A DNA stretch of 64,000 nt from a virus (IMGVR_UViG_3300045600_000078:1-64000), one strand, 5' to 3'. Positions 1-64,000 are shown, counted from the stretch's first letter. The notes: generated from the sequence alone by a model not told the origin. Program-made: numbers and translations.

Positions 1-870
1 TTCAATACTTCTAAAGTTACAGATATGAGTGAGATGTTTTCTGGTTGCCATCAGTTAACAAGTCTCGATCTTTCTAATTTCAATACTTCTAATGTTATCA
101 CCATGGAAGGTATGCTTGGCGACTGTTTTACGTTAACAAATCTTGATCTTTCTAAGTTTGATACTTCTAAAGTTACAGATATGAGTGAGATGTTTCAATA
201 TTGCAGGCTGCTAACAAGTCTCGATCTTTCTAATTTCAATACTTCTAATGTTACCAATATGAGTGAGATGTTTCAATATTGCAGGCTGCTAACAAGTCTT
301 AATATTTCTAATTTCAATACTTCTAAAGTTACAGATATGAGTGAGATGTTTTCTGGTTGCAGTCTGTTAACCAATCTTAATCTTTCTAAATTTGATACTT
401 CTAATGTTATCACCATGGAAGGTATGCTTGGCGACTGTTTTACGTTAACAAATCTTGATCTTTCTAAGTTTGATACTTCTAAAGTTACAGATATGAGTGA
501 GATGCTTTCTGGTTGCCATCAGTTAACAAGTCTCGATCTTTCTAATTTCAATACTTCTAATGTTACCACCATGGAAGGTATGTTTGGCGGCTGTTCTACG
601 TTAACAAGTCTCGATCTTTCTAATTTTAATACTTCTAATGTTACCAATATGAGTGAGATGTTTCAATATTGCAGGCTGCTAACAAGTCTTAATATTTCTA
701 AGTTCAATACTTCTAAAGTTACAGATATGAGTGAGATGCTTTCTGGTTGCCATCAGTTAACAAGTCTCGATCTTTCTAATTTCAATACTTCTAATGTTAC
801 CAATATGGAAGGTATGTTTGGCGGCTGTTCTACGTTAACAAGTCTCGATCTTTCTAATTTCAATACTTCA
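1..870 (+). repeat. Tandem 69-bp (23-codon) LRR-coding repeats, several near-identical at DNA level
   Basis: For example, nt 221-300 and 611-690 are identical except about one base. The 69-bp periodicity is visible throughout. Confidence 0.85.
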
Positions 871-1836
871 AAACTCGGAAATAGAAATAGTAGTATTTTT
901 TCATCTTGCGATGCATTACAGACTTTAGTGCTTGGCCCTAAGACAAAATTAACTGCTAGCTGGGATATTATACACGATACACTTACTTTTGTACGAAATT
1001 ATGTATCTTATACTCCTGATCAATTTTATGCTTTATCTACTGCTGGAACTCAGGCCGGAACCTGGTCAGTGAATATCACTCCAACAAAATTAACGTTATC
1101 GGTAAACCGAGAAGCAGAAGATTCTGCCCTGGCTATATATTCTGGTACGTATGATCACCGTAATGGAGATAAAGGTATTAACTTTTATATTTCAGAAAAA
1201 GACTTTTCTAGCGGTGTTCCAACGGGGGCTCCAACTCTTGTTAGCTCAAGCTCACCACAAGTAATTCCTGCATACGGATCAAAAACGTATATTTGTGCTG
1301 TCTTGGATACCGGGATAACTAAAGAATCTATAGTTTATACGCTAAGTGCTTTTAATTATATTATGGACGTTACCCCTGAGGGTAACGGAGTAGGCATAGG
1401 TCAAGTCGCAATAGCTAATAAATTTAGTGTTGGCTGGCCAACAGATGTAAACGGTGGAAATTTATCTGTAACCAACGGAACAGTAAACGTAAGTTCTCCA
1501 GTAACTATCGCCAATGGTGGAACTGGCTGTATGACAGCAGATGATCTTAGGTCGCTCATAATAAATTCTATTTATCCAGTTCGATCTTGTATCTGGATGC
1601 TTGATGGGATCAGCCCATCAAGTTCTGGATATCCTGGAACATGGACCCAAATTAATAACTATTATCTTTATGGCGGGAGCGGTAAAGTACTCGATGTTGT
1701 TGGAGGAAATACTGCTGACGGATCTAATGTTGATATTTATACACCTAACGGATCCAAAGCACAGCAATGGCGTTTAGTTACGGTAAACGGAACAGGTGTA
1801 GGCGGATCAATCGTTCTGTGGCAGCGTATTGCTTAA
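1..1836 (+). CDS. BspA-type leucine-rich-repeat protein with C-terminal ricin-type (QxW) lectin module; candidate receptor-binding/tail-fibre protein (5' end outside window)
   Basis: Frame is open from nt 1. At least 12 tandem ~23-aa repeats (DLSNFNTSNVTNMSEMF..C..LTSL) typical of LRR_5/BspA repeats. C-terminus GKVLDVVGGNTADGSNVDIYTPNGSKAQQWRL looks like a ricin B subdomain. Lies directly upstream of holin/endolysin. Confidence 0.75.
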   Translation, partial: FNTSKVTDMSEMFSGCHQLTSLDLSNFNTSNVITMEGMLGDCFTLTNLDLSKFDTSKVTDMSEMFQYCRLLTSLDLSNFNTSNVTNMSEMFQYCRLLTSLNISNFNTSKVTDMSEMFSGCSLLTNLNLSKFDTSNVITMEGMLGDCFTLTNLDLSKFDTSKVTDMSEMLSGCHQLTSLDLSNFNTSNVTTMEGMFGGCSTLTSLDLSNFNTSNVTNMSEMFQYCRLLTSLNISKFNTSKVTDMSEMLSGCHQLTSLDLSNFNTSNVTNMEGMFGGCSTLTSLDLSNFNTSKLGNRNSSIFSSCDALQTLVLGPKTKLTASWDIIHDTLTFVRNYVSYTPDQFYALSTAGTQAGTWSVNITPTKLTLSVNREAEDSALAIYSGTYDHRNGDKGINFYISEKDFSSGVPTGAPTLVSSSSPQVIPAYGSKTYICAVLDTGITKESIVYTLSAFNYIMDVTPEGNGVGIGQVAIANKFSVGWPTDVNGGNLSVTNGTVNVSSPVTIANGGTGCMTADDLRSLIINSIYPVRSCIWMLDGISPSSSGYPGTWTQINNYYLYGGSGKVLDVVGGNTADGSNVDIYTPNGSKAQQWRLVTVNGTGVGGSIVLWQRIA

Positions 1837-1866
1837 TCATAGTATTATCAAACGAAAGGGATCATC

Positions 1867-2145
1867 ATGGATATTTCATTTCTCACAAGCTATCTCGTTC
1901 CTGTTATCGTTGGTATCTGCCTTTGTGTTGGCTATGTCCTTCACGATGTGGTTACCAGTGACAAGGTTAATAAGTTTATTCCGGCTATTATGGCGGCACT
2001 TGGAATTGTTATTGCTATTTGGGTCAATGGTACTGTGACCCCAGATATTGCTCTTGCTGGTATGTTTAGCGGTCTCGCTTCGACGGGCATGTATGAGCTG
2101 TTTAAGCAGCTTATCTCGAACACTAACGCCGCTAAGACTGAGTAG
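1867..2145 (+). CDS. Holin (Hol44/superfamily-V-like, 2-3 TM)
   Basis: 92 aa with hydrophobic helices (YLVPVIVGICLCVGYVL, IPAIMAALGIVIAIWV, ALAGMFSGLASTGMY) and a polar C-tail. Located upstream of the endolysin. Confidence 0.6.
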   Translation: MDISFLTSYLVPVIVGICLCVGYVLHDVVTSDKVNKFIPAIMAALGIVIAIWVNGTVTPDIALAGMFSGLASTGMYELFKQLISNTNAAKTE

Positions 2146-2262
2146 AATTACCTTTTATATTTAACTACTCTTTTTAAAAAGGAGGTGCATCATGGCTAAG
2201 AAAAAGAAGAAGGGCTGTGGCCGTTAAATAGTACTCCGTAATTTATATTTTTAGGACTTCTC

Positions 2263-2433
2263 ATGACTGAGGAACAAGCTAGTATATGTCCTTTGTGTGG
2301 TAGGCCATCAATCGTTGAAAAAAGAGAGTTTGACAGGAATGCAGGATTAAAGGTGGTTACCTTTTACTGCTTCTTTTGCAAAAAACGTAGAACTGTTTAT
2401 ATTTCAGAAGAGTCAAACGAAAGGCAGGGGTGA
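2263..2433 (+). CDS. Small zinc-ribbon protein (56 aa, below ORF-track cutoff)
   Basis: Own translation: MTEEQASICPLCGRPSIVEKREFDRNAGLKVVTFYCFFCKKRRTVYISEESNERQG, with CxxC...CxxC. Weak RBS. Confidence 0.35.
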   Translation: MTEEQASICPLCGRPSIVEKREFDRNAGLKVVTFYCFFCKKRRTVYISEESNERQG

Positions 2434-2435
2434 CC

Positions 2436-2555
2436 ATGTCTGATCCTAATTTTAGCGAGGCCGATATTCTGAAGTCTGCCTGCGATCAGGGTAATACCGA
2501 TGGCGATGGGCCTTCGGATTCCGAGGTTAAGACCGGTGATACTGATGGCAAGTAG
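2436..2555 (+). CDS. Small acidic leader ORF (39 aa) overlapping the endolysin start; paralog of 41733..41840
   Basis: MSDPNFSEADILKSACDQGNTDGDGPSDSEVKTGDTDGK. The motif DGDGP(S/D)D.EVK is shared with the ORF upstream of the second CHAP lysin. The lysin ATG is embedded in its last codons. Confidence 0.45.
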   Translation: MSDPNFSEADILKSACDQGNTDGDGPSDSEVKTGDTDGK

Positions 2556-4071
2556 AGACGCATTTCTTCAGACCGCGTCAGGAGAAGTTGGATATTCTCG
2601 TTGGAATGATCCTGAGGCAGGCACCAAGTACGGACGATGGTATAGGGATAATGTCGACTCGAATCCATATTACGGAGAGAGTGGGACTCCTTATTGTGCT
2701 ATGTTCGTATCTTGGTGTGCTGCCCAGGTTGGAATGTCTATGCCAGGTCTTCCTGGCGCGTATGTTCCTTGGGTTCTCAATGCTTGCCGAGATGCTGGGT
2801 CGCTCGTCTATAATGAAGACGGGCAGCCTGGAGACCCCATTATGTTTGACTGGAACGGTGACGGTAATCCGGATCACATCGGCATTTGCGAAGTGAACCA
2901 TCCTAGCGAGCACTATATGGAGACTATCGAGGGCAATACCAATAATGGTTGTGTTGCCCGTCGTACTCGGTCATATTCTAATATTATTGGGTGCGCTCGT
3001 CCTTCTTGGGATGGATCTACACCAGCCCCACAGCCTACGCCTGCTCCGGAAGAGCAGCAGGCTATGAACGGGATTGATATTTATTCTGGTGAAGGGGATA
3101 ACGGAATAAATATAAGTCAAGTAAAGGGAGATTTTGTCATTATCAAGGCTACCCAGGGTACGAACTATGTTAATCCATATTTTAGCCGCTGGGTAAACGA
3201 TGTGCCTAATTCTGGAAAGAAGCTTGGTATTTATCACTATGCTTCTGGCGGAAATGCTACGGACGAAGCAAATCATTTTTGTGATGTAATCGGATCCACA
3301 AAGGGACTTCTCGCCCTTGACTGGGAGAGTAATGCTGGCAATGGAGAAAATCCGGTATTTAATTCGGGTAACGATGCCAATTGGATTGCTGAGTTTCGTA
3401 ATCAGGTCCATGCACGTACTGGTGTTTGGGCTCTTGTTTACACTTCTAGAGCATATATTGGCAACACCGGGGTTAGCTCAAATTATCTTTGGGTTGCCCA
3501 GTATGGATATTCTGATCAGGGTCTTACCGACTATCGAGACTCGCCTAAGTTCGAAGGGCAGTTTGATTGCGCTATTCGCCAGTATGCTAGCGATGCTCAT
3601 ATTCCTGGCTATGGCGGAGAACTTGATATTAACAAGGCATATTTTAGCCCAGATCGGTGGGATCAGTATGCCAATGGTGCTGGGATTCAGCCTGATACGC
3701 CATCGGAAAACACCATTTCTGAGGATGGCTACGCTGGAAGTGCGACTATCTACTTAGCCCAGGCAGAGGCTAAGGCTAAAGGGTATAATGCTATGACTGA
3801 TGGCTGCGTATCTGGCCAGGTTGACTGGGTTCTCAATCAGCCTGGTATTCGTAATACTCAGAATGGTGTTTGGCTTCGTGGTAATGACGGGTCGCTTCTT
3901 GTTATGGCTATTCAGCATGTACTCGGAGTCGAAGAAGACGGATTCTTCGGTCCTGACACGTGGCATGCTCTCGAGGCTCGTGAAGGAAGCTGCATCGATA
4001 ATACCATTGAAGCTCCAAGCTGCACAATTCAGAAGTGGCAGCACGAGCTTAATCAAGGAACATTCTTTTAA
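2545..4071 (+). CDS. Endolysin: CHAP peptidase/amidase + GH25 muramidase + PG_binding_1-like C-terminal domain
   Basis: CHAP: GYSRWNDPEAGTKYGRWY, YCAMFVSWC, PDHIGICE. GH25: NGIDIYSGEG..DFVIIKATQGTNYVNPYF..LGIYHYA..LDWE. C-terminus: VEEDGFFGPDTWHALEA. Start moved to ATG 2545, which gives the same 15-aa N-terminus length as paralog 41824. Confidence 0.9.
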   Translation: MASRDAFLQTASGEVGYSRWNDPEAGTKYGRWYRDNVDSNPYYGESGTPYCAMFVSWCAAQVGMSMPGLPGAYVPWVLNACRDAGSLVYNEDGQPGDPIMFDWNGDGNPDHIGICEVNHPSEHYMETIEGNTNNGCVARRTRSYSNIIGCARPSWDGSTPAPQPTPAPEEQQAMNGIDIYSGEGDNGINISQVKGDFVIIKATQGTNYVNPYFSRWVNDVPNSGKKLGIYHYASGGNATDEANHFCDVIGSTKGLLALDWESNAGNGENPVFNSGNDANWIAEFRNQVHARTGVWALVYTSRAYIGNTGVSSNYLWVAQYGYSDQGLTDYRDSPKFEGQFDCAIRQYASDAHIPGYGGELDINKAYFSPDRWDQYANGAGIQPDTPSENTISEDGYAGSATIYLAQAEAKAKGYNAMTDGCVSGQVDWVLNQPGIRNTQNGVWLRGNDGSLLVMAIQHVLGVEEDGFFGPDTWHALEAREGSCIDNTIEAPSCTIQKWQHELNQGTFF

Positions 4072-4085
4072 CTAAGGTCTTTTGA

Positions 4086-4289
4086 ATGAAAACTGCGTGG
4101 AAAAGCATAGACGAACGTGACGAAGTGTCTATTTGCATAAAGAAGCATGACTGCCCCAGCTGCGATCATAATAACCATTGCCCAATCCTTGACAATGCAA
4201 TTATGTATCATCCTGGAGAATGGGTCATCGTGTATAACACAAGAAAACCACTTCGTGGTGTATGCAAAAACAAGCTAATCAGTGCTTGA
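4086..4289 (+). CDS. Hypothetical Cys-rich protein (67 aa)
   Basis: ORF with CPSCDHNNHC motif; weak RBS. Confidence 0.4.
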   Translation: MKTAWKSIDERDEVSICIKKHDCPSCDHNNHCPILDNAIMYHPGEWVIVYNTRKPLRGVCKNKLISA

Positions 4290-4340
4290 TTTAGCAAATC
4301 AAAATGAGAGTATATCTGGGCAAAAAGGAGACCATATCTA

Positions 4341-4727
4341 ATGGATGCAGCCATTGCACAGATAATTCACGATTTTTTCTCTCCAACTATCGAGCATCTT
4401 TTAGAGTATTTCTCAGTTGCAGGAATACTTTGGGTTGTTAAGGAAATGAAAAATCTCATAACATCTGTACAAGCCATGAAAGATGGTCAGGTCTCCTCTT
4501 GGCGTATGCAGATAGTTAGCGCATGCAAAGAAGGAGAGCGGCAAGGCTGGATGGACGACGAAGAGCGTCGAAGCCTTGGCGAGTTGTATGACGCTTATAA
4601 GGCAGCTAATGCCGATGGAATTATTGATGGGTATATGGAGCGTAATAAAGCTCTTCCATGTGTCCCTAGAGAAAACAATATCTCCCTCGATGGGAAAAAG
4701 AACGATGTGGATTATCTTCATGGGTAA
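4341..4727 (+). CDS. Hypothetical protein with one hydrophobic segment (128 aa)
   Basis: RBS AAAGGAG; segment YFSVAGILWVV; no recognisable domain. Confidence 0.5.
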   Translation: MDAAIAQIIHDFFSPTIEHLLEYFSVAGILWVVKEMKNLITSVQAMKDGQVSSWRMQIVSACKEGERQGWMDDEERRSLGELYDAYKAANADGIIDGYMERNKALPCVPRENNISLDGKKNDVDYLHG

Positions 4728-4743
4728 ATAGAAAGGGGCCACT

Positions 4744-5262
4744 ATGGATGACACGACTAAGTCTGCTAAGATTCTTGCAGATACAGTTAAGATCTCTTCT
4801 AATAGCGATTCCGAATGTACTAACGCCGATAAGTCTACGGATTCAGAAGTTTCTGACCCAGCGTCGACTCCGGTTAAGAGTGTTTCTAAGACCAGCAAAC
4901 CATCGGGGCTTACGGTTACCGGTCTGTTTGATAAGCCTACTATTTCGCTCGCTCAGAAGCAAGCAAATGTTCCAGTTACGGGGACGATCGTTGGTCAGCC
5001 CGAAGAGGTTATGGCTCTTCCTGGAATTAAGGCTGTCAAAGATGTTTGGTCTATGGGCACAGACGATGTTTCTAGTGATCCTCTTATCGAGGCAATTCAG
5101 GAAGTTATCGGTGCTTCAAAGACTGGTATATTTGACTACGATACCCTTCATATGTTTGAGATTCGTTACGGAATGATCATTTCAAATGATTTTGCAGCTC
5201 CTTGTGAGTTCATCAAGCGGTGGCAGGATGAACTTAATGCTAAGGAGTTCTTCCGTGGATAA
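4744..5262 (+). CDS. Stand-alone peptidoglycan-binding-like domain protein with low-complexity N-terminus
   Basis: C-terminus IGASKTGIFDYDTLHMFE...APCEFIKRWQDELNAKEFF parallels the endolysin C-terminus GVEEDGFFGPDTWHALE...APSCTIQKWQHELNQGTFF. Confidence 0.5.
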   Translation: MDDTTKSAKILADTVKISSNSDSECTNADKSTDSEVSDPASTPVKSVSKTSKPSGLTVTGLFDKPTISLAQKQANVPVTGTIVGQPEEVMALPGIKAVKDVWSMGTDDVSSDPLIEAIQEVIGASKTGIFDYDTLHMFEIRYGMIISNDFAAPCEFIKRWQDELNAKEFFRG

Positions 5263-5377
5263 ACTGGATATTGTATTTTGTATAGCCACAATAGGATTTA
5301 TTGTAGCATGGATCTATTTATCTTATAGGTTCCCTATAAAAAAGGATCCCCCGCATGATAGGTCCAACCAGTTATGA
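5255..5377 (+). CDS. Small membrane protein (40 aa, GTG start)
   Basis: AAGGAG lies 7 nt upstream of the GTG. Start overlaps the upstream stop (GTGGATAA) and the stop overlaps the next ATG (ATGA). TM segment IVFCIATIGFIVAWIYL. Confidence 0.35.
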   Translation: MDKLDIVFCIATIGFIVAWIYLSYRFPIKKDPPHDRSNQL

Positions 5378-5562
5378 GACCTAAGAAAATTATGTGGACC
5401 GGCTATATCTATATTGGTTCTTGCAAAACAGCAGATCCAGATTATGTCATAACTGCCTCTTCGTATAGAAATTTAAAGAATTGGATTGTGGCACATATCA
5501 ATAGTGCAAAGATGGTGTTTGACGAGCCACACTGCAAGATTGATATTTTGTTGGGTGAGTGA
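5374..5562 (+). CDS. Hypothetical protein (62 aa)
   Basis: ORF translationally coupled by ATGA to the upstream small ORF. Confidence 0.4.
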   Translation: MRPKKIMWTGYIYIGSCKTADPDYVITASSYRNLKNWIVAHINSAKMVFDEPHCKIDILLGE

Positions 5563-5578
5563 GGCTTAGAATTTAAAA

Positions 5579-5614
5579 ATAGGGGGCGTGTTTATACATG
5601 CCCTCTATTTTTTT
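5579..5614 (+). terminator. Intrinsic terminator
   Basis: ATAGGGGGC/GCCCTCTAT stem (one G.U) followed by a T7 run. Confidence 0.6.
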
Positions 5615-5617
5615 CTT

Positions 5618-5646
5618 TTCGCAAAAGTAGCATGTACTCTAATGAG
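5618..5646 (+). promoter_or_regulatory. Tripartite promoter-like motif, copy 1
   Basis: TTCGCA aaagtag CAT gtac TCTAAT GAG. Confidence 0.55.
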
Positions 5647-5651
5647 AAAGG

Positions 5652-5680
5652 GTGGAGTACATCCACTTTATTTTTTTTAT
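5652..5680 (+). terminator. Promoter-proximal hairpin + U-tract (attenuator or 5' stabiliser candidate)
   Basis: GTGGA gtaca TCCAC followed by TTTATTTTTTTT, beginning about 6 nt after the motif. Confidence 0.45.
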
Positions 5681-5710
5681 TAATAGAATTAAATAGAAGG
5701 AGTTGATCTT

Positions 5711-5905
5711 ATGCTAACATGTATTGCTATTCTGATTGCTTGCTGTTTTATAGGACTTTTCTTTTATATTTTTGTGGGGGCATTTCGAGTACTCTTTTGG
5801 GGGGCATTGTCCTTCTGCGGGCTTCTGGTGTTTTTTGTGCCTGCTATATTTTTTGCTTTGCTGCTTATTGGATTAATTTATCTTCTTTATAAGAATAAGG
5901 AGTAA
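5711..5905 (+). CDS. Small polytopic membrane protein (64 aa)
   Basis: RBS AAGGAG; almost entirely hydrophobic sequence. Confidence 0.55.
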   Translation: MLTCIAILIACCFIGLFFYIFVGAFRVLFWGALSFCGLLVFFVPAIFFALLLIGLIYLLYKNKE

Positions 5906-5910
5906 TCTGT

Positions 5911-6219
5911 ATGCAATCAGATAAAAAACAGCCATCATCTATACTGGTACCTATTATAGGGATAATAGCAATACTTATATTTTTAGTTCTCTCTAGATTT
6001 CCTGGGAGGGAGTATGTGTCGATAGACATACTCACTTCAAATGATGCCTCACAATTAGCCGAAACTGATGGTTCAGACTATTACTCTTGGTATGATTGGG
6101 ACCGTTTTAGTGGGAAAGTATATTTGCTTACCAGAAGCCAATCTGGGTCGATATCAGTTGCCGATGCGTATGGTCCATTCGGCGGAGAACTCTTTGTTAA
6201 AGATCTGCCTAAGCAATAG
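5911..6219 (+). CDS. Membrane-anchored hypothetical protein (102 aa)
   Basis: RBS AAGGAG; N-terminal TM ILVPIIGIIAILIFLVL. Confidence 0.55.
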   Translation: MQSDKKQPSSILVPIIGIIAILIFLVLSRFPGREYVSIDILTSNDASQLAETDGSDYYSWYDWDRFSGKVYLLTRSQSGSISVADAYGPFGGELFVKDLPKQ

Positions 6220-6242
6220 GTTAATTAACTAGGAGGAATGCT

Positions 6243-6497
6243 ATGTTTTTTAGAAATTTTAGGCTTTTGCTTATTAAGGAATACAACGTTAAGATCGTTC
6301 CTCGTTCAGATTCAGTCCTTACCCCGGCACTAATTGAAACCGTGCTTAACAATAATGATATTTTCTATCAAATGTATCCTCGAGTTAGTACAAATGACTT
6401 GTACCGATGCACTATTTGGTGCAAGGAAAAGCAGTTTAATTCGTTTAAGCGAGAGCTTAGGGCTATTCATAAGAACATCACAATTAAGACAAATTAG
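6243..6497 (+). CDS. Hypothetical protein (84 aa)
   Basis: RBS AGGAGG 6 nt upstream. Confidence 0.5.
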   Translation: MFFRNFRLLLIKEYNVKIVPRSDSVLTPALIETVLNNNDIFYQMYPRVSTNDLYRCTIWCKEKQFNSFKRELRAIHKNITIKTN

Positions 6498-6573
6498 TCA
6501 TATTTGCTGCTCTGTGAGAGGCGTTTTAAGCCCTTAGAATTTTTTATATGGGTAAATAGACCTAGTATAAATG

Positions 6574-6602
6574 AACGCAATTATGACATGGCCTATAACG
6601 GA
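6574..6602 (+). promoter_or_regulatory. Tripartite promoter-like motif, copy 2
   Basis: AACGCA attatga CAT ggcc TATAAC GGA. Confidence 0.45.
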
Positions 6603-6628
6603 GGTAAAATCCAACGAAAGGAGTATTT

Positions 6629-6910
6629 ATGCTGTTCAGTAACGATAATTCTGAGAAGAATGAGGCACTAGAAAGGCAGTACAAGCTTTTGGCGGATGCT
6701 GAGCCCGGTTCTGAGGAGGCTTTGAGGATTGCCAACACCATTGAAACTTTGGAGAAGTCTGATACATATAGACTTCGACTTAGTCCAGATGCAGTGTTTG
6801 GTGGTCTGATGAGTCTCGGAGGAATCGTTCTCATCGTTCTCGCTGAGGGCAAGGATGTGTTTCTGAGTGGGACTAAAGCTTGGAATAATGTTCCGAGGCC
6901 TAAGATCTAA
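6629..6910 (+). CDS. Small C-terminally anchored membrane protein (93 aa)
   Basis: Motif promoter + RBS AAAGGAG; TM FGGLMSLGGIVLIVLA. Confidence 0.55.
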   Translation: MLFSNDNSEKNEALERQYKLLADAEPGSEEALRIANTIETLEKSDTYRLRLSPDAVFGGLMSLGGIVLIVLAEGKDVFLSGTKAWNNVPRPKI

Positions 6911-6930
6911 TTAGCGGATTTATCTTTAAA

Positions 6931-6967
6931 GTTAAGAGTCTAACACGGACTCTTAACTTTTATATTT
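6931..6967 (+). terminator. Terminator hairpin, conserved-loop class
   Basis: GTTAAGAGTC [TAACACG] GACTCTTAAC followed by TTTTATATTT. Confidence 0.65.
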
Positions 6968-6992
6968 ATTAACGTTAAAAGGAGTTATGCCA

Positions 6993-7331
6993 ATGGACCC
7001 TGTTTATGTTAAATTTAACGGTAGTGACTCTTTTAAAGGCGTTTCTAACAAAGAATTTGAAGCGCGTAGAACTGCAAAGACTATAGTGTATACCACTTTG
7101 GTGTTTCTTAACTCTGATAAGAGTACAAGAACCGTAATACTATTTTCTGACAAAGATATTTTGGATTTTAATGACACGGAGTGTCTCTCACCGATTGATC
7201 AATTGGCGGCTTCTTATTTTTTGTATGTTACGAGCCTTACTGGAGCAGTATATTACAAATTTGGAAGCTATTATTGTGATAGCTATAGTCCAGAGATCTT
7301 GCTATTAGCAGGCCCATTTTCGCATAAATAG
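6993..7331 (+). CDS. Hypothetical protein (112 aa)
   Basis: Second ATG chosen because GGAG lies 8 nt upstream. The 3' end contains promoter-motif copy 3. Confidence 0.5.
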   Translation: MDPVYVKFNGSDSFKGVSNKEFEARRTAKTIVYTTLVFLNSDKSTRTVILFSDKDILDFNDTECLSPIDQLAASYFLYVTSLTGAVYYKFGSYYCDSYSPEILLLAGPFSHK

Positions 7332-7347
7332 CATGGGTTATAATGAA
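7319..7347 (+). promoter_or_regulatory. Tripartite promoter-like motif, copy 3
   Basis: TTCGCA taaatag CAT gggt TATAAT GAA; overlaps the stop codon of the upstream gene. Confidence 0.55.
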
Positions 7348-7373
7348 GGTAAAAACCTATGAAAGGAGTAGAT

Positions 7374-7505
7374 ATGATTATTATCTGTGCATTGGCTCTT
7401 CTCGGGCTTTTGGTAGTAATCGGCGGTGTCCAAATTTTGGCGGTCACTTGGCCGATTCTGCTGATAGCTGTAGGGATCAATGGGCTTATTAAGAAATTTA
7501 ATTGA
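7374..7505 (+). CDS. Small two-TM membrane protein (43 aa, not in ORF track)
   Basis: Own translation MIIICALALLGLLVVIGGVQILAVTWPILLIAVGINGLIKKFN. RBS AAAGGAG. Flanked by a motif promoter and a conserved-loop hairpin. Confidence 0.5.
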   Translation: MIIICALALLGLLVVIGGVQILAVTWPILLIAVGINGLIKKFN

Positions 7506-7528
7506 TATTTCTTATGGGCAAAGCCTTT

Positions 7529-7560
7529 AAAGGAGGGGTCCTAACAAGGATTCTTCCTTT
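7529..7560 (+). terminator. Terminator hairpin, conserved-loop class
   Basis: AAAGGAGGGGTC [CTAACAAG] GATTCTTCCTTT. Three G.U pairs mean it folds only as + strand RNA. Confidence 0.55.
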
Positions 7561-7589
7561 TTCGCAGGTATGGCATTCTCTATAATGAG
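7561..7589 (+). promoter_or_regulatory. Tripartite promoter-like motif, copy 4
   Basis: TTCGCA ggtatgg CAT tctc TATAAT GAG. Confidence 0.6.
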
Positions 7590-7618
7590 ATCTATACCAA
7601 TTTTTGAAAGGAGTTACT

Positions 7619-7807
7619 ATGGATAGATTCGGAGAAAAGGTTATATTTGTCATTGGACATGCTGCTCTGTTCGAGGTTGGGGCTGCTTGCGAAATAGTGT
7701 CTGCTATAGGAGACTATGCCGCACGGACGCTTCCGAAGGTTCAGAAAGCATATCATGACGCATTTGACCCAGATCCAGAGTCAGAAGAGTCTTCTTCAGA
7801 AGAGTAG
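7619..7807 (+). CDS. Small protein with hydrophobic N-half and acidic tail (62 aa)
   Basis: RBS AAAGGAG 5 nt upstream of ATG 7619. Confidence 0.55.
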   Translation: MDRFGEKVIFVIGHAALFEVGAACEIVSAIGDYAARTLPKVQKAYHDAFDPDPESEESSSEE

Positions 7808-7817
7808 ATTCTCAAAG

Positions 7818-7849
7818 GCTATGAATTCTCACAAGGATTCATAGCTTTT
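7818..7849 (+). terminator. Terminator hairpin, conserved-loop class
   Basis: GCTATGAAT [TCTCACAAGG] ATTCATAGC followed by TTTT. Confidence 0.6.
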
Positions 7850-7876
7850 CGCAGGCATAACATCTTCTATAATGAG
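7848..7876 (+). promoter_or_regulatory. Tripartite promoter-like motif, copy 5
   Basis: TTCGCA ggcataa CAT cttc TATAAT GAG. Confidence 0.6.
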
Positions 7877-7905
7877 GGTTAAAACTACGACGAAAGGAAG
7901 ATATT

Positions 7906-8184
7906 ATGTTTGAGTCTGCTAAGAACTGCGGATCCATGTTCGTTGCCGGTCTTAAGAATGACGATGCTGATCTGCATGAGCAGAAGTCAACTCCTCAGAA
8001 CAACGCCGCTTGGATCGTTGGCAAATCCGTTCGTGTGATCGGTATTGGCACGGTCGGGCTGGCTTGTCTGATGGGTTGCGTCTGGGAGCACAGGTGGCTC
8101 AACGGCAAGACTAAGTTTTACGACAGCGATTTGGACAAGTGGTTCGACTACAAGTCTTATGGCGAGTATCTTAGCAAGGAGTAG
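7906..8184 (+). CDS. Small single-pass membrane protein (92 aa)
   Basis: RBS AAAGGAAG; TM VIGIGTVGLACLMGCVW. Confidence 0.55.
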   Translation: MFESAKNCGSMFVAGLKNDDADLHEQKSTPQNNAAWIVGKSVRVIGIGTVGLACLMGCVWEHRWLNGKTKFYDSDLDKWFDYKSYGEYLSKE

Positions 8185-8195
8185 CCCCCTAAAAA

Positions 8196-8233
8196 GGTAA
8201 GAAGTCTAACAAGGCTTCTTGCCTTTTATATTT
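8196..8233 (+). terminator. Terminator hairpin, conserved-loop class
   Basis: GGTAAGAAG [TCTAACAAGG] CTTCTTGCC followed by TTTTATATTT. Confidence 0.65.
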
Positions 8234-8262
8234 ATTACAAAATTAGCACCCCCTATAATGGA
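8234..8262 (+). promoter_or_regulatory. Tripartite promoter-like motif, copy 6 (degenerate upstream half)
   Basis: ATTACA aaattag CAC cccc TATAAT GGA. Confidence 0.35.
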
Positions 8263-8287
8263 AGTAACTATTAAGAAAGGAGTTATT

Positions 8288-8455
8288 GTGAACAAGATCG
8301 AGTATTATACTATCCGTGTTTTGGCCGCTATTTTTGGGGGTAGCATTTACGGATATTTTCGAGGAATCTCAGAAGTTCTGACGATCTATCCACAAAAGAA
8401 CGGTAATGCTCAGATAATTAAAACAGATGATGCGTCAATAGATTCTAATAAATAG
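8288..8455 (+). CDS. Small membrane protein (55 aa, GTG start)
   Basis: AAAGGAG 5 nt upstream of the GTG; TM IRVLAAIFGGSIYGYF. Confidence 0.45.
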   Translation: MNKIEYYTIRVLAAIFGGSIYGYFRGISEVLTIYPQKNGNAQIIKTDDASIDSNK

Positions 8456-8465
8456 TTACTTTAAA

Positions 8466-8497
8466 ACTAAGAAGTTAACATTCCTTCTTAGTTTTTG
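8466..8497 (+). terminator. Terminator hairpin (loop TTAACATTC)
   Basis: ACTAAGAAG [TTAACATTC] CTTCTTAGT followed by TTTT. Confidence 0.6.
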
Positions 8498-8526
8498 CAT
8501 CCTTGCAACAAGTCTATTTATATTTA

Positions 8527-8555
8527 TTCGCGTCGTTTGCATTCCATCATATGAG
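8527..8555 (+). promoter_or_regulatory. Tripartite promoter-like motif, copy 7 (drives the non-coding cassette)
   Basis: TTCGCG tcgtttg CAT tcca TCATAT GAG. Confidence 0.45.
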
Positions 8556-8765
8556 AGGAAGAGGTGGGTGAAAAGGCTGTTTACAGCTGAATGTAACCAA
8601 CATAAACTAGTAATAGTAATCGTCTAATGGTAGGACACCGGGTAACCGGAGACGCAGTAGCTTAGTCTGAAAAACGAAAAGCGCCTAGTTTTGTGTGGAG
8701 ATGACTTCGGTTTGAACTGTGCTTAATTAGGAGAAGTTCGAAGCCTGCATCCTCTCTTATTTTTT
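8556..8765 (+). ncRNA. Candidate ~200-nt structured non-coding RNA containing a tRNA-Glu-derived D-arm block
   Basis: No ORF between the motif promoter and the U-tract. 5' GAGAGGA pairs with 3' TCCTCTC just before TTATTTTTT. Contains a CCGG-GTAA-CCGG (GNRA) hairpin and a C-TTCG-G hairpin. ATCGTCTAATGGTAGGAC nearly matches the D-arm of the tRNA-Glu at 21315. Confidence 0.45.
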
Positions 8766-8792
8766 CGCATGAACAGCATACTCTATAATGAA
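8764..8792 (+). promoter_or_regulatory. Tripartite promoter-like motif, copy 8
   Basis: TTCGCA tgaacag CAT actc TATAAT GAA. Confidence 0.6.
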
Positions 8793-8820
8793 GGGTTAAC
8801 CACTATGGAGGGGGTTTGCT

Positions 8821-9090
8821 ATGAGCAATTCATCTAACTATGGTTCACGTTTTATTGATGGTCTTACTGATAAGGATTCCAGGACTAAGGATTTCCATAT
8901 TGATGAGTCATTCGGAGAAAGCGCAGCATATACTGCTGGTAGCTGTATTGCAGCTACGACGATTGCTGCGGTTTTTATGATTGGACTTGGAATTATGAGA
9001 TCCTATACTAGGAATAAGTCAAAGAAGGACAACAATGAACAAGTAACTGAGAAGAATGATAGTTCTAAAGAATCTAATTCTGAAAACTAA
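8821..9090 (+). CDS. Small single-pass membrane protein (89 aa)
   Basis: RBS GGAGGGGG; TM CIAATTIAAVFMIGLGIM. Confidence 0.55.
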   Translation: MSNSSNYGSRFIDGLTDKDSRTKDFHIDESFGESAAYTAGSCIAATTIAAVFMIGLGIMRSYTRNKSKKDNNEQVTEKNDSSKESNSEN

Positions 9091-9100
9091 TCCTTCAAAG

Positions 9101-9131
9101 TCTAGAGGTCTAACAAGGCTTCTAGATTTTT
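9101..9131 (+). terminator. Terminator hairpin, conserved-loop class
   Basis: TCTAGAGGTC [TAACAA] GGCTTCTAGA followed by TTTTT (two G.U pairs). Confidence 0.65.
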
Positions 9132-9158
9132 CGCATATTTGGCATCCCCTATAACGAA
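9130..9158 (+). promoter_or_regulatory. Tripartite promoter-like motif, copy 9
   Basis: TTCGCA tatttgg CAT cccc TATAAC GAA. Confidence 0.55.
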
Positions 9159-9181
9159 GAGGGGAATGAAAGGAGATTCTC

Positions 9182-9421
9182 ATGTCTGAATCTTTTGATG
9201 AAGCAAAGCAGAAGGTTAAGGACTTTTATCTTAATCATAAGAACGCTGTCAAGTTTGGTCTTATCGGAACTGGTCTGGCTGCATTTGGTTCGGCAATGTT
9301 TGTTGCCGGAAAACATAATCAGACAGATATGTTCGGTGACCTCGATGATGTCGTTGCTTTTGGTGATGGAGAGCCGACCACTATGGGGCATCTGAAGGAG
9401 CTTTATACTAACGAGAAGTAA
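9182..9421 (+). CDS. Small single-pass membrane protein (79 aa)
   Basis: RBS AAAGGAG; TM FGLIGTGLAAFGSAMFVAG. Confidence 0.55.
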   Translation: MSESFDEAKQKVKDFYLNHKNAVKFGLIGTGLAAFGSAMFVAGKHNQTDMFGDLDDVVAFGDGEPTTMGHLKELYTNEK

Positions 9422-9462
9422 CTATTAAACTCCCCCTCTTCTTTTTCAAACCATATTTCTCA

Positions 9463-9491
9463 ATCGCGCACTTTACATGCTCTATAATGAG
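9463..9491 (+). promoter_or_regulatory. Tripartite promoter-like motif, copy 10
   Basis: ATCGCG cacttta CAT gctc TATAAT GAG. Confidence 0.55.
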
Positions 9492-9518
9492 AAGTAAACC
9501 ACGACAAAGGAGAAAATT

Positions 9519-9620
9519 ATGGTTGTTGCACTGTTTGCGTTTATTGTCTCTACTGCTGTTGCACTGTTTGTTTGCTACACCGACGTTCACGTCGAGGGCT
9601 ATAACAGTGTGGAGTATTAA
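9519..9620 (+). CDS. Micro membrane protein (33 aa, not in ORF track)
   Basis: Own translation MVVALFAFIVSTAVALFVCYTDVHVEGYNSVEY. RBS AAAGGAG 7 nt upstream. The antisense ORF 9408..9635 in the track is rejected. Confidence 0.45.
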   Translation: MVVALFAFIVSTAVALFVCYTDVHVEGYNSVEY

Positions 9621-9676
9621 GAGGCGATAACGCAAGAAGTATCCAACTGATATTTTAGATGGCTACTTCTACGAAA

Positions 9677-9715
9677 GAAGTCAGGAGTTCTAACAAGGAC
9701 TCTTGGCTTCTTTTT
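9677..9715 (+). terminator. Terminator hairpin, conserved-loop class
   Basis: GAAGTCAGGAGT [TCTAACAAGG] ACTCTTGGCTTC followed by TTTTT. Confidence 0.65.
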
Positions 9716-9716
9716 A

Positions 9717-9745
9717 TTCGCAGTTTCTACATGTACTATAATGAC
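9717..9745 (+). promoter_or_regulatory. Tripartite promoter-like motif, copy 11
   Basis: TTCGCA gtttcta CAT gtac TATAAT GAC. Confidence 0.6.
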
Positions 9746-9771
9746 AGGGAAACTACGACAAAGGAGTTGCT

Positions 9772-9933
9772 ATGTTTGAGACGTCGATTGAGGATATTGC
9801 CGCAGCTATGAACGAGTCCAATGAGGATGAACTATTTGCCAACGAAAACGTTGACAATTCTGATTCTCCTAGGATTATGTCATTCAGCTTCGGTAATTCT
9901 GATTTCTATTCTCAGAGGTACTACGAGTGCTAG
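9772..9933 (+). CDS. Small acidic protein (53 aa, not in ORF track)
   Basis: Own translation MFETSIEDIAAAMNESNEDELFANENVDNSDSPRIMSFSFGNSDFYSQRYYEC; RBS AAAGGAG. Confidence 0.45.
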   Translation: MFETSIEDIAAAMNESNEDELFANENVDNSDSPRIMSFSFGNSDFYSQRYYEC

Positions 9934-9948
9934 TGACCAAGGTCAAAA

Positions 9949-9985
9949 GGTAAGAAGTCTACAAGGCTTCTCACCTTTTATATTT
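9949..9985 (+). terminator. Terminator hairpin, conserved-loop class
   Basis: GGTAAGAAG [TCTACAAGG] CTTCTCACC followed by TTTTATATTT. Confidence 0.6.
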
Positions 9986-10012
9986 CGCACACATAGCATC
10001 GTCTATAATGAG
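9984..10012 (+). promoter_or_regulatory. Tripartite promoter-like motif, copy 12
   Basis: TTCGCA cacatag CAT cgtc TATAAT GAG. Confidence 0.6.
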
Positions 10013-10040
10013 GGTAAAATGTCGAATAGAAAGGAGTACT

Positions 10041-10235
10041 ATGTCACTTTGGATTACATTTTGTATCACAACGATTGCTTGTCTTTATTTAGCCAATAAG
10101 ATCTTTGCTTCGCCAACACCGAAACAAAAACCAATGGAGAAAGAAGAGGCCAGTTATGAAATTCCGATCACAGTAACTGATCCAATAACAGGCATAGAAA
10201 CAAAAACATTTGGGCATGTTATTCCTCACAAATAA
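10041..10235 (+). CDS. Small N-terminally anchored or secreted protein (64 aa)
   Basis: RBS AAAGGAG 6 nt upstream of the internal ATG; TM LWITFCITTIACLYLA. Confidence 0.5.
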   Translation: MSLWITFCITTIACLYLANKIFASPTPKQKPMEKEEASYEIPITVTDPITGIETKTFGHVIPHK

Positions 10236-10240
10236 AAAGA

Positions 10241-10280
10241 GGTCAGAGATCTAAACAAGGTCTCTGGCCTTTTATATTTT
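10241..10280 (+). terminator. Terminator hairpin, conserved-loop class
   Basis: GGTCAGAGA [TCTAAACAAGG] TCTCTGGCC followed by TTTTATATTTT. Confidence 0.65.
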
Positions 10281-10307
10281 CGCAGAAGCGACATCCTCTC
10301 TATCGAG
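10279..10307 (+). promoter_or_regulatory. Tripartite promoter-like motif, copy 13 (weak -10-like box)
   Basis: TTCGCA gaagcga CAT cctc TCTATC GAG. Confidence 0.4.
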
Positions 10308-10353
10308 AGTATTAAGTTTGGCAGATACAGAACTGTCATATTTAGAGAGTCAC

Positions 10354-10388
10354 TAACAATGATTCTAAGTTTTTTTTATTTCGTATAA
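10354..10388 (+). terminator. Leader hairpin + T8 run between promoter copy 13 and gene 10398
   Basis: AGAGTC [ACTAACAAT] GATTCT followed by AAGTTTTTTTT. Confidence 0.4.
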
Positions 10389-10397
10389 GGAGACGCT

Positions 10398-10637
10398 ATG
10401 AATACCAATGATACTAATATTGAAGAACTTAATATTTCAGAAATAGATCAGTCTGGAAAGAAGGTTATTTCAGAAAGTCTAGATAAGCTTGACGAAGCTT
10501 TTAAGACTCTTCAAATCGACGTCAATGTACTCAAGAATGAGTATCCGGGGAACGAGAAGCTTTCGAATGATCTTGACACTACTAAGATGTGGTATAAGTT
10601 TATAAAATTAGTTATACTTGAAAAAGTGCTCAATTAG
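10398..10637 (+). CDS. Hypothetical protein (79 aa)
   Basis: RBS AAGGAG 6 nt upstream. Confidence 0.5.
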   Translation: MNTNDTNIEELNISEIDQSGKKVISESLDKLDEAFKTLQIDVNVLKNEYPGNEKLSNDLDTTKMWYKFIKLVILEKVLN

Positions 10638-10653
10638 ACTGAAGCGATTAATA

Positions 10654-10857
10654 ATGAAAACATGCAAAACCTGTGATTATTGGTTTAAAGAGCATAAGAA
10701 GAAAGGCGAATGTCATAGAGATTCACCTATGATTTACAATATCTCAGATTCCATATGTACTTTTTGGCCAAAGACAAGGTCATCAAATGGCTGTGGCCAG
10801 TGGACTGAACAAGAGAAAAAAGAGGATAAAAAATCACATCATATAGGATTCAATTAA
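10654..10857 (+). CDS. Cys-rich small protein, paralog of 23177..23452
   Basis: CKTCDYW..GECHRDSP..FWPKTRSSNGCGQW compared with CGFCLFC..GNCHRYPP..RPSVYLTDWCGEF. Confidence 0.45.
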   Translation: MKTCKTCDYWFKEHKKKGECHRDSPMIYNISDSICTFWPKTRSSNGCGQWTEQEKKEDKKSHHIGFN

Positions 10858-10869
10858 ACGGAGCTAACA

Positions 10870-11439
10870 ATGAGCAAGACATTTGGTGAACGAATTCGTG
10901 AAATTACCTCGGAAGAAAAATATCCGAAACAAATTGATATTTCAGACGATTTGCTAAATCTGGATGTTGATGACTTTTCTGATGGGTATCATACATTCAA
11001 TCAATTGTATGATACAAGAGCAAAGCTATTTGCTGTTATCTGTAATACTTATAAGGATCTTGCTTGGAAGTCAAAGAAGCATTATTCCGACAAGGACCCT
11101 ATGTATGATGGTATGTTTATAGTCGGAATTGAAACACCGCTTGGCCCGGCAGCATACCACTTTGATATTGACCCTTATTGGGATATTTTTAGAGTTCAAG
11201 AGCTTGATCGAGGATTATATTATGACGGGCATACTCCTCGCACAGGCATTGACCGTATTCTTTCTATATCTGGAGTATTAGTTCCCCCAATTGAATCTGA
11301 TACTATAGACATTGTTTTTAATAAAAATTCAGCACGTCAGATTCGATATTATGAAACGTTAGATTATATTAAACCTAAAAAGAAGGAAACTGAAAACAAT
11401 GAACACGAAGCCGAGTCTTTGGACGAAGGAACAGAGTGA
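10870..11439 (+). CDS. Hypothetical protein (189 aa)
   Basis: RBS ACGGAG; long ORF with no recognised motif. Confidence 0.6.
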   Translation: MSKTFGERIREITSEEKYPKQIDISDDLLNLDVDDFSDGYHTFNQLYDTRAKLFAVICNTYKDLAWKSKKHYSDKDPMYDGMFIVGIETPLGPAAYHFDIDPYWDIFRVQELDRGLYYDGHTPRTGIDRILSISGVLVPPIESDTIDIVFNKNSARQIRYYETLDYIKPKKKETENNEHEAESLDEGTE

Positions 11440-11650
11440 TAACAATCTGGCCATGCGGTTTACAATAAATCGGTCACTCTCAAAAGCATATCGTTCTACG
11501 TTTGTTACTTTTATCAAGAGTATTCCTGGCTACGTCTATAGTGAACTGGATTTCTATCTTTCTGTGACTGACTGGTTTGAGAATGGCTGGTCATATTTGT
11601 GCACGTATCAACAGTGGCTTGATAGAAATTTCCAGAGTATCGTCGCGTAG
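11399..11650 (+). CDS. Hypothetical protein; start uncertain (alternative ATG 11453)
   Basis: ORF overlaps the upstream gene by 41 nt; no clear RBS. Confidence 0.3.
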   Translation: MNTKPSLWTKEQSDNNLAMRFTINRSLSKAYRSTFVTFIKSIPGYVYSELDFYLSVTDWFENGWSYLCTYQQWLDRNFQSIVA

Positions 11651-11670
11651 TTTACATACCTTATAGTGAG
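11642..11670 (+). promoter_or_regulatory. Tripartite promoter-like motif, copy 14
   Basis: GTCGCG tagttta CAT acct TATAGT GAG. Confidence 0.5.
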
Positions 11671-11698
11671 AGGGAAACCACTATTAAGGAGTATTATC

Positions 11699-11968
11699 AT
11701 GTTTGTTTATTCTATGTTTGGTCATATTTTTGCTTATGGTGTCAAGATTTTCGGGTATAACGGGTATATGACGCTTTATACTCCGCTCATGCTGATTGTT
11801 GTTGCAGTTGCTGGTATCATCTTTGGATTGATGATTGCCTATGCTATCTGTGACATCAAGAAGGGTATTGCGGAAGATGAGGCTCAAGAACTCGAGCACG
11901 AAAAGATGAACAAGCAAATTAAGGATCTTATCACTGAGAACAATAATCTTAAGAATCTTATCAGGTAA
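11699..11968 (+). CDS. Membrane protein with C-terminal coiled coil (89 aa)
   Basis: RBS AAGGAG; TM LMLIVVAVAGIIFGLMIAYAI. Confidence 0.5.
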   Translation: MFVYSMFGHIFAYGVKIFGYNGYMTLYTPLMLIVVAVAGIIFGLMIAYAICDIKKGIAEDEAQELEHEKMNKQIKDLITENNNLKNLIR

Positions 11969-11981
11969 TTTCCCCTCTCAG

Positions 11982-12017
11982 GGCAGGAGTCCACACGGAC
12001 TCTTGCCTTTTATTTTT
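11982..12017 (+). terminator. Terminator hairpin (loop CACACG)
   Basis: GGCAGGAGTC [CACACG] GACTCTTGCC followed by TTTTATTTTT. Confidence 0.65.
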
Positions 12018-12088
12018 ATAGATTATCTGGATGTATTCCCCCGTTGAATAGTTTATATTTTATAAGATTAATCATAAGGAGAAACATA

Positions 12089-12451
12089 ATGGATGATAAG
12101 ATCGAGCAGACTGTTTCGGTCGACTTGAATGGCCTCGAGCTTACCTATACTCTTGCACCGCACGATTGGTTTAATATCCCGGTTTGTCCCGGCGACAAGA
12201 TGATCGATGAGAATGGCAGGGATGTGTTTGTTGTCTCTGCCGTTGGCCGCCTTAGCGCCGATACCTTCTACGATGGTATTTGCTATGACAGCGATGGCAA
12301 CTTCCGGTTTACGGATGAGTGCATGCACTATACCGATCGGCATAAGCTCGCTTCTTGGTGCCTCGCCCATCCTGACGATTGTGGGGGCTTTGATCGTGAC
12401 CGATACCTCAACGATCATCAGGCGTACATCGAGGAGTGGCAGAATTCCTAG
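12089..12451 (+). CDS. Hypothetical protein, C(Y/P)xGD-domain paralog 1
   Basis: RBS AAGGAG; IPVCPGDKMIDENGRDVFVVSAVG. Confidence 0.55.
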   Translation: MDDKIEQTVSVDLNGLELTYTLAPHDWFNIPVCPGDKMIDENGRDVFVVSAVGRLSADTFYDGICYDSDGNFRFTDECMHYTDRHKLASWCLAHPDDCGGFDRDRYLNDHQAYIEEWQNS

Positions 12452-12492
12452 AGTGATATTTATTATTGCTTTTATTCATTTGGAGGTCTGTA

Positions 12493-12804
12493 ATGACAAA
12501 CCTATATGAGGAGACTAATAAGGCTATTTCCGATTTTGGATACTCTTGGGACGACGTTGTTTGGATCGGAAGCGGTACTTCTAAGTATCCTATTGATGAG
12601 TTTATAGCGAAGGCCAAGGAGACGTACTATGATTCTGGCTTTGGATCGGCTGAAATCGATGCCGATCTCATAGTCGTTTTCAAGGATAGCACATGGCTCT
12701 ATCGAGGCGAGTATGATGGCTCGGAGTGGTGGAATCATACCTCGCTCGTTCCGGATGAGCCGAGCTATACGGCGCATAAGTTTACTTTGAGACAGCAGTG
12801 GTAG
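12493..12804 (+). CDS. Hypothetical protein (103 aa)
   Basis: RBS TGGAGG; motif YRGEYDGSEWWNH. Confidence 0.55.
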   Translation: MTNLYEETNKAISDFGYSWDDVVWIGSGTSKYPIDEFIAKAKETYYDSGFGSAEIDADLIVVFKDSTWLYRGEYDGSEWWNHTSLVPDEPSYTAHKFTLRQQW

Positions 12805-12830
12805 TAAGACATTTACTTTGGAGGATAGGA

Positions 12831-13130
12831 ATGCCCACATCGGAAGAATTATATTCTAATCTCAAAGAATTTGTTGATTTACACAGAATAGTTAATATTA
12901 CTGACCTTGTAGAGCACAAGATGGACTATACTTCGAATCAAGTAACCCTTGCTATTGGAAAACTTAAGAACGAAGGGTACAAATTCTTTACTGAAGACCA
13001 AACAAATGAATACTTCGACATCAACGATAAAAAGTATTCTACCACTAAGCGGAAGGTTTGCTATATTTGTATCGGGTCCGTTGCCGTGAACGATTGCCAA
13101 GACTTTTCTAGTATTCCTATATTTGCATAG
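12831..13130 (+). CDS. Hypothetical protein, possible winged-helix (99 aa)
   Basis: RBS TGGAGG 6 nt upstream of the internal ATG. Confidence 0.5.
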   Translation: MPTSEELYSNLKEFVDLHRIVNITDLVEHKMDYTSNQVTLAIGKLKNEGYKFFTEDQTNEYFDINDKKYSTTKRKVCYICIGSVAVNDCQDFSSIPIFA

Positions 13131-13169
13131 TGTTATGAGGTAATACTACATTTTTGAAAGGAGTCTAGA

Positions 13170-13340
13170 ATGGATACGGATACGTCTAGTGTTAAGAATG
13201 TGGCTGAGGGAGTTAAGAAGACGTTCGATGGAATGTTGGATTATGCAAAGAATAATCCTGAGTCCACCGCTGTCATTGCTCTGGCCTCAGTCACGATTCT
13301 GCATGAGATCGGATATTTCATTCGATCCATTAAGATGTAG
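13170..13340 (+). CDS. Small tail-anchored membrane protein (56 aa, not in ORF track)
   Basis: Own translation MDTDTSSVKNVAEGVKKTFDGMLDYAKNNPESTAVIALASVTILHEIGYFIRSIKM; RBS AAAGGAG. Confidence 0.45.
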   Translation: MDTDTSSVKNVAEGVKKTFDGMLDYAKNNPESTAVIALASVTILHEIGYFIRSIKM

Positions 13341-13353
13341 GTAAGCCTAGAAA

Positions 13354-13395
13354 GGGCAGGGATCTAACAAGGTCTCTGCCCTTTTATATTTTTTA
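13354..13395 (+). terminator. Terminator hairpin, conserved-loop class
   Basis: GGGCAGGGA [TCTAACAAGG] TCTCTGCCC followed by TTTTATATTTTTT. Confidence 0.65.
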
Positions 13396-13415
13396 TTTAT
13401 CTGGCTCCATATTTT

Positions 13416-13444
13416 TTCGCAAAAATAGCATACGTTCTAATGAG
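13416..13444 (+). promoter_or_regulatory. Tripartite promoter-like motif, copy 15
   Basis: TTCGCA aaaatag CAT acgt TCTAAT GAG. Confidence 0.55.
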
Positions 13445-13466
13445 ACGGTTAAGAGAGGAGTTAGCT

Positions 13467-13649
13467 ATGCCTAACGAGAAACTGGAATCTATTAAAGATG
13501 GTATTTGCTCAATCGGAAAAGGAATTCACGAGTACTTATTTGAAGACACGGATCTCACTCGCTACGATTTGTTCATCACAGGATTGATCCTGCTGGACAT
13601 CGCTGCGTTTGCTCCGGGATTCAAGTGCTTGCGATCTGGTAAGAATTAG
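13467..13649 (+). CDS. Small C-terminally anchored membrane protein (60 aa)
   Basis: RBS AGAGGAG; TM LFITGLILLDIAAFAPGF. Confidence 0.5.
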   Translation: MPNEKLESIKDGICSIGKGIHEYLFEDTDLTRYDLFITGLILLDIAAFAPGFKCLRSGKN

Positions 13650-13734
13650 TAAAACCATATTCTAGACGGATTGATGTTTTAGTTATCATATAACTATTCA
13701 ACAAACCGTCTCTATTTTTGTGAATGTTCTTAGT

Positions 13735-13807
13735 GGGCTCTTGGCGCAACGGTTAGCGCGGAGGACTCATAATCCTTAGGTTACAGGTTCAAATCCTGTA
13801 GGGCCCA
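13735..13807 (+). tRNA. tRNA with CAU anticodon (elongator Met or Ile2-lysidine type)
   Basis: Manual cloverleaf: GGGCTCT/AGGGCCC acceptor, GCGC D-stem, anticodon loop CTCATAA, T-arm ACAGG-TTCAAAT-CCTGT. No encoded CCA and no initiator features. Confidence 0.9.
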
Positions 13808-13847
13808 CTAAGGGTATTTTTACAAACTTCTATGAAGAGAGGTTTTT

Positions 13848-14141
13848 ATGAAGATTAAATCTATATTTAATAGACTAGTAAATCATCCGGTGAGTAAGTA
13901 TTGTGATACCCCGGCTTTAGAAAAGCTCGACAAAGCATTCTTGTTTAACGATTCTGAAATTGAGGCCATGGAGTCTCTTTATATTTCTTTGGATCGAATT
14001 GATTGGGACTGCGCCAGGGTACTTTCTGAAAGCCAGTCTGAAGAAGCTAAAGATTTAGCTAAGAAAATTCTATATATTCTTAATGGAAAAGAAGAATCAA
14101 TTCTTCATAACGAAAAAGAAGACCTTTCAATAGACGAATAA
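13848..14141 (+). CDS. Hypothetical protein (97 aa)
   Basis: RBS AGAGAGG. Confidence 0.5.
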   Translation: MKIKSIFNRLVNHPVSKYCDTPALEKLDKAFLFNDSEIEAMESLYISLDRIDWDCARVLSESQSEEAKDLAKKILYILNGKEESILHNEKEDLSIDE

Positions 14142-14261
14142 TTTATAGTTGGTGCCACCTTTCAACATGTGTGGTCAAATGTCCAGTAAGGAGCGACGGT
14201 AGGCCGGACACTACTGAAGCATAGAGGAAACAGCCAACGTTATATTTTAAGGAAGGCAATT

Positions 14262-14708
14262 ATGTCTTATGATGTATTCTCAAAAGATGATCTAAGTTCA
14301 ATTAACAACATGTCAAAAGAAGAGCTTTTAGAAGCCCATAAACGTATTGATGGGGTAGAACATTCTGGAAACGATTTGGAAGCCATTGTAGACAGTTACA
14401 TTTGTCTGGTTAAGGATCTTATTTCCGCGAAAAAAGAGGTAATTGATTTAATAAAGACTGAGCATGGGAGTTTCTCGGTCCCTCTTGATGCGGACGGCAT
14501 TCCTTGCTATCCAGGTGAAGAAATGCGTGACGACGCTGGAAACATATTTGTTTGCCTTGGACTAGGCTTTCAGAACGAAAACCAGCCAGAGATAACTGAG
14601 CTATATTGGCGAGAGAACAATGGATTCGGTAAACTAGTTATTAGCACGGCGGCTATTTGTCATCATATTTCAAATGAGCAAGCTTCTAAAACGGAAGAAC
14701 AAAAGTAA
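14262..14708 (+). CDS. Hypothetical protein, CYxGD-domain paralog 2
   Basis: LDADGIPCYPGEEMRDDAGNIFVCLGLG; RBS AAGGAAGG. Confidence 0.55.
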   Translation: MSYDVFSKDDLSSINNMSKEELLEAHKRIDGVEHSGNDLEAIVDSYICLVKDLISAKKEVIDLIKTEHGSFSVPLDADGIPCYPGEEMRDDAGNIFVCLGLGFQNENQPEITELYWRENNGFGKLVISTAAICHHISNEQASKTEEQK

Positions 14709-14734
14709 TAAAAACAGGGCAAGGGGAGCTTTTT

Positions 14735-15241
14735 ATGGATATTCTAGATGCCGATGGTGTATCATGCTATATTGGTGATTCAGTATTTACCGATGACGGC
14801 GAAGAATTTGATATTTCAGAAATATTTATTAGAGATCGTAGACCAACGTCTATTCGATCTAAGAACGGAAAAATTAAAGCAAACGCAGATACCGTGCACC
14901 ACATGTCAAAGGGCATGAGAATTCTATATTTGTCTCCGTTAGACTATCTTTCTCTTAGCGAAGAAGACCAACGTCAATTTACTGATGATGTCCAGGAAGC
15001 TTATGATAAAATCGCAGATCGATATTTCGGGATCGATGATTCGTTACAGGAATCGACTAAACAAATAGCCAAACCTCCTGCGGAAGATAAATCAAATAAA
15101 AGTCGTTCTGATAAACTGAAGGATCGCAATGCTGAGATTGTTAAAGACTATGCTGAAGGATATTCTTACGCGGAGCTCATGAAAAAGTATTCTCTTTCTG
15201 AGCCATCTATTAGCACTATTATTAGAAAGGCACAACAATGA
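14735..15241 (+). CDS. CYxGD-domain paralog 3 with C-terminal HTH
   Basis: LDADGVSCYIGDSVFTDDGEEFDISEIF; C-terminus YSYAELMKKYSLSEPSISTIIRKA resembles sigma-r4/HTH. Confidence 0.55.
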   Translation: MDILDADGVSCYIGDSVFTDDGEEFDISEIFIRDRRPTSIRSKNGKIKANADTVHHMSKGMRILYLSPLDYLSLSEEDQRQFTDDVQEAYDKIADRYFGIDDSLQESTKQIAKPPAEDKSNKSRSDKLKDRNAEIVKDYAEGYSYAELMKKYSLSEPSISTIIRKAQQ

Positions 15242-15426
15242 ACAACATGCTTTCTTGGCTTACTATATTTCTTGATGGCCTCCTTTTCGGTTCATGTGCC
15301 TATTGGCTCGTGGTTCTTTACTCGAACTTTGGGGGGCTTGCCTGGTTCTATCTGATAATAACTTTTGGCTTTTTTATATTTAGTCTTCTGTGCCTTGTGC
15401 GAGACATTCGAGCTCGAAATGTCTAG
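15238..15426 (+). CDS. Small two-TM membrane protein (62 aa)
   Basis: ATGA overlap with the upstream gene; hydrophobic throughout. Confidence 0.45.
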   Translation: MNNMLSWLTIFLDGLLFGSCAYWLVVLYSNFGGLAWFYLIITFGFFIFSLLCLVRDIRARNV

Positions 15427-15643
15427 TCTACTTCCAAAGGGAATAGGCGTCCCTGATTCGAATGGCGTTATGTGCTATATTGGTGATCAGGTTGTTTCGG
15501 ATAGAGGTGATGTATTTGTCGTTGATGAGTTTAGAATAACTGATGTTGATATTTTGTTCATTTCGTACAACCCTAGCTATGTTAAAATTGTGAACTATCT
15601 GAACGTTACCAAAAAAGATGAACCAGATGGGTGGGGAATGTAG
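15419..15643 (+). CDS. CYxGD-domain paralog 4 (start uncertain)
   Basis: PDSNGVMCYIGDQVVSDRGDVFVVDEF; no clear RBS. Confidence 0.4.
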   Translation: MSSLLPKGIGVPDSNGVMCYIGDQVVSDRGDVFVVDEFRITDVDILFISYNPSYVKIVNYLNVTKKDEPDGWGM

Positions 15644-15659
15644 TCTTCGAGGAGAACCC

Positions 15660-16094
15660 ATGGTAGAAAACGAAGTAGATAAGTGTGAAAACGAAACAGT
15701 AAAGTATGATGTTTACAAGCAGGATCTAGCAATAGATATTCAGCATCGCAATGGGCATACTTATAAAGATCTTGCTCAAGAGTATGACTGCTCGACCGCG
15801 AAGATTGCTTCAGTGTGTAAAAAGGTAGCCCGCCATCGAGCACGAGCTGCTAGAAAGAAACGAATTTATAAAATCGCTAAGAGTAAGGCTTTTAGTAAAG
15901 CCCAGATGGCAAAAGATTACTTCATCGACGAGAAACTTCTTGTCGAGATCATTCAAGAGCAGGACGTAGTTGCCAAGTATCTTGATCATGTTCCAGTAAA
16001 CGTTATTTTGCATCACTATCATCTCTCATTAGATGACTTTGAGCGTATCCTGTATCTGAATGTGGTAACTTCATATTTTATCAGCGGATCTTGA
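15660..16094 (+). CDS. Putative HTH DNA-binding protein (144 aa)
   Basis: GAGGAG 5 nt upstream of ATG 15660; HTYKDLAQEYDCSTAKIASVCKKV is HTH-like. Confidence 0.5.
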   Translation: MVENEVDKCENETVKYDVYKQDLAIDIQHRNGHTYKDLAQEYDCSTAKIASVCKKVARHRARAARKKRIYKIAKSKAFSKAQMAKDYFIDEKLLVEIIQEQDVVAKYLDHVPVNVILHHYHLSLDDFERILYLNVVTSYFISGS

Positions 16095-16097
16095 TTA

Positions 16098-16126
16098 TCC
16101 GCACGAATAGCATCCCCCCTAATGGA
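16098..16126 (+). promoter_or_regulatory. Tripartite promoter-like motif, copy 16 (weaker)
   Basis: TCCGCA cgaatag CAT cccc CCTAAT GGA. Confidence 0.4.
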
Positions 16127-16217
16127 AAGGTAAATGTTTAACAACACAATGTTAAGATCGGAAATGATTCCGAGTTTACTTACCATCAAAATTTTTATAT
16201 TTTAGAAAGGAGGAGCC

Positions 16218-16571
16218 ATGGATTCTATACTTTTGTATGTGTGCGGTACTTTTATATTGTTCTTTCTTATTAATCTTTCAATCCGAGAAACCATACGTTT
16301 TTATGTTGAAACAATGACCGACAGGAAATCCGGTGTCCCCGGAAAAGATTATGGCCATTGCTCAGAATGCTATTATCGAAGTGATCCAATTTATCGTCGG
16401 TTTGGTGTTTTGTATCTTTGCCAAAACCGAGATTCATCATATTTCGGAGAGCCTTGCCAGACCCAGGCCGTAGGATGTGAGGGGCATTTTAAGCAAAAGC
16501 CTACGGAGACTCCAGATTTCAATTGGGATTATCTTCCCTTTACAGATGATTCAAAAGAAAAGAACGACTGA
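16218..16571 (+). CDS. Membrane-anchored Cys-rich protein (117 aa)
   Basis: RBS AAGGAGGAG; N-terminal TM; HCSECYY...C..C motifs. Confidence 0.5.
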   Translation: MDSILLYVCGTFILFFLINLSIRETIRFYVETMTDRKSGVPGKDYGHCSECYYRSDPIYRRFGVLYLCQNRDSSYFGEPCQTQAVGCEGHFKQKPTETPDFNWDYLPFTDDSKEKND

Positions 16572-16587
16572 CTTTAGTTATATTTAT

Positions 16588-16671
16588 GGGGGCGTGGCGG
16601 AACGGCAGACGCGGGAGACTTAAAATCTTTTGTCGCAAGACGTGTGGGTTCGAATCCCACCGCCCCTACCA
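16588..16671 (+). tRNA. tRNA-Leu(UAA), type II, CCA encoded
   Basis: GGGGGCG/CGCCCCT acceptor (G1.U72), anticodon loop CTTAAAA, 13-nt variable arm, T-arm GTGGG-TTCGAAT-CCCAC, then ACCA. Confidence 0.9.
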
Positions 16672-16680
16672 ACTATTTTG

Positions 16681-16706
16681 ACTCTGTTAACAGAGTTTAT
16701 ATTTTT
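16681..16706 (+). terminator. Terminator hairpin after tRNA-Leu
   Basis: ACTCTG TTAA CAGAGT followed by TTATATTTTT. Confidence 0.5.
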
Positions 16707-16734
16707 AAACATTAAAGTCTATACTGGAGGAATC

Positions 16735-17085
16735 ATGAACGTTGGGTATACGCCGTTTTCTAATCATGATACGTTTATCGCTCGGGTAGCTCATACCAAG
16801 CCTGGGTATTTTCAATGGTGCACGATTTACCCACAAAACGATGGAACAGCTATATTTGAAACCAGAGAAGATGGGGCCAGAACTCAGATTAGAGTTCCTG
16901 TGAATTCGGTTAAGAATATTTTCTCAATCTCTTCTGAGTTGTTTAAGGCTTCCATTCGGCGTCTGGAACTTGAAGACCTTGACCCTGTAGAGTCATCAGA
17001 TATTTTGACTTGGAAACAGGTAAATAACAAAAAGCATATTTCAGACATGATTCCTTTTGGTCATAGATTCATAACTATGTGGTAA
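16735..17085 (+). CDS. Hypothetical protein (116 aa)
   Basis: TGGAGG 5 nt upstream of ATG 16735. The track start at 16630 lies inside tRNA-Leu. Confidence 0.5.
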   Translation: MNVGYTPFSNHDTFIARVAHTKPGYFQWCTIYPQNDGTAIFETREDGARTQIRVPVNSVKNIFSISSELFKASIRRLELEDLDPVESSDILTWKQVNNKKHISDMIPFGHRFITMW

Positions 17086-17097
17086 TGTGGTTTTACT

Positions 17098-17127
17098 GAG
17101 AAGAGAAACCTCTTCTCTTTTATATTT
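17098..17127 (+). terminator. Intrinsic terminator
   Basis: GAGAAGAG aaac CTCTTCTC followed by TTTTATATTT. Confidence 0.6.
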
Positions 17128-17156
17128 GAAAAGAGAGCGTTGAAAGGAGCACTATT

Positions 17157-17252
17157 ATGAATTGTGGCAAGTATGGTATCTTTACTGCTGGTGTTTGCTT
17201 TATGGTCGGTGCTTATGCTTGGGTGTGCTTTTACGCAGTAGATCATCGATAG
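17157..17252 (+). CDS. Micro membrane protein (31 aa, not in ORF track)
   Basis: Own translation MNCGKYGIFTAGVCFMVGAYAWVCFYAVDHR; RBS AAAGGAG; bracketed by two terminators. Confidence 0.3.
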   Translation: MNCGKYGIFTAGVCFMVGAYAWVCFYAVDHR

Positions 17253-17262
17253 AATAGTAATT

Positions 17263-17297
17263 GGAGGGGTCGAATTATAGGCCCCTCCTTTTATATT
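17263..17297 (+). terminator. Intrinsic terminator
   Basis: GGAGGGG tcgaattatagg CCCCTCC followed by TTTTATATT. Confidence 0.6.
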
Positions 17298-17313
17298 ACA
17301 AAAAGGAGATTTT

Positions 17314-17799
17314 ATGGGCAGCCCTGTTAGCAAGAACATTAACTTTATTAAAAAACCAGCTATGATTATTTCAGGTGTCGTGCTCATTACTATTTATACC
17401 GGAGCTATTTGGTGGGTTTCTCGTAAGCAAGCTATTCAATTCTGTGCATCGATGTTTACTGAGATTATGAACCAGTATTTGCCCACGAAAGATACTGGTT
17501 CCGGAATAGATAACGCTAAGTCAAACGAACTATCTGAAGAGGATAAAGATATTATTAATAGCTTCTCTTTTCCTCTGTTTCGTGAGAAAAAAGATGCCGA
17601 TCGTCTTCTTAAAGCTTGCAAAGATTATATTTCTATTTACGGTGTGGTCACTATTGGCGACATCTATAACATTCTTGGCGACGATGCCCCGTACGAAGCC
17701 TTCTGCTATGGATGGACACAAAACAACTTGTTTATGGTGAGTACCAAGCCAAATGGCTATTACTTTGTTGATGCCGGGGATCCTTCTTACATTGATTAA
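17314..17799 (+). CDS. N-terminally anchored hypothetical protein (161 aa)
   Basis: RBS AAAGGAG; TM MIISGVVLITIYTGAIWWV. Confidence 0.55.
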   Translation: MGSPVSKNINFIKKPAMIISGVVLITIYTGAIWWVSRKQAIQFCASMFTEIMNQYLPTKDTGSGIDNAKSNELSEEDKDIINSFSFPLFREKKDADRLLKACKDYISIYGVVTIGDIYNILGDDAPYEAFCYGWTQNNLFMVSTKPNGYYFVDAGDPSYID

Positions 17800-17810
17800 G
17801 GAGTTTAGGA

Positions 17811-18158
17811 ATGGCATACGTATATTTTGCAAAGACTGAGTGCAACAAAGTCCTTCCAGAACCCTATAATGAAGTAACTCACCATATTGTGATTGATAGT
17901 GACCGCCGCATTAAGATCGAGGCAATCTCATATTCTGATAAAGATCCTTCAAGCATCGACATTCACATCGGGCCAAATGAAGAAGTAGTTGTTGTATACA
18001 GCCTTCTTAATGACGAAGTAATGCGCGCCCATGGAACAGACATACTGTGTTCTGGGTATACTGACATGCTTCATATTTGCAAAGAGTATTCAACAGAGAT
18101 CGATGACGCAGTTAATGCCTGGTATAATCGGTTCTATTACAAAAAAGATGGGCGATAA
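17811..18158 (+). CDS. Hypothetical protein (115 aa); its 3' end is duplicated at 18798-18882
   Basis: RBS AAGGAG. Confidence 0.55.
   Translation: MAYVYFAKTECNKVLPEPYNEVTHHIVIDSDRRIKIEAISYSDKDPSSIDIHIGPNEEVVVVYSLLNDEVMRAHGTDILCSGYTDMLHICKEYSTEIDDAVNAWYNRFYYKKDGR
18066..18152 (+). repeat. Direct repeat, left copy (coding: C-terminus of 17811..18158)
   Basis: About 80% identical to 18798-18882; the 23-nt core cgcagttaatgcctggtataatc is identical. Confidence 0.8.
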
Positions 18159-18159
18159 C

Positions 18160-18780
18160 ATGAAACATAAAAACAATTCTTATTCACGTCCTAGCATTAA
18201 GTTTGGATATACTATGATGAAACCATTCCCGTTCAATTATCTTTACATTATTCCAGGAAGAACTTCCATATTTACGACTGGAAATGGAAAGTTCTACAAT
18301 CTTGGAAAGTTCTTAAGAGTTGACAAAAACATTAATCCTGATTCTGGCTCAGAGTCTGTTCAATCCGGAATTATATTTGAAAAGACGGTGGAGGATACTC
18401 TCTTCGAAGGCTACAGTGCCCAAAACGAGTTGACAGATGCTATCCTCGGTATTGATCAGATAATTGTAAATGGAGACTTTACCAAGGTTATATTTAAGGA
18501 TGGCACCTCGTCATCCGTTCGCCGAAAGCATGCTGATCCAAATAAGCCAGGGGATACAGAGGACAAAGACGATCGTGAAGTCGCAGTGCTGTATTGTCTT
18601 ATGGAGCACGCTATTCCTGGATTCAAGACCTCAATTCGCAAGAAGATTGCTCTTGCTGAGGAAAAGAAATGTATTTCTGACAAAAATAGGCTTGATCGTT
18701 CAGCAAGAAAGGCCGCTAAAAAGGATGTTTCTAAAAAGAGTAAAAAGAACTATACAAAAACTAAGAATGTCCACCGATAA
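18160..18780 (+). CDS. Hypothetical protein with basic C-terminal tail (206 aa); flanked by ~85-bp direct repeats
   Basis: ATG 18160 lies right after the upstream stop. Segment VIFKDGTSSSVRRKHADP..EVAVLYCLMEHAIPGF resembles a common phage domain of unknown function. Confidence 0.55.
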   Translation: MKHKNNSYSRPSIKFGYTMMKPFPFNYLYIIPGRTSIFTTGNGKFYNLGKFLRVDKNINPDSGSESVQSGIIFEKTVEDTLFEGYSAQNELTDAILGIDQIIVNGDFTKVIFKDGTSSSVRRKHADPNKPGDTEDKDDREVAVLYCLMEHAIPGFKTSIRKKIALAEEKKCISDKNRLDRSARKAAKKDVSKKSKKNYTKTKNVHR

Positions 18781-18797
18781 AGATAAACAATACTTCG

Positions 18798-18882
18798 ATG
18801 CTTCATATTCTTAAAAGTATTCGACTAAGATCGATTCCGCAGTTAATGCCTGGTATAATCAGTTTTATCATAAAATAGATGG
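18798..18882 (+). repeat. Direct repeat, right copy (decayed, in-frame stop)
   Basis: Reads DASYS*KYSTKIDSAVNAWYNQFYHKIDGG against MLHICKEYSTEIDDAVNAWYNRFYYKKDGR. Confidence 0.8.
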
Positions 18883-18891
18883 AGGGTACAG

Positions 18892-19317
18892 ATGATTAAG
18901 ATGACGAACAAGCAAGATAATGACAACGAGTCGTATATCAATCAGCTTGAGCACATGGTAAATATACTCAAAGCGCAACTCAATGATGCCCGGATGCCAG
19001 ACTACGCCGACGAGCCGATGCTAACTAAGCACGAGATGTACGACAGGATCCAGGTGCTTCTTGCCGAACGAGACAAGCTTGAGAAAGACCTCGTCTCTCT
19101 TGTCAGTTCATATTCCGACTCATGGGATAAGGTCGATGCGGACTTAGAGAAGGGTGCCTGCGCGTACTTTTCCCACTCCGGAAAAGACTGTCACGGGTGT
19201 CCTGCATATTGCACTGAAAAGTGCTCGTGCGAGGGATACATGGCTCGTGACCTCGTGCGTCGCTGCAAGGAACTCGCTGGGGTTACGGACGATTCCCCAT
19301 GTTCTTCTAAAAACTAA
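18892..19317 (+). CDS. Coiled-coil protein with Cys-rich C-terminus (141 aa)
   Basis: RBS GGAGGG; CHGCPAYCTEKCSCEGY. Confidence 0.55.
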   Translation: MIKMTNKQDNDNESYINQLEHMVNILKAQLNDARMPDYADEPMLTKHEMYDRIQVLLAERDKLEKDLVSLVSSYSDSWDKVDADLEKGACAYFSHSGKDCHGCPAYCTEKCSCEGYMARDLVRRCKELAGVTDDSPCSSKN

Positions 19318-19326
19318 GGATTTTTT

Positions 19327-20010
19327 ATGATACGTATAGACAATACCACCGAGTATGGATTCTGCGAAGCCATCCGAGGTATGCGAAACCCCATGAATAG
19401 TTGGGATAAGAGCGATACAAAAATATCAGAAAAAACATATACGGTTAATAGTGAAACGTATATGCATACACAAATACCAACCTGGCCATCAATAGGACCA
19501 AAAGATATAGATCTCATGCTTCGTCTTCGTAAAGCGGGGGCCGACCATCGAAAGTATCTTCGTATGATCGTTGTGTGGACTGATATTACTGCCCCGCTAT
19601 ATTGGTGGAAAGAGTTCGACACTTATAAGGTCGGAACCGTCGCTGATAGCTGTAGCACAATGCATAAGATCGCGGCCAAAGAGTTTACCATGGATGACTT
19701 TAGTCACGATCATCTTGCCCCATCTACAGTTATTAAATCAGATACCAAGAGTCCGATTGAGGTGCTTTCTGATACTATATCGGTTCTTAATAACTCGAGA
19801 AAAAAGTATCTTGAGACCAAGGACAAGGCCTATTGGTGGGAGATGATTCAGCTTCTTCCTTCAAGCTACAATCAGAATCGAACTGTTGAGCTGAACTACG
19901 AGGTTCTTACAAACATATATTTTGCTCGTAAGAATCATAAGCTTGACGAGTGGCATGTGTTCTGTGATTGGATTGAGAAGCTTCCATATTCTCAGATCAT
20001 TACTCTTTAA
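19327..20010 (+). CDS. ThyX-like (flavin-dependent thymidylate synthase-like) protein with a divergent signature motif
   Basis: GADHRKYLRMIVVWTDITAPLYWWKEFDTYKVGTVADSCSTMH parallels the ThyX core GH.S.LEH..F.F.I.G.SR....E..RHR..S....S.RY, but the RHR motif is replaced. Confidence 0.4.
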   Translation: MIRIDNTTEYGFCEAIRGMRNPMNSWDKSDTKISEKTYTVNSETYMHTQIPTWPSIGPKDIDLMLRLRKAGADHRKYLRMIVVWTDITAPLYWWKEFDTYKVGTVADSCSTMHKIAAKEFTMDDFSHDHLAPSTVIKSDTKSPIEVLSDTISVLNNSRKKYLETKDKAYWWEMIQLLPSSYNQNRTVELNYEVLTNIYFARKNHKLDEWHVFCDWIEKLPYSQIITL

Positions 20011-20048
20011 TAATTTTGGCAGTTCATAGTCAGGAGAAGAGGGTTGCT

Positions 20049-20345
20049 ATGAGCAAAATTAGATCTTCGGTTAAGTCTCGGAGACTTGTGCGTAGGAACC
20101 GAACGTGGTTCCGCGCTCTATATCTTACTGGTATGACCAGTACGGAACTTAAACAGATTGTCGATGGCTACGGCTTATTCGAATCGGCTATTTCTAAAGT
20201 AAAGAAGTCTCTTTTTGATTTCGGTGTTGAGTTAATGGATTACTGCAATCCTATATTTAGCAATCTGGAAGTCACTCTATCCGAGATCTCTGAAGACGAT
20301 ATACGTCAAGCAACCGATTCATTAAACAAGGAAGCGAGGATCTAA
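20049..20345 (+). CDS. Hypothetical basic protein (98 aa)
   Basis: RBS AGAGGG 5 nt upstream of the internal ATG. Confidence 0.45.
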   Translation: MSKIRSSVKSRRLVRRNRTWFRALYLTGMTSTELKQIVDGYGLFESAISKVKKSLFDFGVELMDYCNPIFSNLEVTLSEISEDDIRQATDSLNKEARI

Positions 20346-20683
20346 TGCCCATATTTCCGCCATTTGACACATTCCGCAAGACAATCATCTCTATAAAGCC
20401 ATCCGATGGAGAACGGTACGATAGGCTCATTGATATTCGTAGTAATGACGACCGAATTCTTGTTCGCGGAAGAGCCAGCAGAACTTGTTCCGATTCGGCT
20501 ATCAGTATTTCTGTAGATAAGAATGTTTATATTTACAGGCTCGATACTGGTGCCATCTATGACATGCAGCATCCGAGAGTAAATGCTGAGCTAAAGGGGA
20601 AGCTTGCTGCTCGCGTTAACACCGCTCGTATTGCTTGGTACTGCCGCGACTTCATCACACCTGCTGACGCCTCAGTCAAGTAA
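20345..20683 (+). CDS. Hypothetical protein (112 aa)
   Basis: TAATG overlap with the upstream gene. Confidence 0.5.
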   Translation: MPIFPPFDTFRKTIISIKPSDGERYDRLIDIRSNDDRILVRGRASRTCSDSAISISVDKNVYIYRLDTGAIYDMQHPRVNAELKGKLAARVNTARIAWYCRDFITPADASVK

Positions 20684-20696
20684 TTTTATATTCTAG

Positions 20697-20773
20697 GCCT
20701 CGGTAACTCAATTGGTTAGAGTAGTGGACTTTTAATCCAAAGGTTGTGGGTTCGAATCCCACCCGGAGCACCA
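20697..20773 (+). tRNA. tRNA-Lys(UUU) copy 1, CCA encoded, C3.A70 acceptor mismatch
   Basis: GCCTCGG/CCGGAGC acceptor, anticodon loop CTTTTAA, T-arm GTGGG-TTCGAAT-CCCAC. Confidence 0.85.
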
Positions 20774-20798
20774 TCTTCGTTTCACAAGTTATATTTAG

Positions 20799-20875
20799 GC
20801 CTCGGTAACTCAATTGGTTAGAGTAGTGGACTTTTAATCCAAAGGTTGTGGGTTCGAATCCCACCCGGGGCACCA
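20799..20875 (+). tRNA. tRNA-Lys(UUU) copy 2, CCA encoded
   Basis: Identical to copy 1 except G70 restores the C3-G70 pair (CCGGGGC). Confidence 0.9.
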
Positions 20876-20919
20876 TATAACTCTTTATAGCATCTGTGTA
20901 TCTTCGTGAAAGGATTGGC

Positions 20920-21231
20920 ATGATCATAGAGCAAGAGTACGGTACGTGCCCCGTTTGCGGGCATAAGGATAGCCTTGTAAACGAGGCTGGAGACGGAACT
21001 AAGCTAAGAACCTGTCGCAATGTCGCGTGCCCCATGTTTTATATTCCGGTTGATGCTGATCTAGATGTGGTTAAGAGTCTTGAGGCTGTGGGGTATGAGT
21101 TTCGTTCGGAATGCGGGGATTCATATTTTTTGGTAAAGGATGATCATGGTTTTCTCTTGGCTAAGTCTATAGTTCCAGTCGACGAGACCCCGGATTTTGA
21201 TAACATGCAGATTGAGTTCGATGGCAAGTAG
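20920..21231 (+). CDS. Zinc-ribbon protein (103 aa)
   Basis: RBS GAAAGGA; CPVCGH...CRNVAC. Confidence 0.5.
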   Translation: MIIEQEYGTCPVCGHKDSLVNEAGDGTKLRTCRNVACPMFYIPVDADLDVVKSLEAVGYEFRSECGDSYFLVKDDHGFLLAKSIVPVDETPDFDNMQIEFDGK

Positions 21232-21314
21232 TTATATTCAAGTCACTGAGCCAATTATAAGCAACTATAAGACAGCACTTTCTTTTTAAAAACACTACTA
21301 AACACTTTATATTT

Positions 21315-21389
21315 GGCATCATCGTCTAATGGTTAGGACGAGACCCTTTCAAGGTCTAGATGCGAGTTCAATTCTCACTGATGCTACCA
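21315..21389 (+). tRNA. tRNA-Glu(UUC), CCA encoded
   Basis: GGCATCA/TGATGCT acceptor (G1.U72), D-arm GTCT-AATGGTTA-GGAC, anticodon loop CTTTCAA. The T-arm has one C.A mismatch. Confidence 0.8.
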
Positions 21390-21426
21390 TATTTTTAATC
21401 ATATGGGTATTTAGAAAAGAGGAACC

Positions 21427-21690
21427 ATGGACAAGCAAACTATCGAGGACAACATTGATTCGATGAATCGATCCATGATTTATATTAATAACTATGTATC
21501 TTCAATGTATCAAAAAGTTAATAAGATCTCTACTCTTTGGGACGAGATTGAGTACGAAACAGCTCAGCTTTCGTCATACCTTTCTGAGGAAATTACTTAT
21601 CGAAATCGCATAGCACAGGAATGCAAGCTAGCTTCAGAATACATTGATAATGATACTATTTCTGATTGTGATAATAGTAATTGCAAATAA
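21427..21690 (+). CDS. Hypothetical protein (87 aa)
   Basis: RBS AAGAGGAA. Confidence 0.5.
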   Translation: MDKQTIEDNIDSMNRSMIYINNYVSSMYQKVNKISTLWDEIEYETAQLSSYLSEEITYRNRIAQECKLASEYIDNDTISDCDNSNCK

Positions 21691-21723
21691 CTATATGATT
21701 GAAAACATTTGAAAGAAGAGGCC

Positions 21724-22101
21724 ATGAGTAATTCTATATTTTCTAACGATGATACTCCTTCGAATCGTCTCACCTATAACTATTCACGAGATGGCTGGGA
21801 GTGCGAGCAAAAGACAGAGTACAAGCCTAATCCAAAGAAGGCTGCGTCTGATATTTCAGAGAAGCCTAAGGTGTTTGATGATCCCATTAATCATCCGAAT
21901 CATTACCAGTCTGGAACAGGTCTCGAGGTCATCAATGTTATTGAGTCATTCACGGAGGATCTCAATGGCTTCGAAGGTGCATGCACAGGAAACGTCATCA
22001 AGTATATTTGTCGTTGGAAGCATAAGAATGGTATAGAGGACCTTAAGAAGGCTCGTTGGTATCTTAATACACTCATTGATTATGTTGAAACGGAGGACTA
22101 A
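21724..22101 (+). CDS. DUF3310-family phage protein
   Basis: INHPNHYQSG..EVINVIE....NVIKYICRWKHKNG.EDLKKARWYL matches the HPxHY / KY..R motifs of DUF3310. Confidence 0.6.
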   Translation: MSNSIFSNDDTPSNRLTYNYSRDGWECEQKTEYKPNPKKAASDISEKPKVFDDPINHPNHYQSGTGLEVINVIESFTEDLNGFEGACTGNVIKYICRWKHKNGIEDLKKARWYLNTLIDYVETED

Positions 22102-22328
22102 TGGCTATTATAGCAAAAAAGAAAGAGGATAAAGATATTCAGGCAGTTCTTTTGCTAAGAAATCCCGAAAACGGGCATGTGACTGCTATTGGCGCACAGC
22201 ACGTTGACGCTATTCCAGCGCTTCGAATGAAGCCAAAACAAAAGCATTGGCATAAGATCATTACCCTCACCCTTGAAGACATAGTCCCGATTCCTGTTTC
22301 TCAGCGTAATCGTTGGCTTGGAAAGTAG
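22101..22328 (+). CDS. Hypothetical protein (75 aa)
   Basis: TAATG overlap with the upstream gene. Confidence 0.45.
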   Translation: MAIIAKKKEDKDIQAVLLLRNPENGHVTAIGAQHVDAIPALRMKPKQKHWHKIITLTLEDIVPIPVSQRNRWLGK

Positions 22329-22335
22329 AAACATT

Positions 22336-22728
22336 ATGACAACTAATTCATATTTGAAAGAACGAGAAGAGATCGCCGGGCTTACTAAGAAGACCGTTGC
22401 TATAGATTTCGACGGTGTGGTTCATCGGTATTGTGGCCCCCGGATTAACGATTCCTCAATTACAGATGGGGTATATCCTGGAATTGACCAGGTAATCCGT
22501 CAACTTCGAAACGATGGCTATGCCGTTGTAATCGTGTCCTCTCGTTGTCGTACTATGAAGGGGCTTCATGCAATTGAGGCCTGGCTTAAGAAAAACGATA
22601 TTACTGTTGACGGTGTATTCTCGACTAAGCCTGCCGCTTTTGTTACCATTGATGACAAGGCTATCTGTTTTGACGGAAACGCAGATACTCTTGTCGAAAA
22701 AGTTGAGCACTTCAGGCCTTACATCTAG
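22336..22728 (+). CDS. HAD-superfamily phosphatase (nucleotidase-like)
   Basis: Motif I AIDFDGV, motif II VIVSSR, C-terminal DDK; size and pattern resemble 5'(3')-deoxyribonucleotidase-like HADs. Confidence 0.55.
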   Translation: MTTNSYLKEREEIAGLTKKTVAIDFDGVVHRYCGPRINDSSITDGVYPGIDQVIRQLRNDGYAVVIVSSRCRTMKGLHAIEAWLKKNDITVDGVFSTKPAAFVTIDDKAICFDGNADTLVEKVEHFRPYI

Positions 22729-22739
22729 GAGGCATATTT

Positions 22740-23156
22740 ATGAGCGACGAAATACGAAGCCAGATAACAACGTTGCTTTCAAATGTTAATGGTTGGCCCT
22801 CCAATGATCAGATTCAGTCCTATATTCGGGCTAACGTTCTCTGGGAATTATGCTGGATCGTCTTCTTTGTCCTTGCTATCATCATATCTGTAATTGCTAT
22901 GGTAAAGCTTGTATATAAGCCCTACAAGAAGGTAAAGAATACGGTAATCAATGAAAATCGTTGGAATGAGACAGTGATTGATTCATTTTCAACGTATTGC
23001 CGTGAATCAATGGGTTATCCAGAGATTACGTTTTGGTTTTTGATCATAACCATCATCATTCTTGCTATCTGCCTTTCCGTGAATGTCATTTATTTTATTG
23101 ATTGGCTTAGCAATCCAAATGGAATGGTCATTAATAACTTTATTATGGCCCTCTAA
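22740..23156 (+). CDS. Polytopic membrane protein (138 aa)
   Basis: RBS AGGAGG; three hydrophobic helices. Confidence 0.5.
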   Translation: MSDEIRSQITTLLSNVNGWPSNDQIQSYIRANVLWELCWIVFFVLAIIISVIAMVKLVYKPYKKVKNTVINENRWNETVIDSFSTYCRESMGYPEITFWFLIITIIILAICLSVNVIYFIDWLSNPNGMVINNFIMAL

Positions 23157-23176
23157 TTTAGAGAGGTGTTATATTT

Positions 23177-23452
23177 ATGAAAACTGAGAAGCCGACCGAG
23201 AACAAGATCAACATAAACGAGGCTCTTAGTCATTGCCCAGGAATGTCCTGTGGGTTCTGTCTGTTTTGCGAGGATAAAAAGCAGGACAAGTTTGTAGATC
23301 GTAAGGACGGGGTTCGTTCTTATAAGCCTTGGCGTGGAAATTGCCATAGGTATCCGCCTACAGTCATTACTGACACCAATGGTAATCCATATTTTGTTCG
23401 CCCATCAGTCTATCTGACTGATTGGTGCGGAGAGTTTAAGCAAATTGTATAA
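23177..23452 (+). CDS. Cys-rich small protein, paralog of 10654..10857
   Basis: See 10654; RBS AGAGGTG. Confidence 0.5.
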   Translation: MKTEKPTENKININEALSHCPGMSCGFCLFCEDKKQDKFVDRKDGVRSYKPWRGNCHRYPPTVITDTNGNPYFVRPSVYLTDWCGEFKQIV

Positions 23453-23466
23453 TAGGGGAGAATAAC

Positions 23467-23679
23467 ATGCCTGAAAAGAACGAGTACGATCATACTGGAA
23501 AGACCTATGGATACGATCTTGTCCAGATTCTTCGCAAGAAGTCTTATGGCAAGGGGTTCCGAAAGGGTTATGACAAGGGATATTTGCAAGCCCTCGATGA
23601 CGTAGAGGATGCCGCTAAGCAGATTCATGAAACTGCAAGCAATACTGCTCCTAGTAGTGCCTTCACCCATCGCGCCTAA
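23467..23679 (+). CDS. Hypothetical protein (70 aa)
   Basis: RBS GGGGAG. Confidence 0.45.
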   Translation: MPEKNEYDHTGKTYGYDLVQILRKKSYGKGFRKGYDKGYLQALDDVEDAAKQIHETASNTAPSSAFTHRA

Positions 23680-23735
23680 ATATTAATTCAGAAAATGCTA
23701 CAGTACCTCTTAATATTACTAATTCTGCCCAGTAA

Positions 23736-23764
23736 TTCGCGTAATTTACATACCCTATAATGAG
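23736..23764 (+). promoter_or_regulatory. Tripartite promoter-like motif, copy 17
   Basis: TTCGCG taattta CAT accc TATAAT GAG. Confidence 0.6.
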
Positions 23765-23793
23765 GTAAGTCACTTCAATGAAAGGAGATTGTC

Positions 23794-24048
23794 ATGAAGG
23801 AGAACACCAACGAGGTTCAGGAGACCACGACCAATAAGGTCGACGATCTTGCTGCCAAGGGCGACGAGACTGTCAAGAAGGTCTGGCCGAAGGTGAAGAA
23901 GTTTGCTCTGAAGACTCTCCCTTACGCTATTTGCGTGGGGGTCGGAGTCGTCGGTGGCACGCTCTTCGCTGGAAGGCCGGCCGGAATGACGGACTCGGAA
24001 CTCGAGGACGCAGGCGTTGATCTTAACGGTCAGAAGCCTGAGGCCTAA
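23794..24048 (+). CDS. Small single-pass membrane protein (84 aa)
   Basis: RBS AAAGGAG; TM LPYAICVGVGVVGGTLFAG. Confidence 0.55.
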   Translation: MKENTNEVQETTTNKVDDLAAKGDETVKKVWPKVKKFALKTLPYAICVGVGVVGGTLFAGRPAGMTDSELEDAGVDLNGQKPEA

Positions 24049-24100
24049 TGAGTTCTGGTTCTAACACATTTAACTGTTAGCGAAGAAGCTCACCTCAATT

Positions 24101-24140
24101 GGGGGATGTCTGTAACAAGGCATCTCCCTTTTTCTTTTTT
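24101..24140 (+). terminator. Terminator hairpin, conserved-loop class
   Basis: GGGGGATG [TCTGTAACAAGG] CATCTCCC followed by TTTTTCTTTTTT. Confidence 0.6.
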
Positions 24141-24152
24141 AAAGAAGGTTTA

Positions 24153-24356
24153 ATGAAAACACAAGATCGATATTCTGAATCGGGCGTATCAGAAATTTGT
24201 TGTTGTTCTGACGAATGCCTCAGAAAGATATTCTGGAGCTACTTCTTTAAACTGTTTGTTACCGAGAAAGACTGTACCCGGTATATTCAGCGGTGGAAGA
24301 AGACGAGCTCATCTATCTCTTTTAAACAATTCATGGACATCGAAACAAACATGTAG
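24153..24356 (+). CDS. Hypothetical Cys-rich protein (67 aa)
   Basis: Internal ATG downstream of the terminator; weak RBS. Confidence 0.4.
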   Translation: MKTQDRYSESGVSEICCCSDECLRKIFWSYFFKLFVTEKDCTRYIQRWKKTSSSISFKQFMDIETNM

Positions 24357-24367
24357 TTAGGAGATTC

Positions 24368-24727
24368 ATGGAGTGCTGCGACGTCATATGCATGCTGGTA
24401 TTGCTAGCAATAGTTATATTCTTTGTCTGTAGAAATTGGTTTTTAAAAAACAGTCATGACTATGGGATTGTCGTATTCGTTGCCCGAAACGAAAACTGTG
24501 CTCTTGTAGATGAGGCCGTTAAAGAAAGTCATATTTATGCGAAGAAGTCGTTTGATGAATTCAATCGAGTAAACCGATACGATCTTGATGAGCGTTCTGG
24601 AAGTTTTTCTATATTTATTGCTACTCTTAGAGACCTATTCTCGAAAAAGGGAATAGCTCTTAACTATTATAAAGATGACTCTATGGTTAAAGGAAGGACT
24701 ATATTTGTCATCTATGATGAAGGCTAG
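24368..24727 (+). CDS. N-terminally anchored hypothetical protein (119 aa)
   Basis: RBS AGGAG; TM ICMLVLLAIVIFFV. Confidence 0.5.
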   Translation: MECCDVICMLVLLAIVIFFVCRNWFLKNSHDYGIVVFVARNENCALVDEAVKESHIYAKKSFDEFNRVNRYDLDERSGSFSIFIATLRDLFSKKGIALNYYKDDSMVKGRTIFVIYDEG

Positions 24728-24736
24728 GGTGATCGT

Positions 24737-25144
24737 ATGAGCAATCCTTGTCTCACTAAGATAAATTCTCGAAAGACCCTTTGGCGTAAGCGATTAAATT
24801 GTTATATTAGTAGTCTGGCTCTCGGCTATAACATGAACCCCGACGACATTCGAAAAGTATGGGAAGTGTTTGAAGCCAAGACAAGAACCGCTATTACTCC
24901 GAGGCCAGAAGAGCCCTACGAAGACTTTCTTATTCGATTTGTCGATATTTTCTATGTCATTACCATAAAGGCATTCAACATGTATGTTCTTGACGAAGAA
25001 ACGTATGACATAGAGCCTTGGTTCGCAGATTACATGGATCTATATTTCGAATCAGATCTTAATGAAGGCATCTGGTTTGACATTGAGCATCCACGTCCTA
25101 TGTATACTGAGGAAGACTTTATGTACTGCTCGACTTATATTTAG
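24737..25144 (+). CDS. Hypothetical protein (135 aa)
   Basis: ORF with RBS-like AGGGTGA. Confidence 0.5.
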   Translation: MSNPCLTKINSRKTLWRKRLNCYISSLALGYNMNPDDIRKVWEVFEAKTRTAITPRPEEPYEDFLIRFVDIFYVITIKAFNMYVLDEETYDIEPWFADYMDLYFESDLNEGIWFDIEHPRPMYTEEDFMYCSTYI

Positions 25145-25157
25145 AAAAGAGGAACCT

Positions 25158-25469
25158 ATGGAAACAACAAAGGCTTCTACTACCCATAAGAGTACTATTA
25201 ATGAGCTTATCTATAAAACCCGTACATGGTATTCAGCTAATAAAGACTTTATAAAGAGGCACGCTAAGATCGGTGCACTTGTTGGCTTTGCCGTCTCAGT
25301 TGGATATTCTCTTGGCAAAAAGACGCATACCGGAGCTATTACAAAGGTAGTTGAGTCACCTGTTACCAATGGGGCATACGCTGTGTTCTTTACGAAAGAG
25401 GGCGTGCCGACAGTAGCTGCAGAGCTTAGCTCGGTGCAGTCTGTAGACTCCCCAGATATTTTTATGTAA
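25158..25469 (+). CDS. Hypothetical membrane-associated protein (103 aa)
   Basis: AAGAGGAA upstream of ATG 25158; TM IGALVGFAVSVGYSLG. Confidence 0.5.
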   Translation: METTKASTTHKSTINELIYKTRTWYSANKDFIKRHAKIGALVGFAVSVGYSLGKKTHTGAITKVVESPVTNGAYAVFFTKEGVPTVAAELSSVQSVDSPDIFM

Positions 25470-25496
25470 CGCGAAAAGAACATGCCCCATAACGAG
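25468..25496 (+). promoter_or_regulatory. Tripartite promoter-like motif, copy 18, followed by a 5' hairpin + U-tract
   Basis: AACGCG aaaagaa CAT gccc CATAAC GAG, then GAGAGGCGCA atagg TGCGTTCTCTC TTATATTTTT. Confidence 0.45.
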
Positions 25497-25550
25497 AGGC
25501 GCAATAGGTGCGTTCTCTCTTATATTTTTCTCTCATGAAAGGAGAGAAGT

Positions 25551-26366
25551 ATGGAGAACTTGAAGACTATGTTGCACGAAGTTCCCTTAACGTTAGCGAA
25601 GGTTAGCCAGTCTTGTAAGAAGAGCGCACCAACGATTATGACCGGGGTTGGGGTTGTCGGCTTTGTGGCAACGGTTGTTGTTGCTTGCCAGGAGACTCCA
25701 AAGGCAATGGAGCTTATGGACGAGGAGAGCAAGAAGCAGAAGGTTAATGGCGATCATGGTTTTAATGCCAAGGCTAAGATGGTTGTGACTGTTGCCCCGG
25801 CATATTTGCCCGCAATTGGTCTTGGCATTGCCACTATTGGTTGCTTCGTTGGCGCAAATTACGTTAATCTCAAGCGTAATGCTGCTCTGGCAACGGCTCT
25901 TGGCATCTCGGCACGAGAATTCTCTGAGTATAAGGGTGTAATTGCTGATAAGATTGGCGAGAAGGGCGTTACTGAGGTTACGGATACCCTTGCTAAGAAG
26001 CACATCGATGAGACAGACATTCCCACAGATGATGATATTCTTGATACTGGAGATGGCCACACCAGGTGCTTCGATACCTTTAGTGGGCGATATTTCTGGA
26101 GCGATGCTGAGAAACTGAGGCAGTACGAGAACGATATTAATCACGACATGATTAATAATGGTATGTTCACACTTTGCCTCAATGATGTCTACGAGATTAT
26201 GGGGCTTCCTCCTGTCAAGATCGGTGAAGATCTTGGGTGGAATGCTCAGCGAGACATGGTTCACTTCTCGTATTCTAGTCAGCTTGACAAGAATCGTAAT
26301 CCTGTTCTCGTGGTGGCATTCCAGGAGGATCCTTATCACGATTTTTACTTCTCTTCTATCGGCTAA
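25551..26366 (+). CDS. Two-TM phage protein, paralog of 27729..28682
   Basis: Shared architecture: TM, charged helix, TM, then a C-terminal domain with LNDVYEIMGLPPVKIGEDLGW compared with LNEVYDGLGFPMTPEGQQVGW. Confidence 0.6.
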   Translation: MENLKTMLHEVPLTLAKVSQSCKKSAPTIMTGVGVVGFVATVVVACQETPKAMELMDEESKKQKVNGDHGFNAKAKMVVTVAPAYLPAIGLGIATIGCFVGANYVNLKRNAALATALGISAREFSEYKGVIADKIGEKGVTEVTDTLAKKHIDETDIPTDDDILDTGDGHTRCFDTFSGRYFWSDAEKLRQYENDINHDMINNGMFTLCLNDVYEIMGLPPVKIGEDLGWNAQRDMVHFSYSSQLDKNRNPVLVVAFQEDPYHDFYFSSIG

Positions 26367-26391
26367 TGAACGTCACCGATAGAGTCTATGG

Positions 26392-26420
26392 TTCGCACAA
26401 CGAGCATGCCATTTAATGAG
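26392..26420 (+). promoter_or_regulatory. Tripartite promoter-like motif, copy 19, followed by a 5' hairpin + U-tract
   Basis: TTCGCA caacgag CAT gcca TTTAAT GAG, then GAGAGAT aatagg ATCTCTC TTTT. Confidence 0.55.
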
Positions 26421-26455
26421 AGATAATAGGATCTCTCTTTTGAAAGGAGATATTT

Positions 26456-26662
26456 ATGAGTAATCAGATTAAGGATGCACTGTCTGCGGGGCAGTCTATC
26501 ATCGAGAATAGTTCGCCTAAGTTTCTCCCAGCACTGAATATTGCATCGGTTGTCACTGGTTTGGCAGTCAATGTGATCATGCTTGTGGTGGGGGTTCGTC
26601 AGCTGAACGATACTACGGTTGACAAGACTGATGTGCAAGATAGTACTGAGGTGTCGGATTAA
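26456..26662 (+). CDS. Small single-pass membrane protein (68 aa)
   Basis: RBS AAAGGAG; TM LNIASVVTGLAVNVIMLVVGV. Confidence 0.5.
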   Translation: MSNQIKDALSAGQSIIENSSPKFLPALNIASVVTGLAVNVIMLVVGVRQLNDTTVDKTDVQDSTEVSD

Positions 26663-26707
26663 GTTTTAAACATCTATATTTATACAGAGAAAAACCTATT
26701 ACCTTAC

Positions 26708-26750
26708 GGGGATGGGGCTCAAACATGGGCCCTGTCCCTTTCGCTTTTCT
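26708..26750 (+). terminator. Intrinsic terminator
   Basis: GGGATGGGGC tcaaacatgg GCCCTGTCCC followed by TTTCGCTTTT. Confidence 0.5.
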
Positions 26751-26773
26751 CTATGAGACGAAAGGTTATATTC

Positions 26774-26968
26774 ATGAGTATCCAGGATCCTTCTCGTTCT
26801 ACCAGCATGAACCTTCACACTATTGCTAAGAACCTTTACGATATTTCTCGTCAGCTTCGCCTCATGAATGATAAGCTTACTCGAATCCTTCCGAATGATG
26901 AGAAGGCCTCCGAGGCTAATTCCATGGCAGAGGAGGCTATTGATGGCAACAACACCGATGCCGAGTAA
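26774..26968 (+). CDS. Hypothetical protein (64 aa)
   Basis: GAAAGG upstream of the internal ATG. Confidence 0.4.
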   Translation: MSIQDPSRSTSMNLHTIAKNLYDISRQLRLMNDKLTRILPNDEKASEANSMAEEAIDGNNTDAE

Positions 26969-27602
26969 AGAAGAGCTCCCTGGGAACTCCCATGCTGAGA
27001 GGGATGCTCGTGAGGAAGCAGCGAATGCCCTTGCCGCCAAGCGTCAGCTTCAGGGAACCGTTAATCCTGAGAAGCAATCCCTCGGTAAGAAGATTGTCTC
27101 AACTTTTGTCAAGGATGACATGAACGAGGTCAAGGAATACGTCTGGTACGACGTTGTGCTGCCTAAGGTTAAGGAGATTATATCTGAAACTATCTCCAAT
27201 ACTGTCGACATGGCTCTGTATGGCGAGCGTCGTTCTCGCAGCAACATAAATCGACGTGGCGGTAGCTCGTATGTGTCATATTCTTCTCAGTACCGTTCTA
27301 CGAACGACTCCCGTCCACAGTATGCGAGTGGATCAAGAGACCGTAGAGACGGATACAATCTGAGTAATCTTATATTTGACACACGGGTTGACGCTGAGAG
27401 TGTTCTCGGTGATCTCTGTGATCTTGTTGAGGATTACAAGATGGCTAGTGTTGCTGACTTCTACAAGTTCGCTGGTATGGAGGAGCAGTCTACATTCATG
27501 GATCGTCGTTGGGGTTGGTATGATCTTGGAAACGCTCGAGTCGTTCGTACTCGAGATGGATATTCTATTGATATGCCTAGGCCCCAGCAGCTCGACGTGT
27601 AA
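26943..27602 (+). CDS. Hypothetical protein (219 aa)
   Basis: Start at the internal ATG overlapping the upstream gene. C-terminal domain ...VADFYKFAGMEEQSTFMDRRWGWYDLGNARVVRTRDGYSIDMPRP. Confidence 0.55.
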   Translation: MATTPMPSKEELPGNSHAERDAREEAANALAAKRQLQGTVNPEKQSLGKKIVSTFVKDDMNEVKEYVWYDVVLPKVKEIISETISNTVDMALYGERRSRSNINRRGGSSYVSYSSQYRSTNDSRPQYASGSRDRRDGYNLSNLIFDTRVDAESVLGDLCDLVEDYKMASVADFYKFAGMEEQSTFMDRRWGWYDLGNARVVRTRDGYSIDMPRPQQLDV

Positions 27603-27728
27603 GACGTTATATTCTAATTATAGGTCAACTATACTTATAAAAAGCAAACCCCACCTTAGAACGGCTCTCAGAGCCTCTCAGGGCTATATTTGACGGGGTA
27701 TTATGCTATAGACGAAAGGAATGTTTAG

Positions 27729-28682
27729 ATGGAACTCTCAACTGGTACCTTTTACAATAAGATTTCATCGTTGCCGTTCGGCAATCAGCTTGCTAAGGCA
27801 AGCGTGAAGGTTCAGGCCAAGAGCCCTGAGATTCTTCTGGCTACGGGAATTGTTAGCATCATTGGCGGAACTGTTTTGGCGTGCAAGGCCACAGTTTCTG
27901 CTCAGGAGGTGCTTGCTGAGCATCAGAAGATGCGTAATGATGTCGACGAGGCGGCTCGTCTTGGTGCAAACAACGAGGTTTCATATTCTGAGGAAGATCG
28001 TAAGAAGGATCTCGTAACTGTCTATGCTAAGACTAGTGTGGGTCTGGCTAAGACGTATGCTCCTGCTGCGGCGCTTATTGGCCTCGGTATATTTGCTCTT
28101 CTGGCATCGCATGGGATCATGGCTAAGCGTAATGTGGCTATTGTCGCAGCCTACGATACGGTCAAGACTGGTTTTGATGCTTATCGCAAGCGTGTTGTCG
28201 AGGAATTTGGTGACGAGGTTGACAAGAAGCTCCGCTTTGGTCTTCAGGACCAGAAGGTTACCGAGGTCGTCACGGACGAGGACGGCAAGGAGCATAAGAC
28301 GAAGGTCACGAAGACGGCCTTTGACCCCAACGAGGTCTCAACGTATGCTCGGTGGTTCAGTGCTGAGACGTCTCGTGAGTTCTGGAATCGAAACCCGTCC
28401 ATGAACCTTACGACTCTTAAGGCCAAGGAGTCATATTTCAATAATGTTCTTAGTGCTCGTGGTTTTGTCTTCCTCAATGAGGTGTATGATGGTCTTGGAT
28501 TCCCGATGACCCCTGAGGGACAGCAGGTTGGCTGGATGAAGAACGATGATGGAGACAACTTCATTGACTTCGGAATTCTTGAGAGCCGAAACATGCTTGC
28601 TGTGAACGGTCAGGATCCTGACGGAATCAACGCCTATCTGCTTGACTTCAATGTTGATGGTCCTATCATGTATAAGATTTGA
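27729..28682 (+). CDS. Two-TM phage protein, paralog of 25551..26366
   Basis: See 25551; RBS AAAGGAA. Confidence 0.6.
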   Translation: MELSTGTFYNKISSLPFGNQLAKASVKVQAKSPEILLATGIVSIIGGTVLACKATVSAQEVLAEHQKMRNDVDEAARLGANNEVSYSEEDRKKDLVTVYAKTSVGLAKTYAPAAALIGLGIFALLASHGIMAKRNVAIVAAYDTVKTGFDAYRKRVVEEFGDEVDKKLRFGLQDQKVTEVVTDEDGKEHKTKVTKTAFDPNEVSTYARWFSAETSREFWNRNPSMNLTTLKAKESYFNNVLSARGFVFLNEVYDGLGFPMTPEGQQVGWMKNDDGDNFIDFGILESRNMLAVNGQDPDGINAYLLDFNVDGPIMYKI

Positions 28683-28793
28683 AGATTAGGGTTAAATGCT
28701 CCTGCGAACTTTGGCAACTTCCAGGATGACCTTGACTATGCTAATGCTATGAACAACATTGATATTTAGTAGGACTGATTGGAGTTGAGCTAG

Positions 28794-29756
28794 ATGAACA
28801 AGAAGACCGTTATATGCGGTGTGGTTGCATTCGGGGTCGGTTTTGTAGTTGGCGCGATCGCTGATGCATATTCTGAGCCTATTCAGCAGACAGTTGAAGC
28901 TACTCTTATCAAGCTGCATATTAAGAAGGATACTCCTGATGGGTCGGAGAACTCTGATGAGCACAAAGACGTGCAGGTAGATGGGCAAACGGATCTTGTC
29001 TGGGAGAGCGAAGATGATATTCCTCCCGAGATTAAAGCTCTTGACAATTGTTCCCCAGAAGATGACAAGTATTTCGAGGGAAAGAAGTTTGTCTTAGCTG
29101 ATGACGCTCATAAGCCAGATCCTAGTGATATTGCTGATGAGATTGCTAAGTATAAGCATGCCACCGAGGGATACGCTACGGCTACTCCTGAGAGGCATCC
29201 TGAGACAATTGCTGATGATGACTCCGAGGACATGGATGATTCAGAGGACGACACGCCAATTGAGTACCAGAATGAGCCTGCTGAGGCTCGTGTAGCTCGA
29301 TTCATGAATCGTGTCATGAACGATGACAGTGACGAGGATAATGGCCCCGATATTTCCGAAGACGATGACTCTTCTGAGCTTGAAGAGCACAATGTCTTTG
29401 ACGAAAATGAGGGTAATGCGATTGAGGACCTGGGGGATGCTGCTGAGAAGGCAGCTTCTGAGAGTGATCTTGACGATGACGACATGTTTGAGTTCATCGA
29501 TGATTCTGGATGGAACTCTGACGATGGTTACGATAAGATAACGCTTATGTACTTCCCCGATGATGATATTCTTGTCGCTTCAAAGTATGAGAACCCGATT
29601 AACCCGAACTATATGATCGGTGACGATGCTTACAACGAGCTTCTGAAGGGCGAATCGGATACTATCATGGTGTGTAACAACAATCTGGGTGCAGATATTA
29701 AGATTAATGTTAATTATGACATTAATTATTACGATTGGTCTGCCGATAACGATTAA
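28794..29756 (+). CDS. Membrane-anchored, extremely acidic protein (320 aa)
   Basis: N-terminal TM VICGVVAFGVGFVVGAIA, then about 280 aa very rich in D/E (DDSEDMDDSEDD, DDDSSELEE, SDLDDDDMFEF). Confidence 0.6.
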   Translation: MNKKTVICGVVAFGVGFVVGAIADAYSEPIQQTVEATLIKLHIKKDTPDGSENSDEHKDVQVDGQTDLVWESEDDIPPEIKALDNCSPEDDKYFEGKKFVLADDAHKPDPSDIADEIAKYKHATEGYATATPERHPETIADDDSEDMDDSEDDTPIEYQNEPAEARVARFMNRVMNDDSDEDNGPDISEDDDSSELEEHNVFDENEGNAIEDLGDAAEKAASESDLDDDDMFEFIDDSGWNSDDGYDKITLMYFPDDDILVASKYENPINPNYMIGDDAYNELLKGESDTIMVCNNNLGADIKINVNYDINYYDWSADND

Positions 29757-29793
29757 AAACATATTTGTATGGAGGTGAAGTGCCAAACGACTA

Positions 29794-29824
29794 GAGGGTC
29801 CTAACATGGACCCTCACGTTTTGC
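29794..29824 (+). terminator. Hairpin, conserved-loop class; the loop contains the ATG of ORF 29806
   Basis: GAGGGTC [CTAACATG] GACCCTC followed by ACGTTTT. Confidence 0.45.
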
Positions 29825-30381
29825 ACCAAGCAATGAGTGATACTGCATATTTTCAATGGCTAGGTGAGAAGGTGAATCTTTATCGTCCGGAAAATGAGAT
29901 TTACTCTAGTTTATGCCATCTGTTAATGGATAGGGAGTACTATTGGATCATCAATAATGATGACAACCGTGCTGCAGATGGGCAATACCTTCGAGTATTG
30001 TTCTCTAATGAGATTCATGACAACAATTACTTCGGAAACATCAACACCCCGTGTACAATGTTTGAGATGTTGGTGGCTTTGGCTATGCGTGTAGATGATA
30101 TTCTATACGATAGTGAACGTGGATGCCAGATTGATAGATGGTTTTGGATGCTTATTAGTAACCTAGGTTTAGATAAAGCAACCGATGCCGAAATGGTCTG
30201 GAATGGGGAATACGGGGAGAAATTTGTCAACAAAACGATAGATTTTCTCCTTGAAAGGAAGTATGGAAAAAAGGGTATTGGAAGCCTTTTTCCGCTCCAT
30301 TCTAACCGATATTCGGACCGAAAAGACGTGGAAATCTGGTATCAGATGCATGACTACATTGATGAAAATTTCGGTGATTAA
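29806..30381 (+). CDS. Hypothetical protein (191 aa; start uncertain)
   Basis: Long ORF. The first ATG lies in a hairpin loop with no RBS; alternative ATG at 29833. Confidence 0.45.
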   Translation: MDPHVLHQAMSDTAYFQWLGEKVNLYRPENEIYSSLCHLLMDREYYWIINNDDNRAADGQYLRVLFSNEIHDNNYFGNINTPCTMFEMLVALAMRVDDILYDSERGCQIDRWFWMLISNLGLDKATDAEMVWNGEYGEKFVNKTIDFLLERKYGKKGIGSLFPLHSNRYSDRKDVEIWYQMHDYIDENFGD

Positions 30382-30384
30382 TGG

Positions 30385-30660
30385 TCTGAAAATGCAAAAG
30401 TGTACCCAGGTCGATTTTTTCGAAAAAATCGAAAAAAAGCTGGGTACACTTCGGCTTTTTGTGGGTACACTTTTTTTAAAAAGGGGACTCTTTTTAAAAA
30501 AACAGTACCCAGCATTTTTGAGGGTTTACCTGGGGATTTGCTCTAACTGGGTACTAAAGTACACTTTTTTTTACTATTAATATTAAAGTAAATTAATATA
30601 TATAAAAGGGTTACAGAGACCCCGATTTTTGTACTTTTGTACCCAGGTAAAAAACAGCCA
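30385..30660. repeat. Putative replication origin: iterons + palindrome + AT-rich unwinding stretch
   Basis: Six copies of GTACCCAG/CTGGGTAC at 30402, 30440, 30472(TGGGTAC), 30505, 30547 and 30639, in both orientations (extended CTGGGTACACTTTT). Perfect 22-nt palindrome TCGATTTTTTCGAAAAAATCGA at 30411-30432. AT-rich block at 30565-30610. Lies immediately upstream of the replicase. Confidence 0.55.
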
Positions 30661-30696
30661 TTTTTTACCAAAAATTAGTGCGGAAAGGAGGTATTA

Positions 30697-33600
30697 ATGC
30701 AGGAACTGGATTTTGTTCGGATTCTCACCAAAATTGACAAAACTGGCATTCATATTACTCCAAAATTCGTAGTTAAGAAAAGCAAGGACCTTATGGTCCG
30801 TGGCCGAGCTTTCTATGCGGTTTGGGATGAAGCTAAGCAACTTTGGTCTAGAGATCCTTTTGATGTTATACGAATTGTTGACGAACAACTGAGAGAGAAG
30901 TTGGACACCTTTCCAAAAGAGTCTGAAGTAAAAGTTTCCTATCTGTCGAATCAAGATGTTTGGAACGAATGGGTGAATTATATTAACCGCGTTCCGGATA
31001 ACTATCAACAGCTTGACTCAAAGGTTATATTTGCTGACACAAAGATTAAGCGGGAAGACTTTGCAAGTAAGCGCTTAAGCTATTCTCTGTGTGATCAAGA
31101 TATTCCGTCGTATGAGAATTTGATAGGAACTTTGTATGATCCACTTGAGAAGCAAAAGCTTGAATGGGCTATTGGATCAATTCTCGCTGGGCGGTCAAAA
31201 GATATTCAGAAGTTCATTGTAATCTATGGCGAGCCTGGATCGGGTAAGTCAACAATCATTCATGTCATCCAAGAATTGTTTGATGGCTATTATACCGTGT
31301 TCGATGCTAAAGCTATTGGCAGTTTCAAGAATTCATTTTCTTTGGAGCCCTTTAAGGAAGATCCTCTGGTTGCTTTGCAACATGATGGTGATCTTTCGCA
31401 AATAGAGGACAACACTGTTCTCAATAGTGTTACTTCTCATGAGATGATGCTCATCAACGAGAAGTTTAAGGCTACGTATCGATCTACGATTAACAGCTTC
31501 CTGTTTATGGGAACTAATAAGCCCGTTAAGATTACAGATGCCAAGTCTGGAATCATACGAAGGCTTATAGATGTATATCCTAGTGGAAAGACAGTTAGCC
31601 ACGACGATTACAATAAGTACATGAATCAGATTAAGTTTGAGCTTGGTGGAATAGCGAAGCATTGTCTATCAGTGTTTAACGAGCTTGGAGAAAATTACTA
31701 TGATGAATACCGAGCGATAAACATGATTGGCGATACGAACGATTTCTACAATTTTGTTGTCGATTGCTCAGAAAGTCTTATGTCAAATGAAGGCATAACG
31801 CTTAGGGGTGCGTGGGACCTTTACAAAGATTATTGTGAGGATGCTAAGGTCCCCTATCCATTTTCTAAGAGGCGATTCAAGGTTGAGCTTAAGAACTACT
31901 TCGAATCATTCAGCGAGAAAACTCATATTGATGGAAAACAAGTTAGAAACTATTATAAGGGTTTTCTTGTGAATAAGTTCTATTATGACGGAAAGAATGA
32001 CGAGGAGACTTCCTCCGAAGCGGAAATTATCGGCGAAACTAAAGAGTTAAATAGTACCGACGACGCCAAAGAATCAGAAAAGTTAGATTCTGATTCAAAG
32101 AAGCTTGTTCTTGGTGATCCTGATACTATTGTGGATGCCAATGAGATGCTTGCTGATGACGAGTCTATATTTGATAGGGAGTATTCGGATCAGCCTGCTC
32201 AGTATGCTACTAAAGATGGATATCCTTCACAGAAGTGGGATAATGTTACAACCACACTCAAAGACATTGATACTAAGAGGCTTCACTATGTCAGAGTTCC
32301 CGAGAATCTTATAGTCATAGACTTTGATATTCATGGCGATGACGGCAGTAAGGATCTCGATAAGAACATTGAAGCTTCCCAAGCATGGCCAAAGACATAT
32401 TCTGAGTTGAGTAAGAGTGGCTCTGGGGTGCATCTGCATTATATTTACGATGGCGATCCTACTGAGTTGAGTAGAGTGTATGATGACAACATCGAAATTA
32501 AGGTGTTCACAGGCAACAGTGCTCTTCGCAGAAAGTTAACCGTCTTTAACAACGTTCCGATCGCCCATATTTCTTCTGGGCTGCCAAAGAGAGGAGTTAA
32601 AGTGGTTTCCTCTGGTACTATTTCGAACGAAAAAGCACTTCGTGGGTTGATTCGTCGTAACTTGGCTAAAGAGATCCATCCTGGGACAAAGCCAAGTATT
32701 GATTTCATTAAGCATATTCTTGACGAGGCTTATGCCAACAAGGAACTGCATTATGATGTAACCGATCTGCGGCCTGCTATTCTTGCTTTTGCAAACAACA
32801 GCACTAATCATTCAGATTATTGTGTTAAGCTTGTTACGGAAATGCACTTCCAGTCGGATGATGCTGGATCATATTCTGAGCCAACCGATGATGAACTAGT
32901 CTTCTTTGATGTTGAGGTATTTCCTAATCTGTTTGTCATTGTCTGGAAGGGCGAAGGCAAAGAGTGTGTCAAGATGATTAACCCAACACCAATTGAGGTC
33001 GAGGATCTTGTTAATCATAGGCTTGTCGGCTTCAACAATAGGCGTTACGACAACCATATTCTGTATGCTCGTATCATGGGCTACAATAATGAGCAACTTT
33101 ACAATCTTTCGACTCGGATTATTGGCGGAAGTAAGAACTCGTCCTTTGTCGAGGCATATAATCTTTCGTATGCCGATGTTCTTGATTTCAGTTCAAAGAA
33201 GCAGAGTCTTAAGAAGTTTGAGATCGAGCTTGGATTGCACCACCAAGAGCTTGATCTTCCATGGGATAAGCCTGTTCCAGAAGACATGTGGAAAACTGTC
33301 GCTGATTACTGTGTGAACGATGTGGTCGCTACTGAAGCCACGTTTAAGGCCCGTCACGAAGACTTCGTTGCTCGTCAGCTTCTTGCGGCAATCAGTGGCC
33401 TGTCGGTAAATGACACCAATAGGCAGCATACCGAGAAGATTCTGTTCGGAAACGATCGCCATCCTCAGACGAAGTTTATCTATACAGATCTCAGTACTAT
33501 ATTTCCTGGCTACAAGTATGAGAATGGGAAGAGTTCCTATCGTGGTGAGAATCCTGGCGAAGGTGGCTATGTATATTCTGAGCCTGGAATCTATCACAAT

Positions 33601-34716
33601 GTTGCCTTGTTAGACATTGCCTCTATGCATCCGCATAGCCTCATAGCTTTAAACCTCTTTGGTGATGAGTATACTAAGAACTATGAGGATCTAGTGAACG
33701 CACGTATATTCATTAAGCACGGCGAGTTTGATGCTGCCAGGTCTATGCTGGGCGGAAAGCTTGCGCCATATTTGACTCACGAAGATCAGGCAAAGGCTTT
33801 GTCTAAGGCTCTTAAGATTCCTATCAATAGCGTTTATGGATTAACTTCGGCCAAGTTTGACAACAAGTTTAAGGATCCTCGTAATGTTGACAACATCGTT
33901 GCCAAGCGCGGGGCTCTCTTTATGATCGATCTTAAGCACGCTGTGCAAGAGCGAGGGTTTACAGTTGCCCATATTAAGACCGACTCAATTAAGATCCCGG
34001 ATGCTACCCCTGAGATTATTGAGTTTGTGTGCGAGATGGGTAAGAAGTTTGGCTATACGTTTGAGCATGAGGCTACCTACGAGAAGATGTGCTTAGTCAA
34101 TGATGCAGTTTATATTGCTAAGGAGTCTTTCGGAGACGAAGTTGGAAAGTGGACAGCGACTGGCGCGCAGTTTGCCGAGCCGTATGTGTTTAAGACGTTA
34201 TTTAGCCATGAGCCGATAGTTGATAAGGACTTCTGTGAGACAAAGGCTGTCACTGGTGATTCGTGTCTATATTTGGACATGAATGAAGGTCTCAACGATG
34301 TTTCTACTTACGAAACTGAAATGGCGAAGCGTAAGTATAACGCAAAGACTACTGGAAAGCTTCGTAAGCTTAATGCTGATCTCTCTGGATATTCTGATTC
34401 AGAACTTTCAGAGATGATAGCTAATGGCCACAGCTATTCGTTTGTTGGTAAAGCCGGGTCGTTTGTTCCAATCTCCTCAGGCAAGGGCGGAGGAATTCTA
34501 TATCGTGAGAAGGACGATGATTCTGGAAATCCGAAGTACTATGCCGCGGCTGGAACAAAGGGCTATCGTTGGCTTGAGAGCGAGGTTGTGAGACTGCAAG
34601 ATCGATTCGGAGACGTGGACAAGTCATATTTCACGTCACTGGTCGATGAAGCAGTCGAAGACATAAGTAAGTACGGAGACATTGAAGCGTTTCTGTGCGA
34701 TAGTGAAAAGGAGTAA
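30697..34716 (+). CDS. Replicase fusion: D5/SF3-type helicase + AEP prim-pol + family-B DNA polymerase (3'-5' exo + pol)
   Basis: Walker A: GEPGSGKST. AEP: VIDFDIHGDD, SGSGVHLHY. Exo I: FFDVEVFPN. Exo II: FNNRRYDNHIL. Exo III: YCVNDVVAT. Pol A: LDIASMHPHS. Pol B: KIPINSVYG. Pol C: IKTDSI. Confidence 0.9.
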   Translation: MQELDFVRILTKIDKTGIHITPKFVVKKSKDLMVRGRAFYAVWDEAKQLWSRDPFDVIRIVDEQLREKLDTFPKESEVKVSYLSNQDVWNEWVNYINRVPDNYQQLDSKVIFADTKIKREDFASKRLSYSLCDQDIPSYENLIGTLYDPLEKQKLEWAIGSILAGRSKDIQKFIVIYGEPGSGKSTIIHVIQELFDGYYTVFDAKAIGSFKNSFSLEPFKEDPLVALQHDGDLSQIEDNTVLNSVTSHEMMLINEKFKATYRSTINSFLFMGTNKPVKITDAKSGIIRRLIDVYPSGKTVSHDDYNKYMNQIKFELGGIAKHCLSVFNELGENYYDEYRAINMIGDTNDFYNFVVDCSESLMSNEGITLRGAWDLYKDYCEDAKVPYPFSKRRFKVELKNYFESFSEKTHIDGKQVRNYYKGFLVNKFYYDGKNDEETSSEAEIIGETKELNSTDDAKESEKLDSDSKKLVLGDPDTIVDANEMLADDESIFDREYSDQPAQYATKDGYPSQKWDNVTTTLKDIDTKRLHYVRVPENLIVIDFDIHGDDGSKDLDKNIEASQAWPKTYSELSKSGSGVHLHYIYDGDPTELSRVYDDNIEIKVFTGNSALRRKLTVFNNVPIAHISSGLPKRGVKVVSSGTISNEKALRGLIRRNLAKEIHPGTKPSIDFIKHILDEAYANKELHYDVTDLRPAILAFANNSTNHSDYCVKLVTEMHFQSDDAGSYSEPTDDELVFFDVEVFPNLFVIVWKGEGKECVKMINPTPIEVEDLVNHRLVGFNNRRYDNHILYARIMGYNNEQLYNLSTRIIGGSKNSSFVEAYNLSYADVLDFSSKKQSLKKFEIELGLHHQELDLPWDKPVPEDMWKTVADYCVNDVVATEATFKARHEDFVARQLLAAISGLSVNDTNRQHTEKILFGNDRHPQTKFIYTDLSTIFPGYKYENGKSSYRGENPGEGGYVYSEPGIYHNVALLDIASMHPHSLIALNLFGDEYTKNYEDLVNARIFIKHGEFDAARSMLGGKLAPYLTHEDQAKALSKALKIPINSVYGLTSAKFDNKFKDPRNVDNIVAKRGALFMIDLKHAVQERGFTVAHIKTDSIKIPDATPEIIEFVCEMGKKFGYTFEHEATYEKMCLVNDAVYIAKESFGDEVGKWTATGAQFAEPYVFKTLFSHEPIVDKDFCETKAVTGDSCLYLDMNEGLNDVSTYETEMAKRKYNAKTTGKLRKLNADLSGYSDSELSEMIANGHSYSFVGKAGSFVPISSGKGGGILYREKDDDSGNPKYYAAAGTKGYRWLESEVVRLQDRFGDVDKSYFTSLVDEAVEDISKYGDIEAFLCDSEKE

Positions 34717-34718
34717 TC

Positions 34719-35243
34719 ATGCCTGGAAAGAATTATGGTGTTACTAACAACATCAACATCGAGAATGCTTACATTATGTTCCGTAACTTCTCTGGCAAGG
34801 AGAGCAAGTTTAATCCGGCTGGTCGTAGGAACTTCTGTGTTCGTCTTGATGACCCGAAGCTGGTTAAGCAGCTTGAGGCGGATGGCTGGAACGTTCGATA
34901 TTTGAAGGCTCGCGAAGAGGGCGACGAGGATACTCCATATCTTCAGGTTGCAGTTTCTTATGGCAAGGGTCGTCCTCCTAAAATCACGCTGATCACTTCA
35001 CACGGCCAGACGCTTCTGGATGAGAGCACGGTTGACACCCTCGACTGGGCAGAGATCAAGACCGCTGACCTCATTATTAATCCGTACAATTGGGAAGTGA
35101 ATGGCAAGAAGGGCGTTAAGGCATATTTGAATGCCCTCTATGTGACCATTGTTGAGGATGCTTTTGCCCAGAAGTATGCTGATATGGCTCCCCGCACTGT
35201 GGCTCCGGATGTTTCCGTCTCAGATGAGGATATTCCGTTCTAG
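34719..35243 (+). CDS. Single-stranded DNA-binding protein
   Basis: Sits between the polymerase and the helicase. The acidic C-terminal tip SVSDEDIPF mimics the bacterial SSB tip DDDIPF. The OB-like N-terminal pattern is recognised only loosely. Confidence 0.6.
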   Translation: MPGKNYGVTNNINIENAYIMFRNFSGKESKFNPAGRRNFCVRLDDPKLVKQLEADGWNVRYLKAREEGDEDTPYLQVAVSYGKGRPPKITLITSHGQTLLDESTVDTLDWAEIKTADLIINPYNWEVNGKKGVKAYLNALYVTIVEDAFAQKYADMAPRTVAPDVSVSDEDIPF

Positions 35244-35279
35244 TTTAAATGCCCCTGAGAGGCACGGAGAGCCGTTCTA

Positions 35280-35330
35280 AGACCCTGTTATGGGTATTCG
35301 TGTGTAGATGCCCATAATAGGGTCTTCTTT
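35280..35330 (+). terminator. Terminator with 15-bp stem
   Basis: AGACCCTGTTATGGG ... CCCATAATAGGGTCT followed by TCTTT. Confidence 0.55.
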
Positions 35331-35367
35331 GGGCAGAGATGCCCATATTTTAGAAAGGAGGGGCTCC

Positions 35368-36681
35368 ATGAACTTGTATGATTATCAGATTGATGCTATA
35401 GACAGACTGAGTACTGGGTCAATACTTTACGGCGGGGTTGGTTCAGGAAAGTCCCGAACGTCTTTAGCATATTTTTACACCAAAGTGTGCGGGGGAGAAC
35501 TTTCTTTAAACGGAAAGGGCAAGTCTGTAATTCCATCAAAGCCTAGGCCGCTTTATATTATTACCACAGCAAGAAAAAGAGAAGATTTAAGCTGGGAAAA
35601 AGAATGCTCAGTGTTTGGGCTCTCGTCTGACAAAACAAAAAGTGTTCTTAGCATTGACGTAGTGATTGACAGTTGGAATTGCATTAAAAAGTACAAAGAC
35701 GTCACTGACGCATTCTTCATATTTGACGAGCAACGAGTTGTTGGCAGCGGGGCTTGGGTTAAGGCGTTCTTAAAGATTGCTAAAAGTAATGATTGGATCA
35801 TTCTGAGCGCAACCCCTGGAGATACGTGGACAGATTATATTCCGGTGTTCATAGCGAACGGGTTCTATAAGAACAGAACAGATTTTGTTCGCCAACACGT
35901 CGTGTATAGTCGCTACACTAAGTATCCAAAGGTCGATCGATATTTGAATACGGGCAGACTAATTCGAGAACAACGAGAAGTTCTTGTTCCAATGTATTAC
36001 GAGAAGAAGAATACTCAGCATTCAATAAAAGTTAATGTTCCTTATGACAAACAGCTATATTCTGATACACAAAAGATCAAGTGGAACATCTATGAAGATC
36101 GGCCTTGCCAGAATGCAGCAGAGTTTTGCTTTGTTCTAAGACGAATAGTTAATGAGTCACATTACAGAATCGATGCTATGACGGAGTTGCTGCAATCCAA
36201 CGACCGTTTGGTCATATTTTACAACTTCAATTATGAGCTTGACTTGCTTAAGAAGATTTGTGATAGCCTTGGGGTTGAGTATGGACAATGGAATGGGCAT
36301 CAGCATGATCTGATTCCTAATACTGACCGTTGGGCATATTTGGTTCAATACACTGCTGGGGCGGAAGGATGGAACTGCATAGAGACAAATGCTATGGTGT
36401 TCTATTCTTTGAACTATTCATACAAGGCAACTAAGCAAGCAGCTGGAAGAATAGATCGTCTCAATTCTCCATATTCTGATCTATACTATTACTATTTGGA
36501 AACTAATTCCCCAATAGACAAAGCAATAGGCATGTCGTTGCATAAGAAGAAGAACTTTAATTACGTTAAGTTCACGTCTAAGTTTACTGATCAATTCGAC
36601 AAAAAAGACACAAATAAACAAAACGTCATACAGCAACCTGAAAAGCGAGAAAACGGTGAGAAGAAAGACCAGGTAGAATAG
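35368..36681 (+). CDS. SF2 (DEAD/SNF2-like) helicase
   Basis: YDYQIDAI, motif I GGVGSGKS, motif II IFDEQ, motif III SATPG, motif VI QAAGRIDR. AGGAGG upstream of ATG 35368. Confidence 0.8.
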   Translation: MNLYDYQIDAIDRLSTGSILYGGVGSGKSRTSLAYFYTKVCGGELSLNGKGKSVIPSKPRPLYIITTARKREDLSWEKECSVFGLSSDKTKSVLSIDVVIDSWNCIKKYKDVTDAFFIFDEQRVVGSGAWVKAFLKIAKSNDWIILSATPGDTWTDYIPVFIANGFYKNRTDFVRQHVVYSRYTKYPKVDRYLNTGRLIREQREVLVPMYYEKKNTQHSIKVNVPYDKQLYSDTQKIKWNIYEDRPCQNAAEFCFVLRRIVNESHYRIDAMTELLQSNDRLVIFYNFNYELDLLKKICDSLGVEYGQWNGHQHDLIPNTDRWAYLVQYTAGAEGWNCIETNAMVFYSLNYSYKATKQAAGRIDRLNSPYSDLYYYYLETNSPIDKAIGMSLHKKKNFNYVKFTSKFTDQFDKKDTNKQNVIQQPEKRENGEKKDQVE

Positions 36682-36693
36682 GCCATATTTTGG

Positions 36694-36722
36694 TTCGCGT
36701 AGAATACATGGTGCCTAATGAA
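36694..36722 (+). promoter_or_regulatory. Tripartite promoter-like motif, copy 20 (upstream of the nuclease/RNAP-candidate operon)
   Basis: TTCGCG tagaata CAT ggtg CCTAAT GAA, followed by an imperfect hairpin and TATTTTT. Confidence 0.5.
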
Positions 36723-36771
36723 TAGAAGGGTAGAGTACACTCTTTCTTATTTTTCCAAAGGAGGCAACCCA

Positions 36772-37062
36772 ATGAAAGAAAGTAAGTTCCAGCACGGCCT
36801 CATCCAGAAGTTAAAGACATGTTTTCCCGGATGCATGGTTCTTAAGAACGATGCTGGGTATATTCAAGGGGTTCCCGACTTACTTGTTCTCTATGAAAAC
36901 AAGTGGGCAGCTTTGGAATGTAAGAAAACAGAGAGTGCTGCTCATCAGCCAAACCAAGATTACTATGTTGACACATTAAACAAGATGTCCTTTGCAAGTT
37001 TTGTATGCCCAGAAAACGAGGAGGAGGTTTTGTGTGAACTTCAATCAACATTTAGAGCTTGA
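36772..37062 (+). CDS. VRR-NUC domain nuclease
   Basis: ESKFQ..LI..L....GVPDLLVLYENKWAALECKK (D...ExK). AAGGAGG upstream of ATG 36772. Confidence 0.75.
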   Translation: MKESKFQHGLIQKLKTCFPGCMVLKNDAGYIQGVPDLLVLYENKWAALECKKTESAAHQPNQDYYVDTLNKMSFASFVCPENEEEVLCELQSTFRA

Positions 37063-37600
37063 TGGCAAGCACGCATTTTTAAGCGCTAGCCAGCATTCTT
37101 GGATTAACTATGATGAGGACAAGCTCATCAACACATATTCTAATTATTTGGCAAAGCAGAAGGGTACATTGCTTCATGACTTTGCGAGACGATGCATAAC
37201 ACTAAACCAGAATCTTCCTAAGTCGAATAAGACCTTAAATCTGTATGTCAATGATGCCATTGGCTATAAGATGACCCCCGAGCAAGTTTTGTACTATTCA
37301 CCAAACTGCTTTGGTACGGCTGACGCAATTTCATATTCTGAAAAGAACAAGTTTCTTAGAATCCATGACTTAAAGACTGGAATGACTCCAGCCTCTATGG
37401 ATCAGTTAGAGATATATTCTTCTCTCTTTTGTCTCGAGTATGGAATCAAGCCAGCCTCGATAGGAATCGAACTTAGGATCTACCAGTTTAATGAGGCCCA
37501 TATTTACGAGCCGCCACTTGACAATATTGTCCACATCATGGATAAGATTGTTGCGTTTGATCAGATACTAGAAGAACTAGAGTCAGAATCGGAGGTGTAA
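37034..37600 (+). CDS. PD-(D/E)XK nuclease (RecB/Cas4-like exonuclease fold)
   Basis: FLSASQ..., GTADAI...RIHDLKTG (D...D-x-K), ELRIYQ. GTG start 6 nt after GGAGGAGG. Confidence 0.5.
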   Translation: MNFNQHLELDGKHAFLSASQHSWINYDEDKLINTYSNYLAKQKGTLLHDFARRCITLNQNLPKSNKTLNLYVNDAIGYKMTPEQVLYYSPNCFGTADAISYSEKNKFLRIHDLKTGMTPASMDQLEIYSSLFCLEYGIKPASIGIELRIYQFNEAHIYEPPLDNIVHIMDKIVAFDQILEELESESEV

Positions 37601-37605
37601 TGTTC

Positions 37606-40314
37606 ATGAGCGACGAAGATCAAGAAGAGCGATATTTGATTCACTATGGTACGCCTAGGCACTCCGGGAGGTATCCTTGGGGCTCTGGTGAAAACCCATG
37701 CCAGCGTAATGGCAATTTCTTAAGTCGATATTCAGATCTTCATGAACAGGGCATCGCCGATAAGGACATAGCAAAAGCAATGGGTATGTCCCTTAACGAT
37801 CTTAGATCTCAGCGCCAGCTGGCAAAGGTTGAACAGAAGGCCTCCGATATTTCTACGGCTCGAAGGCTTAAGGATTCGGGAATGAGCATAACGGCTATTA
37901 GCCGTCAGATGGAAAAAAACGAATCGTCTATCAGATCCCTGCTCAATCCATCTAATAAAATGCGTAATGATCGGCTCATTACTACTCGAGACATGCTCAA
38001 AGATCAGATAGAAAAGAAAAAGTATCTTGATGTCGGCAAGGGCGTTGAGTACGATGTCGGAGTCAGCAAGCAAATGCTTGATAACGCTGTCAATACTTTA
38101 ACCCATGAAGGTTATCAGGTAATTAATCTTCAGGTTACCCAGCGAGGAACCGGTCTTAAGACTACCCGAAAGGTTCTTTGCCCTGAAGGAACCACACTTC
38201 AAGATGTTCGTGATCATCAAGCAGACATTGGCCTGATTAATGAACGTTGGAGTGATGATACACAATCATATTCTTCATTGGGTCTTAAGCCAATAAAGAG
38301 TATCTCGTCTAAGCGTGTAGCTATTCGCTATGGCGACGAAGGTGGAACCGATAGAGACGGCGTTATAGAGTTGCGCCGAGGAGTTGCTGGGCTTGACCTT
38401 GGTGATTCGAGGTATGCCCAGGTTCGAATTGGAGTTGATGGCACACATTATCTTAAGGGAATGGCTATCTATAGTGATAACGTTCCTAAGGGATACGATA
38501 TTCTGTTTAACACCAACAAGGCTTCAGGAACTCCTAAAAAAGACGTTCTTAAGTCAATGGAAACTAACAAGGACGGCTCCATAAACAAAGACAATCCATT
38601 CAAGACGTCTCTTAAGCTTGACGAGAGTCTTCATCCTGTGCAAAAGGGATATTTGAACGTTGTTCGCGAAGAGGGAGACTGGGGAAAGTGGAAGAAGACC
38701 CTTGCTTCCCAGATGCTGGCAAAGCAGCCGCAAGAGCTGATTAACAAACAGCTCAATCTTACATATTCTTCGAAACGATCTGAGCTTGATGAGATTAAGG
38801 CACTTACCAATCCCGCAGTTAAGAAGAAGCTTCTTATGAGCTTTGCTGATGGGTGCGATTCAGACGCTGACCATCTCTCTGCAGCAGCTATGCCTAGACA
38901 GGCAACTAAGGTTCTTTTGCCCCTCACGGATATTGCATCAAACAAGATCTATGCTCCGGATTATAGAGATGGCGAGTCGGTGGTTCTCATTCGATATCCT
39001 CACGGAGGAAAGTTTGAGATTCCAGAGTTGACGGTTGACAATCATAGTTCCAAAGAAGCTAAGAGTATATTTAAGGGTGGCGGGCAGCTTAAGGACGCCG
39101 TGGGTATTAATACGGATGTAGCTGCTCGTCTTTCTGGTGCCGACTTTGATGGCGACACGGTTCTTGTTATACCTAACTCGCGTAAAGAGATTAAAAGTTC
39201 TTCTCCGCTAAAGGGGCTTAAGGACTTCAATCCTTCGGAGGCATATCCTGGCTACGAGGGAATGAAGGTTCTTAGTGATAAGCAAAAGGGTAATGAAATG
39301 GGTAAGGTGACCAACCTTATTACAGACATGACCCTTAAGGGGGCTAGTGACGAAGAGCTAACTCGTGCTGTTAAGCATTCAATGGTTGTCATTGATGCCC
39401 ACAAACATAAGCTTAACTACAAGCAGTCCGAAAAAGACAATGGAATTAAAGAGCTTAAGGAAAAGTACCAAGGGCATTACGACGAGGATGGCAAGTTTAA
39501 GACCGGAGCCTCTACGGTTATATCTAGGGCGAAAGCTGAAACGCGTGTTCCCAAGCGTAGGATGAATTACAAGATAAATCCTACTACTGGTGAAAAAGAA
39601 TGGATGTATACCGGGGATAAAAAGGCTATCGTTAAAGTTGACAAGAACACCGGAGAAAAGAAAGTAGTTAAATACGAGCCGGTTCTTATGGTGTCAACTC
39701 AGATGGCTGAAACAAAAGATGCTAATACTCTTTCTTCGGGAACGGATCCAGAAAAGGCATACGCCAAGCACGCTAATAAGCTCAAGGCTTTAGCAAACGA
39801 AGCCCGTCTTACGGCTGTAAACACGAAGCCTATGGCTTGGTCTAGTTCAGCTAAGAAAACATATTCTGCTGAAGTGGAATCGCTTGATGCCAAGCTGGCC
39901 AATGCTAAACGTAAGGCTCCACTTGAACGTAAGGCTCAGAGTATAGCTAACCAACAGGTATCGATTGCCCGACAGGATAATCCAGACATGGAAAAAGAAG
40001 ATCTTAAGAAAGTCGGTACCCAAGCGTTGACTGCAGCACGAGCAAATCTTGGTATGAAAAAAGTTGATGTCGATATTACTCCTAAGGAATGGGAAGCCAT
40101 TCAGGCTGGGGCAATAAGCGATCACAAGCTTAGCGAGATATTAACACGTGCTGATTTGGATGTGGTTAAGGCTTATGCTACACCTCGAAACAAGAAGACT
40201 TTGACTGCGGCAAAGAAGGCTCAGATAAAGGCTGCATATTCTAGAGGCTTTACTCAGAGAGAGATTGCTGACATGTTTGGAATATCTCCTTCGACAGTAA
40301 ATGAAATAGTTTAA
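37606..40314 (+). CDS. Candidate single-polypeptide two-barrel (YonO-like) RNA polymerase with HTH modules
   Basis: VVLIRYPHGG...AVGINTDVAARLSGADFDGDTVLVIP aligns with the beta-prime DPBB ([10 protein letters not shown]...[26 protein letters not shown]). THYLKGMAI resembles the beta RHGxKG motif. C-terminal FTQREIADMFGISPSTVNEIV is HTH-like. Start at ATG 37606, 8 nt after GGAGGTG. Confidence 0.55.
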   Translation: MSDEDQEERYLIHYGTPRHSGRYPWGSGENPCQRNGNFLSRYSDLHEQGIADKDIAKAMGMSLNDLRSQRQLAKVEQKASDISTARRLKDSGMSITAISRQMEKNESSIRSLLNPSNKMRNDRLITTRDMLKDQIEKKKYLDVGKGVEYDVGVSKQMLDNAVNTLTHEGYQVINLQVTQRGTGLKTTRKVLCPEGTTLQDVRDHQADIGLINERWSDDTQSYSSLGLKPIKSISSKRVAIRYGDEGGTDRDGVIELRRGVAGLDLGDSRYAQVRIGVDGTHYLKGMAIYSDNVPKGYDILFNTNKASGTPKKDVLKSMETNKDGSINKDNPFKTSLKLDESLHPVQKGYLNVVREEGDWGKWKKTLASQMLAKQPQELINKQLNLTYSSKRSELDEIKALTNPAVKKKLLMSFADGCDSDADHLSAAAMPRQATKVLLPLTDIASNKIYAPDYRDGESVVLIRYPHGGKFEIPELTVDNHSSKEAKSIFKGGGQLKDAVGINTDVAARLSGADFDGDTVLVIPNSRKEIKSSSPLKGLKDFNPSEAYPGYEGMKVLSDKQKGNEMGKVTNLITDMTLKGASDEELTRAVKHSMVVIDAHKHKLNYKQSEKDNGIKELKEKYQGHYDEDGKFKTGASTVISRAKAETRVPKRRMNYKINPTTGEKEWMYTGDKKAIVKVDKNTGEKKVVKYEPVLMVSTQMAETKDANTLSSGTDPEKAYAKHANKLKALANEARLTAVNTKPMAWSSSAKKTYSAEVESLDAKLANAKRKAPLERKAQSIANQQVSIARQDNPDMEKEDLKKVGTQALTAARANLGMKKVDVDITPKEWEAIQAGAISDHKLSEILTRADLDVVKAYATPRNKKTLTAAKKAQIKAAYSRGFTQREIADMFGISPSTVNEIV

Positions 40315-40319
40315 TTATC

Positions 40320-40367
40320 AGAATAGCCACCTAGCTTCTATAGTGGGTGGCTATTCTATATTTTTTG
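40320..40367 (+). terminator. Strong intrinsic terminator after the RNAP-candidate gene
   Basis: AGAATAGCCACC ... GGTGGCTATTCT (12 bp) followed by ATATTTTTT. Confidence 0.7.
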
Positions 40368-40729
40368 ATTATTAGTTTTTACTTATACTTTGTTTATACT
40401 TTTTATCCCCGTCATAGCTATATTTTTTACTATATTAAAGATGTTATTATGTTTTATATTTAGCATGGGGCGATACCCCCACTGATAAGTATATTCTTAT
40501 AACAGAAAATTAGAAATAGGTTAATAAAAAGACTGCTACTATAATTTCGAAAAAATTTAATCAGTTTTTTACACGAGTTTTTAAATGGAAGTGTCCTAAA
40601 AAGAGTTGTCTTAAAAATTTGATTAAATAGTTTTGAGATTTTAGTTTTATCTACTTTCTAAGTTATACTTTTCTATATTTACTTCTTTTTTAGGTATAAA
40701 AAATGAATTTTATCAGGGGTTATTTGACA

Positions 40730-40777
40730 ATATAATATAAAAACGTGTGAATATAATATAAAATATAATATAAAAAT
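40730..40777. repeat. Three copies of TATAATATAAAA in the AT-rich control region
   Basis: Copies at 40731, 40752 and 40764; preceded by TTGACA at 40724. Confidence 0.6.
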
Positions 40778-40831
40778 GACGTTCTATCGTTCTTTTTGCT
40801 CCATATTAGCCAAAATATAGCCTAAAAGTAG

Positions 40832-41089
40832 GTGATAACGTTGATTACCAAGTATTTAAGCACTATAGATAACCCATTTGACCCAGCTACGGACTTTGAT
40901 AGGTGGTATGCCTATGATGAGCAGAAGGGGTATCACACATGCTCCTATCTAGCTAGGATAGCGCGTACATCCAGCTCTCTTACAGAGGCTGAGAACCAAC
41001 GGGCTATCAATGCCGCAATAGATGACATAGTCCGATTGAACATCAACGGAATGTACATCATGACCAGGGAAGGTACCGAGGATGAGTAG
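40832..41089 (+). CDS. Hypothetical protein (85 aa, GTG/TTG start), isolated inside the non-coding region
   Basis: ORF with IDNPFDPATDFDRWYAYDEQKGYHTCSYLARIA; weak RBS. Confidence 0.4.
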   Translation: MITLITKYLSTIDNPFDPATDFDRWYAYDEQKGYHTCSYLARIARTSSSLTEAENQRAINAAIDDIVRLNINGMYIMTREGTEDE

Positions 41090-41090
41090 G

Positions 41091-41132
41091 GTCCTACCCC
41101 CTACCCCTACCCCTGCCCACCCTACGGCCCTA
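41091..41132 (-). other. G-quadruplex-type tract (C-runs on +, G-runs on -)
   Basis: CCTACCCCCTACCCCTACCCCTGCCCACCCTACGGCCC: at least five runs of 3 or more C in an otherwise AT-rich region. Confidence 0.5.
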
Positions 41133-41324
41133 TGGGTAAGACTAAGAGAAGTAGTCTAACACTTTAGTTGTTAACAAATGTGATTACACAAAAGAGAATT
41201 GTTCTATCCGGCACACCCGACCCTTCCCCCTTGGCCCTCCTCACTAGCGAACTAATAAAAAGTTTCTAAAAACTTTTACAAAAAACTTTTACACAACAAG
41301 GACACATATTTGCCATAATTTTAT

Positions 41325-41390
41325 AAAAAAAATAAAAAAATAAAAAAATAAAAAAAAATAAATTTTTATTTTAAAAAAATATTACTGACA
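41325..41390. repeat. Phased A-tract block
   Basis: ATAAAAAAAATAAAAAAATAAAAAAATAAAAAAAAATAAATTTTTATTTTAAAAAAAT. Confidence 0.7.
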
Positions 41391-41424
41391 TATTAAAAAA
41401 ATAATATAAAATAGATCTAAAAAA

Positions 41425-41475
41425 GGGGGGGGAGGTGCCGGGGTATACCCCCCCTCCCTGCATCGCCGGCCTCCT
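41425..41475. repeat. GC-rich nested imperfect palindrome flanked by A-runs
   Basis: GGGGGGGGAGGTGCCGGGGTATACCCCCCCTCCCTGCATCGCCGGCCTCC. Inner perfect palindrome GGGGTATACCCC; outer GGAGG(T)GCCGG / CCGGCCTCC. Confidence 0.6.
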
Positions 41476-41500
41476 AAAAAAAGCTCCGGGGGTTATATTC

Positions 41501-41626
41501 TTAGAAGGTTTTCTGAGAGATGTGGATAGTTAAACTGACCACACAGTAAAAGTTTCCCACTTTCCTCTCTTTTCATGGGTAAAAACTATATTAAAACTAG
41601 TCCACATCTCTCAGAAAGTCTTCTAA
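41501..41626 (+). repeat. 26-bp inverted repeat enclosing 74 nt (long stem-loop)
   Basis: TTAGAAGGTTTTCTGAGAGATGTGGA (41501-41526) against TCCACATCTCTCAGAAAGTCTTCTAA (41601-41626). The two differences are G.U-compatible only in + strand RNA. Confidence 0.7.
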
Positions 41627-41732
41627 TAGTGTTTCAATCTAATAGCATATTCTTCAAAACTAGGCTAATAGTATTGAAAACAAATGGTGTTCTTTTCAAA
41701 GAGTAATTAATTTGTACAGAAAGGAAACGATT

Positions 41733-41840
41733 ATGGCTGAAACTAATGTTCCCGAGCACATTACAGATCACATTGATGGCCCACAGGATGGCGACGGCCC
41801 GGATGATGTCGAGGTGAAGCAAGATGGGACAAGCAAATGA
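41733..41840 (+). CDS. Small acidic leader ORF (35 aa) overlapping the start of the second CHAP lysin; paralog of 2436..2555
   Basis: MAETNVPEHITDHIDGPQDGDGPDDVEVKQDGTSK; RBS GAAAGGAA. Confidence 0.4.
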   Translation: MAETNVPEHITDHIDGPQDGDGPDDVEVKQDGTSK

Positions 41841-42756
41841 CCTTTTAAATGCCGAACGAGGCGAACTTGGATATTCTCGTTGGAATGATCCCGAGGCTGG
41901 TACTAAGTATGGTCGTTGGTATGCTTCAATGAGTGGCGATTCTTACTATGGCGAAAGCGGAGTTCCTTATTGCGCCATGTTTCAGTCTTGGTGTCTAGCT
42001 CAGTCTGGTGTAACTGCTTCTGGTATGCCTGGCGCATATTGTCCTTCGATTCTTTCGGCGGCTCGATCCGACGGGGCTCTTGTTTACAACGAGGATGCTC
42101 AGCCCGGAGACTTACTTCTGTTTGACTGGAATGGTGATGGCAGCCCAGACCATATAGGTTGCTGCGAAGTTAACCATCCGAGTCAATCATATATGGAAAC
42201 CATTGAAGGCAACACCAACAACGGATGTGTTGCTCGACGTACTCGTTCGTATTCTAACATCATCGGAGTAATCCGTCCGACATATTCAGTTGTTCCTGAT
42301 CATCGCCATTCCGCGGTGCAGCTCTATGATGGAAACTCAACCGATGCCCAGAGGTTCAGTCGTATCAATCATGACGATGGATCACAGTCGTATATTTTCA
42401 TTAGCTGTGGTCTCGCTCTTGATGTGTGCAATGGTCGTGGTGAAGCGGGAACCCCAATTCAGGCCTATGAACAAAACGGAACTGCGGCTCAAGGTTGGAT
42501 CATGGAAGATGTTGAGAACGCATCCATCTACAAGCCTGGAAATGCGGTTCCCGTTGTTCTTCGTTCCGCGCTCGATCGTAATCTTGTTCTTGATTGCATC
42601 AGTGGAGGGAAAGTTGACGGTACTCCTCTTCAGCTTTGGCCGTACAATGGCACCGCTGCTCAGCAGTGGGCAATAGTCGATCATGGCGATGGAAGTATTA
42701 CATTAATCAACGTCGGGTCTAGTAAAGCGCTCGACGTTGTCGGTGGAGGAAATTAG
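41824..42756 (+). CDS. CHAP peptidoglycan hydrolase + ricin-type (QxW)3 lectin domain
   Basis: The CHAP domain is highly similar to 2545..4071 (GYSRWNDPEAGTKYGRWY, YCAMFQSWC, PDHIGCCE). Lectin: DAQRF, AAQGW, AAQQW. Confidence 0.85.
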   Translation: MGQANDLLNAERGELGYSRWNDPEAGTKYGRWYASMSGDSYYGESGVPYCAMFQSWCLAQSGVTASGMPGAYCPSILSAARSDGALVYNEDAQPGDLLLFDWNGDGSPDHIGCCEVNHPSQSYMETIEGNTNNGCVARRTRSYSNIIGVIRPTYSVVPDHRHSAVQLYDGNSTDAQRFSRINHDDGSQSYIFISCGLALDVCNGRGEAGTPIQAYEQNGTAAQGWIMEDVENASIYKPGNAVPVVLRSALDRNLVLDCISGGKVDGTPLQLWPYNGTAAQQWAIVDHGDGSITLINVGSSKALDVVGGGN

Positions 42757-42916
42757 ATAAATTATTTTTTTATGATCTATAAAAAAGCATACATTAGATA
42801 AGCAGATTTCTAATTTCAAGAAAGAAGCCTCAAAGAGTATTGCGGACGTGCAAAGCTTCTTATCTAATTTGTTTAAGTAGTTACTACGAAAAGAGAGTAA
42901 GAAGGTGACCAACCTA

Positions 42917-43258
42917 ATGGCAAGAGTACGAAAGGCATCTTCCACTGACGAGCCAATGTCTTCGGCTCAGACTCCTAAGGACCAAGAAGATGTAATGATC
43001 AACTTGGCGATGAAACAGGCTGAGGAACAACTCCGAGAAGGAAAGGCTCCAGCGCAAGTTGTCGTTCATTTCTTGAAATTAGGTTCTACTCGAGAGCGGC
43101 TTGAGCAAGAAGATCTTGAGCAAAAGGTTAGGCTCGAGCAAGCTAAGACTGAATCTCTTCAGTCTCAGAAGCGTATTGAAGATCTATATTCAAATGCACT
43201 CAAGGCTATGCGCAATTACAGCGGCCAAGATGAAGCGCAAGATGACGAAGATGTATAG
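42917..43258 (+). CDS. Coiled-coil protein at the head of the packaging module (small-terminase candidate by position only)
   Basis: RBS AGAAGGTGA; 113 aa; helical, charged; immediately upstream of HNH. Confidence 0.3.
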   Translation: MARVRKASSTDEPMSSAQTPKDQEDVMINLAMKQAEEQLREGKAPAQVVVHFLKLGSTRERLEQEDLEQKVRLEQAKTESLQSQKRIEDLYSNALKAMRNYSGQDEAQDDEDV

Positions 43259-43661
43259 AACATATTCAGAATTGATGTCATTCAGGACATTTGAGGATCG
43301 ATACAATTACGCAAGATTAGTTGGAGAAGTTGGGGCATTAACTTTTGGATCTTCTCGATATTTGAATCAAGCGTTTTACAGATCGGCTCGATGGAAACAA
43401 CTTAGAAATGAAATTATTATACGCGATGATGGCTGTGATCTTGGAATACCGGATCGAATGATTGGTGGACGAATTCTAGTTCATCATTTGAATCCAGTAA
43501 CTGAAGATGATTTGCTTAATCGAGATTATGATATTTTTAATCCTGAGAATTTAATTTGTGTATCTAATAATACCCATCAAGCCATTCACTATGGCGATGG
43601 GGCAATGCTAATGCATGATCCAATTGAACGTACAAAAAATGATACTATCCCGTGGAAATAG
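43251..43661 (+). CDS. HNH endonuclease (packaging-associated type)
   Basis: RWKQLRNEIIIRDDGCDLG...LVHHLNP...NLICVSNNTHQAIH. Start overlaps the upstream stop. Confidence 0.8.
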   Translation: MYRTYSELMSFRTFEDRYNYARLVGEVGALTFGSSRYLNQAFYRSARWKQLRNEIIIRDDGCDLGIPDRMIGGRILVHHLNPVTEDDLLNRDYDIFNPENLICVSNNTHQAIHYGDGAMLMHDPIERTKNDTIPWK

Positions 43662-43673
43662 GAAGGAGGATCT

Positions 43674-44066
43674 ATGGAAAGCATCCTGACTACTATTAAG
43701 AAAATGCTTGGTATAGAAGAGTCGTTTACCAATTTTGATGATGAGCTTATCGTATACATTAATGGAGTCTTTACTACTTTATCGCAATTGGGAATAGGTG
43801 CTCCTAACTACATTATTACAGGGAAAGCAAATACGTGGACCGAGTTCGTTAAAGACGCTAAGAATCTCGAAGCCGTTAAGACTTATATTTATCTTAAGAC
43901 TCGACTTGTGTTTGATCCTCCGGCGTCATCAACAGTTATCACGGCTATTGAAAAACAGATCTCAGAAATAGAATGGCGACTTTGGCAAAATGCGGAAGAT
44001 CCAAAAGTCAATGCTGAAATAGCTAAGATGGCCGAACTTACTGCCGAAACGAATGATGAATCATGA
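43674..44066 (+). CDS. Hypothetical protein, possibly head-tail connector-like
   Basis: IKKMLGI...FDDELIVYINGVF..LSQLG...VKTYIYLKTRLVFDPP resembles gp6/QLRG-type connector N-termini; from recollection only. Confidence 0.3.
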   Translation: MESILTTIKKMLGIEESFTNFDDELIVYINGVFTTLSQLGIGAPNYIITGKANTWTEFVKDAKNLEAVKTYIYLKTRLVFDPPASSTVITAIEKQISEIEWRLWQNAEDPKVNAEIAKMAELTAETNDES

Positions 44067-44377
44067 AGAAACTATTTATTTCTCAGGCTATGTCTGGGAA
44101 AAGTGATAAAGAACTTATGGTCGAACGTGATTCCGCGTTAGTCTATGTCGAGTACAATCTTGGCGAAGAGTATGAAGAAATCGATTCTTCTTTTCCTGAT
44201 ATTGTTGATGAAGTGTTGACTGGAGATCAGCAGTCAGCTTTTGGTTTAGGAAAAGAAATAGAGTTATTGGCAGCTTCCGACGCTGCTTATTTTTGTACTG
44301 GATGGTATAAGAATCGCGGATGTCAAATAGAGCATCTTGTATGTGAAAAGTATCATATACCTATTGTATATGATTAA
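44063..44377 (+). CDS. DUF4406 / nucleoside 2-deoxyribosyltransferase-like protein
   Basis: MKKLFISQAMSGK...LAASDAAYFCTGWYKNRGCQIEH pattern (P-loop-less Rossmann, GW..S.G...E). Confidence 0.4.
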   Translation: MKKLFISQAMSGKSDKELMVERDSALVYVEYNLGEEYEEIDSSFPDIVDEVLTGDQQSAFGLGKEIELLAASDAAYFCTGWYKNRGCQIEHLVCEKYHIPIVYD

Positions 44378-44391
44378 GGAGGTGATATTAT

Positions 44392-45324
44392 ATGGCCGAA
44401 AACGAAGAGTATCTTGAACATCATGGAATTCTTGGAATGAAGTGGGGGGTTCGTCGATCGGATGCTCAGCTGGGATACAAGAAGTCTGATTCAACGTATG
44501 TTAAAGGCTTAAAGAAGAATATTAAAGCTGAAGGTCTTATCTCCGGGGTTCTTGATACCAAAGTTACAGGAACGAATAAGGGGAAATCAAAGACTAACAT
44601 TAAGTATAAGCAGGCAGTTAATAGGCAAAAGCTTAGTGAAAAGAAAGACGACATAAAGTCTTTGAATGCTGGGGTAGATCCAAAGAAGCGATCTGATAAC
44701 GAGTCAAAGTTATATGATGCTGTTGCTTTACGTATCGGTGGTACCTCTAGTCGTGGACGTGGCCCAGCTTCGACTCTTTCTAATGATGAATTAAAAAGTG
44801 CTGTTGAACGAATGTCTATGGAGAAGCGGTATCGTGAGCTTCAAGCTGATGATGCGCAGGCTCATATGTCTAAGGGTCAGCGTTTCATGAATACCGCCGG
44901 GGAAGTTCTTGGCCAGTCAATCAAGACTGCTTCTCAGCAATATTTGACTAAGCAAATTGGAAACATGCTTAACGGCGGGGCTTCTGATTCGCAATCTAAT
45001 GGTAATTCAAACAACAATGCTCGTACTACTGCACAGTCAATGGCTGATGATTTTGTTAAGGGAAACAAGAGCGACGTTTCCACGGCAAAAGAATTTGGGC
45101 AAATTCTTAAGAAAGCCGACAATAATTATGGTGCGTATCAGTCAAAGATGGGCGAAAAGATAGACGATTATAATAATACTCCGGCAAACAAAACGACGGC
45201 ATATAAGACTGGCCAGATTATAAAGCGGGGGACTGATAAACTGGCGAATTACAAGTCTAATATGAATACGAGCATGAATTCGAATGAGCTCGATGGTTAT
45301 AAGGCTAAGCATCTAAAGAAGTAG
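44392..45324 (+). CDS. HHG-x-GMKWG N-terminal-motif protein, paralog 1 (310 aa)
   Basis: MAENEEYLEHHGILGMKWGVRR...; the rest is low-complexity and basic. RBS AAGGAGGTG. Confidence 0.6.
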   Translation: MAENEEYLEHHGILGMKWGVRRSDAQLGYKKSDSTYVKGLKKNIKAEGLISGVLDTKVTGTNKGKSKTNIKYKQAVNRQKLSEKKDDIKSLNAGVDPKKRSDNESKLYDAVALRIGGTSSRGRGPASTLSNDELKSAVERMSMEKRYRELQADDAQAHMSKGQRFMNTAGEVLGQSIKTASQQYLTKQIGNMLNGGASDSQSNGNSNNNARTTAQSMADDFVKGNKSDVSTAKEFGQILKKADNNYGAYQSKMGEKIDDYNNTPANKTTAYKTGQIIKRGTDKLANYKSNMNTSMNSNELDGYKAKHLKK

Positions 45325-45340
45325 ATATTTGGAGGCGACT

Positions 45341-47089
45341 ATGTCATTATCCAATACGGCAGTTCCTAAGTATTATGGAGAATTTAGGGATTCTGTGCTT
45401 AAAGGGGATATGCCTGTAAATGATGAAGTCGCTATGGAAATGAATCGTATAGATTCATTGATCAATAATCCAGGTATATTTTACGATGATCGAGCTATGG
45501 ACGGTTTTGTTAATTTCTGTGAAAAAGAATTAACACTTACTGATGGCGAAGATCTTCACTTATTAGATTCTTTTAAGCTTTGGGCTGAAGAGATATTTGG
45601 CTGGTATTATTTTGTTGAAAGATCTGTGTATGTTCCGGACGAAGATAATCATGGCGGGCATTACGAGTTAAAGATGATTAAGAAACGGCTTATCAACAAG
45701 CAGTATCTTATTATCTCTCGTGGCGCGGCTAAGTCAATGTATGACTCATGCATACAGAATTATTTTCTCAATGTCGATACCTCAACTACTCATCAGATAA
45801 CAACAGCCCCAACGTTAAAGCAGGCCGATGAAGTTCTATCCCCGATAAGAACAGCAATCACGAGAGCCAGAGGCCCGTTATTCAAGTTCTTAACTGAAGG
45901 ATCGATGCAGAATACCACAGGATCCAGGGCAAACCGGGTTAAGCTGTCATCTACTAAAAAGGGCATTGAAAACTTTTTAACGGGGTCACTTCTAGAAACT
46001 CGGCCAATGTCAATAGACAAGCTTCAGGGGCTTCGATGTAAGATTGCTACTGTAGACGAGTGGCTTTCTGGAGATGTCCGTGAAGATGTTATTGGCGCAA
46101 TCGAGCAAGGCGCGTCTAAGCTTGATGACTATCTTATTGTAGCTACAAGCTCAGAAGGTACTGTTCGTAATGGGTCTGGCGATACCATCAAAATGGAATT
46201 GATGTCAATTCTAAAGGGCGAGTATGTAAACCCCCATGTATCTATTTGGTATTATCGACTTGATGATGCCAAAGAGATTAACGATCCTTCTCTTTGGCTT
46301 AAGGCGAACCCTAATCTTGGAAAGACCGTTACGTATGAAACGTATCAGCTTGACGTTGATCGAGCTGAGAAAGCCCCGGCGGCTAGGAATGATATTTTAG
46401 CAAAGAGGTTTGGTATTCCTATGGAGGGCTATACGTACTTCTTTACGTATGATGAGACTCTGCCGACTCGGCGTAAGCGGGACTATTGGCAGATGCCTTG
46501 TTCTCTTGGGGCGGATCTTTCGCAAGGGGATGACTTCTGTGCATTCACATTCCTATTTCCTCTTGGCGGAGAAGATTTTGGAATAAAGACCAGAAGCTAT
46601 ATAACTTCGTTCACGCTTATGCAATTACCGATGGCTATGCGAAATAAGTATGACGAATTTATTAATGAAGGATCGCTTATAGTTATGGATGGTACAGTTC
46701 TTGATATGACCAACGTGTACAATGATGTTGATCAGCATATTGTTGATAGGCAGTATGATGTACGAAGTTTTGGCTACGATCCATATAATGCCAAAGAGTT
46801 TGTTGAGCGGTGGTCTACTGAGAACAGCCCATATGGTGTTGAAAAAGTTATGCAGGGGTCAAAGACGGAATCCGTCCCTCTCGGAGAATTGAAGAAACTC
46901 GCCGAGCAAGGGAAACTGATATTTGATGAAAATCTTATGTCGTTTACTATGGGAAACTGTATAACTCTTGAAGACAATAACGGAAATCGAAAGCTTCTCA
47001 AGGAACGCCGAGATAAGAAGATAGATAATGTTTCGGCGCTTATGGATGCTTATGTTGCTTATAAGCGGCAGAAGGAAGCTTTTGAATGA
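45341..47089 (+). CDS. terL: Terminase large subunit
   Basis: ATPase: LIISRGAAKSMY (Walker A-like), ATVDEW (Walker B). Nuclease: LGADLSQGDDFCAF, GYDPYNA, KIDNVSALMDAY. Start at ATG 45341 after GGAGG. Confidence 0.9.
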   Translation: MSLSNTAVPKYYGEFRDSVLKGDMPVNDEVAMEMNRIDSLINNPGIFYDDRAMDGFVNFCEKELTLTDGEDLHLLDSFKLWAEEIFGWYYFVERSVYVPDEDNHGGHYELKMIKKRLINKQYLIISRGAAKSMYDSCIQNYFLNVDTSTTHQITTAPTLKQADEVLSPIRTAITRARGPLFKFLTEGSMQNTTGSRANRVKLSSTKKGIENFLTGSLLETRPMSIDKLQGLRCKIATVDEWLSGDVREDVIGAIEQGASKLDDYLIVATSSEGTVRNGSGDTIKMELMSILKGEYVNPHVSIWYYRLDDAKEINDPSLWLKANPNLGKTVTYETYQLDVDRAEKAPAARNDILAKRFGIPMEGYTYFFTYDETLPTRRKRDYWQMPCSLGADLSQGDDFCAFTFLFPLGGEDFGIKTRSYITSFTLMQLPMAMRNKYDEFINEGSLIVMDGTVLDMTNVYNDVDQHIVDRQYDVRSFGYDPYNAKEFVERWSTENSPYGVEKVMQGSKTESVPLGELKKLAEQGKLIFDENLMSFTMGNCITLEDNNGNRKLLKERRDKKIDNVSALMDAYVAYKRQKEAFE

Positions 47090-47114
47090 TATTTATTAAG
47101 AATGGAGGTGCTAT

Positions 47115-47546
47115 ATGACTAACGAAGAGTATCTAATGCACCATGGGATTATTGGAATGAAGTGGGGTGTGCATAAGATAAAGACCTCCACAGATTATGC
47201 TGATCTTTCAAATAAAAAAGATAAGCTTACGTCTCAGAACGAAAAGCTTAATAACAAAATTTATAAAATGACCAACAAATCGAATAAGATGGCTATGAAA
47301 GGCGCTAAGTTTAATTATAAGGCGTCAAAGGATACTTATAAACATGATGGAGAAAACACGGATAAGTATACCTATAAGTCTAATAAATACACGGTGAAGT
47401 CGGCAAAGCTCGATAACAAGGTTTCCAAGGCACGTCGAACTATACAGCAGAATACTGTATTTATTAATGCTATGAATTCACGAATGGGCGAACTTAATTC
47501 GGGTAATGTTTCTGCTGGATCGAATTATATTAATTCTTGTCTGTAG
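47115..47546 (+). CDS. HHG-x-GMKWG N-terminal-motif protein, paralog 2 (143 aa)
   Basis: MTNEEYLMHHGIIGMKWGVHK...; Lys-rich body; RBS TGGAGGTG. Confidence 0.6.
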   Translation: MTNEEYLMHHGIIGMKWGVHKIKTSTDYADLSNKKDKLTSQNEKLNNKIYKMTNKSNKMAMKGAKFNYKASKDTYKHDGENTDKYTYKSNKYTVKSAKLDNKVSKARRTIQQNTVFINAMNSRMGELNSGNVSAGSNYINSCL

Positions 47547-47555
47547 ATGTTTTAA

Positions 47556-47603
47556 ATGAATGACTATTTGATGCACCATGGAATTATAATACTTAGGGGA
47601 TAG
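47556..47603 (+). pseudogene. Truncated remnant of the HHG-motif N-terminus (15 codons)
   Basis: ATG AAT GAC TAT TTG ATG CAC CAT GGA ATT ... = MNDYLMHHGIIILRG*. Confidence 0.45.
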
Positions 47604-47606
47604 CGT

Positions 47607-48023
47607 ATGAACGAAGATTATTTAGCACATCATGGAGTTCTTGGAATGAAGTGGGGAGTTCGAAAAGCAAGCAGGGCATATGCCAATGCCGAAACAGCTT
47701 CTGATAAAGCCAATGCTAAAAAAAAGATGGTTAGCGAATTATCGAAAGATAGTAAAAAGTTAAATAAACTTAATGCCAAAGCTAGTAAAATGATAGGTAA
47801 GACAGTTAACAAGAAGTACGGGGTTTTCGGATCCCAATCAAAATATGAAAAGTATAAGGCCCGGGCAGATAAAAAAGCTTATAAAGCAAAAAAATGGTAC
47901 GATAATATGGAGACCCAATATAAGCAGCAAAATATTGTTGATATTTCTGATAGTGATAAAAAACTTGGAGAAAAGTATATAAATTATTTCAGGCAAGCTT
48001 CTGAAATTTCAAAATCCTTCTAA
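47607..48023 (+). CDS. HHG-x-GMKWG N-terminal-motif protein, paralog 3 (138 aa)
   Basis: MNEDYLAHHGVLGMKWGVRK...; Lys-rich body. Confidence 0.6.
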   Translation: MNEDYLAHHGVLGMKWGVRKASRAYANAETASDKANAKKKMVSELSKDSKKLNKLNAKASKMIGKTVNKKYGVFGSQSKYEKYKARADKKAYKAKKWYDNMETQYKQQNIVDISDSDKKLGEKYINYFRQASEISKSF

Positions 48024-48077
48024 TTAATTAATAGCCAAGTCTTAGACTTATATTTATCATTCGGAAGGGAGGTGCTT

Positions 48078-49397
48078 ATGGGTTTAGTATCAAGAATGAA
48101 AAATGCATGGAATGCTTTTACAGATACGGATAGTTCTAGAACTTTTTCGTATACATTGGGTACCTCTTCTTCTCGTCCTGATTTTAGAAATCGAGGGCAT
48201 ATCGGAAACGAACGTTCTATTGTGAATTCTGTTTACAATAGAATCGCAGTTGATGTCTCTCAGATAAATTTAGAGCATGCACGTGTTGATGGTAATAATC
48301 GATATTTGGAACCGATTGATTCTGGGTTAAACTATGCTTTAACTCAGGAAGCTAACATTGACCAGACAGGAAAGTCTCTTATACAGGACGCTGTTATGTC
48401 GATGTTTGACGAGGGAACGGTTGCCATTGTTCCTGTTGATACTGTTGGGGATCCTCTTATGGGATCATATGATATTAAGACGGTTCGAGTAGGTCGAATA
48501 GTTCAGTGGTATCCTCGTCATGTTCAGATAGAGCTTTATAACGATCGAACAGGAAACAAGGAAACGGTAACACTTCCTAAAGAGATTGTGGCTATAGTTC
48601 AGAATCCATTCTATTCAATCATGAATGAGCCAAACTCAACTTTGCAGCGTCTTATACATAAGCTCAACCTTCTTGACTATATTGATGATCAAAGTGGTTC
48701 TGGAAAGATGAATCTTATCGTCCAGCTTCCATATCAGTTAAAGTCGGAAATGCAAAAGACCCGTGCCGCTACTAGGCAAGCAGAGATTGAGGCTCAGTTA
48801 AAAGATTCGAAGTTTGGAATCGCTTATATTGATGCCACTGAGCATATTACTCAGTTGAATCGTCCCGTTGAGAACAATCTGTTAGATCAGATTAAGAATC
48901 TTACTGACATGCTTTATAGTCAATTGGGGCTCACCACTGATATTATGAATGGTACCGCTAGTGAAGCCGTAATGAAGAATTACTATAAGCGTACAGTCAA
49001 TACAATACTGGATTCGTTTCAAGACGAGATTCAAAGGAAGTTTCTTACTAAGACTGCCCGATCTCAAGGACAGGCGATTGTATATTTCAATGATGTATTT
49101 AGCTTAATTCCTGCAACTGATATTGCTAATATGGCGGATGCTTTTGCGCGAAACGAGATACTCACATCTAATGAACTTAGATCTATTATCGGATTTAAGC
49201 CTAGTTCTGACCCTAAGGCAGATACACTTACCAACTCTAATTTGTATCCTGCTGACGGTTCGGACGGAGGACAGCCTAGTTCTCCTTCAGCAGCAAATTC
49301 GGTATCACAGGAGGATAGCAGCTCCGAGTTAACGGATATTGTGGGCGACAAATCTAAGTTAATTGATACTGCGAACGAAATAACCAATGCTCAGTGA
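48078..49397 (+). CDS. Portal protein
   Basis: Called by position (after TerL, before protease/capsid) and size (439 aa). C-terminal SNELRSIIGFKP-type segment. Start at ATG 48078 after GGGAGGTG. Confidence 0.6.
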   Translation: MGLVSRMKNAWNAFTDTDSSRTFSYTLGTSSSRPDFRNRGHIGNERSIVNSVYNRIAVDVSQINLEHARVDGNNRYLEPIDSGLNYALTQEANIDQTGKSLIQDAVMSMFDEGTVAIVPVDTVGDPLMGSYDIKTVRVGRIVQWYPRHVQIELYNDRTGNKETVTLPKEIVAIVQNPFYSIMNEPNSTLQRLIHKLNLLDYIDDQSGSGKMNLIVQLPYQLKSEMQKTRAATRQAEIEAQLKDSKFGIAYIDATEHITQLNRPVENNLLDQIKNLTDMLYSQLGLTTDIMNGTASEAVMKNYYKRTVNTILDSFQDEIQRKFLTKTARSQGQAIVYFNDVFSLIPATDIANMADAFARNEILTSNELRSIIGFKPSSDPKADTLTNSNLYPADGSDGGQPSSPSAANSVSQEDSSSELTDIVGDKSKLIDTANEITNAQ

Positions 49398-49547
49398 TAT
49401 TTTCTAGTAGTATAGATTTGATTTGACTTTGATGCATATCTTATACAAAAATTCAAAGGTATGCTCTATATGAAAATCTTTCTATTCTATTCTGGATTAT
49501 TATATTTTTTTTTGTAATACAAAAAATAATTGATTGGAGGTTTAAGT

Positions 49548-51674
49548 ATGAAGTATGATTTTGGCGGATATGCTACCAAGAACGATCTTCTTTGCTCTGA
49601 CGGGCGAGTGATTCGTCGTGATGCTTTTAAGGCGTGCGATGGAAAGCGTGTCCCACTCGTGTGGAATCATATGCACGATGCTCCAGAGAATGTTCTTGGC
49701 CACGCAGATCTTCAGAACCGTGCTGATGGTGTATATGCGTATTGTTCTTTTAATGATACGGATAAGGCTGCGGCAGCAAAGGAAGCTGTCCGAAACGGGG
49801 ACATTTGTTCTCTTTCTATTTATGCCAATCACCTTAAGCAAACCGGTCATGACGTAATTCATGGCGCTATTCGTGAAGTTAGCCTTGTTCTTGCCGGGGC
49901 TAACCCTGGAGCTGAAATTGAGCAGGTCGCTATTCAGCATAGTGACGATAGCTACGAGACTCTTTCTGACGAAGCAGTTATAAAGTCTTGGGTGAATCTC
50001 GATAGTGACGAAGTTGAGTTTGCTCATTCCGACGTTCAGGATGATACTAAGAAAGAAGATAATACTACGGATACTTCAAATACTAATGTGGAGGCACAGT
50101 CTAATAAGTCGTCCGATTCGTCGATGTCGATTGAGGACTTTGTCAATTCCCTCACGGATGATCAGAAGAAGCTTCTTGCTCAGCTGATCAAGAAGGATAC
50201 GGCTTCTAAGCCGAATCAAAATGAGACCACATCTAAGGCTGCTGCTCCTAGTGCCGCCAAGTGTGCTCCAGCAAAGCCAGATGCTGAGCTTGCCCAGTCT
50301 GACATTCCGGCGAATTTTAAGAAAGATTCAAACAAGGAGGATCCCAGCATGAACAATGCTACTACCCCGACCACGCCTGCTGCTTCTGCGCAGGACAACA
50401 GTGACAAGACCGTTCAGGACATTTATGATGCCATGACCGACGATCAGAAGACCGTTGTTCAGTATCTCGTTGGTCTTGCTCTTCAGGAAAATGGTGGCGA
50501 CGATTCGAAGGACAAGGGTTCTGACGAGGTCGCCCAGTCTGATATTTATGGGGGAAATGATATGCAGCATAACGTTTTTGATTCCGAGGGCAATGTTCTT
50601 TCGCATTCCGATATTGAGGGCATTAAGGATCAGCTCTTCTCTGATGTTATGAATGATGTTAAGCATGGCGCTTCGTTCAAGGAGTCTGTCCTTGCTCATG
50701 CTGAGGGCGACTATGGCATCCAGAATGTTTCGGTTCTTTTCCCTGATGCTCAGGATGTTGCTGATGGTCCTCAGTTCATGGATCAGCAGGCCGAGTGGGT
50801 CAATGTCATCATGAACGGTACCAAGCATGTTCCGTTCGCCAAGTTCAAGACGATCATCGCGGACATCACCGCTGCCGATGCTCGTGCCAAGGGCTATATC
50901 AAGGGCAAGCAGAAGGTCAACGAGTTCTTCAAGGTGGCTAAGCGTGAGACCACGCCTCAGACCGTGTACAAGAAGCAGAAGATGGATCGTGACGACATCG
51001 TCGACATCACTGACTTCGATGTTGTGAATTGGCTTCGTGGGGAGATGCGCATCAAGCTCAACGAGGAGCTTGGCCGTGCCTTCCTGATTGGTGATGGCCG
51101 CAGCGCCGAGTCCCCTGATAAGATCGATGAGGAGCACATTCGTCCTATCGCTAGCGATGTCGATGTGTTTAACGTGAAGGTTAACCTTTCGCAGAACACT
51201 GATTACGCTAAGATGATCGAAGAGATTGCACTTGCCCACAGCTATTATCGTGGCAACGGTACCCCCATGTTCTTCACTTCGCCTACCACCCATACCAAGA
51301 TGCTTTGGGTGAAGGATACCACCGGCCGTCGTCTGTATGCTTCCGAAGATGAGCTCTGCGCTGCTCTTCGCGTTTCGCAGATTGTCGACGTTCCTGACAT
51401 GGAGTCCGCGACTCATGTCGATGGCACCGATACCTATGACATCCTTGGTATCAAGGTTAACCCCAGCGATTACACGGTTGGCGCTGACAAGGGCGGCGAG
51501 ATCAACAACTTTGATGATTTCGACATTGACTACAACCAGTACAAGTATCTCATGGAGACTCGTTGCTCCGCTGGTCTGACCATTCCTTGGTCTGCTGAGA
51601 CGATTCGCTTTGACACCACCAAGGCCCCTGAGAAGGAGACCATCAGCAACGGCTCGATCACTGACGTTCATTAG
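49548..51674 (+). CDS. Fused prohead protease (HK97/S78-like) + acidic linker + HK97-fold major capsid protein
   Basis: N-terminus: VPLVWNHMHD..VLGHADL...SLSIYAN...IREVSLVLAGANPGAEI. Linker about 200 aa rich in D/K/S/T/A. C-terminus: ADITAADARAKGYIKGKQK..RETTPQTVYKKQKMDRDDIVDITDFDVVNWLRGEMRIKLNEELGRAFLIGDGR. Confidence 0.8.
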   Translation: MKYDFGGYATKNDLLCSDGRVIRRDAFKACDGKRVPLVWNHMHDAPENVLGHADLQNRADGVYAYCSFNDTDKAAAAKEAVRNGDICSLSIYANHLKQTGHDVIHGAIREVSLVLAGANPGAEIEQVAIQHSDDSYETLSDEAVIKSWVNLDSDEVEFAHSDVQDDTKKEDNTTDTSNTNVEAQSNKSSDSSMSIEDFVNSLTDDQKKLLAQLIKKDTASKPNQNETTSKAAAPSAAKCAPAKPDAELAQSDIPANFKKDSNKEDPSMNNATTPTTPAASAQDNSDKTVQDIYDAMTDDQKTVVQYLVGLALQENGGDDSKDKGSDEVAQSDIYGGNDMQHNVFDSEGNVLSHSDIEGIKDQLFSDVMNDVKHGASFKESVLAHAEGDYGIQNVSVLFPDAQDVADGPQFMDQQAEWVNVIMNGTKHVPFAKFKTIIADITAADARAKGYIKGKQKVNEFFKVAKRETTPQTVYKKQKMDRDDIVDITDFDVVNWLRGEMRIKLNEELGRAFLIGDGRSAESPDKIDEEHIRPIASDVDVFNVKVNLSQNTDYAKMIEEIALAHSYYRGNGTPMFFTSPTTHTKMLWVKDTTGRRLYASEDELCAALRVSQIVDVPDMESATHVDGTDTYDILGIKVNPSDYTVGADKGGEINNFDDFDIDYNQYKYLMETRCSAGLTIPWSAETIRFDTTKAPEKETISNGSITDVH

Positions 51675-51715
51675 GCTGTTAGCTGAATCAAAATGAGACT
51701 GGGAGGTTATAGACG

Positions 51716-52045
51716 GTGGCTAGATTTTATGGAGTGATTGGTTTTTCTGTAACCAATTCAACAGTTCCTGGAGTTTGGACGCCGTCTATAACCGAACGTC
51801 CATACAAGGGTGAGGTTATTAGTAATTTTCGAAAGTATGAATCTAATTCCGATTCTACAAATGATGATATTCTTCTAAATAATAAGATTAGTGTTCTTTC
51901 AGATTCGTTTATTGACAAGAATATTGGGAACATGATATTTGTTGTTTGGAATCAGACTGCTTGGAAAATTAGTAATGTAGAAATTACATATCCAAGAATC
52001 ATCATTACTTTGGGGGGTGTATACCATGGGGACCGAGCCTCGTAG
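51716..52045 (+). CDS. Head-tail joining protein candidate (109 aa, GTG start)
   Basis: Called by position between capsid and tail genes; RBS GGGAGG. Confidence 0.4.
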   Translation: MARFYGVIGFSVTNSTVPGVWTPSITERPYKGEVISNFRKYESNSDSTNDDILLNNKISVLSDSFIDKNIGNMIFVVWNQTAWKISNVEITYPRIIITLGGVYHGDRAS

Positions 52046-52343
52046 ATACGAGCTTCAGCGAAAGCTTGAAGAATGTTTGGGTTCTAGTAATGTATACTTT
52101 AATCCCCCCGAGGGGCTAAAGATTTCGTATCCGTGTATTGTCTATACTCGTTCGAGAAAGTCTATCAAACGAGCTGATGATAAAGCGTATACGACCAGAA
52201 CCGGATACGACGTTACGCTTATTCAGCGAGATCCGGATTCGACTTTGGTAGATTCTATATTTGATAACTTCACCTATATTCAGTACAATCGAACCTTTGT
52301 TACTGAAAATCTTTATCACGATGTATATTTGCTATATTTCTAA
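52026..52343 (+). CDS. Head-tail joining / tail completion candidate (105 aa)
   Basis: Called by position. ...VYFNPPEGLKISYPCIVY... resembles tail-completion-type proteins. Confidence 0.4.
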   Translation: MGTEPRRYELQRKLEECLGSSNVYFNPPEGLKISYPCIVYTRSRKSIKRADDKAYTTRTGYDVTLIQRDPDSTLVDSIFDNFTYIQYNRTFVTENLYHDVYLLYF

Positions 52344-52355
52344 TTAGGAGGAATA

Positions 52356-53021
52356 ATGGCTAAGCTTGTTTGGGATGAGACTGGATCTCGTGTTTACGAG
52401 ACTGGTACTAAGAATGGTGTTCTCTATCCGTATGACAGCACTACTGCTAGCTATCCTACCGGAGTTGCTTGGAACGGTCTTACTGCCGTTACTGAGAGTC
52501 CCTCTGGTGCTGACGAGTCGGCTATCTATGCAGACGATATGAAGTATGCTTCGCTTCGTGCCGCCGAGGAGTTTGGCGCTACGATCGAGGCTTACACGTA
52601 TCCTGATCAGTGGGGGGCATGCGATGGCTCCGCTGATCTTGGTAAGGGCGTGAGCATTGGCCAGCAGTCTCGTAAGAAGTTTGGTCTTTCGTACAAGACC
52701 ATTCTTGGCAATGACACTGATCTCGATGCCCATGGTTATAAGATTCACCTTATTTATGGCTGCACGGCTTCTCCTTCGGAGAAGGACTATGCTACCGTTA
52801 ACGACTCGCCTGATGCAATTTCGTTCTCTTGGGATGTTACGGCGGACAAGGTGAATGTTCCTGGCTTTAAGCCGACTGCGTGCATTACGATTGACAGCAC
52901 TAAGATTGACGCGACGAAGCTTTTGGCTCTTGAGACGATTCTTTATGGCGGCGAAGGTGAGACGGCGACTGCTCGTCTTCCGCTTCCGGCCGAGATTATT
53001 ACTCTTATCGGGACCAAGTAA
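52356..53021 (+). CDS. Major tail protein (TP901-1/phi13-like)
   Basis: MAKLVWDETGSRVYETGTKNGVLYPYD...GVAWNGLTAVTESPSGAD...IHLIYGCTASPSEKDY.. is characteristic. RBS AGGAGG. Confidence 0.8.
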   Translation: MAKLVWDETGSRVYETGTKNGVLYPYDSTTASYPTGVAWNGLTAVTESPSGADESAIYADDMKYASLRAAEEFGATIEAYTYPDQWGACDGSADLGKGVSIGQQSRKKFGLSYKTILGNDTDLDAHGYKIHLIYGCTASPSEKDYATVNDSPDAISFSWDVTADKVNVPGFKPTACITIDSTKIDATKLLALETILYGGEGETATARLPLPAEIITLIGTK

Positions 53022-53064
53022 ATTAGGCTGTTTTTAAACAAAGCATCTCTTGAAAGGGGAGAAA

Positions 53065-53502
53065 ATGCTTAAGAAGACTATCGAGTATACCGATTATAAT
53101 GGAAACGAGCGCACCGAGGATTTCTATTTCAATCTTTCTAAGGCCGAGGTTTATGAAATGGAGATGTCGACTGCTGGCGGTCTTGAGACTTATATTAATA
53201 AGATCATCTCGACCAAAGATTCAGCGGCGATTGTCTCTATGTTTAAGGACCTCATCGTGAAGTCTTATGGTGAGAAGTCGGATGACGGACGTCGATTCAT
53301 TAAGTCGGAAGAGCTTTCCAATGACTTCGAACAGACTGAGGCATATGCCAATCTGTTTGTTGAACTGTCTACTGACGCCGACAAGGCCGCAGCATTTGTT
53401 AATGGGATTCTTCCAAAGGATATGTCTCAGGATGCAAAGGATAATAGTAAACTGAGTCCTGACGATCCCAAGAAGGTTCTTGAAATGCATAAGAATTCTT
53501 AA
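53065..53502 (+). CDS. Tail assembly chaperone
   Basis: Called by position. KKTIEYTDYNGNERTEDFYFNLSKAEVYEME is typical of siphovirus chaperones; acidic C-terminus. Confidence 0.6.
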   Translation: MLKKTIEYTDYNGNERTEDFYFNLSKAEVYEMEMSTAGGLETYINKIISTKDSAAIVSMFKDLIVKSYGEKSDDGRRFIKSEELSNDFEQTEAYANLFVELSTDADKAAAFVNGILPKDMSQDAKDNSKLSPDDPKKVLEMHKNS

Positions 53503-53521
53503 GTAGAATGAGGTGAGCGGA

Positions 53522-54064
53522 ATGCTCCGAGTGACGATACCTGAATTTGAAGCGTTTGATGAGGAGGCTAATGAATTTGTCTCCTGCAAACAGCAGGATC
53601 TTTGCTTGGAGCATTCCCTTGTCTCCATTTCAAAATGGGAGTCAAAGTGGAAAAAGCCCTTTATTAGTAAAGAGCAGAAGACCACTGAGCAAACAATTGA
53701 CTATGTTCGGTGTATGACAATAACAAAGAACGTTGATCCGAATTGTTATCTGGGAATTCCGATGAGCGTTCTTAAGGAAATAAATTCTTATATAGACGAT
53801 TCTATGACTGCCACATGGTTTACCGAGCATAAAGGCAGGCCGAGTCGTGAAGTAATCACGTCAGAACTTATATATTATTGGATGGTCGCCTACAACATTC
53901 CATTCGAATGCCAAAAGTGGCATCTCAACAGGTTACTTACTCTGATACGAATCTGTTCCATAAAGAATAATCCTTCCAAGAAGAAAATGAGCAAATCTGA
54001 GATAATGGCTAGGAACAAGCAATTGAATGCAGCTCGAAGGGCTAAATCGCATTCTAGGGGGTGA
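53522..54064 (+). CDS. Phage Gp15-family tail-module protein (second chaperone-like)
   Basis: WESKWKKPF...EVITSELIYYWMVAYNIPFECQKWHLNRLLTLIRI..KNNPSKKKMS. Confidence 0.5.
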   Translation: MLRVTIPEFEAFDEEANEFVSCKQQDLCLEHSLVSISKWESKWKKPFISKEQKTTEQTIDYVRCMTITKNVDPNCYLGIPMSVLKEINSYIDDSMTATWFTEHKGRPSREVITSELIYYWMVAYNIPFECQKWHLNRLLTLIRICSIKNNPSKKKMSKSEIMARNKQLNAARRAKSHSRG

Positions 54065-54069
54065 TTTTA

Positions 54070-54447
54070 ATGATCTCGTTTTCAAGTAAAGGCAATTTTT
54101 CAAATATTGAAAAGTTTTTAGCAGCTATGAAACGAAAGCAGTATCTTGATGTTTTAAATGATTATGGTGCGCAAGGAGTTGCTGCACTTTCAGCGGCTAC
54201 GCCTAAAGATTCTGGAAGAACTTCGGAATCATGGACTTATGAAATCGAGCAGTCATTAGGATCATCGTCTATATATTGGTCTAATACTAACATCAACGAA
54301 GGCGTTAATATTGCCGTGATTATTCAGTATGGGCACGGAACTGGTAGCGGTGGGTATGTTGCGGGAAGGGATTACATAAACCCATCAATTAGGCCCATAT
54401 TTGATTCGATAGCCGAAGCAGCATGGAAGGAGGTGCAGTCATCGTGA
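54070..54447 (+). CDS. HK97 gp10-like tail-component protein
   Basis: ...AATPKDSGRTSESWTYEI......IIQYGHGTG pattern. Confidence 0.4.
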   Translation: MISFSSKGNFSNIEKFLAAMKRKQYLDVLNDYGAQGVAALSAATPKDSGRTSESWTYEIEQSLGSSSIYWSNTNINEGVNIAVIIQYGHGTGSGGYVAGRDYINPSIRPIFDSIAEAAWKEVQSS

Positions 54448-57400
54448 GCTCTGTTGACGAGCGTGTAGTCCAGATGAAGTTCGATAACGCACAGTTTGAA
54501 GCCGGGGTTCAAACTACGCTTGAAAGTCTTAATAAGCTTAAGACATCGCTCGATGATAATACGTCTGCTACTACTTTTGATAGTATTACCAAAGCTGCGA
54601 ATAACGTTTCACTATCTGGCATACAGGATTCGCTTGACTCTTTATCTAATAGGTTTAGCATAGCCGGAATCGCTGGAATGACATTTGTTAGTGAATTAAC
54701 TAAGTCATTTATGGGTCTCGGAACTACAATAAAACAGAATCTAATTGATCCTATAGTTTCTGGAGGATGGAATCGAGCATCCAACATTGAGAAGGCCAAA
54801 TTCCAGATTGAAGGCCTTGGAAAAAGTTGGGATGATCTGTACGGTGATATTGATTATGCTGTTTCGGGGACTGCTTATGGGCTTGACTCCGCGGCAATGG
54901 CTGCGGGCCAGTTAACAGCCTCAGGTGTTTCTGCTGGCGAAAATATGAAGAATTCCTTAAGGGGAATTTCTGGCGTCGCAGCAATGACCGGGTCTAGTTA
55001 TGACGATGTTGCTAGGATATTTACTCAGGTTGCTGGTAATGGCCGTCTTATGGGTGAGCAGCTTCTTGAGATTTCTAGCCGAGGAATAAACGCAGCAAAG
55101 GCCCTTGCTGATTATATTGGTACTGACGAGGCAACTGTTCGTCAGATGGTTTCAAAGGGTCAAATCGATTTCCAGACATTCGCTAATGCTATGGACTCGG
55201 CATTTGGTCAGCACGCTAAGGATGCTAACAAGACGTTCTCAGGAGCTATGGACAACGTCCATGCTGCTATGGCTAAGATAGGTGCAGACTTCGAATCTAC
55301 ACTTATATCGTCAAAAGATTATAACGAATACATGACCAAGGGTTCTACGGATGGCTATGCTAACCTTATATCAATAGCTAATGCGTACCGAGAGGCTTTA
55401 AACGGTCTCAGAACTGCACTTCACCCCGTGGAAAAAGACTTTACAACGGCATTTCATGGAATAGCAGATGCTATAACCAAGGGGTTAAATGGAATAATTG
55501 ATCAGAATGTCTTAGCTCAAAGTTTACAGAATAATGGTTCCGCTGTTTACCAGTTTACTGAGCCTATCCAAGAAGCTTTTACTAATTTATATAATGGATT
55601 TAAGAACATATCCGATTTTATTTTAAGTGTTGGAACTGCTGTCGGTCAGGCTTGGGCTGATATTTTTCCTCCGGTTACAGTTCAGACTATAGATAATATT
55701 ACCGCTAGTTTTGAAAAGCTAACGGAGATGCTCCCAAAGTATGATGACCTTGTTTCCGAAGTAAGTAATACGTTTGGCGTGGATTTAAGTGGCGCTGCCC
55801 AAACGTCTGTTCAAGCAGTTGGCGATGCTACAGATGCTACAGCTGCACTTGGAACCGTATCCGGTGTGGTCGGGAAAACAATTGATAAGGTCTCTGATTC
55901 TATATTCTCTGCTGGAAAATCTGCTTCTAGTGGCCAGATATTTTTTGAGAATCTGAGCGATACTTTCTCTGGAGTGTTCGCTGTTGCCGATGCAGTTGGC
56001 AAAGCCTTTGGCTATATAGCTAAAATTGTTTCAACTTTTGTGCTTCCTGTTATTGGCGGATTAGCTGAAATATTTGTTTCTGTAACAGGTTTGATTGGTT
56101 CTTGGGTCGGGGCAATAGATAAGGGAATTCCAACGGTTGACGACTTTAGTTCGGGCGTAGACGCTCTTGCTAATTTCTTAAAGCCTCTTGGCGATGCTTT
56201 ATGCACGGTTAAGGACTTTATTGTTGGATTCTTTGATGCACTTAAGCCTACCGGGGCTGTTATTACTACATTGGTTACCGTATTCAAGATGCTTGCCGGG
56301 GCTATAGGAGGTTTTGTATCTTCTATTGATCTTCCTGGAATTGGAAATCTTGGAACGTTCTTTGCTACTGTGTTTGGCGGAATCGTAACTGTCCTGCAGG
56401 ATGCTTGGTCAGTAATAACTGGAAAACTTGGGGACGTTGGCAAAGCTATATCTGACTTCTTTTCTCAGATACAGATCAGCAACGATCCGGCAAAGGTTAT
56501 ATCTGATGCGTTTAGTAGCCTACAGAAATCTATATATAATGGGATTAATAGTATAAAACTTCCTAATGGTAATGGCCTGCTTGATTCACTTCAGGCTATG
56601 TTTAAGCCTGTCGTTGATTTCCTTTCTACCATAGGAAAGACTATTGGCGAATACGCTGGAAATGTTATTAAATCTATATCTGATTTTATGAATGGCGCGG
56701 TAGATGCTACTTCTGGAAACCCGCTTCTTATTGTTGCGGGGGCATTTTCAGAGGGCTTCTCCATGCTGACTCAAGCATTTTCTGATTTTAAGCTTCCCGA
56801 TTTGTCAGATATTCTTTCTGCACTAGATGACTTCCTTACCCATTTGCTTAAATCGCTTGGCGATATAGGAAAGGGTATTGGCAATTTCCTGGATGATGTG
56901 TTTAAGCCTAAAATTGCCGAAGCAAAGAGTCTTACCGAAGACACAAAGCCAGATACAAAGACTAATATTCAAACTCCTCTCGAGAAGTTTGTTGATTGGC
57001 TTAAGGGTATCGGCGACGGACTTTCTAGTGGTTTTAAGGTAATCGAGGATGCCATATCCGGATTTGAAGATTTTCTTATTGGCCAAGCTGATAAACTTGC
57101 TGGGGTTCTTGAAAAGTATGTTGCTTTGTTTGTAGGATTTGAATTTGGTGCACTTCTTAAGAATGCTAGTGGCCTTCTTAAGAACTTCTCCGGATTAATC
57201 AAATCCTTCACCAATATTTCAGAGAATCTTTCTAGGTTCAACGTTGCTGATTTCTTGGGCGTTGGAGATGCCGTAAGGGCTTTTCAGAAGAAGCTTAAGT
57301 CTGAGAGTATTAAGAATGTAGCCATAGCTATCGGAATCTTAGCTGCGTCATTAGCTGTTCTAGCATTCATACCAGCTGATCAATTGGTGAAAGCCGCGGG

Positions 57401-60400
57401 GGCATTAGCTGTAGCCGCGGCCACGTTGGTAGTTGCATCGAAGCTTTTAAGTAAGGTCGATGTTGGATCTATGCAGTCTATTGGCATAGGAATGTTTGCT
57501 TTGGCTGCTGGCGTTGGAATATTAGTTATCGCCGTTAAGGCATTAAGTAAGATGGACCCCAATGCCCTTCAGCAAGGTTTATCAGCAGTAGGCACATTGC
57601 TGATTGATCTCGGTGGTATGATGGCTGTCATATCTATAGCTACAACGAACACCGTGAAAGTTGCTGGTTCACTTATAGCTTTGTCTATTGGCGTTCTTAT
57701 ACTTACTAAAGCTATTGGGCAGCTTAGTAAGATGGATCCAGATGCTTTAAAGCAAGGTCTTGACGCTGTTATTATGGTTCTATTGGGTATTGCCGCAGCA
57801 GTTTCGGTTATAAATATTTCGGCCAAGGGGGCTACTAAGAGTGCCGGGACAATTGTTGCTATTGCCATAGCTTTATATTTATTAGCTGGTGCAATAATGC
57901 TATATAATAGCATCGACTGGTCAACAATGGGAACCGGAATCTTAGCAGTATGTGTAGCTTTGGGGGCTCTTACCATTGCTGTGGCAGCTATAAATAAGGC
58001 AGCAAAGGGATCTTCTGGAAGTGCTAAGACAATTTTAGCTGTGGCTGGAGCAGTTCTCATATTGTCTTTAGCGGTTGAGATTTTTGGCCACATGGATAGT
58101 AATACGTTATTAAAGGGCGGCCTAGCAGTTGCGGCATGCTTATTTGCCATATCAATTGCTGTAAAGACAATAAATAACTCATCAAAGGGTGCTAAAGATA
58201 GCTCTAAGCAGATGATTGTGTTATCTATTGCTATTGGCATTTTAGCAATTGCTATTGGTATCCTTGGCACGATGCCGACAGAAAACATTATTAAGGGTAC
58301 TGGAGCCATTTGTGTTGCCATGCTTGCCTTTGGAGCGGCACTTGGCATTATCGAAGCGGCTTCTGAAAATGCTGGAAAGACACTTGGCGGTATCGTAGCT
58401 TTTACAGTCGCTGTTGCTGTTCTTGCCGCTGGAATGTATTTCTTAGCACAATGTGATCCAAATGCTGTTTCTACAGCAGCAAACGCTATTTCTGAGGCAA
58501 TGCTTATATTTGCAGTGTCTATGGGAATTGTTGCACAGGCGGGGTCTATATCGCTTTCAGCAGTTCCGGGTATTCTGGCTATGGCTGCCGCCGTTGGTAT
58601 TATTTCATATTCACTGTATGAATTAGCACAGTGTGACCCGGCTGGATTATCTGCTGCTATGGAAGCTTTGTCGGGGGCTCTTATAGTATTTGCTGGAGCT
58701 ATGGCGATCATAAGCCAGGTCGGAGAAGTTTCTATAGAAGGCTCTGTTGGCATTTTGGCGATGGCGGTAGCTGTTGGTGTTATAGCATTAGCGCTTGACA
58801 CATTGGCGCAACTTGATCCTACTTCTTTGGCCGATGCTACGGTTGCGTTGGCTGGTGCGTTAGTTGTCTTCGCTGCGGCATTAATCTTAGTTGCTCAGGT
58901 TGGTGAGGTTTCTATTGAGGGGGCTATTGGCATTCTAGCCATGGCCGTAGCGGTTGTTGCTATAGCCGTAGCGTTGACTCTTCTTTCAGCCATTGATCCA
59001 AACAGCTTGGCAATAGCTTTACTTGGTCTTGCTGCGGGAATGGTTATTCTTGTTCTTGCAGCTGCTGGTCTTGCTATTGTCGGAACTATAGCGAGTGGAT
59101 GTGCGATTGGCTTACTTGCTCTCGGTATAGCTGCTCTTGGAATTGGCGCAGGTATATATTTGGCAGCTTCTGGAATTGCAGCGCTTTGTTCTGTTGATGC
59201 CGGAACGTTGATGGCTGTTGGCGTTGCAGTTGCTTCCGCCGGTGCGGCCATGCTTGTTGGTGCCCCAGGAATTATATTGTTTGGTATTGGCGCTTTAGCT
59301 GCTGGTGCTGGAATAATGATGATGGCTTCTTGCTCTGGGCAGATGGGAGCTATTGCTTCGGGTCTTAATCAGATGGCTGGAATTGATGCTGGTGGGTTAG
59401 CTATTGTCGGCGCGGCTCTTGTTGTGTTTGGCCTTGGGGCAATCCCAGCTGGAGCAGGATTGTTGATGATGTCCGCCGCTGCTCCGGGGCTTCCCGCTGT
59501 GGCAACAGGCATAGCGGCTCTTAATCAGATTGATGGTGTAGCCTTAGGAATTACCGGAGCAGCCCTTCTTGTCGCTGCCCCAGGATTGCTTGCATTTGGC
59601 GCAGCGTCATTAATAGCTGGTGTTGGTTGCATGCTTCTTGGAGCTAGTGCTCCTATGATGCCGCTTATAGCTACTGGGCTTCAGCAGATTTCTGAAGTTG
59701 ATGGCGGGGCGTTAGCTTCTACTGGCGATGCTCTTAATAATCTTGGAAATGGCGCTCTTGTCGCAGGGGCAGCATTGATTATGCTTTCTGTGGGGTTAAT
59801 AGCTGCTAACACAGCGTCTGTATTTCTTCCGACGTTGGTTACAGATTTGACGAATTTGGCTACTTTAGGTTATAATTCTGGCACCTATGAGAATCTGGGA
59901 ACTAGCTTAACTACTCTTGGCACAGGCATGACTATGCTTGGTATGGGGGCATCTATGGCCGGCCCATCGTTGATGTCATTTAATATGGCGTTATCTATGG
60001 TCGATGGCGAAGTTGCTTCTGCTTCCGGAGCTATGGCATATTTGATGGCGTCTTTGTCTATGCTTAGTGCGATGCTTGCAATGACAACCAGTCAGCTTTA
60101 TATGACTGGTGCTGCTGCCGTTTCTGGCCTTGCTGGAGGCATTTCTAGTGCCGCCCCGGCCGTTGTTGGGTCTATGCTTTCAATAACGGTATCTATAACC
60201 GCTGCCGCAATGACACTTCCTGTGGTGCTTATGGTTGCCGGCGTATCAGCTGCAATGGCTTTGGCAAGTGGAATTAGTAGTGGCGGGGGAGCCGTTGGCG
60301 GAGCAGCTTCTGGGTTAGCTAATACTGCGGCCAATGCTGTTCGTAGTGCTGCCGGAGAATTTAGTAGTGCTGGTGCGTATGCTGCTGAAGGTTTTGCCAA

Positions 60401-61019
60401 TGGTATTCGTAATGGCGAAGGATCCGCTTCAATCGCAGCATACGCTATGGGTCGTGCTGCACTCGATGCTGCTAAGCAAGCCATCGATTCTCACTCTCCT
60501 TCAAAGGAATTCTTTAAGTTAGGTATGTATGCCGACGAGGGAATGGCGATAGGCTTAGAGAAGTATTCATATGTTGCTGAAGATGCCAGTGCCAGCATGG
60601 GCGAGGCTACTCTCTCGGCAATTAGTGGATTAAGTTCTAAGCTTTCCGGGTCGATTGACCCCGGAGAAATTAGCCCAACCATCACTCCTGTATTGGACCT
60701 TTCTCAGGTTCAAAATGAGAGTAGTGCTATCTCTGGAATGTTTGCTAATCAGCAAGTCGCAGCTACGTACTCTGAGGATCAGATCGGGGCCATATCGGCC
60801 ACCGCTGATCAGACTGCGCAAACCCAATTCGAGCTTAATAATAGTATTGGCTCGCTTAGTTCTAGACTTGATGATATTGGTAATAAGATTTCTTCGTTTG
60901 AAGAAAATCTTCCCGGTTATATTTCGGAGAATGCCCCTGGTCTCACTATTGGAGCCGATGACATGCTTCCTATAACTGTAAGTAATATGAACACTTTACG
61001 TATAAACTCGCGGATGTAA
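54444..61019 (+). CDS. Tape measure protein (2191 aa) with a very long hydrophobic repeat array
   Basis: GTGA start/stop overlap. N-terminus VVQMKFDNAQFEAGV is typical of TMPs. Called also by position and size. About 57320-60300 encodes roughly 1000 aa of A/G/I/L/V-rich ~55-60-aa repeats. Confidence 0.9.
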   Translation: MSSVDERVVQMKFDNAQFEAGVQTTLESLNKLKTSLDDNTSATTFDSITKAANNVSLSGIQDSLDSLSNRFSIAGIAGMTFVSELTKSFMGLGTTIKQNLIDPIVSGGWNRASNIEKAKFQIEGLGKSWDDLYGDIDYAVSGTAYGLDSAAMAAGQLTASGVSAGENMKNSLRGISGVAAMTGSSYDDVARIFTQVAGNGRLMGEQLLEISSRGINAAKALADYIGTDEATVRQMVSKGQIDFQTFANAMDSAFGQHAKDANKTFSGAMDNVHAAMAKIGADFESTLISSKDYNEYMTKGSTDGYANLISIANAYREALNGLRTALHPVEKDFTTAFHGIADAITKGLNGIIDQNVLAQSLQNNGSAVYQFTEPIQEAFTNLYNGFKNISDFILSVGTAVGQAWADIFPPVTVQTIDNITASFEKLTEMLPKYDDLVSEVSNTFGVDLSGAAQTSVQAVGDATDATAALGTVSGVVGKTIDKVSDSIFSAGKSASSGQIFFENLSDTFSGVFAVADAVGKAFGYIAKIVSTFVLPVIGGLAEIFVSVTGLIGSWVGAIDKGIPTVDDFSSGVDALANFLKPLGDALCTVKDFIVGFFDALKPTGAVITTLVTVFKMLAGAIGGFVSSIDLPGIGNLGTFFATVFGGIVTVLQDAWSVITGKLGDVGKAISDFFSQIQISNDPAKVISDAFSSLQKSIYNGINSIKLPNGNGLLDSLQAMFKPVVDFLSTIGKTIGEYAGNVIKSISDFMNGAVDATSGNPLLIVAGAFSEGFSMLTQAFSDFKLPDLSDILSALDDFLTHLLKSLGDIGKGIGNFLDDVFKPKIAEAKSLTEDTKPDTKTNIQTPLEKFVDWLKGIGDGLSSGFKVIEDAISGFEDFLIGQADKLAGVLEKYVALFVGFEFGALLKNASGLLKNFSGLIKSFTNISENLSRFNVADFLGVGDAVRAFQKKLKSESIKNVAIAIGILAASLAVLAFIPADQLVKAAGALAVAAATLVVASKLLSKVDVGSMQSIGIGMFALAAGVGILVIAVKALSKMDPNALQQGLSAVGTLLIDLGGMMAVISIATTNTVKVAGSLIALSIGVLILTKAIGQLSKMDPDALKQGLDAVIMVLLGIAAAVSVINISAKGATKSAGTIVAIAIALYLLAGAIMLYNSIDWSTMGTGILAVCVALGALTIAVAAINKAAKGSSGSAKTILAVAGAVLILSLAVEIFGHMDSNTLLKGGLAVAACLFAISIAVKTINNSSKGAKDSSKQMIVLSIAIGILAIAIGILGTMPTENIIKGTGAICVAMLAFGAALGIIEAASENAGKTLGGIVAFTVAVAVLAAGMYFLAQCDPNAVSTAANAISEAMLIFAVSMGIVAQAGSISLSAVPGILAMAAAVGIISYSLYELAQCDPAGLSAAMEALSGALIVFAGAMAIISQVGEVSIEGSVGILAMAVAVGVIALALDTLAQLDPTSLADATVALAGALVVFAAALILVAQVGEVSIEGAIGILAMAVAVVAIAVALTLLSAIDPNSLAIALLGLAAGMVILVLAAAGLAIVGTIASGCAIGLLALGIAALGIGAGIYLAASGIAALCSVDAGTLMAVGVAVASAGAAMLVGAPGIILFGIGALAAGAGIMMMASCSGQMGAIASGLNQMAGIDAGGLAIVGAALVVFGLGAIPAGAGLLMMSAAAPGLPAVATGIAALNQIDGVALGITGAALLVAAPGLLAFGAASLIAGVGCMLLGASAPMMPLIATGLQQISEVDGGALASTGDALNNLGNGALVAGAALIMLSVGLIAANTASVFLPTLVTDLTNLATLGYNSGTYENLGTSLTTLGTGMTMLGMGASMAGPSLMSFNMALSMVDGEVASASGAMAYLMASLSMLSAMLAMTTSQLYMTGAAAVSGLAGGISSAAPAVVGSMLSITVSITAAAMTLPVVLMVAGVSAAMALASGISSGGGAVGGAASGLANTAANAVRSAAGEFSSAGAYAAEGFANGIRNGEGSASIAAYAMGRAALDAAKQAIDSHSPSKEFFKLGMYADEGMAIGLEKYSYVAEDASASMGEATLSAISGLSSKLSGSIDPGEISPTITPVLDLSQVQNESSAISGMFANQQVAATYSEDQIGAISATADQTAQTQFELNNSIGSLSSRLDDIGNKISSFEENLPGYISENAPGLTIGADDMLPITVSNMNTLRINSRM

Positions 61020-61037
61020 AAAGCGGAGGTGACCACC

Positions 61038-63497
61038 GTGTCTACTGTATCTGATGGAAGTTATTATATTTTAAATGTAAAAAACACCAATCTTTGTATA
61101 GACGTTTCAGGGGGTCTGGATGACGAAGGACGTAACGTCCAACTCTATAATTTGAATCGTTCCGAAGCTCAGATGATGCAGATAGTTACTATCGGTGGTC
61201 ACCAACGTCTCCGTTTCCCTCTTACTGGAAAGTATATTGATGTTGCCTGTGGAAAGATAGCAAACGGGTCAAACATTCAGCAGTATACCAGTAATGGTTC
61301 TAGTGCTCAGAATTGGAAAATCGAGTCCACAGAGTCGTCCAAAGTGTATAACGGAAGTACGTATACTACTTATAAGATTCTTCTCGAGTCAAATACAAAC
61401 TATTGTCTTAACCCGGCAAGTACTAGTCCTCAGGCTGGAACAAATCTTAATCTCTGGTCTATTGAACGTGGGGGCGACGATCAGGAATGGATATTTATTG
61501 AAATTCCAACGCTCCAAGAAGGTACGTATTCAATTCGTACGGCTCTTGATACTGGAGTTTGTATAGATAACTCATGCGGATCTTTGGCCAATGGATCGCA
61601 GCTTCAACTGTGGAATTCAAACGATACTAATTCACAGAAATTTATGGTTAAAAACAATAGCGATGGCACGGTAACTATTTATGATGGAAATACTTTGTTG
61701 AATACTTCGATGAAGGCACATTGTATTTCTGGTAATAACCCAAGGAACATAGACGGCATCCGTGCCTATCTCTGGACCGATGCAAAGAACCCGGATCAGG
61801 AATTCTTTATCATTCTCTCCGGGAATACTGTTCGTAACGGAGAACCAGTACCTACGTATATAGCTAAGGTTAAGGTTGGATCAGGGAAGGTGCTCGACGC
61901 TGCTTGCGGATCAACACGTATGGGCACCGCGGTTCAGTTTTATACGAGTAATGGATCTTTAGCACAGACGTGGGAATTTCGAAGGGACGAATTTGTTGAT
62001 TCGTCTCTTCCAACTCCTTCTGACGTTCGTCTATCGTATGTGCCTGATCGTTTAAAGTCACGTAGCAGTCGTTCGGTTTGGGTTAATACTAATTCGGGAA
62101 CACTCGAGAACGATCTTTGGACCACGCTATTCAATGTTAACTTTGTTTGCGCTGGGACAAGCAACGAATTCAAAATGAGATACCGAATTAAGTATCGAAA
62201 CGCAAAAGAAGCTTGGGGGGAATTTGGCCCCTGGAAGTCCATTCAGGATTCTAGTTCTGCCAATGGTGGATGGGGAAATGCCTGGATGGTAAATTGTACT
62301 ACGGATAATACGGGGACAACTCGATGGACTACTCAGTCGATTCCTATTACTTTGGGAATTGGGTCAAACGATAGTGCAAAAGTTGAGATACAAGTTGCCA
62401 GATCTTTACCTCATATGGGCAAGACAGATCCAACCGATCAGTATTATCCATTCTATGCACACAGTATTATCTATGATCAAAGTGATATTACGGTTACTTA
62501 TAAGCCGAATATTACCTTTGGGTCTGCAGTTTATACTCCGGATGGGATTTATATTCCAATTACTTCGGATTTCAAGCATAACGGGAATAAAATAACTATT
62601 TCTGGGTATCTTGAAGACGGCACGTGTGTATTCAGCAATCTTACATATTCTGATCTTACGTATAATGATACTTTAAAGATCAATTATGATCTTGCTGGGC
62701 ATGTTCCTGTCGATGGGGCTAAGCTTACGCTTAAATGGGTCTATACGACTATCGATACCAATACGGGGAACCAAGAGACGATTGTCCCAATAGCCTTTGA
62801 TGCTAATCATGGAATTACTCTTTCCCCTACGTATAAGGAAGTTCCCGAATTAAATGCAGTTGATGCTACGTTTTCTTCGGGAAAGACTACCGAATGCTAT
62901 GTTCTTGTCGTTAAGGGACATAAGTCATATCTTGAGAAAATGCCGCTCCTTTGCACGAATTCCGGGAAGTCTACTTTCAGGTGCTTCCCGCCGATAGGAG
63001 TTAATTGGCGTATATTCTGTCTTTCTAAGAATAGCGATGATAGTTGGGGATCACATGATGATGTGTTTCCTCCAATTGCGCCGTATCCTAAGACCCATAA
63101 TTGGAATAGTCTTACTAAGCTGGCCAATGGATGGCAACTGGCATTCGAGTTTGATAAACCGATAAAGCTTAGCCGATCACTTAAAGCTAACCTTACGAAA
63201 TCGGTTACTACTGGACGTGAGCATGAAGTCGTCACCTTTGGGCGGGATGTCGCGTCAGAATTTAGTGTGTCGGGTGTTGTTCTTGACCCATCGATAGCCA
63301 AACTTTCCAGTGGTAATGATAACGCCACAGAAGCTGCTTTCGATGACCTTGCTTATACTGGTTCCGACGCCGAAGAGATTATATATAGGTCGCCCTGGGG
63401 GGATTGGGCGCACGTTGTTATTGAGTCAGTCTCCATGCCAAAGCAATGGAGCAATAGATCAGAGATTTCAGTCTCTATGCTCGAGGTGACTCCTTAA
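61038..63497 (+). CDS. Distal tail protein (Dit) with N-terminal tandem ricin-type lectin domains
   Basis: Lies immediately after the TMP. Six QxW-like subdomains (AQMMQI, AQNWKI, DQEWIF, SQKFMV, DQEFFI, AQTWEF). C-terminal Dit-like region. Start at the second GTG after GGAGGTGA. Confidence 0.6.
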   Translation: MSTVSDGSYYILNVKNTNLCIDVSGGLDDEGRNVQLYNLNRSEAQMMQIVTIGGHQRLRFPLTGKYIDVACGKIANGSNIQQYTSNGSSAQNWKIESTESSKVYNGSTYTTYKILLESNTNYCLNPASTSPQAGTNLNLWSIERGGDDQEWIFIEIPTLQEGTYSIRTALDTGVCIDNSCGSLANGSQLQLWNSNDTNSQKFMVKNNSDGTVTIYDGNTLLNTSMKAHCISGNNPRNIDGIRAYLWTDAKNPDQEFFIILSGNTVRNGEPVPTYIAKVKVGSGKVLDAACGSTRMGTAVQFYTSNGSLAQTWEFRRDEFVDSSLPTPSDVRLSYVPDRLKSRSSRSVWVNTNSGTLENDLWTTLFNVNFVCAGTSNEFKMRYRIKYRNAKEAWGEFGPWKSIQDSSSANGGWGNAWMVNCTTDNTGTTRWTTQSIPITLGIGSNDSAKVEIQVARSLPHMGKTDPTDQYYPFYAHSIIYDQSDITVTYKPNITFGSAVYTPDGIYIPITSDFKHNGNKITISGYLEDGTCVFSNLTYSDLTYNDTLKINYDLAGHVPVDGAKLTLKWVYTTIDTNTGNQETIVPIAFDANHGITLSPTYKEVPELNAVDATFSSGKTTECYVLVVKGHKSYLEKMPLLCTNSGKSTFRCFPPIGVNWRIFCLSKNSDDSWGSHDDVFPPIAPYPKTHNWNSLTKLANGWQLAFEFDKPIKLSRSLKANLTKSVTTGREHEVVTFGRDVASEFSVSGVVLDPSIAKLSSGNDNATEAAFDDLAYTGSDAEEIIYRSPWGDWAHVVIESVSMPKQWSNRSEISVSMLEVTP

Positions 63498-64000
63498 TGA
63501 CTAGTTTAATAAATGATTACGACTGGAAAAATACTCGTCGTCGAGATACATTTAGATTCTATACTTGTGACCCGCGCACATTGCAAGTTAGAAAAGAATT
63601 AAAAAATGTTATACTTGATGGCTCGTCTATAACTTGGAGTTATACAAGCGATACCCGGGTATCCGGAAAAATAAAAGTATTAGATCCGGACTATGATGGC
63701 TGGAGTTCAATACGCGTAGTTCATGAGATACCGGATTGGAATTATATTAATACCTTGTATACAGGTGTCGTTACAGATGATCCTTTTCAGTATAAAAACG
63801 GAGGGACAGTTACTACATACGAGCTTCACTCGTCTCTTACTATGCTTGCTGATGATCTTCTCCCGTACCATTTTATTATTTCAAAGGGCGCAAAAGCTTC
63901 GTCTACGATTAAAAAAATATTTTCTATTTGCGGGCTAAAGTATTCATTTGCGGGGAATTTTAAAGATTATACGTATCGAGACAATAAAATCTTTGAACTT
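63497..64000 (+). CDS. Tail-associated lysin / Tal-like baseplate protein (3' end outside window; not in ORF track)
   Basis: TAATG overlap with Dit. Open frame to the window end (MTSLINDYDWKNTRRRDTFRFYTCDP...). Position is typical of Tal. Confidence 0.5.
   Translation, partial: MTSLINDYDWKNTRRRDTFRFYTCDPRTLQVRKELKNVILDGSSITWSYTSDTRVSGKIKVLDPDYDGWSSIRVVHEIPDWNYINTLYTGVVTDDPFQYKNGGTVTTYELHSSLTMLADDLLPYHFIISKGAKASSTIKKIFSICGLKYSFAGNFKDYTYRDNKIFEL

Follow-up and report, generated by a model that had tools for sequence, protein, structure and literature searches.

The tag and the genes that carry it

The window analysed here, a 64,000-nucleotide stretch of viral DNA (IMGVR_UViG_3300045600_000078:1-64000), contains a head-gene module on the plus strand in which three genes encode proteins beginning with the same short peptide. 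The first, D1 (44392-45324; 310 residues), lies directly upstream of the gene for the large terminase, TerL (45329-47089; PF20441 E = 1.6e-34, phrog_9). D2 (47115-47546; 143 residues) and D3 (47607-48023; 138 residues) are situated between TerL and the portal gene (48072-49397; PF04860, phrog_12), with D3 directly upstream of the latter. The left border of the island of tagged genes, conserved by synteny, is a head-tail connector gene (Phage_connect_2, 43674-44066; PF24829 E = 6e-35, phrog_4247). Beyond the portal gene lies a fusion of an S78 prohead protease and the major capsid protein (49530-51674; PF04586 + PF05065, phrog_3270), for which the ATG at 49548 is the likely start codon.

The N-termini of D1, D2 and D3 are MAENEEYLEHHGILGMKWGVRR, MTNEEYLMHHGIIGMKWGVHK and MNEDYLAHHGVLGMKWGVRK, respectively, and bear out the original prediction that they share the signature (D/E)YLxHHGxxGMKWG, that the genes flank TerL and that the remainders of the proteins are unrelated to one another (BLASTP E = 2.1 and 4.6). 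The signature corresponds to Pfam family PF23847 (DUF7211), the bit scores of 40, 35.2 and 42 for D1, D2 and D3 all passing the gathering cut-off of 27 bits, which applies to the whole-protein score. A canonical tag profile, constructed from 119 independent tags of metagenomic origin, found the three proteins among 1751 six-frame ORFs of the window with E values of 1e-13 to 1e-16; the motif is thus far beyond chance. The tag occupies residues 5-22 of D1 (EEYLEHHGILGMKWGVRR; 44404-44457), 4-21 of D2 (47124-47177) and 3-20 of D3 (47613-47666), and the family consensus, some 20 residues in length, may be written [DN][DNE][YEF]-L-x-H-[HY]-G-[IV]-[KL]-G-M-K-W-G-[VI]-R-[RK]. Conservation across 176 non-redundant tags is 89-100% at the residues L, H, G, G, M, K, W, G and R. 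Pfam records no function for PF23847, and a literature search found no mention of DUF7211 or of the GMKWG motif in a phage context.

Between D2 and D3 lies the further short copy that had been predicted (47556-47603), a remnant of 15 codons reading MNDYLMHHGIIILRG before its stop codon, in which the motif is broken off internally. No Shine-Dalgarno sequence was found for this ORF, and its score is below the DUF7211 cut-off, 24 bits being reached only when it is artificially doubled. A second sample (L093) has identical DNA at this position. Probably a cargo gene was deleted here and the remnant is its 5' stump.

D1 is the conserved pre-TerL member of the set (phrog_7021 E = 8e-15), with positional orthologues in Mudcat (gp7), ReqiPoco6 (gp015) and phage 1706 (orf7). 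Alignment of homologues revealed a second conserved motif at residues 129-151 (LSNDELKSAVERMSMEKRYRELQ; 44776-44844), which is kept in all three of these orthologues. In the AlphaFold2 (AF2) model D1 is predicted to consist of helices throughout, the second motif forming the most confident of them (pLDDT around 92), and the tag is disordered.

Distribution of the tag and nature of the cargo

The window derives from a siphovirus of the 1706-like / actinophage 'BI-supercluster' group. Across some 250 GenBank phages, 80 viral (IMG/VR) contigs and 77 loci in bacterial genomes the same gene order recurs: connector, tagged gene or genes, TerL, from none to eight further tagged genes, portal and protease::capsid fusion. 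In the IMG/VR and bacterial-genome loci all genes of the module lie on a single strand. Nearly every genome has at least one pre-TerL member bearing the second motif.

A survey of phage genomes for the tag and for its co-occurrence with the phage RNA polymerase (RNAP) described below found both in the same phage lineage. The canonical tag occurs at 913 places in 237 GenBank phage records, an RNAP homologue in 250 records and the RNAP-type variant of the tag in 251, with matching counts by genus (Arthrobacter 95, Gordonia 55, Streptomyces 54, Curtobacterium 7). The tag is restricted to this single lineage and locked to one head module, within whose TerL, portal and capsid region approximately 95% of tagged genes are found. 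Those outside it include two in L010 (2127-3083 and 9971-10144) and the tagged genes of L048, which have neither TerL nor portal within 10 kb.

The N-terminal placement noted in the window is general but not strict. The tag starts within 25 residues of the N-terminus in 358 of 392 proteins (200/222 and 158/170 in the two sets; 91%), while in the other 9% or so it is internal or present in two or three copies; a 975-residue protein of L054, for example, bears three tags, at residues 7, 232 and 808. With such arrangements the tag behaves like a docking module, not like a classical leader peptide. Truncated ORFs made up of the tag only also occur.

The sequences downstream of the tag are as unrelated to each other across the family as they are in the window, and are similarly basic: D1, D2 and D3 have pI values of 9.7, 9.8 and 9.9, respectively, the median for tagged proteins is 9.9, and 94% exceed 9. 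Recognisable domains among 120 non-redundant tagged proteins are the Gln_amidase toxin domain (five proteins), GNAT (three), 2'-5' RNA ligase / LigT (three) and Ntox50 (two). A Gln_amidase domain is also seen in P0247, and a protein of L010 has the architecture DUF5662-DUF7211-Ntox50. These glutamine deamidase, Ntox50, GNAT and 2H phosphoesterase domains are of effector type, resembling domains of injected phage proteins. AF2 predicts the tag as a low-confidence coil and the bodies as long helices, a combination that fits a linear motif folding on its partner.

Some members have been linked to the virion by annotation. Phage 1706 orf7, which has two tags, is annotated in GenBank as 'structural protein'; ReqiPoco6 gp020 was named 'virion structural protein' by similarity to it; and phrog_35934, also labelled 'virion structural protein', matches the tag.

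A variant tag on the RNA polymerase

Upstream of the head module lies the gene for a 904-residue RNAP of the two-barrel (YonO/RdRP-like) type (37600-40314, plus strand; phrog_4291 E = 0), a signature gene of the 1706-like / BI-supercluster phages. Its catalytic motif, DFDGD (residues 515-519; 39142-39156), has the DxDGD form, and the Pfam RdRP family aligns over the catalytic loop with E = 0.0017, although at 17.6 bits against a cut-off of 23.8. The C-terminal helix-turn-helix (HTH) resembles sigma-70 region 4 (HTH_23, Sigma70_r4_2). A sequence search of the PDB gave no match to this protein; for its orthologues, published HHpred results support membership of the two-barrel family (10.1101/842583).

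The N-terminus of the polymerase reads MFMSDEDQEERYLIHYGTPRHSGRYPWGSG, the start assumed in the original prediction being the second ATG, at 37606. It contains the variant tag EERYLIHYGTPRHSGRYPWGSGENPCQR (37624-37707), of the pattern LxHYGxPRxSGRYPWGSG, which each of the 251 GenBank records mentioned above has a single time, at the N-terminus of the RNAP. The similarity of this region to the tag, proposed from the sequence alone, fails when the window's sequence is taken singly: residues 1-40 do not match Pfam DUF7211 even at E <= 10, and the canonical profile gives a non-significant E = 0.45, albeit as its best non-canonical hit in the window. At the family level the proposal holds. Alignment of the RNAP tag and DUF7211 profiles by hhalign yields a probability of 92.9% (P = 3.6e-7), and a profile of RNAP N-termini run against 11,664 ORFs ranks 38 canonical DUF7211 proteins consecutively above all others.

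Intermediates between the two forms were also found. Some orthologues of the pre-TerL gene bear the RNAP-type tag, not the canonical one, while retaining the second motif of D1, and L003 and L051 have the RNAP-type tag on TerL-flanking proteins. Among 1.84 billion representative sequences the best matches to the RNAP tag are proteins of 350-600 residues, each possessing two RNAP-type tags and the second motif. One such bridging protein (P0185) passes the Pfam DUF7211 cut-off with 30.4 bits. Comparison of the families thus strongly supports the RNAP N-terminus as a diverged DUF7211.

In related linear genomes no more than a few hundred bases separate the RNAP gene from one of the ends; were that end the first to enter the cell, the phage enzyme could simply be made early by the RNA polymerase of the host. 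The annotation of its counterpart in phage 1706 (orf75) names a polymerase and not a structural protein, and the known homologue YonO of SPbeta is not known as a virion enzyme. A literature search for virion proteomics or transcription data on this phage group found none.

A proposed label for loading the head and its alternatives

The tag on three unrelated basic proteins, with its diverged copy on the RNAP, is most likely an address label that brings proteins into the head for delivery to the host. We favour the reading that it serves as a capsid-targeting module and that its carriers, the polymerase included, are internal or ejected proteins, with a probability of roughly 0.55. Of the original prediction of a capsid-targeting, docking or ejection signal, the part concerning a conserved module on unrelated head-region proteins stands as observed, and the role itself is supported indirectly by synteny, N-terminal bias, basic cargo, effector fusions and the annotation of 1706 orf7.

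Under such a mechanism DUF7211 would be a short docking module, unstructured alone, that addresses proteins to the assembling head. Tagged proteins would be produced together with the head proteins and the tag would bind a conserved partner inside the procapsid. One candidate is the portal. Another is the protease::capsid fusion (pI 4.65, with charges in blocks), whose strongly acidic linker, at residues ~130-400, is scaffold-like; the fusion would also be the candidate processing enzyme were the tag to be removed by proteolysis. The basic bodies may be held on the acidic scaffold and afterwards on the DNA, with which they would exit at infection. The interval from connector to portal could then be viewed as a swappable cargo cassette, holding three small basic proteins and one deleted stump in the window, to which the cassettes of relatives add glutamine deamidases, Ntox50, GNAT acetyltransferases and 2H phosphoesterases. 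By the same logic the RNAP, with its diverged tag, would be loaded, injected and start transcription.

A more specific version envisages two classes of peptide address, the GMKWG tag loading exchangeable basic effectors, including enzymes of polymorphic-toxin type, and the SGRYPWGSG variant loading the YonO-like RNAP, which after injection would free early transcription from dependence on the host enzyme. We regard this extension as tentative and on balance doubtful. Were it true, virion RNAPs would extend beyond the N4-like, crAss-like and jumbo phages, and the tag, with its length of about 20 residues, would be a portable handle for protein delivery into Actinobacteria and Clostridia.

Counted against head loading were the annotation of 1706 orf75, the place of the RNAP gene near a genome end, the comparison with YonO, the internal or repeated tags (unlike the T4 signal), the tag-only ORFs and L048.

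The positions of the tagged genes beside TerL and portal are those classically occupied by scaffold or small terminase (TerS) genes, and the tag might accordingly dock scaffold-like or portal-accessory assembly factors that are never delivered to the host, their basic helices serving as extra scaffold or DNA-condensing filler. The predicted bodies, long helices without a globular fold, would suit this role, as would the acidic capsid-fusion linker that they face, the near-universal pre-TerL member with its second motif and the structural annotation of 1706 orf7. Assembly factors would not, however, explain the fused toxin, GNAT and phosphoesterase domains, a TerL-portal copy number varying from 0 to 8 or a tag on an RNA polymerase, and we judge this alternative unlikely.

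The constant tagging of the RNAP, and the one-to-one association of tagged genes with its lineage, could instead reflect a partner outside the capsid (a conserved host factor, a non-structural phage protein such as a chaperone or the polymerase itself, or another tag), the tagged proteins then acting in the cytoplasm as accessory factors for transcription or takeover. Internal and repeated tags, and tagged genes remote from the head module in L010 and L048, can be accommodated in this way. The association with the TerL, portal and capsid lineage is nevertheless equally one-to-one, the great majority of the genes lie inside the module and one orthologue with the tag has a virion-protein annotation. 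Moreover, the tag is kept in phages of both Actinobacteria and Firmicutes, which points to a partner encoded by the phage and not by the host. A non-capsid partner seems quite unlikely.

Fusion of the protease to the capsid protein places it inside the procapsid, and the targeting sequence of T4 is cut off by the prohead protease. The tag could by comparison be mainly a putative recognition or cleavage site for the S78 enzyme, acting as a propeptide by which toxic or basic proteins are held inactive up to maturation, and would then not itself determine targeting. The polyprotein-like appearance of multi-tag proteins such as that of L054 would agree with this. Cleavage at the internal tag of ReqiPoco6 gp015, on the other hand, would cut an enzyme domain at the N-terminus away from the conserved C-terminal region, and we consider a pure processing site very unlikely; since cleavage within the head requires prior targeting, this alternative would in any case complement head loading rather than replace it.

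Least credible, indeed barely so, is an element acting at the nucleic acid level (a recombination hotspot, translation signal or RNA structure) with incidental peptide conservation, for although the D1 and D3 tag DNAs are identical at ~33/35 bases in one run and the stumps show recombination or deletion at tags, only 27 of 97 DNA columns are invariant across four tag regions and their flanks against eight invariant residues (L, H, G and GMKWG) in 8 tags from 3 phages, and the peptide is the same in phages of Lactococcus and Streptomyces, hosts of contrasting GC content.

Head loading by a peptide has several parallels. The T4 capsid-targeting sequence (CTS) of IPI-III and Alt is likewise a short common N-terminal peptide on otherwise diverse, mostly basic proteins, which are loaded into the prohead scaffolding core and injected with the DNA. 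DUF7211 agrees with this class of targeting sequence in being a short peptide common to otherwise unrelated proteins whose genes lie with those of the head. The CTS is about 10 residues long, always sits at the N-terminus and is cut off by the gp21 protease, whereas DUF7211 has about 20 residues, is at times internal or repeated and shows no evident sequence relationship to it. The window phage differs further from T4 as a siphovirus of Gram-positive bacteria in which protease and capsid protein are fused and a separate scaffold gene was not identified. The internal-protein cargo of T4 is a variable anti-defence arsenal (PMC3012670). [quoted passage not shown] The Dar proteins have no recognisable consensus tag, whereas one clear consensus marks every cargo here, and the DarB signal and DUF7211 are not homologous. 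On the favoured reading DUF7211 would resemble the targeting sequences of T4 and P1 while being unrelated to them in sequence.

Proteins of the MuF / SPP1 gp7 type, like those described here, combine a head-module carrier with interchangeable toxin domains (here Gln_amidase and Ntox50). Their carrier is the Phage_Mu_F domain of ~100 residues rather than a 20-residue motif, and that domain was not found in the 123 proteins scanned (D1-D3 and 120 tagged relatives). The candidate RNAP is comparable with N4 gp50 and gp66 of the crAss-like phage phi14:2, in being a phage-encoded single chain, whose putative injection would serve the transcription of early genes. That of N4 is T7-like; the crAss-like enzyme and that of the window are both two-barrel, RdRP-like proteins with the DxDGD loop. 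The window enzyme is distinguished by its sigma-r4-like HTH, its length of 904 residues and its siphovirus origin; no common short tag is known for N4 or crAss cargo. Finally, encapsulins, cellular nanocompartments with an HK97-fold shell, also take up diverse cargo by means of short linear peptides that dock inside. These peptides are usually C-terminal and have no homology to DUF7211, but if the partner of the tag is the capsid protein the encapsulins would be its mechanistically closest analogue.

Tagged genes around TerL and the portal

Three genes on the (+) strand of the window encode proteins that begin with a common tag of the (D/E)YLxHHGxxGMKWG type, here termed canonical. D1 (44392-45324, 310 aa) immediately precedes TerL (45329-47089, (+)), and D2 (47115-47546, 143 aa) and D3 (47607-48023, 138 aa) occupy the gap between TerL and the portal gene (48072-49397, (+)), together with a 15-codon remnant, MNDYLMHHGIIILRG*, at 47556-47603 (+). 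The N-termini of all four read exactly as in the original prediction, and the arrangement that it described, with tagged genes flanking TerL and lying ahead of the portal, was recovered. Beyond the tag the bodies of the three proteins are, again as claimed, unrelated (BLASTP E = 2.1 and 4.6). All three are basic (pI 9.7-9.9), and a Shine-Dalgarno sequence is present for each; the remnant is without one.

The shared N-terminus corresponds to Pfam PF23847 (DUF7211), for which D1, D2 and D3 score 40, 35.2 and 42 bits, respectively (cut-off 27). A canonical profile, derived from 119 independent metagenomic tags, was run over the 1751 six-frame ORFs of the window and matched the three at E = 1e-13 to 1e-16. 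These bit scores and E-values rule out chance or low-complexity similarity as the origin of the tag.

The remnant retains YLMHHGII and then continues into the ribosome-binding site of D3. Its DNA is identical in a second sample, and similar tag-only or truncated ORFs are also present in other loci. Since the tag-coding DNA of D1 and D3 has some 33 of 35 bases in common, the tags are probably also recombination points for the gain and loss of cargo genes.

Distribution and cargo of the tag

Short tag queries of the GenBank phages succeeded where whole-protein tblastn queries did not: the 24-residue consensus tag was found at 913 places in 237 records (Arthrobacter 95, Gordonia 55, Streptomyces 54, Curtobacterium 7, Rhodococcus 4, Microbacterium 4, Faecalibacterium 2), while whole D1 and D3 gave almost no matches because the tag alone is conserved. 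A full-length D1 search likewise returned just 30 homologues, all weak. DUF7211 itself matches at least 2,756 database proteins at E <= 1.

Scanning the ORFs called in 80 IMG/VR loci and 77 bacterial-genome loci with the canonical profile yielded 392 tagged ORFs. The bacterial-genome loci are mainly from Clostridia and include complete Hungatella chromosomes, so that some members of the lineage are prophages. The tag lies no more than 25 residues from the N-terminus in 358 of the 392 ORFs (91%), and all 222 tagged ORFs of the first set share the strand of the head genes. Across 176 non-redundant tags the logo reads [DN][DNE][YEF]LxH[HY]G[IV][KL]GMKWG[VI]R[RK], the positions L, H, G, G, M, K, W, G and R being 89-100% conserved. 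Gene order is near-invariant: phrog_4259 ORF, HNH, connector, one to three tagged genes, TerL, zero to eight tagged genes, portal, protease::MCP. The gene for the two-barrel, YonO/RdRP-like RNA polymerase (37600-40314, (+), in the window) lies 3-5 kb upstream in every locus whose flank extends that far. In phage ReqiPoco6, the gap between TerL and portal holds six tagged genes in a row (gp018-023).

One clear exception to the synteny was seen among the 80 viral loci: in L048, two tagged genes (9049-10960) follow tail-protein genes, with TerL, portal and connector absent within 10 kb on either side. In two bacterial assemblies (L008, 8819-10159; L009, 1111-2451), all that is present is a connector gene, a pair of small ORFs and a DUF7211 ORF truncated to 52 aa, adjoining ABC-transporter and GntR genes, an arrangement that suggests decayed but retained prophage remains.

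The majority of tagged proteins have no recognisable domain. A Pfam scan of 120 non-redundant ORFs called in the loci above found glutamine-deamidase papain-fold toxin (5), GNAT acetyltransferase (3), 2'-5' RNA ligase/LigT phosphoesterase (3) and Ntox50 (2) domains on tagged proteins; the initial profile search, which listed only very short best-scoring proteins, was uninformative on such fusions. The tagged proteins have a median pI of 9.9, with values above 9 in 94%. A 318-aa protein of DUF5662-DUF7211-Ntox50 architecture is encoded at 2127-3083 of a 175-kb contig (L010), remote from the head module and some 13 kb upstream of the connector; this phage has the customary tagged genes beside TerL as well.

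The gene upstream of TerL represents a conserved sub-family, phrog_7021, in which the tag is followed by a basic linker and then by a second motif, LSxxELxxxxxR[LM]x[LM]ExxY. In D1 this motif spans residues 129-151. It is the one helix that AF2 predicts with high confidence; the model (mean pLDDT 64, pTM 0.24) is otherwise elongated and shows the tag as coil. In ReqiPoco6 gp015, a positional orthologue of D1, a 2H phosphoesterase is found at the N-terminus and the tag is internal. Two or three tags each are present in the pre-TerL proteins of L054 (1325-4252), L006 (2501-3889) and L001 (2820-3827): at residues 7, 232 and 808 in L054, and as two copies each in the orthologues orf7 of Lactococcus phage 1706 and gp7 of Arthrobacter phage Mudcat. 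Such multi-tag proteins suggest either that neighbouring cargo genes have fused or that a polyprotein is cut at its tags. D1 was also considered as a small terminase, and rejected, since an orthologue carries a virion-protein annotation and the tagged family is often fused to enzymes.

The polymerase N-terminus

Against phrog_4291 ('RNA-dependent RNA polymerase') the 904-aa polymerase scores E = 0. Its residues 515-519 form a DFDGD loop, and its C-terminal HTH resembles sigma-70 region 4. A PDB sequence search gave no match. Homologues are present in 250 GenBank phage records, the hosts being Arthrobacter, Gordonia, Streptomyces, Rhodococcus, Curtobacterium, Microbacterium, Lactococcus (1706-like), Faecalibacterium and Bifidobacterium. 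Co-occurrence of the tag with two-barrel polymerases had been suggested as a check, and among GenBank phages the genus counts for the two are the same.

The proposed relationship between the polymerase N-terminus and the tag is not significant from the window sequence alone, but at the level of families the sequence comparisons make it solid. The isolated N-terminus had no match in Pfam and, against the canonical profile, the window polymerase scored only E = 0.45, yet was the best non-canonical ORF in the window. A diverged, RNAP-type tag, LxHYG[MT]PR[RH]SGRYPWGSG[ED]NPYQ, is conserved: 251 GenBank records have it at the N-terminus of the RNAP, one copy apiece. When 11,664 ORFs were searched with a profile of RNAP N-termini only, 38 consecutive canonical DUF7211 proteins were listed before any other ORF, although DUF7211 proteins make up 1.9% of the ORFs searched; ranked above them were the RNAPs themselves and three proteins with an RNAP-type tag from the island, the swappable set of tagged genes between connector and portal. 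Comparison of the two tag alignments by hhalign gave a probability of 92.9% (P = 3.6e-7) over their common first half, ED.L.HYG.

Bridging proteins were also found. In MT835616, a human-gut contig, the RNAP-type tag replaces the canonical tag on both TerL-flanking proteins, and one island protein of L051 has it too. A phmmer search of 1.84 billion representatives with the 40-residue RNAP N-terminus matched 846 clusters (made at 50% identity) at E <= 0.001. The top matches are non-polymerases of 350-600 aa that contain two RNAP-type tags and share the second motif of D1, and are therefore orthologues of the pre-TerL family; one such orthologue reaches 30.4 bits with Pfam DUF7211, above the cut-off, and a second has a Gln_amidase toxin. 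On the evidence of profile, hhalign and bridging proteins, the two tag forms are thus interchangeable versions of one module.

Role of the tag and further features of the window

The best explanation of the tag, with the odds slightly in favour (a probability of roughly 0.55), is that it serves to incorporate internal or ejected proteins into the capsid. This reading is based on the nature of the tag as a short, mostly N-terminal consensus peptide, unstructured on its own; on cargo that is diverse, basic and partly effector-like; on the embedding of tagged genes among connector, terminase, portal and capsid; on the strict confinement of the tag to a single head lineage that spans two bacterial phyla; and on the annotation of 1706 orf7 as a virion structural protein. 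Tags that are sometimes internal count against it. By inspection, a secretion signal was rejected, the tag being hydrophilic, without a hydrophobic core and outside the lysis module.

The diverged tag on the polymerase leads to the prediction of a virion-delivered RNAP, carried by means of that tag. The full picture, capsid loading plus an injected polymerase, is more tentative, and we would put it at somewhat worse than even. In phage 1706 the polymerase carries no structural annotation. Alternatively, since the polymerase gene lies near one genome end in related linear genomes, the enzyme may be expressed early in the ordinary way. A promoter and terminator scan of 34-50 kb found sites no more numerous than in shuffled sequence, and is therefore uninformative on the timing of RNAP or tag-gene expression.

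Capsid-targeting peptides with injected cargo are a kind of system already known. The T4 CTS and the P1 DarB signal would be functional counterparts of the DUF7211 tag, although unrelated in sequence, and MuF-toxin carriers resemble DUF7211 proteins in cargo type, again without sequence relationship. The T4 and P1 tags are already in use for loading enzymes or reporters into heads in E. coli; a 20-residue consensus tag, if capsid incorporation is indeed its role, would be a practical tool for bringing them into phage heads for Gram-positive hosts. A function would also be assigned to the widespread DUF7211, a Pfam entry without one, and a cargo island defined for a large phage lineage spanning Actinobacteria and gut Clostridia. 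That the two-barrel polymerase, a signature of the lineage, is a virion enzyme is a testable prediction which, if true, bears on the start of infection and on evasion of defences reliant on host transcription.

The window is part of a 68-kb metagenome contig from JGI. Its phage group was described by Koert et al. (bioRxiv 10.1101/842583), in passages that give the YonO/RdRP-like polymerase as its signature and describe a conserved head module; those passages carry no mention of the tag. The literature searched yielded neither DUF7211 or the GMKWG motif in phages, nor a virion proteomics or transcription study of this group. As far as can be told, the consensus tag, the cargo island and the link to the two-barrel RNAP are new.

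Head-module neighbours of the tagged genes are connector (PF24829), TerL, portal, HNH endonuclease and an S78 prohead protease::HK97-type capsid fusion (49530-51674, (+)), a single 708-714-aa product whose linker, some 270 residues long, is strongly acidic and of low complexity. A separate gene for a scaffold was not identified. At the left module edge, a conserved 117-aa phrog_4259 ORF (42905-43258, (+); no phrog function assigned) always precedes the HNH gene and is a candidate small terminase; databases gave no support for that assignment. Between connector and D1 sits a nucleoside 2-deoxyribosyltransferase-like ORF (44063-44377, (+), 104 aa; phrog_355 E = 1.2e-10, weak Pfam DUF4406), which looks like an inserted accessory gene because homologues occur in just 2 of about 90 other loci (L028 and L053).

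The 1.5 kb from the RNAP gene to the endolysin (40315-41823) contain no ORF of 90 aa or more. As the RNAP gene of related linear genomes stops a few hundred bases short of the record end, this gap may hold the physical genome ends or a cos region. The N-terminal half of the endolysin (41824-42756, (+)) matches phrog_21825; the C-terminal half has repeated AAQxW-type motifs and is possibly a lectin-like cell-wall-binding domain. In a 1339-aa ORF (30697-34716, (+); phrog_4210, E = 0), a primase-helicase part of the D5/DUF5906 type at the N-terminus is joined to a DNA-polymerase part.
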